Positions 1 to 64,000 of a DNA stretch of 64,000 bases are shown piece after piece; the first letter of the stretch is position 1, and each line of letters opens with the position of its first letter. The stretch is from assembly GCA_973895155.1 (NCBI GenBank), contig OZ316899.1:14573934-14637933 (forward strand). The letters are read 5' to 3'. This DNA is from Marsupella aquatica. Taxonomy: Eukaryota; Plantae; Marchantiophyta. The notes beneath the pieces were generated by a model, which was not told the origin of the DNA, did not search any database, and saw only the letters and a list, made by a program, of their open reading frames with translations. The translations under genes and the position numbers were made by a program.

Positions 1-1144
1 ATGGCCCGATCCGGGTTGGGCCGGTCGGGGGCCCTGAGCGGCGATCATACCTGAGGGCCTAGGCACGAGCACTGGGTCAGCCCGAACATGGTGGGCTAAG
101 GCACTCCGCTTGCGCATGCCTAACGAGAAAGTTATGGGCGTTGCCAGTTGGTGGCGCGCCCATTATGCGAGATAGGTTCCGGGTTGGGGGCCAAATGTTT
201 AGGGACCAAAGCTGGTCCGGGGGTGGCAGGTCTCCAAAAGCATATATGAAGGGAGTGGTATCTCCTTGGGGGCTAAGGGCGAGCCGAAATCGTGAGCCGC
301 GGCGGTCGCGACACTAAGGGAAACCACCAAACGGAAATGACGATATCTTCCCAACGAGAAGTTCATTGGAGGACTTCTTGGGTGCGTTTAAAAGCTCTCA
401 AGGAGAGATACGCCCTCCTGAGCTCAGCTGGGTCTAGGGGAACCAAGGGTTGTTGAGGTTTGCGGGTGTTAACTTGCCCGCTTGCCAAATCCTGCCGAAC
501 AGCAGCTAAACCGCATTTAGTCTCCCAAGGGAGCTTGCGTTGGGGAGGCAAGGCCAAGTAGGTATGGAGGTTGAGTTCCAAGGGTACTCGGTCCCTAGAC
601 TGTCAGTGGGGCAAGTTGGGAGTTGGTTGCACAAGGCAGGGCCATTCTGGTCCCGAAGTGTTGGGACAAGCTTGGGACAAGCTTCAGGACAAGCGACGCT
701 ATTTGGGCCATGAGCATGTCCTGAGGTCAGGGAGGTCAGTTGGTGATGGATAGGTACGAGGGGGAACCCGGGCCGTGCCCAAGGAAGGAGCTGTTTTGGA
801 CGAACAATGGGCGTGGGTTCTGGTTCCGGCTTATGGCATCGGGAGGACCTATTGCTGACCTATTTACCAACATCTGTTGAGCTTGAGTTAGGATGGTAGA
901 CTTGGCGAGTTCTAGAACCTGAGGGGTTACTTACCAAGGTGCTTGGTTGCTTGTGCAGACAGTGAGGACCGTTGAGTAGCGGTCGTGTAGGTGAGCAAGT
1001 ACGGCTTTGAATGGGAGGGGCCGCTGGCGGTGCAAGGGGCACTAGGGTGCTTGCTCGAGGTATTTTGTGGAGGCGCTCGGGCACCAGGGGCTCTTAGGCG
1101 CGAGTGTTGGGATTGGTGAGGGCGCTAAGTGGCAAGGTTCACCA
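1..1144 (+). repeat. 5' LTR (partial; about 340 bp lies upstream of the window)
   Basis: Position 1 aligns with 7149 in the 3' LTR. Ends in ...TTCACCA just before the PBS. Confidence 0.93.
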
Positions 1145-1148
1145 CTTG

Positions 1149-1160
1149 TGGTATCAGAGC
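1149..1160 (+). promoter_or_regulatory. Primer binding site (initiator tRNA-Met)
   Basis: TGGTATCAGAGC, the canonical plant tRNA-iMet PBS, 4 nt after the LTR end. Confidence 0.95.
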
Positions 1161-1291
1161 AATTGCTGGCATAGACATCGGACCGGGGTTGTGCTAAGTC
1201 GGAGTCCAAAAATCTTAACAGATTTTTGCGGGGACTTAGTGCTTGAACGTGCCCGGCGGGTCGACTGCGAGCAGATTTGGTTGCTGGGAAC

Positions 1292-4200
1292 ATGGCTAAA
1301 AACACTCAATCAAAGAGTGGCAAACAAGCTCCCCCCACCAAGGGGAGAGCCCAAGTTCAAGATGAACAGAAGGAGGACGGGTTGACTTCCCTAGACAAAC
1401 GTTACAAGTAGGATGAAGAAGACGCAATGGCCGAACCATCGACCGCTGCGGTGACCACGTCAAGTGCAGAGCGCCGTCAACTTAAAGGGAAGGAGGTGGC
1501 CGATCCTTCAGAGGACGGGTTGGACGATGACAATTCTGATGCAGAAGGAAGCGACGACAATGCTAAAGCCGAATTGGGGGAATAGGGTCAGGACCCAGAA
1601 GAGGAACTGATCCTAGCCTTGAGAGGGTTGAACTTTGAACCAGAGGATGACGTCGAGCCGGACGTCATCGTGGATAATTTGACCAAGGAAAACCAGGGCG
1701 ATGCGGGTGATGCCTCAGCCCTGGGGGGTCATGGTGCTTGCAAGATGCGGGGGGTGTCACCAAAATCCACGAGAGAACCTAAGGACAGGCGGCTTGCAAC
1801 CGTCCTCATACAACCCGCAAGGGCCCAGCCGTTGACGACAATCTGAGTCCGTGGACTCAAGACCAATGACTCATTTATGAGCAGTTGGAACACAACAAGG
1901 GGGCACAGATTAAGTACTTACTTAGTCTGGGTAGTCAGAGTGCGACGCATCTCGACAGGGGGAATGGTAGTTGGATGGAGTATGTTCCAAGTGAACTAGC
2001 TACCGACTCCTCCAACTTACGACGGGGCCTACGAGCAAAGTGGACAAAAGTTCCTGAGTTGGCTCTCCACAATGGAGATTCATCTCCAAGCGTGTGTTGA
2101 GCGTTCCACTTGGGCTACCGCAGCCGCTCCCTATTTGAAGGACTATGCCTTGACTTGGTACAAGACATGGAAGAAGTCGCAAGAGGACTCCTCCTTGTCA
2201 TTAACTTGGGAAAACCTGGTTGAGGGACTCCGTGCTCATGTCACCACTGAGTACCCGGAGCAACACGCTCAGAAATGTGTAACAGAGATGAGCTTCAGGG
2301 GTGATATCCAAAAGTTTATCACTTATTACCAGAACCAGTTGGCGTGTATCCCGGCGGGACAAGAGACCCTGCATACACAGCTTCACAACTTTATCGTGAA
2401 GCTCCCGCCATTGCTCATGGAAAAGTTACAGGAAAAGCGTCACGAGTTCAAAATGCTTTCTGACGCCTTCAACAAGGCCACTACATTGGTGATAACCAAC
2501 CGGACTTGGCGAAGGTGGGTGGCAAGGGATCCAAGGGGGAAGCTGGGAAAGCAAAAGGTCCCGGGAATAAGCGTAAGCAACCTGAGGGGGCGGGGGCCGA
2601 TGGTTTGGACCCCTAGCCCCAGAATGGAGAAGCTAAGCGAAACCGGAAGGCTGACAACTTCAAGAAAGGAACCTCATCGGCGCAGAAAGCAAAGAAGCAG
2701 GCACTCATGGAGCAGAGGCGGGCGGAAGGTTTGTGCTTCCCGTGTGGTGCCATGGGCCATCAAAGTAAGGATTGTTCCATGAAAGGTGGCAAGCCGAGCG
2801 GAGATGGAGGGCAGAAGAGCATTAAGGTAAGTATCGCTCTAACCAAACCCTTAGTAGTTGACAAGGTCCCTGTAGGGGATGTTCCTGCCGGAGAGAAGGT
2901 GTTGTTGCAAGAGAAGATACCTAAGGTTAAGACAATGGATCCTGAAAAACTGATTTTTGTGAATGTCACTTCTAACGGTAATCTGGGTGTTGCTTAGGTG
3001 GATACATGCGCGACCGCTTGCTTCATAGGTGGGCAGGCAGCAGCACGTCTTTGGGTGGACGTGCAAAAGTTGCTACAACCGTTAGTGTGCAAGTTTTCCA
3101 ACGACACAAATGCGGTAGTGTCAAGAGTAGTGCATAGACTTCGAGTAGAGGTCATAGACGAACAATAAAATTTTGTTAGTCAGGAGACGTTCTAGACGGT
3201 CTAGCCGTAGACTTCATTTTGTCGGTAGGTTATCTCAGGAAGCACAATGTTACCTTGAAACCAGGGGGTGAAGTGCTCCATTCTCCCAATAAGGGCTGTG
3301 AGCCCATTGTTGTACACGAAGTACCAAAAATAAAGAAAGATTTCTCAAAGTAAGTAAAGTGTTGTGGTTGTCTCCGTGTATATCGGCAAAGCAATGGTGG
3401 AAAGACTTCAAGGGTGGACATGAATGTTTCTTCTTTCATCTCCACCCAGTTAAGGAGGCTGCTTTGCAGCCAAAGGTTAAGTCAGCTAAGGTCGGGCCCG
3501 ATTGCGATCGAATTCCTGAAATTTTAGAGGAATTCAATGACGTGCTCTCGCAAAAGCTATGTAAAGGTTTACCCCCGCGGAGAGAAGTGGATCACCAAGT
3601 TGAGTTGGAGCCGGGATCGGCTCCTCGGACTAAAGCTCCTTATCGTCTGAACCTGAACAAGCGAATGATGTTGAAGAATGCCTTGGAAGAGTTGATCGAC
3701 CAAGGGTTCATTCATCCCAATAAGAGTCCTTATGGGGGGCCCTCGCTGTTTGTGTCCAAAAAGGATGGTACTTTGAGATTGTGCGCAGATTATCGGGCCC
3801 TCAATAAGCAGTCGGTAAAGAACAAGTACCCGTTACCTCATATGGATGACCTCTTTGATTGCCTCTCTGGGGCTAGGACGTTTTCAAAGATGGACTTGCG
3901 GTCTGGGTATTACCAGATCCGCATGGCTAAGGGAGACGAGTATAAGACCGCGATGCGCACAAGGTTCGGATCCTATGAGTTTTTGGTTATGCCGTTCGGG
4001 TTGTGTAATGCAACCGCAACATTCATGAAGATGATGAATACCATCTTTCATGACTTGTTGGACCAAGGAGTGGTTGTCTTTATTGACCACATCCTAATCT
4101 ACTAAAAAATGTTGGAGGAACATGAGCAGTTGCTCAGAGAAGTGTTCTCTCGCCTTCATAAGGCTCGTCTCTTTGCTAAACCTAGCAAGTGCAAGTTTGC

Positions 4201-6515
4201 GATGAACGAGATTCAGTTCCTCGGCCATACCTTTACCCCGGAAGGGATTACGCCTAGTCAGGATAAGCTTAAGGAGATCAAAGAATGGGAGCGGCCGTGC
4301 AATGTAAGGCAGGTTAGAGCCTTCTTAGGATTTACGGGGTTCTATCAGAGATACATGAAAGACTATGCAAGGATTGCGAGGCCCCTAAACGCACTAACGT
4401 CAAAAAACAAAGTGTTTGTGTGGACACAAGATTGCAAGTTAGCATTCCTAGAACTTAAGCGGCTAATGATAATGTGGACGGTTCTAAAGTTACTTGAGAT
4501 GGGGAAGCCGTTCAAGATTTGGACAAACGCAAGTGATTACGCCATTGGCGCCTGTCTTCACCAAGATGGGCGTCCTGTGGCCTTTGAGTCATGTAAGTTG
4601 GAAAATCATTGGATCACACCGGAAAGGGAAATGTATGTTGTGATCTATGCGTTGAAGGAGTGGGAGATTTACCTTAAGAATGGTCCCAAAGTGGTAATCC
4701 ACATAGATAGCTTGCCGGCCGGGTACTTCAGTTCTAAGCCAAGGCTGAACCCCAAGGAAATGTGTTGGCAGATGTTCTTGGTGGATTTCGATTACAAAGT
4801 CCGTCACGTTCCTCGGAAGACAAACACGGCAGCTGACGCATTATCGCGTAAGGACCATCATCGTGTCAATGGGATCACGATGCTCGAATCCGAGTGGCCA
4901 AAGGTTCTGGCCGCGGCGTATGGAGATGACAGGTTAGCTAAGGAATGGCAAAGCAATGGGGGTAGCCAAGGCAAGATAAGGCACGTATCGTTGGGGTTGG
5001 ATACAACGCATAATGTTCAGTTATGGCAATACAAGCAGAGGCGTGTGTACATACCAGAGTCTCTAAGGTTAGAGGTTCTACAAAAGTACCACGACTTGCC
5101 CTGCGGAGGGCATGGAGGACAAGCCGCTACGTATCGCAACATGTCGCGAGATGTGTATTGGCCGGACATGAAGCAATCGGTCCTTCAACACGTGCAAAGT
5201 TGTTACTTTGCCAAAAGAACCGAACAGTCTATAGGGCAAAAGGAGGACTGCTGCAATCCTTACCAGTAGCTGTGGCTCCATGGGAGTCTATCTCCATGGA
5301 CTTCATTGTTGGGTTACCTGAGTCCCACGGCAGTAACTCCATCTTAACAATCGTGGATCATTTTTCCAAGATGGCATATTTCTTGCCTACTACGAAGATG
5401 GTTTTGGCCCGAGAGGTTGCCGGTCTAGTGGTTGACAATGTCTTCTAACAATGGGGATTGCCGTTGCATATCCTGTCCGATTGCGATACCAAGTTCACAG
5501 GCCATTTTTGGAAGGCGGTGTTTCGGTTATCCGGAACGGACCTGACTAGGGGATCAGCGTATCATCATGAGACAGATGGCCAAACGGAACGGGTGAATGG
5601 TATCGTGGAGGACTACTTGCGTCACTTTGTGACGGCCAATCAAAAGGATTGGGCAAAACACTTAACAATGGCCAAGTTTAGGTATAGCTTGACCAAGCAT
5701 TTGGCGACGGGGTTTGCGCCGTTTGTGTTGGCCACAGGGAGGACGCCAAGGGCGCAATCCTGGTTTATAAATCCGGAAGCTTGGCGGACGGAAAGCAAGG
5801 TTCCTTTGGCGGATGATTTTATTTGAGAGCGACGCCTAGTTGTGGAAGCGGCTACCAAGGGTATGACCCTTGCCCACAGTCGGTACAAGGGGATAAACAT
5901 CGACGCCAGGTAAGCTTTGAAATTGGGGAGAGCGCCTGGTTGCAGTTGAGACCTGAGAAATACCAAGGGAACATAAGTAGGAAGCTGGCTCCCAGATATG
6001 CGGGACCCTATCGTATCATACGATGGGCCCACAAGGATAATCCGGTTTTGGTGGTGTTGGAGACACCCAAGGAAATGGGCGTGGGCAAAAGCTACCATGT
6101 TAGCCGGCTCAAGAAGTTTGTCAAAGATGATGATCCCAACCGGGATCAGGTCTTGCGTCCAGACGTCATGCTGGTGGAGGACGCTGAGGAGTTTGAGGTG
6201 GAGGCAATTCTGGACCACCATTACAAACGCAAGTTGGGAAGGCAAATCTTAGAGTATTTGGTGAAGTGGGCTGGCTATGATCAGGCCGAGAGTACTTGGG
6301 AACCGAAAGAAAATTTGGGTAATGCCTCAGAGATCCTTGGAAGCTTTCGAAAGCAAAGCGACCTACCGCCATTGTCAACTGGTACAAGCAGCTGTAGCTG
6401 CCTTTGTGAGTTGTATCCTAGTTTCACTCCTCTTGGCCTCTTAAGGATAAAGTCGGATTGCGTGGGTGCTAGAGGTTGTTGGGCGGCCAATTTGCTTTTT
6501 GCGAGTGGAAGTTGA
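1292..6515 (+). pseudogene. gag-pol: gag-pol polyprotein, disrupted by several stops and frameshifts
   Basis: Gag (APYLKDYALTWY..TWENL); zinc knuckle CFPCGAMGHQSKDC; protease A*VDTCAT (~2990); RT ([20 protein letters not shown], active site mutated to FIDHILIY*); RNase H (TNASDYAIGA); integrase (HDLPCGGH, ISMDFIVGLP, TDGQTERVN); chromodomain FEVEAILDH..YLVKWAGY..STWEPKENL. Confidence 0.96.
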
Positions 6516-6791
6516 TGGTGCCCGCCTTACATCTGTGGGCGGGCTGGTTCAAACCAAAGGGGAGTACCCCAATGGGTCCGACAAGTTTGGAGTTAGCTTA
6601 CCCGTTTGGACTGGCATCCTACTTGGATAAGTGGGATAGGTTGGAATTTCCTAAGTCTGGAATGCGCATACCAACCTGGTTTGCATCAGCCTTATGGGCA
6701 AACCATTTGTTACCTCATAAAAATTTTAAGGCCCAAAGTGGTTTAGGCGTGTTGGAACCGTTGACTGAGGTCACGCGGACGTGACCGTTTT

Positions 6792-6803
6792 AAAGGGGGG
6801 GTG
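6792..6803 (+). promoter_or_regulatory. Polypurine tract of the gypsy element
   Basis: AAAGGGGGGGTG between the end of pol and the 3' LTR. Confidence 0.85.
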
Positions 6804-6805
6804 CA

Positions 6806-8204
6806 AGTCGCGGAACTTGACTACCTTAACACTTAGCTCCGGCGTCGCTAACTGCGACACCGAGCTCCCTTATGGTCCAGGCCCGGATAGGCCATCCGGG
6901 GAGGACTTAGCATGGGGAGACTTGTGGGCAATGAGACATGGCACTAGCGAGACAAGGAGCCAAGACACACACTAAGGACTTGGGCTAGCTGATAGCTGGT
7001 CAAGTCAAGGGGAAATGGGCCGGGCTCAAGGATGACCGCCCGGACTTCCGGATGGACTTTGAGTTCTGGGGGCTTGAGTGTGAGCTCCTCTTGGGCCCGA
7101 GGCCAATGGAGTTGACGCCATGGGCAATAGACGCTTGGGGCGCGAGTTATGGCCCGATCCGGGTTGGGCCGGTCGGGGGCCCCGAGCGGCGATCAGACCT
7201 GAGGGCCTAGGCAGGAGCACTGGTTTGGCCCGATTACAATGGGCTAAGGCACTTCGCTTGCGGATGCCTAACGAGAAAGTTATGGGCGTTGCCAGTTGGT
7301 GGCGCGCCCGTTATGCGAGATAGGTTCCGGGTTGGGGGCCAAATGTTTGGGGACCAAAGCTGTTCCGGGGGTGGCAGGTCTCCAGAAGCATATATGAGGG
7401 GAGTGGTGTCTCCTTGGGGGCTAAGGGCGAGCCAAAGTTGTGAGCCGCGGCGGTCGCGACACTAAGGGAAACCGCCAAACGGAAACGGTGATATCTTCCC
7501 AACAGGAAGTTTGTTGGAGGACTTCTTGAGTGCGTTGGAAAGCTCTCAAGGAGCTCAGCTGGGTCTGGTGGCACCAAGGGTTGTCGGGGTTTGCGGGTGT
7601 TAACTCGCCCGCTTGCCAAATCCTGCCGAACAACAGCCAAGCTGCGTTTAGTCTCCCAAGGGAGCTTGCGTTGGGGAGGCAAGGCCAAGTAGGTATGGAG
7701 GTTGAGTTCCAAGGGTACTCGGTCCCTAGACCGTCAGTGTGGCGAGTTGGGAGTTGGTTGCACAAGGCAGGGCCATTCTGGTCCCGGCGTGTTGGGACAA
7801 GCTTGGGACAAACTTTAGGACAAGCGACGCTATTTGGGCCATGAGCATGTCCTAAGGTCAGGGAGGTCAGTTGGTGATGGATAGGTACAAGGGGGAACCC
7901 GGGCCGCACCCAAGGAAGGAGTTGTTCTAGACGAACAGTGGGCGTGGGTTTTGGTTCCGGCTTATGGCATCGGGAGGACCTATCGCTGACCTATTTACCA
8001 ACGTCTGTTGAGCTTGAGTTAGGATGCTAGACTCGGCGAGTTCTAGAACCTGAGGGGTTACTTACCGAGGTGCTTGGTTGCTTGTGCAGACAGTGAGGAC
8101 CGTTGAGTAGCGGTTGTGTAGGTGAGCAAGTACGGCTTTGAATGGGAGGGGCCGCTGGCGGTGCAAGGGGCACTAGGGTGCTTGCTTGAGGTATTTTGTG
8201 GAGG
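6806..8204 (+). repeat. 3' LTR, missing its last ~70 bp
   Basis: Matches the 5' LTR up to GAGGTATTTTGTGGAGG (8204 = 1074), then diverges. Start position is +/- a few bp. Confidence 0.9.
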
Positions 8205-8458
8205 TATTCCCTGCTTGGTCCACACCTTTTGTGCCCTTGCACCTTTGGGCTCTCTTGGTCTCACCAGGTTTGCATTTTGCTGCGTCTGTTTTTGTTGCCC
8301 TGTTGGGCCCCCCTTCCCGTGGCTTTTCGCCTGTTTTATCTCGTGGAAAATTTTAAAAATTAAAAAATTAAAAAATGGTTGGAGTAAGTATGTGAAGGGG
8401 AAAGAGTATTGAGAGAATGGAGCGAAAGTCTCAATCAAAATTGCTATGTCCAGAGAGA

Positions 8459-8527
8459 CATGACTTTGTGGTACCTCACTTGACTAGAGACTTATAGGTC
8501 TTGGGTTCAACTATTGTGGCCGACTCT
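8459..8527 (+). repeat. tRNA-derived SINE-like head, copy 1
   Basis: Clearly similar to 16931-16997. A-box-like TGACTTTGTGGT and B-box-like GGTTCAA at tRNA-like spacing; no complete cloverleaf. Confidence 0.55.
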
Positions 8528-8830
8528 TCCCTTTTTGTGGGGTTTCACAAATTTTCCCTTTAAAAATGAAAAAAGGTGCTATGGGCACGGACAAAGTATC
8601 TTCACTATAAAAGTGATGACAAAGTTGGTGACATGGAAAATATTTTGGATGGAAGTGATGATTTGGTTACCCAAAATGTACTTTTTTGGACAGAAATATA
8701 AATAGCAATGTCAAGCATATCTTTATATTGTAATCCAGTCCATGCAGGTTTGAATTATCCTTCAGGTCTTCATGGCCAATCCAGGCTCCTCCGAACGGTC
8801 TTCATGGCTCTTCATGGATCCATGGCCAAT

Positions 8831-8955
8831 GAAGATATGGTAGTTGAAATCTTTACTAAGGCTCCTCCCAAAGGACTTGATGAGAAACTCACTTTAGCCT
8901 CAGTTAGCATTGCCTGATTGATGAGCAATCATCAATTGGGGGGGGATGTTAAAAA
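8831..8955 (+). mobile_element. Ty1/copia remnant: RNase H C-terminus, PPT and start of LTR
   Basis: EDMVVEIFTKAP resembles the copia RH motif EDQ(V/L)ADIFTKAL; followed by GGGGGGGGA-TGTT at 8938-8950. Confidence 0.65.
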
Positions 8956-9169
8956 TTACTTTCTATAAGCACAATTGATGATTAGCTATATTTAGTTAGT
9001 ATCAATGTGTGCTCACAGTAGCACAGAAGTAAGATCTTTTCTTTACCATAGATCTTACATCATGACCTTCCCTTCATGCTGAAGTGTCACTACCATTCTA
9101 AAAACACACATATGAAGTGTCACTACCCTTGGAGGGACACACCTGTTGGTGTTGTCCATTTGTAGATCC

Positions 9170-9462
9170 CGGTTCACTTGTAATACAAATCAGTTGAGTA
9201 GCTTTCCTCAATTCTGTGCATTCATTTCATTCTCTTAATACAAATCAGTTGAGTAGTTTTCCTCAATTCTGTGCATTCATTTCATTCTCTCACACAAAGA
9301 TCCTGTGATACAAATAAGTTGAGTAGGTTTCTTCAATTCTGTGCATTCATTTCATTTTTTCACACAAACAAGACACGGTTCACTTGTAATGCAAATCAGT
9401 CGAGTAGCTGTCCTCAATTCTGTGCATTCATTTCATTCTCTCACGCAAACAAGACACGGTCT
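9170..9462. repeat. Four-copy tandem repeat, ~55-80 bp units
   Basis: Core TAATACAAATCAGTTGAGTAG..TCCTCAATTCTGTGCATTCATTTCATTCTCT repeated four times with short variable linkers. Confidence 0.9.
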
Positions 9463-9902
9463 CTGATAAATTAATGATAATAAATTTGAATGTTCCAGTA
9501 GTTGACGTTCAGGACTACTATAGGAACTATGAAATACCTAACATTCTCAGTCTTCCTCCTGGACAAGTGTCAGTGATCTCCTGGTACTAGTTATGTAGCT
9601 AATTATGTCTCCTCAATTCTCAGAGTGACTTTGTACAAACTGAATAATGACTTGCTCCCCGCCTCAGTGCAAGTTGGTGATACATTCCAGTGGGTATCAA
9701 AATCCTGCAACTCGACAGCAGTCAACTTCATGTATGTATGACGTGCCGACCACTGAATTAGATGACCCACTTTGACCAATAGAGAACTTGACCATCAACG
9801 CATATTGAATATACCACACATAAGGATGCTCAAATGTCAAAAGACTCTCTAAAAGATATCGCTCAAACCTTGTTTATTAGAGAAGGCTGTTGAACATGCA
9901 GG

Positions 9903-12209
9903 TCAGTGAGCGGGTCGATAATCATCACCAGATTGCTGTGGAAAGACCTGAGTGAGAAGGGCTACGCTAATTTCTGAGGATGATGTCGATAGGAAGTTGT
10001 CTGAAGGAACATAATCGCTGAAGCCACCGCTGTAGCTACTTTCTGACAACCCCCACTTAGTCAAGTTGGGATAACTAGGAGGTGGTCCCAACTCGACACT
10101 AAGCTTCTCTGGAACAAAAACCTGGCTCAGTCCAGCTCCAAAGCCAGAAAGTGAATCCAACTCGTCTTCGCGCTTGAAGCTTTCTGTTCCAATCGGGAGA
10201 GGGGCCAGATTACTGTGACTCATGGTTCCACCTTGTTGTCGGGAAAGAGAGTCCTGCTGAGCAGCTTTCATCAACATGTCTAGTTCAAGGGAATTCATTC
10301 TTTGCAAACCCGCCAAGGCAGAATTAGGTAGACGACTTGCTAAACCAGGCCTTACTCCCACGTTCAACTGATTAATTCCACCTAACATTGACGAAGGCAG
10401 TACACCTCCTTGGCCCTGTTGATGAGCCTGTAATTGAGCTAGAGTGCTGAGTGTAGCCGAGTCAATTTGTGCCGGGCCCCTCGCCAATTCATCGAAAGTA
10501 GAACCTGGTAGAGGCTCGTTCATAACCTTTCCACAAGACGCAGTGGCAACTCCCCTGCGACCTGGGTGGATTTGCATTGAACCTGCGAAGTTACCCGCGT
10601 GCGCTGCTTGAAACGAAGCAACTGGGTACGGTTGAGTGTTCACGCCACTCAAGCGTTTCAGGTACTGCCGATACTTCTGCGATTAGAAAGCCCCATCAGT
10701 CTCGAAAAGTAGACCACGACACAGCACACCAGGAAGTCGACCAGGAAATCGACTGCCTAAAGGTGAAAACCTGAAGATTCGCAGTATCATGTACGTAAGT
10801 CCTGTCATTTGTGCAACTAATGTGCACGAGATAAATCAATCCAGAGTACACAGGACAAAGCTCGTGAGGAGTGAAATGTCACCGAGAGTGAGCTGTACCT
10901 GCAGATGACTCGCTACATTTTCTCGCGAAAGGCCTTGCACGTTCATGATCTCGAGAATCCTCTTTGGCACGGCTTCTGAAAAGCAACGGGAGACATCACG
11001 CAAAGATATGATAATTCGACATCCAAGAGCTGGGTAATAGTAGATTTACCAACAAACCCTTCGGCCCAAGAGTGCCTCATTCTCTTCACGTCCGCTGACC
11101 TATACGCTTACCGTAATTACACGGACAAAGCCTACAGAATTACCAAGACAGGACGATCCCGGTGCATGGTGAACGGACTTACTGTCGATACCCAGCTGAT
11201 TCACAGCATTGACGAACTGTTGATGAAGTTCCACGGACCAAACGACTCGGGCTTTCTTCAAACTGTTCACGTCTTCGAGCGGCTCATCCGCAGGTTCCTG
11301 CTTTTCCTTCCTCTTCTTGGACATACTGTCCCCTTCACAGAGGGAATCTAAACCTCTACCCGTTTCATCCCAATCCCCTGACTGGTCATCCTTAGTAGAC
11401 TCTACCCTTCCTCGTCTGCGGATGACATGTTGCCAAATGTTCCGCAGCTCTTCTATCCGAACGGGTTTGAGAAGATAATCGCAAGCTCCATGGGTAATCC
11501 CTTTCATAACAACGTCAGTTTCACCATTTGCGGACATCACTGCAGAAAAGTTTTTAAATCATGAGAACTTGTGGAGCTATTACAGTAGAGGCTCAGTAAA
11601 CAAACAAATCGGAGCATATTGCTCACAACTTGAAGTGACAAGCAACCTAGGCAGCCTCAATCGCCCAGACCACCCCATAGGGAAGTTGAGACAAACGTAC
11701 TGATGACAGGTAAATCTAGCTCCAGTCCAATAGCTTCGAGTAGCCTGAAGCCGTCCATATCAGGCATATAAACATCGCTCATCACCAAGTCATAAGCACT
11801 TCTATTTTCACGTAGAAGTGCCAAAGCTTTCGCAGCACGTTGACATGTAGTAACTGCACAGAAGCAAAAGGGACCCTCAGCTATCGACAGAAGCCAAAAG
11901 GACAAATGCGTAATCCTACCACTACCTGCAATAGTGTGTAGTTAGGGGAAGTGGGACACCATCCGCGCAAGTATTCTCAGGACGACCAAAACCGACCCAG
12001 AACTAGGGTTAAGAGTTGCGGAGAGGCAAACCGGTATAGTTGCACTGCCGCAACATTGTTTCTAAAATCATCAAGCATACTGGGTCATCGTCGACAACTA
12101 ACACCTTCAATCCGACGGGAGAGAACCCTTCGACCAGGGTAATTTTCTCGTTTGCTTTATCACCAGATGCCTCTACAGACCTTCCCGAATTGGTTTCCAA
12201 GGCCATCAT
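9903..12209 (-). CDS. Type-B cytokinin response regulator (ARR1/2/10/12-like): receiver domain, GARP Myb-like DNA-binding domain, C-terminal activation region
   Basis: Five exons with GT-AG introns and consistent phases: 12209-12032, 11853-11701, 11539-11183, 10975-10899, 10676-9903. Motifs: [20 protein letters not shown] (phospho-Asp), [52 protein letters not shown]. Confidence 0.97.
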
Positions 12210-12282
12210 TGTTCTTAAGCTCAAGAAACACTATAATTCTCACGCGATGTAAATCTAGGACGTCCACATTTTTTCGTGGCCA

Positions 12283-12510
12283 AGTGCAAGACAAAAAAGA
12301 GGAGAACATCTATATCTTTGTAATCAGGTAAAGGTTCTACTAGAGACTTATCAGGAGTGACAGAAAACATTGGACACGTTCTGGACATGTAATATTGTCG
12401 TGCAAGAAAGAGGACGACATCTATATCTTTGCAATTAGGTGAAGGTTCCACTCGAGACTTATCAGGAATATCAGAAAACATCTAAAGACGTTCTGGACAT
12501 ATATCACTGT
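12283..12510. repeat. ~115 bp tandem duplication just upstream of the response regulator start codon
   Basis: AAAGAGGA..ACATCTATATCTTTG.AAT.AGGT.AAGGTTC.ACT.GAGACTTATCAGGA...CAGAAAACAT..ACGTTCTGGACAT occurs twice. Confidence 0.9.
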
Positions 12511-12949
12511 TCAGCGGGGATTTCGTCGTTGGAAACAATTTGGTGAAGGGATTTTGGTGGTTCAGAGCACTTGTGTTCGATGCAACGTGCCCGCGAGAGT
12601 AACTCTCAAGGTCGAGTGGAACTCTCAAGATCGAGTGGGTCAGAAATCATGTCATGGCGCTCTTGGTTTCAGAATACCTGCGAGTAATTTTCTAGTTGGT
12701 TTTCATATCATTATGTGAATCTGATGAACAGAAGTAGCACTAGCACCAAAATATCACTCATTGGGAAAAATTGTACATATGGGACATGGCTATATAAGCG
12801 CGTCTATGTACAGCAAGAATTTGTTAACTATTAGGTTAACCATTGCATGGCTGCCATGAATAAAAGTGGAATTTTTTGAGTACTCTACTTGCTCCAAATC
12901 CTTATTTGGGTTCAATATTAAGGGTCAATAAAAGTTTTGCATACTCTGC

Positions 12950-12971
12950 ATATATATATATATATATATAT
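12950..12971. repeat. (AT)11 microsatellite
   Basis: Directly visible. Confidence 0.95.
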
Positions 12972-13610
12972 GTTCATTCTAGAACATGCCTCTTTCTTTG
13001 TCTTGTAGTGATGTGTGATTTTTCTAATTTATTTATGATTAAAAAAGAGAGTAGAGTAAAGTACATGCCAAGAAAATAATATCTGTTAATTAAGAGTGAA
13101 TGAGATATTTACGGACCCCCATTAGGGGTCCTTTGCAAAATTCCTGGCTTCACAGCACGCCACATCATCATGGCACGCTGCAAACAGGAAGAAACTTGTT
13201 TTTGGATAAAATTAACTTATGCATTCGTGTTTGTGACAAGTTTGCCATAAAAATGTAAAAAAAACTTACAGGCAAATCAAAAGACAAAAAGATTGAGGTA
13301 AAATTGTTCTCAGTATCAGTTTTATTTATATTTAGATTTTATTCAAAACATAAAATTTTCCCGATAGGAATTTTCAATTTGACATTGCTGAGTCAAATCA
13401 TAATGAAAACTCACGTATATTATGGCGTTAGAAATATCTTGAAGAGACGGTACTGATGAGCTCAGCATTGTCACCATTCGGTAAGAATTGAGTAAGTAAT
13501 TTAAAACTAAAATTTACCGTGATTTCGTAATCTCTAACATGAACAAAAAATAATGTTGTACAACCACTTAAATGTTGACCCCTTCCATGAGAATGAACTC
13601 AAAATTGACA

Positions 13611-13805
13611 GATTTTATCGAGTACTAAGGAGATTATGAAATTTAGAATTTCTTTAGCTTTTTAATGAAATAACATTGATAGATTTAGTTGAGTTCTAAA
13701 GAGATTATAAATTTCCAATGTTCTCTAGCTTTCCAATGAGTGTAACATTGGGAGATTTTATCAAGTACTAAAGTGGTAATGAATTTCTAAATTTCTCTAG
13801 CTTTC
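13611..13805. repeat. Degenerate ~70 bp tandem repeat, about 3 copies
   Basis: GATTTTATCGAGTACTAA..GATTATGAAATTT..TCT(T/C)TAGCTTT..AATGA..AACATTG units. Confidence 0.75.
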
Positions 13806-15379
13806 GATCAATTTTGAATAACACAATTGGAGATTTGTTCCATAAAACTTTTTGTCTTAAATGATGATGCGAAGTTAGTGATTTGATGACACCAATGACT
13901 TCTCTCTCTTCGTCCATCTGCGTGTAGGAATTGAAAAGTGATTACTTTCTATGCAACTTGAGTGCATCCAACATCCCTTCAGTTCAGTACCGTGTAGGAA
14001 ACCGTCGAGCCCTGTTTTGTTGAAGTGGGCAATTAAGCTACGCACACATTAAACAATAGTTCACATTGCAACTGGTTTTGCCTTTAATGTTAATTATGGT
14101 TGCCTTGGTAAGTTTGGCAACTGTTTCAAGTGTCAAACATTGACTTGTCCATTTTTGAATTATTTTTTCTTTAGATTTGGAGGTTCATCTAGGTTTTAGT
14201 TTCTAGATAACTGCCTCTAAAATAGCATGGCGGTCCACGGATTAATTCACAAAGTCAGAAGTACACATGCAAAGAAAAGCACATAATGACCAGGAAAGTA
14301 CAAAGTTATTGAAGAGTTATGCACATAAGGTACACATTTTCACTTGCTTCTAAGTAATGACAATAAACTCAATTAAAACCATAATTTTTGTAAAGGAGAC
14401 CACAAGGAAATTATGTACACCAGATGTGCAAATTGTTCAAAAATCATTTCTCTCACTCTCATGAGAATTCACTAAAGAATTGAAAAAGACAGATTAAACA
14501 TTATGAGGGGAGCCAAAATAAATTCAAATACTCTAACTTAGCTAAACTAAAAGGGGTCCAAAAGTGAATTCAAAATCTAACTAATACAAATGATTCACCT
14601 TGTTAAGTCACATTAAAATCAAAATACTGAACACAAAATCTGAATAAGACAAAACATGAAAGTTGCATTCACCATTATAGCAATACGGGATAAACTCTGC
14701 AAACACAACACTTGAGAAAATCACCAAAGTGGAAAAATGAAATGCAAGCCTCGTCCCAAGTTGTTTAGAACAATTCAGAACATGTTCTGAATGATGGAAT
14801 TGGAGGTCCACATATGGATGAAAATTGCATTTTGGATGGAATATGTGTAAGGTGGATGGAATACTGATTTTCCATCCAGGAGTTATAGCATTCCGTAGCT
14901 GCATTACAGGATGCTGTAGCTAGATTATAGAGTTTGGTAGTCAATGTTACAGAGTTCTGTAATGTCAGATTTGTCAGGAAGGCAAATTATGGAAATAGAA
15001 GGGATACCAAAAATAGGTTACGGCAGTGCTTTCTAAATCAGATCATACATCTGAAATATACTGAGGGATATGCTCAATAGACCCCCTCCAGGAGAAACTT
15101 TACTTGATCAGCCGCCTTTAAACTTTTTTGCCCCAATCAGCCCCCTCATTATGGCCCATACCCTTTTTCCCTGTGTAAGGCCATACTGCACAGTTTTCAG
15201 CCTTACTGGGTGACTTTTCACAGTCCCCATTCAACCACGCATTAACCAGGCAAAAATCACAGTGACTATGCTAAGGTCGATTAGCAACGGGACCTCGTAA
15301 TCAGAAGTCAAAATTGGGCATTTGCACATCCACACCACCACGATCAACATTAGGGTTATGTTATGCTAATGCAAATAAA

Positions 15380-15945
15380 TTGACATGAGTTGAAGAGAAA
15401 AAGATGTCAAGGGAGAGGAAAGATGTTGAGGTGAGATAAAGATGTCGAGGCGAGGAGAAGATATCGAGGTGAACAAAGATTTTCACGAGAAAAAGAGATG
15501 TCGAGCTGAGAAAAAGAGTTCGAGCAAAAAATATATCAAGAAGAGAAAAGGGCAATGTGAGAAAAATATGTGGAGATAAGGGAAAGATGTTGTGGTGAGA
15601 TAAAAATGTGACAATGAGGAAAAGGTCAGATGTTGAGCTAAAAACAAATTGACATTCAATGAGAAAAAGAGATGTTGACGTGAGGCAAAGAAGTCAAGGT
15701 GAAAAAAACATGTCCAGGAGAGAAAACATGGCGATGTGAGAAAAAGTTGTAATGATGAGGAACATTTGTTGAGGAGAGAAAAGATGTGGAGGTGAGGAAA
15801 AGATGTCGAGTCAAATGATAAAATATATGGAGGAGAGAAACAAAAATCAAGAACCTACAAGATGTCGAGTCAAATGAGAAAAAAATTGTCTTGGTGAGAT
15901 AAAGAAGTAAATGTGAGGCAAGATGAGAGATGTCAAGGAAAGGTA
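15380..15945. repeat. Purine-rich degenerate minisatellite, ~20 bp unit (AAAGATGTCGAGGTGAGGAA-like)
   Basis: Recurrent AGATGT(C/T)GAG..GAG(A/G)AAA motif over about 560 bp. Confidence 0.85.
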
Positions 15946-16688
15946 GAGTTGTTGTGGTGGTGTTCAACAACTCATGCATTTGCACATAGAAATTGAAGAG
16001 GCGAGATAACAGTCACTGTAGCATAGAGTCCAAGCACAACCGAATGATACAAAAAATTAGTTCTTAAATTTTTTAGAGTATTGTATACATTTTATTTATA
16101 CTCAAGTTTTATCAAAACAACTTTCAGGCTAATATCCAATTCTTTAAAACTCAATTTTAATAATTAGTTTTAAATTAATATTGAAAACATTTACTGTACT
16201 TTTGGTCCACTCTATATTTAATTCGTTTTTGGTTTTATCCTTTGTGTCTATTGATTACCTTTTTTGTTGGCACTGCATTTTTGAATGACGACCACGGGAA
16301 AAAAGGCGCAACAGTGTATTATAGTTTAGGATTACGCTGCCCGGTCGTCCCACTCATCCCAAACCTCCTGTGGGACTCGGTCGGTGGGTACCTTCTGGAG
16401 GAGGCCGTTTACAAGGTCAATTAGGAAGGTCAGGAGTCTCCATTGCAGAAAAGGACTATAAAATAGATAAATGTAAGTGAAAATTTCAAACCACGTAAAA
16501 CCTAAAGAGAGTACTATAGAAATTCTGGACAAAGTCTGAAATCAATGCCAAGCGCCACCCTCTACATAAAAATAAAAATAAAATAAGTTGAACCCAAAAT
16601 ACATGGACAACTGTGAGTCCCCTGACTCCCAGGCCAGGCCATTTTATACTCTCTTCTCATACATTTCGAGGTTTGGGCCCTTTCTGGT

Positions 16689-16835
16689 AGCAGATAATAG
16701 GATCTCCTCATGGATTACCTTCTTGAAGGTACTATGTACCCAGAATGCCCTTGCCTTTGCATAAACTGTACCTTGTTGAGGGAGAGAGTATAAGGTATTT
16801 ATGTGAAGACAGTATGCACAGAAAAGAGCTTGGAA
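16689..16835 (+). repeat. Dispersed ~150 bp repeat, copy 1 (copy 2 at 29658-29819)
   Basis: Shared ATAATAGGAT..CATGGATTAC.TTCTTGAAGGTA..ATGTACCCA..CCCTTGCCT.TGCA..AGTATGCA.AGAAAAGAGCTTGGAA. Confidence 0.85.
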
Positions 16836-16930
16836 GCATTCAAACATCACAAAGCAAAGTTGAAAGTTCAGCCAATAATTACTAAAATATAATTATAGAT
16901 TTATGTTTAAAAATGGGTGGGAAGTCTTAG

Positions 16931-16997
16931 CATGGCTGTGTGGTCACTCACTTGACTGGAGACTAATAGGTATTGGGTTCAAATGTTGTGACTGACT
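16931..16997 (+). repeat. tRNA-derived SINE-like head, copy 2
   Basis: TGGCTGTGTGGT (A-box-like) ... GGTTCAAAT (B-box-like); homologous to 8459-8527. Confidence 0.55.
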
Positions 16998-18059
16998 AAT
17001 ACCAATTTCTCCTTTAAAATAAAGGGTTAAAAAAATTAATTAGTGGGTGGGAACTTTAGCAAAGGAGTAGAGGAAGAACTTTTTTCTGTTCTGATTTTGA
17101 TTTCATAATTATATCTCTAAATAATAAAATCAAAATGGTAACTTTATTTTACTAAATGACATCTCTTCCTTTTTCTCCTGATTTGTTTTACGCTTAATAC
17201 TTAAGGAATGGCTCCCAATAATATATTTAAACGAATATGAACACAAAACATGACAACAACCTTTTTTTTTCAGAGAAGCTCTGTCCTGTTTGTCACCATC
17301 CTCGTGCCAGGGATTTGGAATTGACATTAACATAAAAAAAACCAGTAACTATGTGGGTCTAGTTGGGATTTGTTAGTAACATTGACCTTTCATTTTCCAA
17401 CTACTTTTCTATCAAATGAACTCTACCAAATTAAAGGCAAACTCTGTTTGGTGCTAAAAAATTAGTAAAGTTGTTTGATGTGATTAGGGGAAGGGGGTGG
17501 GGGTGGGGGGCAGGGGAGAATCAGGGTGTAGGGTTCTTTTACAAGAGCCCCATCCATTACAACATTGTTGAAAGTAGAAAGGGTTAACAACTTGTTGATA
17601 CTTAACTAGAGAAATTAGCTAAATAAGTTAACTGTCTGAGCAAAACTTAACCATGTTTAAGTGCTGCTGAGGTTAGACTAGTTGAGAGGGCCTGTACCTT
17701 GGAGGAACACTTCATTGTGCTGACACTAGATATCAATGGTCGAGAGTTGGAGAGTGGAGAGAGAATTCAAGAGTATTGTGTCACGGAGCTCAGGTTGTGA
17801 CTTGCCAAAGATATGGCCAATGTATGTGTTTTTATTTTGATCATGGACAAACCCTAAACTGGGTTAACCATACATCTCTAAGTCAACATACCTGTACACT
17901 GGTTCGTTCATATGTGTATATCACCACAACTAGCAATAAGAATGTCCATCCATATGCAAAAACACATTGATTCACTTCACAACCCTTCACATACCATGGA
18001 AACAGTTGTTAGAAGGCATTAATCATGTCTTTTGCAACAAACTAACCAGATAAATTTTG

Positions 18060-18520
18060 GCTGAGGTCAGATCTGCTTAGGTGAGGTTAACTTAAGGTCA
18101 ACTTAGGTAAATCAGCTTAGGTGAAATCATCTTAGGTGACATCGGCCTTATATAGAAGACATTTGTGTAAAGTGCAGCAAACTGATCACTGGTTAGCTTT
18201 GTCTATTTTATATATATTTGTACGTTGTTATTTCTCAACTTGAAGCTCTAGTGGCACTGATCTTTTACCAGAGTATACGGCTATGTCTATACTATCAGGC
18301 AATAAATTCACACCTTTTTTAGCCAATAGAAATGAAATTAAAAATGCGCAAAGCTGGACAGGTCTAATTTTTGAAGTTGCCTTAGATAGATTAGGTTGGC
18401 AAAGGCCAACTTGGCTTAGCCAAGGTTTTCTCTGATCAGATTGGCGTACGTGAGGTCAGCCCAGGTCTAATTTTCCTAGGTCCAATTGGCTTAAAGTTGG
18501 CTTAGGTAAATTGGCTTAGA
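18060..18520. repeat. Two blocks of degenerate ~15 bp GCTTAGGT-based tandem repeats
   Basis: CTTAGGTGA / CTTAGGTAAAT units at 18060-18150 and 18350-18520. Confidence 0.65.
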
Positions 18521-19436
18521 ATGCATTTGTGTCCGAATACGTATCTTATGTGGAAAGCTAACCATTCACTGGCTTTGCATTTGTTTAATTCCCAACTTTG
18601 GCCTACTAAGATTTCAACAAAATAGACCATCATGTCTATTCTGTAAGTGATATACAAATGAATTTAGACAGCACAAAAATCATATGAATGATGAAGTTGG
18701 TGGAGTCAGCTTCAGTGCACAAGGGGAATCACACTCCCGCAAGCCACTTAGTCAGAGTCCTCGTAAGAAAAGTTCCAAAGAGTTGCACACAAGGGCATCC
18801 AATAAGTTGTTACTTCAAGCCAACTAACACATAATTGAAATTTTTACATACCCACATGCCTCAAGAAGTCCAAGAAATAGCCTGTCCAAATAGGTAATTT
18901 TACTATAAATACTCTAGATATATAAAACCACACTGATCAATGAAAAGTACAGTCAAGTTTTATGACACAAGGATGCTACTATATGTGCACTTAATTCAAT
19001 GTGCCTTATGAATAACATTCATTTCAATAAAAAGTAGTTCGAGGACCCCTGAGACAGATAAACTTGAATACATTCAACAAATTGGATCAATGAAAGAACA
19101 CTCTTGCCCATCCCTTCATTCATAGTGGATATCAGAGCTACCGGTATATATATCTGCAGCTGTGGTTTAAAGGTTCCCCTACCTGCAAGACATTTGCCTA
19201 CTCCAGCTGTTAGTAGGAGGAATTGCCAAATAATGTACGCAGGATTTGTTTGTGACTTACATTAATATTCCTAGTAAATTCACCCAAAATTGGCTTGGGT
19301 GAGAGGGCAAATTGCCAGATCTCAGAGTATAAGGGTAGCCATTAGCTTTTTCATGTTATCTCAAGTCATCAAGCCAGCCATTCCCTTTGTCATCTCAAGC
19401 CATGTAAAACTTACCATCTACAACTGCAATTTCCAC

Positions 19437-19566
19437 TTGGAAACCCAACAGTTTGTTTTTACTTTATCAAATATTTATTACAAAAGTTTGGAAACCCATC
19501 AGTTTGTTTTTACCTCACCAAATACTTATTACAAAACCTTGGAAGCCCAACAGTTTGTTTCTACTT
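19437..19566. repeat. ~52 bp tandem repeat, about 2.5 copies
   Basis: TTGGAA(A/G)CCCA(A/T)CAGTTTGTTT occurs three times at regular spacing. Confidence 0.9.
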
Positions 19567-20860
19567 CCTCTAGCCGTGTCAATTAAAAAATCTTTGGAAA
19601 TTAAAAGAAAATCTAACATTTAATGCAAAACACTGATATATCTTCCAAATGTTAATTACTCTTTACCTCATTCTTTGTTTGTTTCAACTTTACTCTTCAA
19701 TTTTGTTTCATTTTTACAGTTACCGGGATTGACAGTTTTTTATTGCCTTGTCACAAACACGAACTAACTATTCCCACATGCAATAAATCTAGATGCTCCA
19801 ATTAGAAACATCCAATGACACTAAATTCTGTGTAAAGAGTGATAGCTAACAACATATTTTGTGCGGAGCACGGTTTTTGAGCTAGTCTACAACTATAATA
19901 CAGGATCCCGCCACATTTCCATCACCATTGATCATGAAAAAGAGAGCTAGCCCTCCGAAGGTCACATGCCCACCTTCCTCCCTTGAAAGGACGGTGGAAG
20001 CCCCTCATCCGCCACACAGACCTGACATCCTCAGCCCTCCATTCTAGAACAATTGTACTAGAAAGTACACTAAATATGGCTTGCCCATGGGGAATACAGG
20101 GTGCAATTATTATAATAGTACAAAACTATGCAAACGAAGATGAGGCGGAAGGTAGACAAAAATTGGCCGAGAGGAAACAAAGAAGAAGAAGAGGGGAAGC
20201 GGAATATTAACAAAAAGGACAAAATTTGAGTAAACGGAGAACAATTAAAAAGGTAGAGAAATTAAAGAAAAGACAAACTTACAACGATAAAGCACTTTCC
20301 AGAGATGAGAGGGACAGTGGCGAGAACTTGGCCAACACGGAACAAAAGGGGGAGAGGGGAGATAGAGCCAAAATTGGACAAAATTTGAAGAAGGGGAGAA
20401 TAGATGTAGCCCTAAGTTCTCACACTAAGCCACTTACGGAGTACATAAGTGCTGCAAATCCCCTGTGGCCCTGCCTGCATTCTAGACTGCGTTTCGCTTC
20501 CAAGATCGAGGTAGCCAGGTGGCACGAAGCTCGAGACACGAACACATCGGGATCAAGGCGCCTTAGGTGGGGAGGTCGAGTGTAGGGTGCTTACGATTGC
20601 TTTCTTCCTTCTTTTGCTTCTTCGTTCCTTGCTTTAGTCCTTCTTTTGCAGACGGCAATGGAGAAGCTAGCCTCATCGGGCAAACTGTTTCTTATTTTGT
20701 GATGAGGCTGTTTTGAGAGGATGGAGTTTGCTACCATGCCTGTTTGATAACCGAAGTTCTCGATGTTACTGGAGTTGAAGTGTTTCTCATTCACACCTTT
20801 TTTAACATTTGTTTTCCTGCACACGATGAACAGCCACACGGAAGAGGTGATTTGCAGAAA

Positions 20861-21712
20861 ATGGCCGCCAGGTTGTCTTCATCGATGTTGGAGATTCACT
20901 ATGTCAGCGAGTACAATACATTCAAGGAGACCGAAACGTCATTGCGCAAGAGAGTGGCGCTTGCATTCCGACCTTCATGGGAAAGGTACGATTAATCATC
21001 CAGTTTAGTTTAAAGTTTCACCTCTCCGTAACGCGCGCGCCGGTGATAGCACATCAGGTAATATACTGTTAATATGCTGGGGTGCGCTCACTGATTTTCA
21101 TAGAATAACTGTGTTTATCTTGGTATGGATTGATGTCGTCCACCGGCTATCTACGCGCATTCTATGTTTTTCATTTCCATTTCTCTGTGTTTGTGCAGGC
21201 TTCCAGTCACCAATGACATATATTCGTGTTGTTTCCCGAGTCTAGCGATGAGCAGGTATGTGGAAGACTACCACCGCTTCCTCGCCGATCCATGCTGGAA
21301 TTGGAAGCTTGCTTCATCCACTCGGCTAGACATGAAGTTAGCTTCTATAGAGCCAACCGAGTTTGAGTTTTGGGCAGTCAAAGACAGTGAAAGGATTTGC
21401 CGAACGTGCACGCTCCGTTTTGCTGACTGTACCATAGGTGGGACACAGAAGATTTACTCTGGATTTCCAGCCGCAGTTTTATTGGAAGGAAACAGTTACA
21501 GAGATGGCGATCTTTGCTATTGCTTCAGGGAGGAACCTGACTGTCTAGTGGTTAATGAGTTGTTCTATCTGGAAACCACCAGCGGTAGGAGCGGGTTTGT
21601 TCTGTATGGCACTCACAAGTGGGCAACAGACAAAGTTGATGATTGGAAAAGAATTTCCAACATGCCTAGCAGAATTTGTGTGCACAGCATGCCTCTTCCT
21701 AATTATACCTAA
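20861..21712 (+). CDS. Putative two-exon gene of unknown function (~210 aa); C-terminal part weakly BAH-like
   Basis: Exon 20861-20985 (GAAAG|GTACG donor) joins in frame to 21199-21712 (pyrimidine tract, TGCAG|G acceptor), giving ...AFRPSWERLPVTNDIYSCC... The true start may lie further upstream. Confidence 0.5.
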
Positions 21713-22276
21713 ACACCAAGCTGTACAAGAAGTAGTTCGCTGGAGGATATGTCCCCACTAAAAGATGGACACCACTGAATGTACATAATAAAAAGTGTTT
21801 CATTTGATTGAAAGCAAAAGTCGTCACCACCTTGTAAATGGAGTGGCAGGTGAATACGCATGTCATTCAGTGCTCCCCCCTCTCCCCCCGGCTTCACAAA
21901 ATCCTGTAGCCTTTTAGTCTGAATGTAGGCTACACCGATTGGAAGATGGTTTTGTAGAATGCTATGTTTAAACTGCAGTCTCGGGTGATTAGGCATGTCA
22001 TTGTGTGCTTCACCTTATTAATCCGAATGTAGGCTATTAGTCCGACGTAGGCTTTTAGTCCGAATGTGGAGAGCCAAATTTGACTGATTGCCGGCATTTC
22101 ACTAGTCGGCAACCCTCTACAAAAGAGTCCTATTTATGTCGGGTTTGCCAATGGGATTCGAATGGATCTCGCACAATTTTTTAAAATGATGTGTCCGGGA
22201 AGGAAAGTTCCCGTCAGTTTTATAAATATTCTACCATAAGAGTCGTGTACATAATTGAAAGGCAGGACTTATACGT

Positions 22277-23595
22277 CAATAAAGTCATCCATAAATTAAG
22301 TAACTCCAACGGCAATCATAGCTACTGGGTTAAGAGTAAATGCAGTGTACCAAACCAGGATAGACGACTCCGAACGTAAATCCACGACAAGTACAGTAAC
22401 ATTGCAAACCAACTACAAAGGAAACTTACTATTTAGGGCCAAAATGTTATCCCGAAGAGGAGGTCGCTAGAGTTTGCGTTGGCTCGCACTCGTGACTCCG
22501 GATCGCCTACTGGATGTAGCTGCGTATCCAGGTTACGAGCAAGTGTGGGAAGAGCTGTGCTTTACTGAATAGAGGGCAAGAAGTACCTCTGGCCTGCGGC
22601 ATTCCAATGCATCTTGAGAAGCTATGGAGATTTTATGGACGCCGGTGGGTGGGGAAGAATTGATTGAGAAGCGATGAGAAGTGCACGAGAGAATTGTTGT
22701 GTGGTTTGGTGGAATGCAATTGTGATTTTGGGTTGATTGGCATACAATGCATCGTAGACCCTATGTTGCAGGCATGAGAAGCTAGGAGATTTTATGGGCT
22801 CTGGTGGGGAAGAATTGAATGAGAAGTGATGAGAAGTGGAGACGGGAGGAATTAATTGTGGTTGGGAGGGATGGCATGGGAAGTCGTCGCACGAAGGGAT
22901 GGAAGAACCCAATGAAGGCATCAACAATGGCAATAGGTTTCGCAAAGTCTATAGGCATTCTATACTCTTTTATTACGATCGGAAGGTCAATCTGTCATCG
23001 GCCCATAGAAGTGAGAAAGTCCACTCTAAGTCGTACTCAGCCTCGATGCATTACATTTCCTATGGCTGACCAGTGAATTGGAATTTATATGTTGTGCTAA
23101 TTGAATGTAAACCTGGTTCAATTGAAAGTCTGTTCAATTTGGAATTCTAATTACGGTTGGAATTGAGGGCTGTTTATGTGATCGACAGGAATGCCAACCA
23201 TGAAGCAGGTTGCTCGCAATAGGGACTTGGAAGGGCACATGCAACCTGGATGTGAGTTGCCTCCGCTGATCGAGCTCACTAAACTGATTGAAAGCAGAAT
23301 CCCCTGACAACAGCTACAACAACTTTCACTCACAACAACCAGGAGAGTAGTTCTCTGAACCATAGTTGTGGCTCTGAACCTGAATGGATGAAAGAGCACA
23401 ATCCAATTTAAGTGCTTCCTCCTGCACCCATGCAAGCTACGAGGCTCAAAGGAAGAGGACGTTGGTGGATTCCGTTCACTTGAGCACTCTGGTGGCTGCC
23501 TATTGTAAGGTTTTCAGTGTTTACTCCGAGGGAAGAAAGCAGAAATGATCCAAATTGGTTCCAAGTGTTATTTGGAAGAATTTTATGGTATGTTG
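22277..23595 (+). mobile_element. Degenerate copy of the left part of the Harbinger-type element, including a broken ORF1 5' end
   Basis: Colinear nucleotide similarity with ~58589-60100, e.g. ATGCCAACCATGAAGCAGGTTGCTCGCAA..GGGACTTGGAAGGGCACATGCAAC at ~23190 vs 59702. Confidence 0.93.
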
Positions 23596-23749
23596 TGCCT
23601 CGTTGGACGTCACGATGGACTGGCGATGGCGGCACTGAAAGTCCTCGCGCAGGTAGAACTCAGCAGCTTACACAACTTACACTTTTCTTTCCTATATCAA
23701 CTGACCGTGTTTATTTTATACTAAACAATTTTCCGGTAGCGCACCAGAG

Positions 23750-25585
23750 AGAAACAGCTATGGCACAAACGCGAAACCTCCAATTTTCTGGCATGATAGT
23801 TAACGGCGACCCGAACTCGCACAACAAAACTCAGCATGTATCGGGTGGTAGGTCACAAGTGCAAACACCGACACCCATGAAGGAGAGACCAAGAAGGATT
23901 GCTGAAGTTCACCGTGAACTGTCCTACGCTGCAGCACCATCCGACAGTTAGGATGAGATCCGAAACTGTCGGGGTAGACCAAAATATCATCGTTAGCAGA
24001 ATACTTCACCTACAGAAGAGAGGAATCATTCTATACACTCTGGACTTCAATCTTACACGCGACTACCTTAAACATTGATATTGAATCGATATCAAATTCC
24101 CAAAACACATTCTGATGGAAGATGGTAGTGGCCATGCCCCGGACGCCTGACTTTGACGCTAAGCCGATGAAATCTACCAGGGCTCCTGTTTGGATCGACA
24201 TGCCGCTGTTCAACCCTGCTTTTGAATATTATGCTTGCCAAGGTTGGAACTGTGCTATATATGCGCAGACACATAAATCCAGGAGTAAATTCTCTCACAT
24301 ATGAGGATGTGTTTCATGTAATATGAAGACCCGATTGAGTACATCAACATTGTGGTGCCAGGAGTGGGAAACTACCAGGTGGATGTAATAATTTACCGTC
24401 CTCTCCCGGATGCCTGCTTTGGATGCTAACAGAGTGGACATACAGAGAGAGGTCCCAACAAACCAAAGAAAGCACAAAAAGGAAACAAAAGGACAGGGAG
24501 GAGATGTCGAGGTAACCAAGGCAGTGTATCTAGGTAGACAACCGAAGATGCAGATATTCTTAAAGTGGTTACAGGGATGCCAAAAGGTAAGTCACCAGGA
24601 ATCAACGGAGTCACCATCAAGATGCTGCTAAAGGGATGGTCGTACATGGGTCCTACTTACTCTGCTGTTAATCGGGCTTACATTAACACGGAACCATGAC
24701 AACCAAAGCCACTAGCCGGAGTTATTGAACTCATGCCCAAGAGTCAGGACTTGCTACAGTTGTCAAATTAGCGACCACTCACTATGCTTACCCTCACAGA
24801 AGTTGACAGGGATGTCCGCTCTCCAGCATCCTTTTGACACTCACCAAACAACCTCTGATGGCCAGGCTCAAACAACAATTGGATGCAAGGGTCATCAATG
24901 CATTGCAACTCTGTAATGGGAGTAGTCTTTGCCACCAGCTCTTCGCTGATGACATGGGACTATTCCTCGAAGACACTGCAGAGCAATTTGTTGTTGCTCG
25001 TGAGGTGATCCAAAGGTTCAAGAACATCTTGGGAGCTATCTTGAACGTCAAAAAGTCTCAAATCATATTCCGATCTACCTGGAGAATGACATCTCCTGAC
25101 TGGCTCAAGGAAACGGGATGCAAAATTGCTAAAGAGGCAGAGATATGTATTTGCCTTGGAGGTGTAAGACTCGACCTTCACAAGATGCAAATTTCCTTCT
25201 GGGCAAGTTGAGGAAGCGTCTCCACACATGGGCGAACAGCAGCCTCATGTTTGCTGGTAGGGTGATAATGCTAAAACACATTCTCAAGGCTATCCCAACT
25301 TACCACCTTATGATACTGGCACTTTTTAAGAAAGGCCTTTTGACAAACTGGAAAAAAGGTCTCTTAGGGGGCGAACACACAAACACAGGAGCCTTCCGGA
25401 AACCACTGATTGCATGGAGAGAAAAGGATGAAGGAGGTCTTTAAGAAACAGGCTGAAGCACATAAAATGAGACATCACAAAAAGGGGATTGTCGGAGAAT
25501 GGATCTGGATGGCCTACCTCCGAGATCATTTCCAAGTGTCTTAAAACTGGAATCCATCGAAAGGAGCACAGACAATTGGTGTTGC
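23750..25585 (+). mobile_element. L1-type LINE remnant (ORF1 fragment plus RT fragment), heavily deleted
   Basis: ORF1-like TPDFDAK..APVWIDMP..RSKFSHI*GCV; ORF2-like KSPGINGVT, CHQLFADDMGLF, GAILNVKKSQI, LRKRLHTWANSSLMFAGRVIMLKHILKAIPTY. Left boundary approximate. Confidence 0.88.
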
Positions 25586-25589
25586 TCTA

Positions 25590-25691
25590 AAGCTCATTTT
25601 CATTGAAAAATGCTTCTCATTGCTCCACTAGCGCTACCAAACCAGCAATTCAATGGGATATCTTGTTCGATGTCATCCATCATATCTTCAT
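25590..25691 (-). mobile_element. Fragment of the Harbinger-type transposase 5' region (second piece of the old copy)
   Basis: AGCTCATTTTCATTGAA.AATGCTTCT.ATTGCTCCACTAGCGCT.CCAA.CCAGCAATT... matches 62102-62201. Confidence 0.9.
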
Positions 25692-25784
25692 TGAAGAATG
25701 TTCACAAATTGCATAGTGAGAGCAGAGTACCAAGAAACCATCCTCACACCCCGCCACAGACCTACAGCCCCAATGGCTCTAATC

Positions 25785-26624
25785 TTACTCGGTACTGATC
25801 CGTGACTTGCAAAGATTCTCTGCAAAGTTCGCTTCGTGAGTAAAAAACACTACGCCGAACCTAGAGCCGGACGTTATCCTCGATATTGAGTGTTGCAGAA
25901 CGGCCGACCGCATAAACACCACATCTCCAGGTTGTAATACAAATTGTAAACCAAGTTGTGGCACTTCCAAACGTCCACCCTCAAAATCACCAAACGCTAC
26001 ATTTGCAACCCAACCATCCACAGGGTCATTTGTATCTCTGTGCGGACCAGGAGCAAGTTGTGTATTTATTGCCATCCCTAAGAAACAATTTCGGGAAGTG
26101 GAATGCATATAACCGGCTGCTCCAGGAGCGAAAGCATCAAACAGTGCCTTATATGTTTCGTACATGTCACTATCGATGCATTCAAAGAGCGCTCCAATCG
26201 CCTGTGTCACCGGCGTGAACTTGTTTATGAACTCTACGATCCAATTCAACTTCTTCCCGGATCCAATGATGTGCTGCAACAAAACCCCTGGGACATGTTT
26301 GTGACCGGTGCCATGCCAAAATGCCAGATGGTGTACACCCGAGCCAAGGGGATTAGCTTGTCCCTTGAATCTGCCATTTGCAGATGCAGGTTGATTTGGC
26401 GGGTACACCTCCACAAGCTCTTCAAGAGCTTCTAATCCTTCCAACGTAGGATCTCTATTTCGGAAAGGTCTTTGAAGGGCATGTTTCAAAAAATACAACA
26501 GCGGCTTATCATTCCAATCCTTAACGATAAGACTTTCGCTCAGCCACACAGGTAGATCAGCAGTAGGGAAGAGTAGATTCTTCTGCCTAACGAGCTCGTG
26601 GACATCGATGCAGATTCGTTTTAC
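25785..26624 (-). CDS. TET/JBP-like 2-oxoglutarate/Fe(II)-dependent dioxygenase (catalytic double-stranded beta-helix domain); 5' end unresolved
   Basis: 280 codons including the stop, with no internal stops. AINTQLAPGP-HRD-TND..GWVANVAFGDFEGGRLEVPQLGLQFVLQPGDVVFMRSAVLQ-H-SISRITSGS-R-FGVVFFTH supplies the HxD, distal H and 2OG-binding R. There is no ATG at the start of the open frame, so it needs an upstream exon or is the tail of a disrupted longer ORF. Confidence 0.8.
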   Translation of the reverse strand, partial: VKRICIDVHELVRQKNLLFPTADLPVWLSESLIVKDWNDKPLLYFLKHALQRPFRNRDPTLEGLEALEELVEVYPPNQPASANGRFKGQANPLGSGVHHLAFWHGTGHKHVPGVLLQHIIGSGKKLNWIVEFINKFTPVTQAIGALFECIDSDMYETYKALFDAFAPGAAGYMHSTSRNCFLGMAINTQLAPGPHRDTNDPVDGWVANVAFGDFEGGRLEVPQLGLQFVLQPGDVVFMRSAVLQHSISRITSGSRFGVVFFTHEANFAENLCKSRISTE

Positions 26625-26704
26625 CTAAACTTTCCCAACAAAAGCTTGAATTCCCTACAAAAACTAGGATGCTCCTCCCATTCATAAGTGGCCGATTTGC
26701 CGGG

Positions 26705-27415
26705 TCATCGTGAACCTAATAATCCTCCTCGCCACTCCTTCCCTGCTTCTGTGCACTTGCAACATTTCTGCATCTGACTGTCTGCTAGGGCCCGCAAGTA
26801 CTTGTTCCTCCGCTCCACTTCTTCTGCTTCTCCGACAAGTGCATCTGGCTTCCCATTCTGCCTGTCTTCCTTTGCCTTAGGTTCAGATTCATTTGCGATG
26901 CGCAAGGTCGCAAACTGCATCACTATGTCGCCATTCCGGCTCTCGACTTCCTCCAAGGCCGCAGTCCGTTGACTCATCAGAGCACGCAACTGGCTAGCGG
27001 CCCCCTTGGGAACATCCCTCGATTCTCCATTCCGGCTATTGACTTCCTCCAAGGCCGCGGTCCGCTGACTCCTCAGATCGTCCGACTGTCTAGCGGCCAC
27101 CTCGGGAACATCACTTGGTTCCCGCTCCGACGCCTCTCTTGTCGCCTGGTGATCCTTCGTCATTTCAGTGCACACATCCATTTGCTTTGTTGAAGCAGCC
27201 TTGCAAGCATCATCAACCCGAAACGCCAGCATATCACGTTGCTTCCGGACTGCACCCAACGCCTTATCCCCCCTGGCCACCTTCTCCTTAAGCAGCAGGT
27301 TCTCAGCTGCGTACTGTCCATTTAGGATGGCAAGCTCTGCCAACTTACGTTGCAACTCGTGCTTCATCTCCTCCGTGCCACGGACATCCCTCCCGTCGGC
27401 TTCCATCTTCCGCAA
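26705..27415 (-). CDS. Coiled-coil protein with an internal 32-aa tandem duplication; possibly the N-terminal part of the dioxygenase gene
   Basis: Heptad-like MKHELQRKLAELAILNGQYAAENLLLKEKV; DVP..AA.Q...L.SQRTAALEEV.SRNG occurs twice (96 bp duplication). Confidence 0.55.
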   Translation of the reverse strand: MRKMEADGRDVRGTEEMKHELQRKLAELAILNGQYAAENLLLKEKVARGDKALGAVRKQRDMLAFRVDDACKAASTKQMDVCTEMTKDHQATREASEREPSDVPEVAARQSDDLRSQRTAALEEVNSRNGESRDVPKGAASQLRALMSQRTAALEEVESRNGDIVMQFATLRIANESEPKAKEDRQNGKPDALVGEAEEVERRNKYLRALADSQMQKCCKCTEAGKEWRGGLLGSR

Positions 27416-27674
27416 TGGCTCACCCTAAACTTAGGCCCCTACAACACAACCTTCTCATTCTTTGCTACTTAATTTGTAGAATTTTTCCTTCCAGATCCAT
27501 GGTCCCATCTCCATATCTGAAGGGAGTATCCCAACGGCAGCCACGGACAAACTCATTATTGGTCCGTACTTCATCCCTCATCTGAGCACAACTCTTGGAT
27601 GGCTCCTACTCCATCCCATAAGGCCTGGTTAATGACCGGAAATGCCAAGTGGTGAAGCCTCTACTACAGTACTC

Positions 27675-27701
27675 CTACTACTACTACTACTACTACTACT
27701 A
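27675..27701. repeat. (CTA)9 microsatellite
   Basis: Directly visible; reads (TAG)9 on the minus strand. Confidence 0.95.
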
Positions 27702-28275
27702 GGGCATCTCAAACTTGGCGCCATCGAACATGGTCATGAGCACGCTGTCGCTCATCTTGTCGGCTCCATAAGCTTCTTCCCCCATTCCTACGGAGGGGTG
27801 CAAAATCCTTCAAGACATGCCTGCAAACCGTCCCCACGCTGGAACCGTCCAGGATAACATTGCAGGTAGCGCACAAGAGCAATGCCATGCCCTCGTACTT
27901 CACCACAGACAAATATGCTCGACTTAACACATCTGGGGTGTCCACAAATTCTGAGATTGTCGCCACCCGGGGACTTTCATTACTGGGAACCGAATCACCC
28001 GAATCACCTGCTGGGACCGATGCACGACTATGGGTTGTCCCTTGGATGTGTTCTTTGGCATAATGGTTCTGCAAGCAGTCCGGTCGACAGAAGCGAGACA
28101 AGCAAGAACGGTGAGGGCACGGCCAATCACGAGCTATGGATATGCGGACTAAAGATCTCGTGCCATCAGCCTCGACGACACTGCAAATCGATTGATGAAC
28201 TACTCTCCTATGAGCGGCTCTTTGAGAAATAGTAACAAACTCCATTCCAGGACACCCATCGCACCGGAACGTCAT
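27699..28275 (-). pseudogene. Triple zinc-finger protein with a probable 1-bp frameshift near 27803-27806
   Basis: FRCDGC..F..ISQRAAHRRVVH and WPCPHRSC..RF..PDCLQNHYAKEH are C2H2 fingers. The third finger LLLCATC..VCRHVLKD(L)H is completed only if one T is removed from GATTTTGCAC. Confidence 0.65.
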
Positions 28276-28381
28276 CGTAATGTCTGCTAGAGAATGAACA
28301 GGCTGGGTAGTTATATTTGGCCAAAAATATCATTCAGCTCCAATCGAGCATGATGATATAATTGCACCCACAACCACTTTT

Positions 28382-28620
28382 TCTCGGATGAGACAAAGGG
28401 GGGCTCCAGCTTGTCATCCGAGAGCAATGGTAGACGCCAACCATTCCCTTTACACCCCGACTAGCTTGTCATCCAAGAGCTATGCCACATGACCCTTTAT
28501 ACCCCAACTAGCTTGTCATCGGAGAGCTACGGCAGACTCAACCATAATTCCCTTCATACCCCCGACTAGCTTGTCATCCGGGAGCTATGACAGACTTAAC
28601 CATCCCCACTACTATACCCA
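28382..28620. repeat. Four direct repeats (core AGCTTGTCATC.gaGAGC, ~47-58 bp period) plus one inverted core
   Basis: Cores at about 28408, 28463, 28510 and 28568; TCTCGGATGAGACAA at 28382 is a near-inverse of TTGTCATCCGAGA. Confidence 0.9.
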
Positions 28621-29657
28621 AAAAACCCAAAAACATTTGTTACCCCTAATTTTGTTGGTCATCTCTGCCCCCAAATCCTCTGTATCCTTTCACTTGTGCC
28701 CTCACGGTGTACAGGCTTTACTAACTCAAGACAATAATAGGCCCGCAAGGTACTGTAGCTTTCGATCGGCGCTCATTGGTTTATTTTAGTTAACATGTCC
28801 TGCCCGGCCAAGTGAGACGCTTCATAACCATGCCTTGGACCTGGTGATGGCAAATGCAGCTTGAGCCTGAATTACATAACTGTGCCTGGCAGCTGGCGGC
28901 AGGACTAATCAATGCAACCTATCATTTATTACCCTTGTCAGAGTCATTTGCCCTTATTTGGAAAGACTATCCATCGCAATTCAATGGGCCGACGGCTGTA
29001 CCCGTGAGTGTCATCATAATAATAAGGACCATAAACCGGCCCCCACCGTTGTTAGTGCATACAACATTATTGTATCGCTACCGTAGGGGCAGTATTGTGA
29101 ACAACAACAACAATGCTACTACTGTTGCAAGAAATTCCTTTTTGCAAACTCTCAAATACCAGGCCCATGACCGAAGGGTAGTAGTAGTAGATGAAGTGTT
29201 AAAGTAAACTGTTGAAATATTCTACGCTCGATTACGCGGATGAAAGTCATGTTTCAGATATGACTGATGACATTTTTCAAGTATTGATTAAAAACCAGGA
29301 GTTATCTTGAAGTGAGTGATACATCATGATAAAGAATTCATCTAATATCTCTCTGCATCAAAAACATGTGTAAAACTCTTCCTTTAACAACTTGTTTTGT
29401 GGTTCTCTCAGGGCCGGGGCCAAATTGACTAATTAGAGAGCGACACCAAGTTTGGAACGCACATCTTTATTGTCCTCTTTCATCTTCCAATTTTGTATCT
29501 GACATGGTAATAATTCACAACCATGTAAACAATTAATTAAAACCATGTAAACCATGTAACGTTAGAAATACTGGGCAGCGGGCAGTCACGTACTGGGTTA
29601 ATAAAGGCTAATGGCATTCATTAGCCTCGATCTTGCCTTTCGTTCTTAGTAACAATC

Positions 29658-29819
29658 AGCACATAATAGGATGTCATCATGGATTACATTCTTGAAGGTA
29701 TCATGTACCCAAACTACCCTTGCCTATGCAAAAACTAAAACCTGGTTGGGCCCGTTGGGGGGACAGAGTGTAGGCCTTGTATTTTTGTGAGGAAAGTATG
29801 CAAAGAAAAGAGCTTGGAA
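29658..29819 (+). repeat. Dispersed ~150 bp repeat, copy 2
   Basis: Homologous to 16689-16835. Confidence 0.85.
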
Positions 29820-32084
29820 TCCACTTGCCATGATATTAGGATAATGATGAGAATTTTCTTTTACTAGTATGTATTAACAAATTGAATCTTCAAACTAAGT
29901 TGCCCAAGATCAAATTACAGATAGTTATAACTAATGGCTCAATCCAAGCCATCATTTTTCTTATGGTATAATCTTGTTATTGTAGATGAGCTTTGATGTC
30001 ATTCTTATAAATTTAATTTAATGCACATAAATTTAATACAAATTTACAACACTACTTTGAATGTACTTTGGCTATATAAAAGAATTGAGTTTGGACCCAC
30101 ATACTAGTTCAGCACCTTGGAAAGAGTGTCACAGGTGACCCATCTCTCACCCATAGGAAAACAGAAATTAAAAAAGAGAAAGAAGAAAAAAGAAGAAAAA
30201 AACAAACACATTGAAAGTGAGTTAGGAAAGAATAAAGATAGAGGGAGCCATTGATGATAGTATACTGTATAATTCTATACCTAACAAGAACTAACGAGTG
30301 TTTGTAGACGGTACCCAAATAGTATGCGCAGAATAGTATGCGGAGAAACTTAAAGTTCTACGGTAGTACAGTAGTTCAGCCAATGGTCAATAAGAATAAT
30401 TACTCCTCCAGTTGCACTCTGGCCTCCTTCTCCACTCTATGACTCTACAGAGTACATACTCTCCGTGGTTCAACGGGCCAACGGGTTTTTGTGCATCTCC
30501 AGAATCTCTATTCCGTGCATCATATACTGCCATTTCCCACCCTAAATCATAAATTCATGGGGTTCCGTGCAATTCGTACCCTAAACCCCAGGATAATAAT
30601 TATCCGAGTCAGCGCACCAGTCCGACTCCGCCTGGGTTGTTTTAGTATATACAAACATGCTATCATGGTTTTCGTATATTCCCACCCTGGTAACTTTGTT
30701 AAATTTAACTTCTTTATGTGAAACCCTGACGGATTTGTAAATACAAAGATAAAACCACGCGAGTATTATCAGTTTCACCATCTTCAGTGCCAAAGTAATT
30801 CAGAGTTGGTGTTTCTCATGTGGATGCATGAGAAACGAAAAAAGACAATCAAAACCAGGATGGAAGCTTCGAGTTGGTGAAGAACCGGCAAGCTTGAACG
30901 ACTTTTCATATCCAGGAGGTTCGAATGTGTGTTTCTAGCATTGCCGTGTGGTTATGTTGAATGTTGTTTTACATTGCAAGTAATAGTATTGTTGCTAGTT
31001 TTGAATTAATTAAGGGCGATTAAGGGCAACATTTAGGGTAACTAATTATTAACGCAGATAAGGTGTGACATTAACCTGGCCTGTCATCGAAAATGGGTTT
31101 GCACGGTCACAATAGGATGAACTGGAAATTAAGAACAAGTATCAAAGCACTTATGTCAACAATGGGAGTGTATTGTTGGACGGTAATGGACGAGCGTGGC
31201 TGGATTTAGGGTTTAGACCAAGAACTAGAATTTTTCAGAATCTTAAAATTAATCATGACTTTATATGCAAAATAATGCGCAACCTTCTTAACCCTAAACC
31301 CTAAACTTCAACTTACGTTTCCATGATACTAGATTATTCTTCGAATTTTTGTTGCAAATACCTATGATAGATAAATTATATTGGATTCATGTAAGAGAGC
31401 ATACCGAATTTCATTTCATTCTTTTTATGTGGGAAAAATTTAAGAACTACAGGGTAAAGATCATTCCTATGATCATTCGTTTACAGTAGTTTCAAATAGC
31501 AAATACAAGGTAAATAATATTTTATTGATGTCTTACGTGCATGATACTTGCAAAGTAATGCAAGTCTCATGCATAGTGATTTAGGGACATTGGCACATCT
31601 CAAATATGATTTTCTTGCCATTTTAGATTCTAGCGAGCGCTACCAAGTGTAGGACACTGGGAATATGAAAAACTGGCACATTGGGCACATGTAAACATGA
31701 TTTGCTTCCTTACAATAATCATTTTACTACAGAATAGTACTCGTGTAATTTAGTTGAGCCTCCGCGATAGACCCTCTCGGTCACGGGCCTGGTTGATGAC
31801 TTGATAATGTCCTTGTTCATGATTGATGAGGATCCCTTGCGATTCAATGGGCTGGCGCCTGTACTGCATATGGTTCATTAACGACATACTGAGCTAGTTG
31901 GCACCCACGGACCCACCATAACCAGTGGAATAGTGGATGCGTGATTCGGTGATTGTACACCTACCGTCGCGGAGAACAACTTACTGTGAACCTTTCAAGA
32001 CCTACTCTGAAATAGATGAATAGATGAATGTACAACACAATAATCCGGTAATTTTCCCTCTAAAACACTAGAATTATTGGAGGT

Positions 32085-32255
32085 TTATGCTTAATAAACC
32101 CCCTTTGGACTGTTTCTTGCTTAATCGACACCCTATGTTCCAATCTGCCCCAATCGACCCCCTATGTTCAAATCTGCCCCAACCGACCCCCTATGTTCAA
32201 ATCTGCCCCAATCGACCCCCCAAAGTATGTTTGTTACACAATCAACACCCTTTGA
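32085..32255. repeat. ~28 bp tandem repeat (AATCGACCCCCTATGTTCAAATCTGCCCC-like), resembling the internal repeats of plant MULE/MITE TIRs
   Basis: Three near-perfect units plus degenerate flanking units; a similar motif run lies at ~15075-15150. The MULE assignment is inference. Confidence 0.75.
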
Positions 32256-32499
32256 TAGTTTATGGTTCATGACATGATAAAGTGTATTGCAATTGCACTC
32301 TACCTGAACCTGTCCGTGGGTGCAAGCGACTTGACCAAACCGTCAAATGCTTCATTTAGAGTCGGTCTCGCCATGACGGGACGATCAAGGATTTCAAGAA
32401 TTGATGTGAAGACAAAATGTGTTATGTATTGAGATGTTCATTATTGAATTAGCCTCATATAACTTGGTCCAAATGTTCATTGTTTCACATTCTGTCACG

Positions 32500-33540
32500 A
32501 TGACTTCTGTTTGTCATGAGGTTTTGGGGGAATCTATTGTATTGAGGATGCATGATCCGTACCGAGGATCCCTCTCCTGCTCCTGAATCTTTCGTAAAGA
32601 ATTATCCCTCGCTCCTTGATTCAATATCAAGTGATTTTTCTTCTCACTATCTACTCCTTCAAAGCATCCACTGGCTGAGTGCGTTGGTGAAAAGCAATGT
32701 GAGCACCGAGGTTGCTTATCAATAGTATCGAACTCGATATAACCTTCTCGATCGTGTCACTAAGACGAAAGACAATAGTTGATGTCCACACTCGCGGTTT
32801 AGTTTCCACTAACACAATAAACCGGTGCTTATCAACCCCATTACACAGAAATCTTTGAGTCACTTTACCAATCTTCCGAATGAACAAAAGAAGTTGATTC
32901 GCTTTAGCAATTTGAAATGTAACCAACTATTTCAATGCAATCGGATTCACCACATCAAAATTGGGCGAGAAGGCCTTTACAACCACCTGCCTATCCTCAA
33001 TCAACGGGGCTTTTGCATTCAAGTTTGCCAGGTTAGCATGTTGGACTTTATTCTTGGCTATAATCATTCAGAGGTGAAGACAAGATCGATAAGAGCCTTA
33101 ACAGTATTAACTGAATTCTAGTCAATCACAGTTACCACAAATAGTGCATTCGCAGGCGGTTCAAAAATGTCCACCCTATGTATCAAGGCTGTTGGTTGTA
33201 TAAATCAATCCACTCCTCCGCTTGCCTGGCCTGATATTCACAACATCGGTACCCTCAAAACACCGGTACCCTCAAAACACCGGTACCCTCAAAACATAGA
33301 ACCACTTTATTCTGGTTGTTGTAGCTCTTCAAAAACCCCAGGTGCTACAGAGCCCTGAATAAACTCTGAATGTAACGGAGTGGTAGAGGTTGTCTCCAAC
33401 CGTTTGCTCCAATTCCCCCATTCCAACGTTCCTTCACCTCCTCTATCCACCCTTGATTAACGTCTTCCCGATTCGACTCACTGAAATTGAAGTAATAAGA
33501 AGGCTTGTGAACATGTGATGCTGTTGTAGTCTCCATCCAT
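32500..33540 (-). mobile_element. L1 LINE ORF1 (DUF4283-like) remnant
   Basis: APLIEDRQVVVKAFSPNFDVVNPIALK*LVTFQI....FIRKIGKV resembles the plant L1 ORF1 pattern; many stops. Boundaries approximate. Confidence 0.55.
33247..33298. repeat. 17 bp near-perfect tandem repeat x3
   Basis: CGGTACCCTCAAAACA(C/T) three times. Confidence 0.95.
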
Positions 33541-33998
33541 CTAAGTCCCGCGGTTTAAATCTTCTCCACATCATGCTATCCCAACTCCATCACTTCATCA
33601 GATGATGAACACCGCAAATCCTCCGAACCCCCAGACCTTCAAACGCATGAATTCAAACTCATACACAGACCAAACGCTCAAGAGCCAAAGCTGTCAACAA
33701 GAGTCAAAACAGGCACAATGTAATGTAAATCCATCCGAAGAAATGCTGAAGAAAAGTCTTCCCCAACGGATAGGATCCCCCAAATAAGCCCCGCCACATT
33801 CAAAAATGTGAAACAAAATTTTCACATCCGCAACACCGAACACAGGAACTACAGTAAAATACCAACAAAGAGCACTATTCCTGAAAACAGGGAAAAACAC
33901 TCAACCGTCCAGCTCTGCCAATAAAAAATCCGCCGAAATTGGCTCGTCAACAAGACCTTGTTCCACAATAATTATTTTGATGAGACGCTTTTATTTGG

Positions 33999-34681
33999 TT
34001 TAGGGTGTGTGAATCAGTTTGGGGTTTGAAAAGTGTCCCGAAAGTAGAAAATACGCCAGGAACAACCCCGGTGGATGCACGCCGAAGGACAGCCACTCAC
34101 ACGACAGTAGCGTAGAGAAAACCGGACAAAACATAAATAACACAAAAAATTGACAATCTGTGCTTCCCAGCAGTTCATTTCCTATCCCTATACTTCTGCG
34201 TCACACTTTCCGACAAGGTGGATTCGAACGTCGTGGGAGGATATGCATTCGGATCAATGTGTCCTACGAAAATCGGATACCAAACTGATAGTCCGGATGA
34301 CGTCGTTCAGTTTCTTTGGGGTACATATGTGATGTGATGAAATTTCTTCATGTCATCATTTGGGCATGGCAGTCATTGGGGAGGTAGCTCACACATTGTT
34401 TTTGGCAGATCCTAAACTGAAACACCTAACTCCAAACATGAAACTTCCGAACACATCGTGCATGCCATAAACTGTGCAAATGCTGGACTGGCCAATAACC
34501 TGGCCGATATCCTGTGATTGTGGACCGTTACAAAAAGATGGATTGCTCTCTGCTTTCATTCAATTTAGGGTGTGTGAATCACATCAGTTCTGAAGACTGT
34601 CCGAAAAGTAAAAAATGTGCCAGAAAAAACCCTGAAGGATGCGCCAGAGGGCAGCCACTCACACACAACAGTAGTGTAGAG
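33999..34681 (+). repeat. Pair of ~120 bp diverged direct repeats (33999-34117 and 34564-34681)
   Basis: TTTAGGGTGTGTGAATCA...AAAGTA.AAAAT..GCCAG...CAGCCACTCACAC..CAGTAG.GTAGAG in both. Confidence 0.85.
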
Positions 34682-34857
34682 CAAACATACGCTTCTATGA
34701 ACCAAGTACAGAGCTGAGCCCCGTCACTGGCGTCTTGGAGACAGTCTGTCTGTCGTCAAGTTCAGATTCTCCTAAGTTACCCTAAACCCAAAAGCGTGTG
34801 TTCAATCCTCGGACGACTTGTTGTCGGACTCGAAGAGATTACCGTAAACACCCAAAT

Positions 34858-35587
34858 TTACGTGCCCTGCCGCTCTAGCTCATGATTGGCTATGGTCGCT
34901 TTGGCCCTTCGCAATTCTGCCCGTACAGCCGCCAAACTCAACGCCGTCGGAAGATGGCTTGGAGGGGCTACTGCCTTACACTTCTGGCTCCTCCCCCCTG
35001 ATGCCGTCACAGGCTCGGAAGTCCTAAACTCCACCTCAGGAGGCTGGCCCACCGATGGTCCCACCGAAGTGGGTGTGGCCATGTTTTGTAGGTCGAGGAC
35101 GGATACAGTGGTGGTGGGTGTAGCCATCGCCGGGCTGCGGGATGGGAAATTGGTCCCTGGGGGGCTCAGAGCATCCGAGTCGGAGCTCATCCGTGTCTGA
35201 GCTCACCTCAGCTGTGTTCACCTCCGCAACCACACGGCACTGAGGTGCGGATGCTACAATCCGCGTCCAAGGTTCAGGCCCAAACCTCGGTCCCTGGGAG
35301 ATGGTGCTTGAACTCCTCGCCACTAATAATGGATTTGGGGTGGAGCAAAGCCCTCCATCGCAATAGAGGCTCCAATACCTCGCCTCTTGGGAGACGCCGT
35401 GAGCCTCCCTGATGCTTTGTGAGCCTCCCTGTTGGCTATCCCAATTAATTCTTTTGTCACGGCGCTCTTCTGCTGCTTGCAAGTTGAGTTTTGTGTTGAC
35501 CAGGCGGGGAATGTCATCGAAAGATTCCCGATGATGATGATTTGGTGGAGAATAGATGTGGAGGCGTGGAATGGGGGGAAGGTACAC
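34858..35587 (-). pseudogene. Fragmentary TE-accessory ORF (INW motif, Ser/Pro-rich linker, coiled-coil start)
   Basis: DKRINWD motif, then a low-complexity linker and LAAVRAELRRAKATIANHELE; layout similar to 37396-39771. Confidence 0.3.
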
Positions 35588-37395
35588 TTATTCACTTTGG
35601 CATGGTATTGTTGAGAAAAATGGGAGACATACATCTATTTTGGCATGACATGAATGCAAGGACATTAGTTCTCATTTTTGAATAGGTTAGAACAGTCAAG
35701 CATTGGAATGTACTCAAAAAGTCAGTGTCATCCTCAAAACTCAACCGGAACCCAAACATGGGGCTGGCCTGAAACTGTGATGGGACCCAAAAATGGGGAG
35801 ATCATTCCGGTGGGATGCGGGGGAAAATCCAGGTCCATATTTGAAAGACAAAGCAGGGAAGCGTCTCCCTGAATAAGTCAAGTGACGAAGATTTGCGACT
35901 ACTACTGCTGTAGATCATAGCCCATTAGCACTGGACGGCTGGACCCTGTTCGCGGTTTTTTAACTACTGACACGTACAGTGCGTAGTAAAGGGACGTCCA
36001 ACTGTGCAATAATGATAGCAACACAGCCGGAATCGGCACAGTAACTATGACTATTCCACATTATTATTAGCACGCCCAAGCTTGTCGTCTGGATTACGCG
36101 GGCTGGATTGCATTTCCCTGTCAACGTAAATGCACCGTGCTCATACACCCGCCACCGTCCACCCTGAACGGGACGTATACAGTGGGTACCCACTGTATAC
36201 CATAAAGTGACCAGGGGTATCCCATAAAGTGACCAGGGGTATCCCTTTTACAGGATATAAACGTTTAGCCGTTTAGGGTATGTGGGGAGACCTACATATA
36301 TACGGGAGACTTTGTATCCCATAAAGGCATAAACCCAGGTATTTTAGCTGTTCCTTAAGGAAGGAAACACTGATTAAACAGACTTTAGCAAGACCAAAAT
36401 GCATCGTGACCGTCCGTTCAGATCTGAAGTTGTAACTTGCACGGCGCATACCCCGAGGAAAAAAGCTTAAAGACCGTATGTATACATACAATCTATTTTT
36501 AATGAAATATAATCAAGGCCAAAAAGGCTAATGTGGCAGCAGCCTAAAGCACCTAAAAATGGAATATAACATTGACGACCTTAACGGACCTCTAACCTGT
36601 ATACCTGGGCTACTGGTAGAGGGAAAGAATGGGGCGCCTCAGATGCCGGGTTCAAAACTCGCCCCAAGCTTTTGAATACACATCCTCCCCAAAAGTGGGG
36701 TTCGGAGGACCCTCTGATTACACATATAGCTTTTTTTTGGTTCCAGCAGAATTTACACAGTGATCCCCAAAGAATGGGGTCCAGACGCCTCTAGTGACAC
36801 TTAGTACTTTTTTTGATTCCAGACGCGAACCGGCTGTAGAGGTTACAGGTCAATAATCACTTACTCCAAAGGAGCTACAGAACACGTTACTTGTACAAGT
36901 AAATTGGAAACCCTCATCCTCATCACCTGACATACTATTCATCCCCATCACACACGCACTGCACTCTATTCATCATAATATATTTGTCTAGTCATAACCA
37001 ACGCGCAAAATAACATCTCATTAATGTATGGCAAATGAAAACAAAGACTGAGGTTTTTATTTCCAAACCATATTCGAATCATAGAGGCAACGGGAAAATC
37101 GCCTGATTCTTGCGAGTACATACATCATTCTACAAAAAGAAGTGACCTACATGGTCGAGAAGTTGCACAATTACAAAAGTGTAGGACTCACTGGTATAGC
37201 ACTCTGACGTCCCACAAGGAGTATGTGTGGAAAGCGTGATCCGGAAGGACACACCGAGGAAAACTAAACTCTTGTAACTATGAGGAATGAACTACATAAG
37301 TACAGTACAGTCATATAAAACTACATGAAAATATGTCTGGATGCAAAAAAATGTTGAATGCGAGTAGAAACCAGAGCATGAAGATTGCCATGGAA

Positions 37396-39771
37396 CTACA
37401 CCGCATCAGCATCGAATCCAACAACAGCGGTGCCTGACTCAAAGGTATCGAACGGAGGGGAAGCGAACGAGTTTTCGACCAGGCCTTTCTCCACCAAGCC
37501 ACGGACGGCAGGATAGTGAGCAGCAAACGGTAAGGAGCAAATCTGCCTCAACCGGTTCAGATCTGGCAACTCATTTTCTGTGAACATCTGATGTACTCGA
37601 GCAGCTTCCATCCAGATTCGGATCAAATCAATGCGTGAACAGGAATGATAATGATAAGAGGGGTAAGCTGTGCAAAACGTATGTTTGTCCTTCCAAGTCT
37701 CGACAAAAGGGCTAAGGGACTCCATAGTGTTCCTGTAGTGCTCGCAGTGTGCTAGCCTGCGTTGAGCAACAATTGTACCCCATATGGTATGCTTCTCCGT
37801 AGCAGACAGCTGAGGTGAAACCAAATGCACAGGGCCAGTAGGAATGACGACAGTAGCCTGGGCATTGGTCTGCTCCAAGAATTCAACAATGAATTGCAGC
37901 GAGTACAAAGGCAAGTTGCCAAAGTAGGCAAAGGCAGCCTCAACCTTTACCACGGACAGATCACCGTACAGCAACATAAAAGCGAGTAGAGGTCGATATT
38001 GTTTACACAATGTCCAGTATCTCTCCAGATCGCAATGCTCGAGGGTGACCGAACCACCGGGAACAATGTTGAGCACCACAGAAATCTCTAAAACACGATG
38101 GTAATAGTAGCGCCAAAACTCCAAGATTGGCATCTCAAATCGGGAAGCTTCTTGCCTGAACAAAGTGAACTTCCGCCTAAAATTCTCATCCTCCTCCTTC
38201 TTCAATGACACACTCGCGGCCGGAAGCTTCGAAAGCTCAGCAGCAGGTGCTAGGGACGCACAGACAGAGGTAGTAGGTGATGGTACGGAAGGTGGGCCTG
38301 CAGACATTTTTGCTGTAGACTCACATTGTGATCGGGATGAAGTAGCAGCAATCACAGCAGCAAAAAGAAAATCCAACTTCCGCTTCTTACCTAGTAGCAC
38401 ATCTGAATCTCCTCCCGGATCCGTACGTATCAAGTCCTTGTGCAGGTCACTCATGGCACCATAATAAACTTGAACTGTAGATGCAAAGCTGGTAGCGCAT
38501 CTAAGGACTCTATCGGCTACATTGTGATCGAGCTGCATGAGTGCTTCATCAAACTACTTTGCTTTCATCAGGTCAATCGCCGGAACATCCAACAGAGGTC
38601 GCAGCTTATCTAGAGCCCGGTCTAGAGTAAAAGAAACATCAGAACTCCTGGCAGTAGCACATCATAATTTCTCTTGGAGATCAAGGTCCTCCGAAGACAG
38701 AGCTTCCACACGAATCTAGAATTTCTCTTGGAGATCGAATTTCTCGGCAGTCAGAGTTCCCACACGTATCAGAGCATCCGATCTGTCCTTATCTATCTTG
38801 GTAAACTCTTCGACAGAAATGAAAGAAAATTCCTGAAACTTGCTGAGCAATTGATCCGGTGCACAGCCGATGAAGCTAGTTAATTCAGACAGAATTTTTG
38901 ACTGGGTCGTAGAGATTTTAGACAGCGCTTCACTTTCCTTTAGAAAGACGGCCCATCGGGGATTTTCCTGGTTCACCTCGACTTTCACCTCGTCCTCCAA
39001 TTCACCGGGCTCGTCTTTGCTTGATTCGCCTTCCGATTCGGGCATGGTATCCGCATCGGGATCCCTCTCTCCATTCTCCAGGTAGGCAAGATGAAGCTTC
39101 CACTCAATCAACTCGGGTGCTGTCAAACATTTCTTGTGCGCGTACACATGGGAAAGGTAAACAGCAATCCAAGTGAAGGAACCAGACCTCATTGACAACA
39201 TTTGCGTCTTGATCACGGTGCAGAGCACATTCGCCCAGTTGATCGCCTTCAGTCCCTTCCAGGAAGCGATGATGGTGCTGGCCAGAGCTAGGGGTGCTCT
39301 ATTCTGACGTTCCGGATTTAAAATAGGAACCAGAAATTCCAGCAAAGGTAGGAGGTTCAATGTATCAGCACATTGTTCCAGATTCCAGCCGATACATACA
39401 TTTTTCTTTCCTGCGAAGTAAGGTCCAGTCAAATCAATGCATCTCAACATGCCTTCTCCTTTCGACTTCAAATCGTAGACCTCAGCAATGAGATTCTCAG
39501 TCCACTGATCAGGGTTTCCACGAATTGTTGTACCTTTGGATTCTCTTCCCATGCCTCGCATCCACACTTCCTCCACGATAGCGCTCGACTTCATGCCCCA
39601 TGGCACACGAATCAAATTCACAAGGCCCATCGTGGTTAAATTTGCTCGCAACCAATCCATGGCTTCCTCTGCATGAGGTATGCTGGCGTAGATGATTCGG
39701 CATGACGGTGGTGGTTCTTGTCTCATCTTCTTACTCGGAGCAACAGTTACCTTTTTGTTTCTATCCATCAC
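37396..39771 (-). pseudogene. Retrotransposon accessory ORF (bryophyte gypsy-associated type) with coiled-coil; probably once a single ~790-codon ORF
   Basis: IRGNPDQWTENLIAEVY..LLEFLVPILNPER..INWANVL..YLSHVY resembles, from memory, hypothetical-protein families in liverwort/moss LTR elements. The 351-aa and 380-aa ORFs are bridged by TAG, TGA, one frameshift and TAG. Confidence 0.6.
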
Positions 39772-42769
39772 GATTTCGTAGCTCCAACGACAACCGATTT
39801 TGCACCGAAGCCGTTTTGGTCAAAGCAAGGGGCCTCTTTCTGACTTCCCGGAATTGCAAATTGAGCTCGGGTTCGAGGTGAATCTCCCACTACCTCTTTT
39901 CACAATCCGATTTCCTGTCCGACTGTTCATAGTTTTCCCCCATACACCTAGCCTTCCAACAACGAAGAGCACTTCTCCGAGGGGAACTTTGTGGTCGGGA
40001 ACTCTTGTCCAAAGTTTGGCCCACTGGGTATTTGCTTTGGTAATCCCTTACTCACAATCTATACACACCACCCACAACGTCCAAGTTCCTTCCCGCTTAC
40101 GATTGGTCGTGTACAAAGGAAGTACTGATGGTCTATGCCCTGACCTGTGCATTGATTGTGTTCCTTCCTTTTGCATGTAGATGAGTATGCTCGAACCTCA
40201 GGATTGAATTTTGGCGGCTGCCTGCTCAGATGTGTACGGCGACGATTCTCTTTCCAGGTATTTGTGATCCAGAGATACGAATCATCCCGGGTGGCAGATA
40301 TGGTGGCCGCTACGGATACAGTAATGTTACAGGCCGAAAAGTCTGTGGGGGATTTTATACCCCGATGCGTGGTTTAAATGTGCCTCGGTTCTCCCCCAGC
40401 CTAAACCCCAGCCTACCGGATTCACCGGAATGTTGCCCTGTGTTTACACATTTTGGCTTACTCGAGCCTCTTCTTTCAGGGCAGGCTTTCCCACACTCGC
40501 CACCCCTGACCGACTGTGAATTACTGGGTTTCACTTGTATTTCACTTTTAGTTTTGAAATACAGTTCACAGTGTCACTGGGGACAAGATTGAACCTAAAC
40601 TTGCTTGTAGACTGCTTGTAGACTGCAGATGACATCGAGAATGTGTGCTTTGATTTGATCTTTGCCGCTATGTGTAAACAGACTTAAAAGGCAAATTACA
40701 TATAGGTATACACCCCGCCTCCTGACAAGACCCTGACAAGATCCAGACAAGACCGTACAAATTTCCCCCAGGATCCTTATCAATGACTTGACAGGGCTTT
40801 GTCTCTCCGAATCATCGCAACAGGCCACCATCATCGCCCTATTATCTCTACGTTTAATGTCTCTAGCCCCAACTACCCTCTTCACAGTATTTAGTCTCAC
40901 ACACTCTAAATACTGTGAGGTTATATTTGAGGTAAGTCATGGTAATTAGAGTGTGTGTCACTAATTCTGGTCAGAAGTCAAATAGTGTCACATACACTTA
41001 AGTTAAAAAATATAATGGACAATTCTATTCAAAATTTGCTTATAAAAGATTTAAAAACTATGCACAATATTTAATTGCACTTTACAAAATTTACTACTCA
41101 AACATTGAGAAAACTTCAGAAACTTATAATTCCTTTCATATATTACTCAAACATTGAGCAAACTTCAAAATTTTATAATTTCTTTTCACATAACACAAAA
41201 TTGTAGTTGGGGTATTCAACCACAGTGAACAAACAAGAGTTGTTTGATTCACTTCTATCAACTACGAATAACACATGTTAACTCACATAAGCTACAAACT
41301 AACATCATTTTACTCTCTTATAACCTGTCCCTTATGTCTCATCCTTGAGACGGCATAAAGCCCCAAGAGAAGTGGGTTGAGCTGGCTCTTCACCTGGTTC
41401 ACCAACATCAGGAGCCACTTCAACAGTAGCATCAATGTCAAGGCCAACTTGACTCCCTTCAAAATTCACTCGATACTTCGCTATGCTATTCTGAAGCTCA
41501 GGTGTAAGTTGATTTTCAGAGTATACACAATTGACATTTAGAGACAAATAGATGTTTATCATTAAATTTTGATGTATATATTCCAAAAATTCTTCCTTTC
41601 AAACCAGCTATGTATGAGCACGACCACAGAGTACAGCGGGCTCTATTTTTGATAGATTGGTTTTGTAGTAGGTAGCATTGGCGCAATATGCGCTACACTG
41701 TAAAGCTTTAGGCTTTAGGGTTTAGGAAAGAATGGAGGGAGTTGGCTTGTAGGGCGTGCTGTTCCCGACTATTGAGTTGGTTTTTACAATCTATGTATGA
41801 CAACGGAACTGCAATAAGCCTCTATATTGTTCAATGCAAAGCCTTCTCATCGGACGTCTTATAGCCATTCCAAACCCAACGACAAGAATACACCGGATTG
41901 GGTTCCGTTGAGTCAGCAGAGGCCGTACTAGCACTGCAACTGCTTCAGAAGGTAACTGAATTCATTCACCGATGTGGTAAGTGAAATAACTTGCGGCCAA
42001 AGTTAGCTCGAGTCTCAGCCGGTTAGGTACTATTGTGTTGTGACCAGTTTTGTGGTCAGCTCGGCACTACAGATGGATACCAATCAAACGAACCTGAACT
42101 CACTCTGTTCCATCCACGGTCCAGAGCTACCAAATTGGCCATTGAAGACCCAGTTTCAATTTGGCCACCTCTCGAACCCTAAACGAACCATCAAAACAAT
42201 GACATATATTCGTTGTGACCACACATTGTGGCAACCTTCCTTCCATTTCCCCAAGCATGATAAACAAGGGGACCTCTGTTGAACATTCAATTCGGGCCGA
42301 AGAGTCTCTTCAACCAACCAACCATAAAGTCAATGATGATAATGATACATCTCATTTTGTTTGACCGAAACCCAATTTTGGGAATGCTCGGCCCTCTCGT
42401 AAATATGAGGAACGTCACCGTAACCACCCGAGTGTATCTAGAGGACAACGGTAATGTACACCCTAAAATCTCACAAATAGTGTCAGATCAAAGCTTCTCT
42501 CATAAGTCTTGGAAGAAATACAAAAAAACTTAAAAGACACATTGCTTTCAAATATGACCCTCTAATTTGCCGCACGCGATGTCCGGCTTCAGCGGAAGTC
42601 AGCCCTGAAAACGTCCGCCACCTCAAGACCAGCGACACAATAATGGGGCAAACATAGTTGGATAAAAAGTGATTCGAGCAATTCGCCAAAATTGTTCCGG
42701 CACCCGAACGAACGATACGAGTTTTGGAAATTAACTGTGGTTTTGCAAAGCTGTCCTTCCGTTCGTATC

Positions 42770-44856
42770 ATGTCAAGCAGAAAGAGGTCTCGTGCGGAGA
42801 CTACTCGAAACACTGCATTTATCGATGGCTCGAAAACCGTTACAATAGCGGCAGAGGCCAACATTCGGAACTCGCAAACGGACACAGCTTACATTACTCA
42901 ATTTGAGAGCATCTTCTGGCATGCCAAATGCCTGGGTATGGTTCGAATGGGTTGCGATCTGACCTTGGCAGAGGCTGCATATTATCATCGGAATATACGA
43001 TCAGTCTATGGCGATGCGGCGTCACTGTGCATCGAGTACGATAGGACACCGCTTATTAGGGTGCTCAACCAAGAATTGGCCAACATGTTTGGGATTCCAG
43101 GTTTAGTTCCATCGCAGCTCCCGACAAGAGTGAAGTGCACAGCTTACACTCCACGGCAGATTATTGGCTTTTTGAGGTCAGACCGTGACTTGAGATCCTC
43201 GATCCGTGCCGGGAAGATCCAATACGGGACGGTGACAAATCTGGAGGTCCGCAAGTATATAGAGTTGTTCACCAAATGGGTGATGATAAAATCTGGTTAC
43301 CATCATGGGACATTGACCATATCAACATCGCCGCTCGAGTGCTCCAAGGCGAGCTCCACCCGTTGCAAGTGTGGAAGGCGGAGTTGCTTCAGAAACTCGG
43401 ATCCAAATCGGTTCCGCCTTATCCCTCACTTCTTGCTTACATCATTTGTTGGGTGCTAAACAAAAGATTGGTGAACCCGATCAGGGATGCCACCGCCATC
43501 CCTGATGTTGCACCGCAAAATCGCCAATGGCATAGGAGTCATCGGCACAACGTTGCTTACAGTCATGCGGTCGGGGAAAACCGGGGAACCAGTGAATCCA
43601 CCTTACAACATGGGACTGCAGCTAATCCGGAACAGGAAGAAGCACGCGCTGACAGTTCAGAAGGCAAAGAAGATCGTGGAGAAGAAGCCACTCTACTGGG
43701 AGCATACATTTTGCACAATTTCAGGGCGAGCAACCACGCCTTGCAATCCTCCACAGTGGAAGGCGGTTTGGAGGACGGACGGTTGGACGTGCATGTACAT
43801 AAATTGGAATTAGTAGATGCATCTCGATTGAAAGGTTTCGAACAGAGGGTAGCCGTCACTTTGGTAAACAAGGCAACAGAGTTTGCAGATAGCCCCAGCC
43901 GGAACATGGGATTTCATCAAGACGCCACAGGGTCATTGCACAAATTATCCGAAGATACATTATTACACAAGGGAACGGTACAGAGCTTGACAATCAATGG
44001 CACGGCTTTGGAACAGAGGTCAGACAAATTGGGGCCGTGTGAGCCTAGAATATGTAAGCAACTAGACGTACTGAAAGAGGAAAATGCTAGGCTCCAGCAA
44101 GAGATACAGGACGAACGGAGCCAATGCTGAAAAGTAGAAGAAGAAGTACAGGGACTGAAGAAGCAGCTCAAAATGGATTTACAACTCCTTGATGACCTCA
44201 CCCGACGTTTGCAAGAGGCAGGGAATCCCAAATTTGAGGCCAAGGAGTCCTTAATCATAGAAGCTTTGAAGGAAAGGGAAAACATGGAATTTTATCTTCA
44301 CGAGGCACTGCACAACATTGCTGGATTTGACTTGTCCACATTAAATCCATTTTCAAGAGCAGCTTATCGAGTAAAGATGGCCCTGTTTCAAGAAGAAACC
44401 AAAAAAGCTGCCAAGCTAATACAACATATGGGGCAGGAAAATCAACAACTTCGACTGGCAAATGAGACCAATCTCCGTTACCATTTGGATCAGGTGAGAC
44501 CTGTATACATCATCAATTCAATTACCATAAAACTGAACCCTAAAAACAACCACTGTAGACATGGCGTAACTGATGTGACTTTTTCAGTTTCCGGGGCTAT
44601 ATTATCCACCCACCTCCTGCAAAGCAGAGAGGGAGGGGGGATCAGCAGCGCCCATGAAAATTGGATACACGATCATGGCATGACTTCCCTATGCGGCCGA
44701 GGTTTACATTACCAATGTTTGTATGTATGGTCAGACACAACTTTCTTTCAAGAGAAACAAAGAAAATTCAAATCCGCTCCGAGATTCAATAGTGTGCATC
44801 CGAGTGAGTATGGACCCTCCATTCCCAGAGGCAAAACTGAGTGTCAATTGCCCTAA
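42770..44856 (+). pseudogene. TE-accessory protein (plant transposon protein / Athila ORF-like) with C-terminal coiled-coil
   Basis: Three consecutive ORFs joined by a frameshift (~43295) and an in-frame TGA (44128). PPYPSLLAYII resembles the LPYPSLIT motif; heptads LDVLKEENARLQQEIQ. Possible intron 44494-44587. Confidence 0.5.
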
Positions 44857-47800
44857 TGATGCAGGTATTGAATCGAAACACCCACGCCGCGCCACGCCAC
44901 AACTCAACACAGGTGACGACTTAGGGATGTCTTGCGACTGTTGAATATCCAAAGGAGGGGAGTACTCATCCGCAATGATAAATAATTCAACAGCCAGGTG
45001 CTACTGCTGACGATTTAGAATTGGGGATTGGGTGGTATCTTCCAATATGCCATATCAGAAGTGCCGTGACACTAATACACAACCAAGCGGTGCTCCATAG
45101 AAAGCAGTAATGGCCTGCAATAATCGCGTTCCCGCTCGAATTGTGTTGTTTTTGAAATCCTACAAGCACGAGCAGAGGATTCAACTTCAATATAATGACC
45201 TCATTACATTAGTTCAGAACAAAATTTATTCCTCCCTCAACATTCATTTCCAATTTGCCTTCAATAAAGTGACCGTTACATGTCAATGCTAATTACCAGT
45301 AAGCGAATTTATAGTGAAATTCTTTTACATCGCGTCACAGAATTCTGAACCAAAGAAGAACTAGATATGCAATTCCACACAAACAACTCATCGGGCCTAT
45401 TGCAGAATTAAAATTGGAGAATGCTAAAATTAAGTTGTGTCTTCCCCCCACCCTGCACTGTCCAAGAAATATTCTATCCGAATGTCTAAACCCTGAAGCC
45501 GCACTTTTCTCCTGCTAAAGAATCGACTGACAACAAGCCCGGAGGTTTCTTACTCTACACCACCACTAATTGGTCTCATCTCGGAATTAATGTTGGTAAA
45601 TCCTAATTTAAGAGTGGGGCAGGTATGAACAGGAAAAATAACACTAAATGTCTTTTGTATCTGTTGTCTGTATGAGGTACAGGACCTTGTCTACAAAGCA
45701 GCCCATAAGAGCCCATGATCTACTCGATTTTAGCCATTCACTACAAGCATTTTGCATGCACCATTAAAAAAACCTTCCCACCACTCACTCTACAACAATT
45801 ATTCACGCAAATCCCTTCACAACACAAATTGGTTAATTCAACATTCAAGTCATGGAGTTTGGTACAGCTTACGACTTACACCCCTATTGTACATCTTCCA
45901 TCGTTTGATTGTCTACGAGGCTCAACTCTTTAAACTGCAAGTGCCTTCAAGCGTCCGGCGGTACGTTCGACACATCCAACCTGTCACCAAAACCGGAACA
46001 CCCTGAGTATACCCAGATGCATACCACGAACAGGCAAGTCTAACATTGGGACCGGTCCTCTATAGCAACATGTGTGTATACTCTAAACCCACTCACGGGC
46101 GTAGTGTATATAATCTACCCCAGTCACTGCGTAGTCCGCTCACATCCCAAATTATTGCACTGCTGCATTTTCTCATAGGGTTTTGGGGTTGGGTCGACAT
46201 ACCATGATCTTTGTGGGATAACGTTCGGAATATGTAGCCTGGCTAGACACAAATCTGCTTTTTCCCCTCGCCTAAAATGTGCGTTCGTCGCAATTCAATC
46301 TTCATTTTCATTCCGCATTTCAACACTCAGCTCCCTAGCTACTTCTTCTACTACTCGGGTCGTCTTCATTGACCATACCGTGTACATCCTTTGATGCTAT
46401 AATTACATAACGCCCATTGCCTCTCCTCTCTCAAACCCCTCTGTTTCTCCCTTGCAAATTTGAAAGTTTTGCACCCTAAACCCTAAATATTTTTTCCAAC
46501 TTCTGTACCTCTTACTTTGCTCCATCCTACCTTACCCAGACAAGCAATTTCCTGTACCAGCCTCCCTTCTGATTCCAACTCCCTCATTGTTTGTCCTCTT
46601 ACACTCCTGGGCTTATGCTGCTATGATGCGGGCCGAAGTTTTTGCCATGTTCAACTCATACCTCCAGTCACTCAACAACCCAGACAAGGGAAGAGGTCGC
46701 TCGGTGAAAGTTACTCTCTCTGTATATATTGTTTTGGGGCAGTTTGGTCTCCGTTTCCTCCTACTGATGAAAAATTAAAGGTTTCCGTTCCCACTTCTGA
46801 ACCACCTTCCCCTGAGTCCGAAGGCAACTGGATCATCCGCCTTCGGTTTTGAGAGGTACCCTAAACGCCTACCCCTCAACCGTATGAAAACGTCTCTGAT
46901 ACAGACTGCTTCAGAGCTATTGTCTTTCGAGTCTCCAGGTAGGTCAATCAATCTCCAAATTTGTACTTCTCAAGTTGTCGGCGGTATCCTCTTCCCTAAA
47001 CGCCATGGCACTGCTTCTGAATGTTCTTCTTCTCCTACACTCCAACAACCACCTTTGCTGGTTCCATTCATCTTTGTCATCGATACCTCCAAAGTATCTT
47101 AGCTTTGTTCACATCTCCTTCGAATCAAGCCTTGTCACGATAGGCATGACCTATATCTTGGCCGGATGAAAGTGGGCGGGGCTTCTTCCGGAATGTCAAA
47201 GGTAGCCCACCCTGTCCCGACAAAAAAGTGGTAAGCCGGAACTGACCTCATTTCTCGACAAGTTCTAAAACGACTACGCCAGGGTCAAGCCAAGATCCAT
47301 ACTACAGACGGTTCAAACCATCCACGCACCTGGCTAAGTGGCATCGTTTTCCGGCCCTCAACATCAATCAATCCCCTTGCAAATTTGGAGACAAGCACAA
47401 TAAAGGAGATTTAGTCAGTAGGTCATTTGCAAATTTGAGGCAATGAAGAAATCAGGAGCAAAAGAAGGGGAGAAAAATAAATGGGAAAACAGGGAGCGGA
47501 TCAAAGCAAAAAGGGGGGGAGTGACCTCCTCTGTTATCCACAAACTCTGTCTGTATCCTATTTGTGAGTGACATTTGAAAGAGACTACAAGGGGCTGAAC
47601 AACCGTACCGCAGATATTCATCCACGTACGTACAAGAGATCGAGCTACAGTAGAAACAATCATTCAGTTTAGGGCCAGCGAGATATGAGCGTGTACGTTG
47701 GGAAATTGATCTCATCAAGCCGTTCTCAAAATCAGGGCTGTGCATGATAGCCCAATTACCGGCTCGCGTGATGAGAAAGGTCTGGAGGTCAAATCTGCGG

Positions 47801-50439
47801 CAGATGAAGTCTACAGGCCAAGTACACTCGTTCAGTGAAAATTTGCACAAACTGAACATGAGGGTTTAGTAGGAACCTAGGAACCCGGCTCCTGGAATGA
47901 AACCCTCACGGAGCTAATCTCATCACAAATGCCTACAACAATAGGTTGTTTTCTACATTAAAAGTTGCGTGTGGTCAATGTGGAATGGTCGTCGTCGTGG
48001 TCAGGCGGTTCACAGAGGGCTACGACTTTTGATCTCAAGAAAGAGTACAGTTTGCCGAGCATTTGAGTGTTTTCTTTGCAGACCATTCACAAATTCAAAA
48101 CTTGCACTTGGCCATTGCAAAAGTTTTGGCATTTACCGGGGGAATGTGTTCATTTTAGGCTTCCGTTGTAAACACACAAGGTCAAGGTCCTAATTTTGAC
48201 CCAGGTTACAACAGCACCACACCTTCCCATCACCCTAAACCCCCCAATCGGGCCCTCCGCACCGCCCCCCCCCCCACCCCAACCGTGCAAACCATATATC
48301 CATCTCTCTATCTTAATCCAACTCGGGTACAGTGCTCAGATTAGCAATAAGATGTTGGTATGGAATTTATAGGCAGAAATTCGCCAGGCCCATCCTTACA
48401 TGACAGTAAAGTCCATATATAGTAGTGAGGCAAATGTTTCTTAAAAACCAAACCCTCCCGTAAATGTTGGGCTGCAAAACACCCCTCCAGCTCACAAACC
48501 TTCCTATCCTACTTAAGTAGTATAACGTGCGGGGAGCCACAGGCTTTTCGGGCGAGCGTCGTGCAGGGTCGACGGGGTGGTTAAATAATGAGTTCATAGC
48601 AAAATGAGTTTCAGACACTGGACTCAACGGATCGAGCAATCTTCGCTGGCCCCGGAGCCGCACACCCTGATCCTACCTTGCGCTTCATCATGACGTCCTT
48701 CCATCATTCACCTAAATTGTCCAAGCTTTGGTGCAGCCTCATAGCTTCCAATGCTAGTGCCGGGTGGAGAGCCGCTTGAATGCCTACCACAAGATTGTCC
48801 ACTGCGGCCAGCTCCTCAAACCCGCCTCTGCTCTTGAAGAGAACAACACCAAACAAATGAAGTGACAATGACATTGTAAAGGCTTCAAAGGATCATCCAC
48901 CCCAAATTCTCAACCTTAAAGACGCCCAGGCGCCAGCCCTCTACTTAATTGTCACAATGCAATCGTTCATTTGCCCTCAACAAACTCCTCCACTCGCAAA
49001 CCCAACTCCTGTAACCAATTCAAATCATCAATCATCAAGAACTATAATACAATGTTCCGCCTTTTCGTCTTTTGAATTTGCAGTGTCCAAAAAGTAATGA
49101 ATGGACCAAATAGAAGGAATAAACATAAATAGAATTATATTTAGTGTGAGGGAAAGGGTGACATGTTTTCCAAGTAAGAAATAAAGAGTAATGAAGTACT
49201 TCCTAGACCATCTATGCATAATACCATCCATCCCTAGGAAGTAGTCCATGCATAAGAAATACTCCTCTCCATGCCTAGACATAGATATCATTATATCAAG
49301 TACCCACATGATCATCGGTGTCATAAGAAGAGTCATACTGATTACAAATCTACTCACTATAATATACTATCCCGCCCTTTTTTACTTATCGTCTGCTTAC
49401 AAAATGCAGTTTTGGAGGGAACTCATTATGACCCTTGGATTTAAGGCCTAAATATTCATGTCCATGAGACTGGGTGCAAGGAAGAATAAAGACTCTCCCG
49501 TAGCTTGGGACACGGATGCGCTTCCACCCACACCTAGACTATGGCACTAACATCCATAAAGGAATTCTAAAATCAAGGTGACTGGAAAAATTCAAGGTGA
49601 GTTGACATATGGCTATAATGGGTAGGTGGGTCTATTAAGAGAATCTAAGTAGAATCACATAACTTTTGGACACATCTTTTCCCTTGACAAAGAATTCTCA
49701 TCAATTTTAATGGCAAATGGAAACCAGGAAAAAACCCATAAGTGTAGAGTCATAATAATCATGTTCAAAAGAGACTACCTTAATATAGACCACCTTCATG
49801 AAAGGAGAAACATTTGGTTTTCTTTTCTCCAAATGTATGTGTTACTAATCAATAAAAAGCCATAGTCTTATTTTTGTAGAGATTTTATAATAATAGAATA
49901 ATTTCATGTTTTTGTTAGTTATTTAGTCAAGGTCTAGGGTTACAACATGTAACCATCTCGGGGGGGGGGGGGTCACTTCCACGGAAGTGGCACATCACGT
50001 GCGCCAAAGTATAGGCCCATTTAAATGGGTGTGGCGGGAGACTTCCAAAGTTTGGTGGAAGAACACATAGGGCATGTTTTATTGACTGGTCGAATTTAAA
50101 GAACACATAGGCCTTATTAATTGTAAAAAATATTTAAACTTTTTGGGGGTTTTTTGACAAAGAATGTCAATATTTAAAGAAAGAAAAGGTTTTGCAAAAA
50201 ACTATTTTTCACTTATAAGTTAGGGGGGTCAAACCCTAAAACGTCGCCCGTGATGTATGACCCTCCATGTAGTGACCCACCTGAGGTAACCATAGTTAGG
50301 CTAACTTTAGTCGGAGACATGGTTAGGTTAACTAGGATGCACACTATATGCCAAGCGCGCAGTGTTTGCTTGGATATGTGGAACTTAGGCTCATTGTTAT
50401 GATGCGGCCACTTGAGAGATGAGGAGAGCTTACACTGAG

Positions 50440-51209
50440 ACTTGGTATAGCAGCCTGACATAGAGTTCAGTAAAGCTCTCTTGTGTGTTCCCATGGATGT
50501 AGCCTCGAGGAGGTGATCAAACCATGTATGTCTTGTGTCTACTACTTGCGCGTTGGATGTGTCATGTGCTTACTGTTGCAATAGTCGTCTATGCTCAACA
50601 GTTTTGAGAATAGTTGTTATTGCTTGAATGTGTGAGTGACTTTGAGATAATGCTTATGATCTTTTTGGTGTGTATTCAAGGAATATTTTTTGACTAGGGC
50701 CTACTTAGGGGGAGATAGACTCAAGTGGGATCTTTTTCTAAGACTTGTCACGGTGACTACGATCAAGGTAAGGTTTGTATCATTGCATGTTTTTTATGAC
50801 TAGCATTTGTGTTGATTTGTTTAATTTACTTGAGAAGGTACGTACTTGATATTTTGTCCATCCAATTCTTGACATGAGAAATTTTGTGTGAGTGAGTTGC
50901 CAGACAAATGTTGGCTTCACTAAGAAACAACCCCGGTTTCATCAAGGATTCTCTCTCTTTTCCCCATTCAATTAGCGTGATTGCTAAAACTGTTCTCTTA
51001 TAAAGCTAAATCAAAGCATGCAGTCTATTCTATGCTTTAAAATCTAATTTTTGTTGAGCATAGACGACACTCGTAACGGTAAGCACATGACACATCCAAT
51101 GCGCAAGTAGTCGACACAAAGAGATACGTGGTTCACCTCCTCGAGGCTACGTCCACGGCAACACACAAGAGAGCTTTACTAAACTCTAAGCCCGTCGGCT
51201 ATACCAAGT
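50440..51209. repeat. Long inverted repeat: arms 50440-50600 and 51052-51209, ~450 bp spacer
   Basis: ACTTGGTATAGC...GTAAAGCTCTCTTGTGTGTT...GTCGTCTATGCTCAACA versus TGTTGAGCATAGACGAC...AACACACAAGAGAGCTTTAC...GCTATACCAAGT. Confidence 0.92.
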
Positions 51210-51784
51210 GTCCATAATATTGTTTATTTTAAAACAAATGATCAAAAAGGTTTAAATATAGCATTGTACCCGAGAACCCTCACTTATTTTCTTCCTACCC
51301 ATCAAGCGCAAATGTAGAAGGATTTTTTTATTGGGTTTAGTGAAATACGGGGTGAAATACTTTTAAATTTTTGTTCCAGAACATTAGGGTTATTTTAATC
51401 CAATATTGAGAATTCTAAGAATCATAGGGTTTAGGGTTTGGGGTAAAAAAATTAAGTTAGGGGTAATTTGCCCAAAACTTCACGCGTGATATGGGACACC
51501 CCTCGGATTGAGGCCCCCAAGAATTTACCACAACACTTGAAGCTTTTTATATGATTGAATAATCAGAGATTTCTTCAATTTCAGCAATGCTCTTGGTACA
51601 GGTAGTTGAGTACGTCTTTTATAATTTTGTTTCATACTGATATGGTTATCTAAGCACATTACATATTAAGAAAGTGAAATTTGCCCTTTGTTGGATTCCA
51701 AAAATTAAGAAGTTAGTTGTTTGGACCTAACCATATTCACTTAATTTCATTATCAATCGTATACTATAATTATTCATCACATTA

Positions 51785-52095
51785 TTCAAGTTAAGGCAAT
51801 ACACTTTAATATACTATTTAACACCAACTATAAGCTCAAAATTAATAAAGTTACAAGTTAAGGCACTGTAGTACACACATCTGCAAGAGTCAGTCAGTGT
51901 ACTGATTGATCTCAGTTGTAACTCTAAAATCAATATAAGGTTACAAGTTAAGGCATACTGGTACACACATCTACAAGGTTTGGTGTACTGTTTGACCCCA
52001 GTTGTAACACTCAAAAAATCTATATCAGGTCATAAGTTATGGCAATTGGTACACACATATGCAAGGGTTTGAGTATCGTTAGGGTATTGTAACTT
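51785..52095. repeat. Degenerate ~90 bp tandem repeat, 3-4 copies
   Basis: AAG(G/T)TACAAGTTAAGGCA..GTACACACATCT.CAAG..TTGTAAC.CT units. Confidence 0.8.
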
Positions 52096-53899
52096 ATACT
52101 CTAGATTTTACATTACAATAATCTAGCATAATTAAATACCAATTCAAAACAATATTTTCATAACATCTTAATAATCCTTGCATCAAACCTCAATGTAAGC
52201 TTACCATGACAAAATCCGAGCTTATTCACTCCATCTTTGACCCCTAGGTATATTTCTAATATTCTTTCCCAATTTACTTGTATGGCGCCCTTCATGAGCG
52301 TTGAGAGAACGCTTTATATGTTTCTTACCAAGCTGCTTATTTTTTAGCGGCAAATTTTGTAAATCCACTTATTTATAAAATCCACTTTATACCCAACCTG
52401 TACACAACAAGACTTTATGAATATGGATGCTTCAATGTTGCTATTTTTTTCAAAGCCAAACTAGTACTATCCAAGTTATTCTTATTCATTAGGCACCATA
52501 AAGGGCATAACCTACTTATGTCAAATCCAAGCCTGTATAGGTTAAGTTAATAAGTTGGGTAGAGTTGTTTGTGTCAAGAAGTGCCATTATTTCTTCACCC
52601 GAGTCTTCACACAAGCCTTCACACAGAAAAGCAATATAGGTGGTTGGATTCGAAACATCGAATGGTATGAAAGTTCTTTTTGAGTTCAGGGACCGCACGA
52701 GTATTCGCACACAAAATGAATCTGGATGGAACGATGCTTGAATTCAAAACATGTAATGGTATGAAAGTTTATTATCACAGACTACACAAGCCTTCGCACG
52801 AGTCTTCTTCACACACAACATGTTGATCGCTACATTCAAAATATGTAATGGCTGGATATTTATGGGAAGACGTGGAATGTTTGCAGATTTTTCAGATTTA
52901 CGGAAGTCTCTAACTGAAATGGGGGTGGACAAAAAATCAGGATTGTGCAAGATTCTTTTTCTTAATATCTGTTTACTTTTACGGACCGGGTAATCGGGCT
53001 ACGTAGTTGTATCAGAGTGCCAAAATGCACAAACCGGGAGACTGGGTCCAACGAGCAAAGCAACCCAAATAAAGGGAAAGAAACAGAAGAGGGGAGGGCC
53101 CCAAGAATAGCCAAAACTCCCAAGAGGCCAAAGAAGGCAAGGAGTCCCCCGTCACAACTAAGGAACCAAAATGTGCAGGTTGAAAGGATTCCCTGAAATA
53201 GCATCATATTTTTATTGTTGTTAGCCTAGCCCACTCAACTCACTGTTAGTCTTTTCCGATAGTGACATACTACAGTAGAGGGCTCCAGAAATCATACTAC
53301 AGCAAAAGTGAGGGCACACTCAATCTAGAGAAGAAGAAGAGAACCAGCATTAAAGGCACTGAACGACTGTCCATTAGCGGAAATACATGAAGGAAAATCC
53401 AATTGCAAACAAAAATACATCGACCACCAGAATCCCAGGAAAGGAAACAAAATCAAAATCTACACTGAATTCAAAGGATAACAAAGCCTAAACGGACAAA
53501 GGTCCATCATTATTCAGAGAAGCCAAAAATCACGTCCCATCCACCCAAATAGCTCCTGCCATCAATCTCCTCTCCTCCATTCTGCATATGACCATTAAGC
53601 CTGTGACGCCACGCTAACCGTGCATATAGATCCTGAGCTCAATCCTAGCATTCATTTTCATACCAGAATCCTAGACACAAATCTGTTCCCTTTCTAATGA
53701 GAAAGAAGCCTTCCAAAGCTGCCAGTTAACACAATCCAACGCAACAAACCCCATACCTGTAAGGGGGACTCCCCCACAGTGCAAAGGAGCCCCGGTACAA
53801 CCGCCAAAGGACCCATGGCTTGCTGCATAATAAACGCAGCCCAAGACCAAATTCTCTGAGAGGCAGGGCTGTTGTTCTGAGATTTCTTCATGAGCACAA

Positions 53900-55875
53900 A
53901 CAGTCTTCACATCTAATGCACCACCCTCTAATAAACCAAACAAACGGAATAATAGAACCATCCTCACAGCGACGAATGGTACGCTTTCCAATGAAATGCT
54001 TAGTAGAATTGGGTCGATGAATCAATTGCCAAAGGAGGTGATTGATCTTTTAGGATTCCAGACGTTATTATATATCAAATGGATGGGATTTACATCACAT
54101 GGATGTCGTAACCGCCGCCCTCAATGGGTGAGGGATACTAACTGACAAGATCTATATGCACCTATATTTCTTTCACTCAAATGGTGACCTTATCATTCTT
54201 ATGTTATATGTCGATGACCTTCTGATTGATTGCTGGTAGTGATCCAGAGACTCACTTGAAAAATCCACTACAAGAATGACATATCTTGACTACAGAAACA
54301 CGCACTGCTCCTTTTGATACGACTACATAATCATTGTCACGCAGTTGGCAAGCTTATATATATCTTCCTCACTCACACTAGACCAAACATGTCTTACGCA
54401 GTACCCATCATTGGGTACGGTACATGAGCTCTCCTCAGAAACTCACTGGGATTCTGTTCAACATATTCTACGGTATCTACATGCAAACTTCCGACCATGG
54501 CATCTCATTTCTTTGCTCTTTCAACAACCTCCCTTCAAGGACTTACCGATGCAGGCTTCCTTGGGTGCACTGAAACTCGACGCTTTCATGGTGCCTATCT
54601 CCTCCGACTGGCGAATGGCCCTATATTCTGTACTGGTCTAGTAAATTACAATCAACTCTTTTCGATAGTACTACTGAACCTGAGTAGAAAGCACTCTCGG
54701 AGGCCGCCAAAGAAGCAGTTCACATCTGTCGACTTCTTGCTGACATTGGTTCTACAGCCACTCAGTCACCTATTCACTCGGATTTAGCAACACGTGTGCA
54801 CCCCAACCACTGCCCGACATTCATCTTCTTTGTCTAACCAGGGTTCAATCAAATTGGCTAATCACCACTTCGACGGTAAACAAACACCACTTTATTAGGG
54901 AGTAAGAGGGGGAAACATCATTGTCCCACACATCAATACAAACAAAAAACCCTGCCGATATCCTTACTGAGCCTCTAGATGATAATTTGAAAAACACCGA
55001 TCATGCATGGGGCTTAAAAAAATCCATAGCTACTAAAACCTAGTTCAGTCCTCCTTAAGCAATACACCTTTCCTCATCAGGAAGAACTCTGCCTCTACCA
55101 ACGTCCAAAAACTCTGATGGCAATTCCTTGGATATCCGCTCACTTCATTGTTCGCCTCTGTCGAAGTTGTGTAAATTCCTGGCCTTCTTCCCACTGCAAC
55201 TGCATAAAATCGACGACGGGACATTCCAGGCTCCTCCATCACTTCGCCAAATCGCCATTGCTTCATCAGCGCTTCCATGTTTGCTTGAGGGGCACTTGGC
55301 CGCTACACTACATTGCTCTTCGATGATAGTTGCAGTACATCGCTCATCAATGACATCACCGGATGCAACAATTGCGGTGACCCCACCTCAGCAGCAACTT
55401 CCTCTACCCGGATCTCTACCTTTTTTGGTCTATTCTCCTTCAGCTCGGCACCTTGCTCCCGGATCCATTGCGCGAACTTACTGCAGCCGACAAATAGTGC
55501 ACGGAGCAACTGCACCAACACTTTCACGAATCCACTTGCCAGCATCAACAACGCTTCTCGAATCGACATCTCCCACCTCGAACCTTCGGACAAATTTGAT
55601 GTTGTGTTTGCCTTGAAAGCCAAATCAAAGTAGACTGTTTGCTTCACTCACTTAGTCAAGAGGGGGTGTTGGAAATCAACTCGTATAAGATGACTTATAA
55701 CAAGGCCGGCCTCAACGGTCATCCAATTTGACGCCTCCACTCCACTTTCTCCCCGGCCCCCACTGCTATCTGTCTGTCTGAGGTACCGTTGATGTTAGGT
55801 TTGTCTGCCCTACCGTCAATTCTCAGCTACTTGTAGGGGAGGCATGACGGACACCTCATGTAGCAAGTACAACAT
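53900..55875 (+). mobile_element. Ty1/copia remnant (INT fragment, RT, RNase H, extra antisense ORF, PPT, probable 3' LTR)
   Basis: RNNRTIL (INT); MDVVTAALNG and LMLYVDDLLI (RT); HWDSVQHILRYL, LQGLTDAGFLGC, KALSEAAKEAV, PADILTEPL (RH); AAGAGGGGG-TGTTGG at ~55658-55672. Both ends approximate. Confidence 0.88.
55045..55647 (-). pseudogene. Antisense ORF ending in an RNase H1 N-terminal hybrid-binding (Cauli_VI-type) domain; one in-frame TAG
   Basis: FYAVAVGRRPGIYTTSTEANNEVSGYPRNCHQSFWTLVEAEFFL matches the hybrid-binding domain consensus. ORFs 55303-55647 and 55045-55278 share a frame and are separated by a single TAG. Confidence 0.8.
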
Positions 55876-56448
55876 CTGCTTCTACCAACAGCATTGTGAT
55901 GACAGGTAATGGCACTGCTCGCAAGTGTCGTGCAGCATGCCCTTGCATTGAAAGGCATTGAGATGACACACCTGAGGTGGGCATTGACTGCTTCATGTGG
56001 ACATTGCACCTGGGTTCGAAGTATTCCTTGCCTTGCCTTCGGAAAAGCTACTCCTACAAATGCTTCACACTGCATGTGATCAATTGTCATTACTGAGAAA
56101 CAGTCATGCGGAACCTGCGACCCCAGCGAGTGTGGTGGCTCGTACATCACATAAGATTTTGTGACTAACGAGTTATTTTTGGGCATACGGTATTCCTTCG
56201 CAGCTGTAGTGACAAGAGCACTTTGTCATGGGACACATGTAACGGTTTTTGGTAGAGTGTAAGGAGGATGTTACTCCCAATTTTGTAAAGATGTTTGTAA
56301 ATTTTGGTGCGAATTTAATTTCCCTATCAAATGATGCAAAGCAATTAATTTCCTATTAAGCAATGCAAGCAATTACCTAGCATGTTCTTGCTTGGTTAAG
56401 TTATGTGTATTGGATACGGCAATGACATGATTGATTGTACTAAGATTA

Positions 56449-57776
56449 TTACTCGCACTCTCCATTGACTGGGAATGTGACGGTTGCCACAAGTTCGCAA
56501 ACAACACTACTTTGGTTTGTTTGCTTTCGTTCCTTGGAAAGTCTACAAAAGTTCCAACCTCGACAAAAGTCTTCAAACAAGACCGATCGAGTCTGATTGA
56601 AGTCGGCAATTAGCTGCAACTCAGGCGACTCGGTTATCACATCTGGTTTTGCAAACTCTGCTCGTAGTAGGGTCACAACTCGGGAGGGTTTCTGGCCTGT
56701 GATCTTTGCAGAATGAAGGAGGGATTGGGATAAGCTCTTAGGGCAAAGGCATTGCTCTGTTTTGTGGACACGGAGAAGTCCAACTCAATATAGTGGAGGT
56801 CTTCCCTCGCTGCTGCGATGAGCATAGGATTTAGGCGGCAATGTCAGATATCAGTTTGTAATCACGCTTTCGTCAAGGTGTCGGAAATATTTTACGTCTT
56901 CAAGTCCGGGGTGCAGAGAGAGTGGGACTACCCTAAACAAGGCTTTTGTCAGGATGGAGTTTAGGATAGTTCCAGTTTTGAATGGAACGGTACAGTCCAA
57001 GTTTCGACATTTGGTAAGAATTTGTGCTTTCGCTGTGCAATGATACTGAGGACGCGGCATTGACTGAAGTCTTCAACCCATTTTCTCTAAATGGTATGGA
57101 TTCCTGTGCTGTGCAACTATGGACTTTGTCATTCAAAACAATTTTGTGTGACCCTTCCATGAATTGTGAGCACCACCTTTGTGAAACATGTATGCGCAAT
57201 GATGTCGGTTCCATACGCCTGCCCATCCCACACATTGGCATATTTGATTGGGTGAAAACCTCTTCGTATGTTTATAATAAGTGAAGACGGTGAAGTCACA
57301 CAGGAGCTAAGCATGCTTGCGGCCAGCACATGTTTATATTTTTTCAGCGCCCGGGATCAGCTATGGCCAGGAGTTGCTTTTGTCTGTAATTTTCCTGTAT
57401 TGCAGGTTGCATGACTTTGTAGAATAACATGCAACCGATATGTAATGAGCAACCGTGTGTCAATTCAATGTACTGGATCATTCACGGTCGAAGATGTATT
57501 GCAGGTTATTTCACGGACACCATCGGTGGGCAAGGTAAATTTGGCGAGCGCATCTTTGGGAAGTGCATAGTCGGCAACCTTGTGGGCTGCTCTACATGTA
57601 CTTAATTTGCATCCAGTGCTCCTTAACCTATTGCAAGTCGACAACCTCTTCGTCTCTTTGTGAGGTAGTCCGTGCCCAGTGGAATTTCAACACTCGACAT
57701 TTTTGTGGGCGAGTGTACAACCGAATTTCAACTGCCTCAAAGTAACCTTTTCCTCAGGTGCTTGGTTACAAGTCAT
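56449..57776 (-). pseudogene. Long decayed ORF of unknown identity
   Basis: One frame reads from ATG 57776 for more than 250 codons with only isolated TGA/TAG stops, then shifts frame. No domain recognised. Confidence 0.3.
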
Positions 57777-59701
57777 GTTGACTGTTGAGCTTTAGTAGCG
57801 TCAATTGGTTACTCCAGAACAACGGGCCCATCTTCTACTCATACTTTCTCTGAATCCGATTTCTCTCCGTTGCATCCAACTTCCCAAGATTTCCATATAT
57901 CTCAAGTTTCGATCATCTATTGTATGAAAATGTTCTTCCTAAATAACCTGACATCTCCATGTATGCCCCTGCTATGCGAGATTCGGCCAGGAAGTAGCCT
58001 GTGAAGGGGACGGCCTTCAGTAATGTTTTTTTGCCACAATGGATCTGTCGACGGTGAGATGTTACATAGCGGGAGGGGCTTGCAAAGCCTGCGGATCTTT
58101 GGTGTAGTTCTGTACAGGCAGCAAGTGTTGGGTCTGGCCCCGCGAGGGAGGGGACAAATTGATTAGCCTCTGACGCTCTGCATCAGGGGTGACTGCGGAT
58201 GTTTGTTGGGCAAAGTTGCCCATAAATTAAAGTCCGAGTCTCTGGAAGACACGAAGGAATTAATGCATGCAATCGGGTTCCCGCGTGTTGTTTTTAAAAT
58301 GTAGAAAGCTTGCCCAAAGGTGGTGTTCATTTCTGTGCCCCGATGCGTGTGAAATGAATGATTTCTGGAGCGTTTTCAAATCTCAGGACATCCCCTCAAA
58401 TTGGAGCCAACTCCCCTATAAAGCAGGATAGGCCTGCCATGCGTGAACTGATTTCAAGCCGACATCCTAATTTCGTGCTAAAGAGCACAAATCCAAATGT
58501 TGGTTGGACATGAACGACACGATTGTCGCTTAGGTTGATGGGGATCTGCTGGCATCCTTATAATATGAGGGAATCAAGTTTAAGTAAACAATAAACTTAT
58601 CCGTAAAGTAACTTCAACTGCCATCATAGCTCCTAGGTTAGCAGTAAATGCACTCTACCGAACCAAGAGGGATGCTTCCGAACGTAAACGCCCGACAACT
58701 AACATCGCAACCAACTACAAAGGAAACTTATTGAGGACCAAACTGTATTCACGTCCCAAAGAGGAGGTCACTGGAGTTTGCACCTGCCAGGGGGCCCTTG
58801 CACTTGTGACTCCGCATTGCCCGTTGCATCTAGCTGCACTTCCAGGCTACAAGCAAGAGTGTTGGAAGAGCCGACATGCTTCACTGAATAGAGGGCAAGG
58901 GGTACCTTTGGCCTTCGACATTCCAATGCATCATAGAGCCTACATCGCAAGCATGAGAAGCGATGCAGATTTTATGGACGCCGGTGGGGAAGAATTGATT
59001 GAGCGGCGATATATGAGAAGTGCGTAGGACCTGGCGCGAGAGGAATTTTGTGTGGTTCGGTGGGGAGCAATTGTGTTGTTGGGTGAATTAGCATCCAATG
59101 CATTGTAGAGCCTATGTTGCAGGTATGAGAAGCTATGGAGATTTTATGGACGCCGGTGGGAAAGAATTCATATGAGAAGTGGACAGGAGGAATTTTATGT
59201 GGTTGGGTGGGATGCAATTGTAATCTTAGGTGAGACGACACGGGAAATTGTTGCACGAAGGGATGGATGAACCCGATAGGCATCAAGCATGGCTGCTAGG
59301 CTCACAGGGGATGAATCTTGGTCACAATCAAGGTCACTACAAAAGCTTGAAGCTTCTCTCAAGGATCGCACTCTATGCATTCCATTGTGGATCAACACAC
59401 CCTAGCTCATTCTCTGTCTACGCACTGCTTTTTGTAATTTCTACAGGCACTCTACACTCTTTTGAGGACTACGATCGATAGGTCACTATGTCATCGGTCC
59501 ATAGAAGTAAGAAAGTCCACTCTAAGTCCTAGTCAGGCTTGATGCTCACATGTATTATATTTCCTATGGCTGACCAGTGAATTGGAATTTGTATGTTGTG
59601 CTAATTGAATGTAATCCTAGTTCAATTGAAAGTCTATTCAATTTGCAATTCTAATTACGTTTGAAATGATTACCGGCTTGCTGTTTCTATGATCGACAGG
59701 A

Positions 59702-60712
59702 ATGCCAACCATGAAGCAAGTTGCTCGCAACAGGGACTTGGAAGGGCACATGCAACTTGGATCTGAGTTGCCTCCGCTGATCGAGCTCACTGAACTGATT
59801 GAAAGTTGGAGTGAAGTTAGCAGTGAATCTTTTGACAACAGCTACAAGGCTTTCGCTCACAACAACCAGGAGAACATTGACCCCAACCATAGTTGTGGCT
59901 CTGAACCTGAATGGATGAAAGAGCACAATCCAAATGTGCTTCCTCCACCCATGCAAGCTACGAAGTCTCAAAGGAAGAGGACATTGGTGGATTCCATCCA
60001 CTTGAGCACTCTGGTGGCAGCTTATTCGATGGCTTTCAGTGATTACTCCAAGGGCAGGAAGCAGAAAGTGAACCAATTGGTTCCAAGTGTTGTTTGGAAG
60101 AAGGTCTACGAGAAATACATTCAAAAGTATCCCCAATCTCCCTTTGCTGAAGACACATTAAAAGAGAAGCTTCGTGATGCTTTGAAGGAGTTGAAAACAG
60201 GGACTTCAAACGAGGAGAATGGAGACCGTGTTGCCTTGCAAGATGAGGAGGCCTTTCAACGTCTCCAAACAACCGATGGTCATGCAAAGAGGAATGTCTT
60301 AAAATGGAGGCAGAGCATTATTGATGGCACTGCTTCGATTCCTGACATTGCAGCACCTGCCCCCCCAGTTGAGCCACGAGTTCCATCACCAACAACCCCA
60401 CAGTATGTTGTTCGGGATGGCACCAGCGCAACCAAGCCCCCAGATGCCCCATCAAAATTCAATGAGAAGGTGCACATGACCAAAGGACAGATGTTGATGA
60501 AACAATCAACCAGCTTTGCAGCATTGGCAGAAGCCTTCACTCAGTCCAATGTGAAGAGAGAAGCTTATCTAGAGAAGAAAATCTCGCTTGCTACAGATAG
60601 ACAGAAGAAGAACCAGATTGAAATTTTGAAGAATGCTTTAGATTTTGGGGTGCTCACCGATGAGGAGTTCAGGCATCAGGTTAAGCTTGTCATAGGTCAG
60701 ATTGGGTTGTAG
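59702..60712 (+). CDS. Harbinger-type ORF1: Myb/SANT (trihelix-like) DNA-binding protein with SHOCT-like C-terminus
   Basis: Intact 336-aa ORF. HLSTLVAAY...VWKKVYEKY..DTLKEKLRDALKEL; C-terminal IEILKNALDFGVLTDEEFRHQVKLVI. Confidence 0.75.
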   Translation: MPTMKQVARNRDLEGHMQLGSELPPLIELTELIESWSEVSSESFDNSYKAFAHNNQENIDPNHSCGSEPEWMKEHNPNVLPPPMQATKSQRKRTLVDSIHLSTLVAAYSMAFSDYSKGRKQKVNQLVPSVVWKKVYEKYIQKYPQSPFAEDTLKEKLRDALKELKTGTSNEENGDRVALQDEEAFQRLQTTDGHAKRNVLKWRQSIIDGTASIPDIAAPAPPVEPRVPSPTTPQYVVRDGTSATKPPDAPSKFNEKVHMTKGQMLMKQSTSFAALAEAFTQSNVKREAYLEKKISLATDRQKKNQIEILKNALDFGVLTDEEFRHQVKLVIGQIGL

Positions 60713-61090
60713 CTAGATTGCATGGTTTGGTACAGACTGTTACATGGGAGCCACTTGTTCTTATGACAACTCCTTGTTGTCTCTCCATGCTTAATAAAGT
60801 TCCAACACCAATTTTGAAATTGAATTGTTATTCAACTTGTGTGGACAAATGGTGCATTGGAAAATGGACTCTGCAATTAAATGACATCATTCCTGTGTGC
60901 TTACAGATGTTTGTGAAGTGGAGAAAAAATTGTCATTTTGTACCATGCATGGAACAAGTTTATAAAATTACCCATCTATTGGACACAGACAGATTCACAG
61001 ACATAGAGAAGATCATCAAAGTAACTCCTGCTTGATTATGAATCTCTACAAGCAAACGTCATATGGTGACTACCTAGACTAATTGATGAG

Positions 61091-62235
61091 CTAGAAGTCA
61101 CCTTCCCAACCATAATCGTCATTCCTGTGGTGCTCGCCAACAACCTCATAGGCTAAATCTTGTCTTCTCCTTTGTAGAAAATTAGTGAGTAAGGCTGCTG
61201 CTCGAACTAGAACAGTGTACTTCTCACGAGTACAATCATACCTCTTCATGAGCCTCCTCCATTTTCTCTTTAAACCTCCGATTCCCCATTCTACCTTAAT
61301 ACGATATCCTGCATGCATTTTGTTGTATGCAGAGATAGCGCCTACATCAGCTCCTTCAGGCATTTCTTGTGTACCAAGCCTCCTCATAATGTATTGCTCT
61401 TCTCCCATGTACCCAGGGTCCCCTAGTAGAAATTCAAAGTATTCATCAGTATGAGTGAAGTGTTGTCGCCAATTCTGGTGCAAAGGAGACACACGCAAAA
61501 TATTAACGTCATGGGCAGAACCTGGAAAACCAAGGTCCAGGTGTATAAACAGTCCATTGTGGTCAACAATGACAGTATTGTTGTAGGAATACATTTTCTT
61601 CCGGCCGTTGAACCATGTAGAATGATCTTCACATTTTGGCCGATGAATCTTGATGAGAGTTCCATCAATAATTCCTATGCATCCTTGAAAAGTTGGAACC
61701 TCTGTGCCTAAAATCCTCCTCTCTACAGCATTCGGCCATCTGATTTTGTTGGCATTGCTTCATTGATACATGAAGCAACGAAGATCTGGTCATCACATAC
61801 TGAACTCCTTGACCAATTCCAGCAAAAAGCATCAAAAATCACAATGTTGTCATGCCTCATGAAGAGAATGAAATTGAGCAATCTTTGTTCTAGATTCAGC
61901 TTCATAGGGTGGCCCCGTGTCACATGCTCCATGCCAGTCGACCTTGCATTCTGACTAATCAATGGACAGACCACATGGCATAGCTCGTGGAATTCTTCAA
62001 GTGAGAAATTGGTAAGACTCTTGAAAAAGCCAGGGGTGGCACTCATGGCAGCAAGAACATCCCTCACTCCGACATTGTGGTTCACAGTAGTTTGCATCGC
62101 TAGCTCATTTTCATTGAAGAATGCTTCTAATTGCTCCACTAGCGCTGCCAAGCCAGCAATTAATAGGATCTCTTGTTTGATGTCGTCCATCATTTCTTCA
62201 TCGCTAGATGAAGAACTTCCTGTGTCAGATGCCAT
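61091..62235 (-). pseudogene. DDE transposase (DDE_Tnp_4 with HTH), broken by a single 1-bp frameshift near 61753
   Basis: FKSLTNFSLEEFHEL, LNLEQRLLNFILFMRH, then after the shift IRWP..GCIGIIDGT, GFPGSAHDVNIL, LLGDPGY, YNKMHAGYRIKVEWGIGGLK. The D-D-E triad is intact. Confidence 0.93.
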
Positions 62236-63122
62236 CTAGAAATGTGGCCAAACTTTTGACCACGCCGTCTAGCACCGACACAACACTTAGGCGCCTCTAG
62301 TGTAGAGGAGCTTTGATCTTGACAAGGAATTGCATGCGCGCAATCTTGCTACAACTTCCTGTTCCCCTTGCCTGCAACTCACATTTGTGTCTCGTGTGCC
62401 CTTTGTGTTTGACTATAGCTTCCCTATTCTCCTCGCCTGCAACTCTCTTCCTTCAAGGCGTGTCAATGAAATCACATTGATCCAGGGTCCCTGCCCACAT
62501 TACCATTGCGTCTCCGATTGGCTGACATGTGTCTCTCCAGTTCGAACCAGGTTGTATTCTCCCGTGTTACTTTAACCCAAGAGCAAAGTTTATCGAGTTT
62601 ACGGAAAGGGATCAAATCTGCCCAAGCCTGAATATTGGAGGAAGAAATGCATGATGAATTTACGGATAAGTTTAATAGCAATGATTTTTTGCTGCATAGC
62701 TCGGTTTGGGGGAGCTTCCGGGGAAAAATGGCTACTGCTTTTTCATTATTGCTCTCTCATTACGGTTGCCACTCACTGCTAATCCTACAGTGCATCCGCG
62801 CTTCTTTCCATGCTACTATCGCACTCATTTAATGCAATAGTCAACATTGACTCGTGGTCGTCCATCCCACGCTGTTGTTGAGGCCTTAATCCAAGACTGC
62901 GCGGGTCAAACATACAGGGGAAACCATATATTTGGGGACGTGCATAAGGATTGCGCGACATGACATGACATGACATGATTGTATGTAGACATTCCGACAC
63001 ACAATTACACAAATTCCAAGGGTTGCGCTACATGCATCAGGCCCTGAAGTTTCTATCGAGTTTACTCACTCCTCGTCATACCCTAGTACACATGCAAGAC
63101 AAAAATATTTGTCGGCCCAGTC

Positions 63123-64000
63123 ATTTGACATATTTAGAGGCCTCCTGTCGCCTGTAGGCCAGCTCCATTCTTCTCTGTTGGCGGAGCCAATTTCTATGTT
63201 GATGCCTCCGGATTTCTCTCATTCTGGGAGTCTCTCCTGCAATGACATCAGAAAGATACACGACCTCCAACTCGTGTTCGGCGAATGTACTTTCAAAATC
63301 TCCCTGAGGATCTTCGGCTTCCGGATCTTGGACTATGATATGCTCACTCCATCAATGGCTCTTGTTTTGAGTATCGGATCTTCCCCTCTGAAGAACTGAG
63401 AAGCAATACATAAATTATACATGCTTGGGCAAATATGGCCCAAATAACTCGGCCGCCACATCCCATGGTTCAATCTCGCCCAATCTTGACCTTGCAGCTC
63501 TACTGTTTCCTATCAACAATTGTTTCAGACTCCGTGCTAGGCAATACCATTTAAAGATCTGGGGATCCAGTAGCACTGGTCGATTGATCTTCCTTTTGTG
63601 AATATCGCTCACCCACTTCATCATTGGTACGTGATGCGCTTCATTGCCTACCGTTTCTGCTCCCGGCATACTAATTCTTATGGCAGGGTGATGGTGCCAG
63701 ATCGAGTAGTAGATCTGTCGTGTGGTCCCCTCGATGTACACCCCCCATACTCCGTGGCGACCTGGTCCTGCTTCCTCTCTTAAAAACCCTGCTGGCGGTT
63801 CTCTTGGTGCCCACCCCACGTATGGGCCGAAATACGCTCCTACTTCTCTAGACTGAACAGATCTTTCCATCCACCTCATCAGATCTTCCGTGGGCATCAG
63901 ATCTTCCCACCAACTCATCTGGGACGGAGAATGGTGCTCCAAGTCCGCCGCGGGAAATGGGAACCCGTCTAACCGCTGTAGGTTGTCCAGCTCACTAGCT
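63123..64000 (-). pseudogene. Decayed ORF of unknown function, probably TE-derived, running toward the window edge
   Basis: The 175-aa ORF continues in the same frame through TAA and TGA into an acidic/Arg-rich tail ending near 63123. Confidence 0.35.

Follow-up and report, generated by a model that had tools for sequence, protein, structure and literature searches.

A disrupted TET/JBP-type coding sequence and a putative helicase-gene fragment in transposon-rich liverwort DNA

Results

The locus and its surroundings

The window, by which we mean the whole 64-kb stretch of DNA that was analysed, is situated over 14.5 Mb inside one assembled piece and carries three co-oriented open reading frames (ORFs) on the minus strand (25785-26624, 26705-27415 and 27709-28275 in the ORF list), together with a repeat array on their 5' side. 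An earlier note had drawn attention to these ORFs and to the array, and both are present where it placed them. The features referred to below are as follows.

22277-25450, plus strand: degenerate LINE-like element, opposite in orientation to the ORFs, with an RT fragment at 24834-25211
25591-25691, plus strand: Harbinger-like fragment of 101 nt, 90% identical to 62102-62201 and 94 nt past the TET stop codon
25785-26624, minus strand: main TET/JBP dioxygenase frame, 279 codons plus stop
26624-26626, minus strand: frameshift site, GG in the window versus GGG in the diverged copy of run X3
26625-26704, minus strand: conserved TET N-terminal segment (motif YEWEE...F.REF...GKFR), in a frame other than that of the main TET ORF
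26705-26707, minus strand: TGA in frame with the coiled-coil ORF and the TET N-terminal segment, which it separates; preceded by CGA
26708-27415, minus strand: helical (coiled-coil) ORF of 236 codons, rich in A/E/R/L/K, first ATG at 27406
26928-27119, minus strand: duplicated 96-nt stretch (32 codons) of the coiled-coil ORF, in tandem and in frame, with 82% identity
27661-27701: microsatellite of CTA/TAG trinucleotides separating the zinc-finger fragment from the coiled-coil ORF, at which contigs are cut
27709-28275, minus strand: zinc-finger ORF, a 3'-truncated N-terminal fragment of a telomere-linked helicase-like gene
28400-28620, no strand assigned: array of four tandem units of 55-58 nt, on the upstream side of the zinc-finger ATG at a distance of 125-345 nt
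58589-60102: second copy of the LINE-like element
61091-61594: DDE_Tnp_4 match of Harbinger type

The TE debris that had been described around the ORFs is likewise there, in the form of the LINE RT fragment and the 101-nt Harbinger-like fragment, and debris of this kind extends throughout the 64 kb, in which no host gene was found. An Rfam search of the whole window returned no family, and an NCBIfam search returned nothing useful. Because the chromovirus pol in the window is nearest to proteins of Calypogeia fissa (57-70% identity), the host is, by this measure, a liverwort, and the locus lies in the interior of a liverwort chromosome, in a region rich in transposons.

Family identity of the dioxygenase frame

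The frame at 25785-26624 matches the Pfam family Tet_JBP (PF12851) with an E-value of 1.1e-11 and 44.7 bits, against a gathering cut-off of 34.9, and the match spans profile positions 32-164 of 164. Profile comparison retrieves NgTet1 at 2e-9 and CcTet at 3e-3, and in a Foldseek search based on a structure model of low confidence (pLDDT 58.7, pTM 0.65) every one of the 16 matches with E≤1e-3 is CcTet or NgTet1, the next match having E>1. H195 and D197 (26042-26034) and H245 (25892-25890) form the predicted Fe(II) triad, and R255 (25862-25860) is the predicted 2-oxoglutarate-binding arginine; all four of these residues, which had been noted earlier as an intact HRD..H..R set, are indeed kept, fall in invariant columns of the homologue alignment, and also align with NgTet1. 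Given a Pfam score above the cut-off, the concurring profile and Foldseek matches and the invariance of the catalytic residues, we regard 25785-26624, as judged from its sequence and its model, as a genuine member of the TET/JBP family and not as an AlkB or P4H protein. Its identity to the homologues P0001-P0006 is 45-51%.

NgTet1, the Tet-like dioxygenase of Naegleria gruberi (PDB 4lt5/5cg8), and CcTet, from Coprinopsis cinerea (PDB 7vpn/8jkk), both oxidise a methylated base in DNA. These small single-domain TET/JBP enzymes are the sole significant fold matches of the window TET, and the HxD...H triad and the arginine align with NgTet1 in the profile match. The window protein nonetheless differs from both: identity in the structural alignments is only 14-18%, its N-terminal region of about 130 residues is specific to its own family, a coiled-coil extension may be added to this, and the copy that encodes it is disrupted.

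Disruption of the TET copy

As assembled, the TET copy is disabled: it has a frameshift at 26624-26626, it is interrupted in frame by a TGA at 26707-26705, and it lacks a usable ATG, the first ATG of the main frame lying not before residue 154. Three-frame translation places 27 conserved codons of the TET N-terminal segment in the frame of the coiled-coil ORF, and this segment aligns colinearly, across the break, with the N-termini of six full-length homologues (in the read-through alignment an X was placed at the breaks, and the coiled-coil and TET pieces were searched separately). To match the window, a loose end of X3 at 26624 has to be shifted by 1 nt (21/30 versus 5/30 matches), and after this offset the diverged X3 copy runs in a single frame through the frameshift site. 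Read against the GGG of that copy, the GG of the window points to the loss of 1 nt or to an error of assembly. In two related organisms, near-identical contigs (X2 record 11 and X3 record 19) each hold one letter more than the window, and these relatives' copies would have a restored frame if that letter falls at the frameshift site. The in-frame TGA may plausibly have arisen from CGA by mutation at a CpG.

An intron bridging the TGA or the frameshift was considered and rejected, as the stretch from the TGA to the conserved motif contains no AG acceptor and the alignment with the homologues runs colinearly over the break; a 1-nt deletion is preferred for the same reasons. No in-frame ATG follows the TGA. 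Of the columns that are invariant among homologues, 75 of 85 are kept in the window TET, a conservation equal to that of divergent full-length homologues (counted within their range, 81-83%). Three of the four listed variants in the TET ORF are synonymous, and the CpG observed/expected ratio is 0.82-0.85 in the coding sequence versus 0.64 for the window. The rest of the coding sequence thus reads as free of additional decay, and as such the lesions would be recent, strain-specific or partly errors of assembly.

Many of these observations are also those expected of a working, low-copy host gene, in which the frameshift would be a private mutation or an error of the assembly, the TGA being polymorphic, read through or spliced around: the added letter in two organisms, the diverged copy that reads through the frameshift site, the homologue-like retention of invariant residues, the mostly synonymous variants, the CpG content less depleted than that of the flanks, and a copy number of only about one to two. 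The TGA is nevertheless present in the assembly, followed by neither an acceptor ahead of the motif nor a new ATG, the setting is pure TE debris, no RNA run matched the locus, and no TET homologue was found among the annotated proteins of Calypogeia fissa. We therefore consider a functional host gene unlikely, though far from fanciful.

The helical ORF

The ORF at 26708-27415, which had been called a coiled-coil, is indeed predicted to be almost wholly alpha-helical, its single-sequence AF2 model consisting of four long helices (pLDDT 68). This ORF probably represents the N-terminal portion of a single ancestral coiled-coil-TET gene, since the TET N-terminal segment lies in its frame with only the TGA between them, since the alignment to homologues is colinear over the break, and since the TET frame offers no ATG of its own ahead of residue 154. 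Against a single gene stands the fact that the coiled-coil extension occurs in no homologue; no homologue of the ORF itself was found among the collected proteins. As a frame is shared by chance in one case of three, the TGA could be a natural stop and the helical ORF a separate gene.

In organisms A and B, contigs of about 98-99% identity physically link the coiled-coil ORF to TET, and an X2 contig (25367-26003) joins the 3' end of TET to the local flank. Liverworts live with fungi, and this cohabitation, together with the derivation of the closest TET homologues from soil metagenomes, some on fungal-type contigs, would accord with a TET segment that came from a fungal contaminant or endophyte and was wrongly assembled into a plant scaffold. 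It is difficult, however, to reconcile such an origin with a coiled-coil-TET junction recovered from two organisms in separate studies, with the junction to the flank, with a TE-filled window deep inside one assembled piece whose chromovirus is closest to that of a liverwort, or with a best homologue only 51% identical, and we find it scarcely credible.

The zinc-finger ORF and the tandem array

Telomere-linked helicase-type genes, known from fungi, combine C2H2/OrsD zinc fingers with an SF2 DEAD/Helicase_C helicase. The ORF at 27709-28275 aligns with P0059 of Calypogeia fissa, its best phmmer match (E 2e-32), and with the N-terminus of P0060, a protein of 1654 aa with OrsD, DEAD and Helicase_C domains (E 2e-13; 37% over 147 aa by tblastn); in Calypogeia fissa, the gene for P0059 is followed by a 1344-aa helicase ORF. 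The window differs from such genes in holding only the first ~177 codons, with no OrsD domain proper and no helicase, and when P0060 and the L014 helicase were compared with the window by tblastn only the N-terminal match was obtained and no helicase core was found. The exact protein is not on record in the protein collection. Three Cys/His motifs are present, in keeping with the triple zinc finger previously proposed, but the zf-C2H2 match is below the Pfam threshold (E 0.067) and the ORF is a piece of a bigger gene. Cys63 and Cys67 are Arg codons in other copies, the Arg-to-Cys changes falling at CpG sites. Homology to the other copies stops at 27743/27744, where contigs have loose ends, while those copies continue in frame; at least six variant contigs of the zinc-finger region occur in organism A versus about two variants of the TET region (26013, 26055), copy-number figures that refer to Logan contigs only. 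On account of these homologies, of the different copy number and of the break at 27743/27744, the ORF is taken to be a truncated, CpG-decayed fragment of a multi-copy telomere-linked helicase-like gene that is not part of the TET gene.

The repeat array that had been seen on the 5' side (28400-28620) lies within a higher-copy repeat, as indicated by high contig depth, and in the helicase loci L018 and L019 the sequence ahead of the homologues showed no similar array.

Tests of mobility

The earlier note had proposed that the three ORFs form a mobile cassette, possibly acquired horizontally, as part of a fungal-type (KDZ/Plavaka-like) DNA transposon whose TET enzyme clears the element's own methylation. 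It had itself seen no cognate transposase in the window, and we concur: no plausible transposase was found among the ORFs of 17000-37000, and the only transposase-type matches in the window are the nearby LINE RT fragment and a Harbinger DDE ORF 35 kb off (at 61 kb). No terminal inverted repeats surround the supposed cassette besides microsatellite matches, and comparison of the flanks at 25590 and 27744 revealed no target-site duplication. A discrete 2.15-kb mobile unit at 25591-27743 was also entertained and rejected, since contigs break at 25591 because of the 101-nt Harbinger-like repeat fragment.

Contrary to what had been expected of a travelling set of genes, the three ORFs co-occur at none of the TET homologues' contigs examined, no zinc-finger or coiled-coil relative stands beside TET at the homologue loci examined as DNA, and no gene called on the homologues' contigs encodes a Pfam-recognisable transposase (a 528-aa neighbour in L002 has no Pfam match). 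The three ORFs constitute neither a functional nor a mobile unit, the zinc-finger ORF belonging to a separate, higher-copy repeat. To speak of a closely packed cassette overstates the content of the locus; the ORFs are co-oriented, as claimed, but the dioxygenase is not intact and the zinc-finger ORF preserves only part of a far larger gene.

Relatives of the TET protein

The clade to which the window TET belongs is tiny, with 14 proteins found, and three of its members lie in fungal-type gene neighbourhoods; Pfam-matched neighbours include HET, TPR-NLR, ankyrin and XS-domain genes. The only named relative, from the agaricomycete Schizopora paradoxa, is 33% identical. A 32%-identical homologue is situated tail to tail with an OrsD-helicase gene (L014-L016), a pairing that echoes the zinc-finger and TET neighbours seen here and would sit well with a cassette, but L014-L016 is one locus seen three times and not three insertions. 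In the tree the window groups with P0001 (92/91, both on long branches). A "plant clade" uniting the window with P0001 and P0006, for which a shared deletion had seemed to speak, was discarded, as the tree moves P0006 to P0004 and P0055. A fungal link of the TET clade is plausible from these neighbourhoods; the mobile fungal-type element proposed earlier is not supported.

Discussion

Transposon-borne TET/JBP genes in fungi were reportedly described by Iyer et al. in 2014. TET/JBP genes are carried by many fungal DNA transposons, of PU, AG and PE types (Kojima 2025, PMC12730594), and the locus examined here resembles them in that a TET/JBP gene stands in repeat-rich DNA. It departs from them in that the window and the close homologues lack a transposase, TIR and TSD, and in that the host is a liverwort; furthermore, the PE type is marked by HxE (PMC12730594), whereas the window TET has HxD. 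The precedent in fungi and the fungal-type neighbourhoods of the nearest relatives are what a mobile cassette has to recommend it. Set beside the missing transposase and termini, a zinc-finger ORF that is a truncated piece of another repeat with another copy number, homologue loci that carry neither the companion ORFs nor a recognisable transposase, and a TET copy that is broken, they leave such a cassette, in our estimation, quite improbable. The TET copy in the window is a relic, and the self-demethylating cassette as proposed is absent.

We favour, with moderate confidence, the explanation that two unrelated things are joined at this locus, a disrupted coiled-coil-TET gene and a fragment of a telomere-linked helicase-like gene, which together form no mobile unit. 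The original product would have been a single protein of about 540 residues, encoded by an intronless gene, with a helical N-terminal region and a C-terminal catalytic domain. The intact enzyme would be predicted to bind Fe(II) through the H195, D197 and H245 triad and 2-oxoglutarate through R255, and, by analogy with its family, may have oxidised a methylated DNA base (5mC or T). The TGA parts the helical region from the TET N-terminus and the 1-nt deletion splits the TET frame, such that no enzyme can be made from the gene as assembled, while the copies of related organisms apparently lack the frameshift. The "zinc fingers" and the tandem array would both stem from the upstream, CpG-mutated 5' fragment of the helicase gene. 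A bolder proposition, that the lineage keeps an active coiled-coil-TET/JBP enzyme as an old fungal acquisition that came with telomere-linked-helicase elements, strikes us as doubtful.

TET-type enzymes are generally held to be missing from land plants, where the removal of DNA methylation is ascribed to glycosylases; in angiosperms these are ROS1 and DME. In the papers that could be searched, no TET/JBP gene from a liverwort is reported. The liverwort genome considered here nevertheless holds a Pfam-recognised TET/JBP coding sequence that was under constraint until very recently. The other members of its rare TET clade come from soil metagenomes, some of them on contigs of fungal type. If intact copies were active, a land plant would possess an oxidative route for the modification or erasure of 5-methylcytosine beside ROS1/DME. 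Should the relatives express intact copies, it would become testable whether oxidised methylcytosine exists in a land plant, and whether fungi and bryophytes have exchanged chromatin genes.

Results and Discussion

The dioxygenase encoded in this window is a real member of the TET/JBP family, as the earlier note had proposed. Pfam Tet_JBP matches its 279-codon frame at E 1.1e-11 (44.7 bits; gathering score 34.9), and a profile built from the frame and six homologues (P0001-P0006, 45-51% identical to it) matches two solved enzymes, the Tet-like dioxygenase of Naegleria (2e-9) and CcTet of Coprinopsis (3e-3), with the HxD, distal His and Arg aligned to those of NgTet1. An AlphaFold model from the seven-sequence alignment was poor (pLDDT 58.7, pTM 0.65); all 16 of its Foldseek matches with E<=1e-3 are nonetheless CcTet or NgTet1, and neither AlkB nor P4H appears among its matches. 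Unlike the PE type of Kojima, which is marked by HxE (PMC12730594), the window protein has HRD.

The description of the locus in the earlier note was largely right: three co-oriented ORFs lie on the minus strand beside a repeat array and amid transposon debris, and the window is composed of transposon remains.

Features of the window (the TET, helical and zinc-finger ORFs from ORF listing and translation)
1-7850, chromovirus (Ty3-type with chromodomain), LTRs at ~1-719 and 7149-7850
22277-25450 and 58589-60102, two copies of a LINE-like element
25591-25691, 101-nt Harbinger-like fragment, 94 nt past the TET stop codon
25785-26549, minus strand, TET ORF, open back to 26624
26705-27415, minus strand, helical (coiled-coil) ORF
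27709-28275, minus strand, zinc-finger ORF
28400-28620, tandem array, four units of 55-58 nt
61091-61594, Harbinger-type DDE ORF (DDE_Tnp_4)
61723-62235, ORF adjoining the DDE ORF, taken as the same element

The two chromovirus LTRs are 93-94% identical to each other, and its pol is broken up over several ORFs. The 101-nt fragment derives from the ORF at 61723-62235 and accounts for a contig break at 25591. Long ORFs of 227-380 aa with zero Pfam matches (37396-39771 and 42692-44856) may encode unclassified transposon proteins, an inverted repeat with 107-nt arms (79% complementary, 562 nt between them) occupies 50437-51212, and Rfam gave no match anywhere in the window. The pol ORF of the chromovirus (4109-5266) shares 57-70% identity with many proteins of Calypogeia fissa on chromosome-scale contigs and is much less similar to anything else. 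This affinity, and the location of the window over 14.5 Mb inside a single assembled piece, support a liverwort other than C. fissa as host and argue against contamination.

The TET gene is broken in this copy. Each homologue is one uninterrupted ORF (320-345 residues) that begins ~60-75 residues ahead of the opening of the window's TET frame, and the first ATG of that frame does not occur before residue 154. The absent N-terminal part is found in segment 26625-26704, in a different frame and colinear with all six homologues, and we therefore place the loss of one nucleotide at 26624-26626. The segment shares its frame with the 236-codon helical ORF, from which only a TGA (26707-26705) separates it. 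Four long helices are predicted for this ORF, which contains an in-frame 96-nt duplication and has no relative among the proteins collected in this analysis. It is probable rather than proven that the helical and TET ORFs come from a single ancestral coiled-coil-TET gene that has taken two lesions, as their frames would agree by chance in one case out of three.

Five public runs (three studies, organisms A, B and C), taken as Logan contigs only, cover parts of 24500-29500, and none of the five is recorded as RNA. One organism A contig (26173-27638, 98.7% identity) joins the N-terminal half of TET to the helical ORF, and another (25367-26003) joins the TET 3' end to the flank beside it; contigs of organism B cover 25892-26191, 26517-27035 and 27051-27642 at 96-98.6% identity. 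By alignment length, one contig of each organism carries exactly one letter more than the window (1467 on 1466 in A, 520 on 519 in B). The match of a diverged organism B contig ends at 26624; its next 30 letters agree at 21 of 30 positions with one more base, versus 5 of 30 without, and with that base a single frame runs straight through the frameshift site. The frameshift is thus missing from at least one copy.

Apart from the two lesions, the TET sequence shows little decay. The window TET keeps 75 of the 85 columns invariant in the six homologues, and so does at least as well as P0001 and P0006, which are divergent homologues themselves; among the differences from related runs in the TET ORF, three of the four with the best support are synonymous third-position changes; and CpG depletion is weaker here (observed/expected 0.82-0.85) than in the whole window (0.64). 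These sequence features indicate that the lesions are recent, private to the strain, or partly assembly errors.

The zinc-finger ORF has a different origin and is unrelated to the neighbouring coiled-coil-TET gene. An exhaustive phmmer search returned 13 relatives, the most informative being P0059, which is annotated in the liverwort C. fissa (CAM6126956.1) and directly followed in that genome by a 1344-residue DEAD/Helicase_C ORF, and P0060, of 1654 residues with OrsD, DEAD and Helicase_C domains. The C. fissa locus (GCA_965154635.1, L019:10001-14854) is a telomere-linked-helicase-like gene annotated in two pieces, one of 197 aa for the zinc fingers and one of 1344 aa for the helicase, and no TET lies within 10 kb of it. 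Only the first ~177 codons of such a gene are carried by the window, in which no helicase was found. Run contigs break at 27743/27744 in both directions, and in other copies of this repeat the sequence past the break stays in frame; the contigs hold at least six variants over the zinc-finger region versus ~2 over TET. Cys63 and Cys67, two of the 'zinc ligand' cysteines of the window ORF, are Arg codons in the other copies, the differences being C-to-T at CpG inside a conserved R-x-D-R-L-Q motif. Taken together, the homologues, break, variant count and Cys-for-Arg changes show that the ORF is a truncated and decaying piece of a multi-copy gene that resembles a telomere-linked helicase in the domain architecture of its homologues. 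At 28077 and 28089, and at other differences generally, the window has T at CpG sites where C stands in every other copy, as expected if a silenced copy had lost methylated cytosines to deamination.

The three-gene mobile cassette of the earlier note is not supported. No terminal inverted repeat or target-site duplication was found around the ORFs, nor, as had been remarked already, any plausible transposase near them. The TET clade is very small (14 proteins among 5.8 billion in the searched length range; nine loci in a metagenome scan), and beside the members examined we found neither a transposase nor a relative of the zinc-finger or helical ORF. A 32%-identical relative, P0058 (488 residues), is arranged tail to tail with an OrsD and DEAD/Helicase_C gene of 1499 residues (L014:3611-9723, also L015 and L016; one and the same locus, recovered from three metagenomes with 99% identity); this is a single echo of the window's neighbourhood and no proof of a common element. 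The closest TET homologue (P0001, contig L004) and closest full-length helicase homologue (P0060, L018) come from runs SRR18067352 and SRR18067536, neighbouring accessions, with contig GC of 38% versus 52%.

A fungal connection of the TET gene is plausible. Three clade members adjoin typically fungal genes (HET, TPR-type NLR, ankyrin), and one, P0006, adjoins an intronless gene with an XS domain (L017:627-2861), a domain that typifies factors of RNA-directed DNA methylation in plants. By maximum likelihood, the window groups with P0001, from an unlabelled contig (support 92/91, both on long branches), and deeper nodes of the tree lack resolution. No Calypogeia protein emerged from the TET searches, though the library includes the C. 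fissa proteome, and full-text searches on JBP with liverwort, Marchantia and Physcomitrella returned no report of a bryophyte TET. In Kojima 2025 (PMC12730594) and in the later literature that cites Iyer et al. 2014, transposons carrying a TET gene are described from fungi only. With a best identity of 51%, any transfer would be old. The locus is probably a recently disabled coiled-coil-TET gene beside an unrelated helicase-gene fragment.
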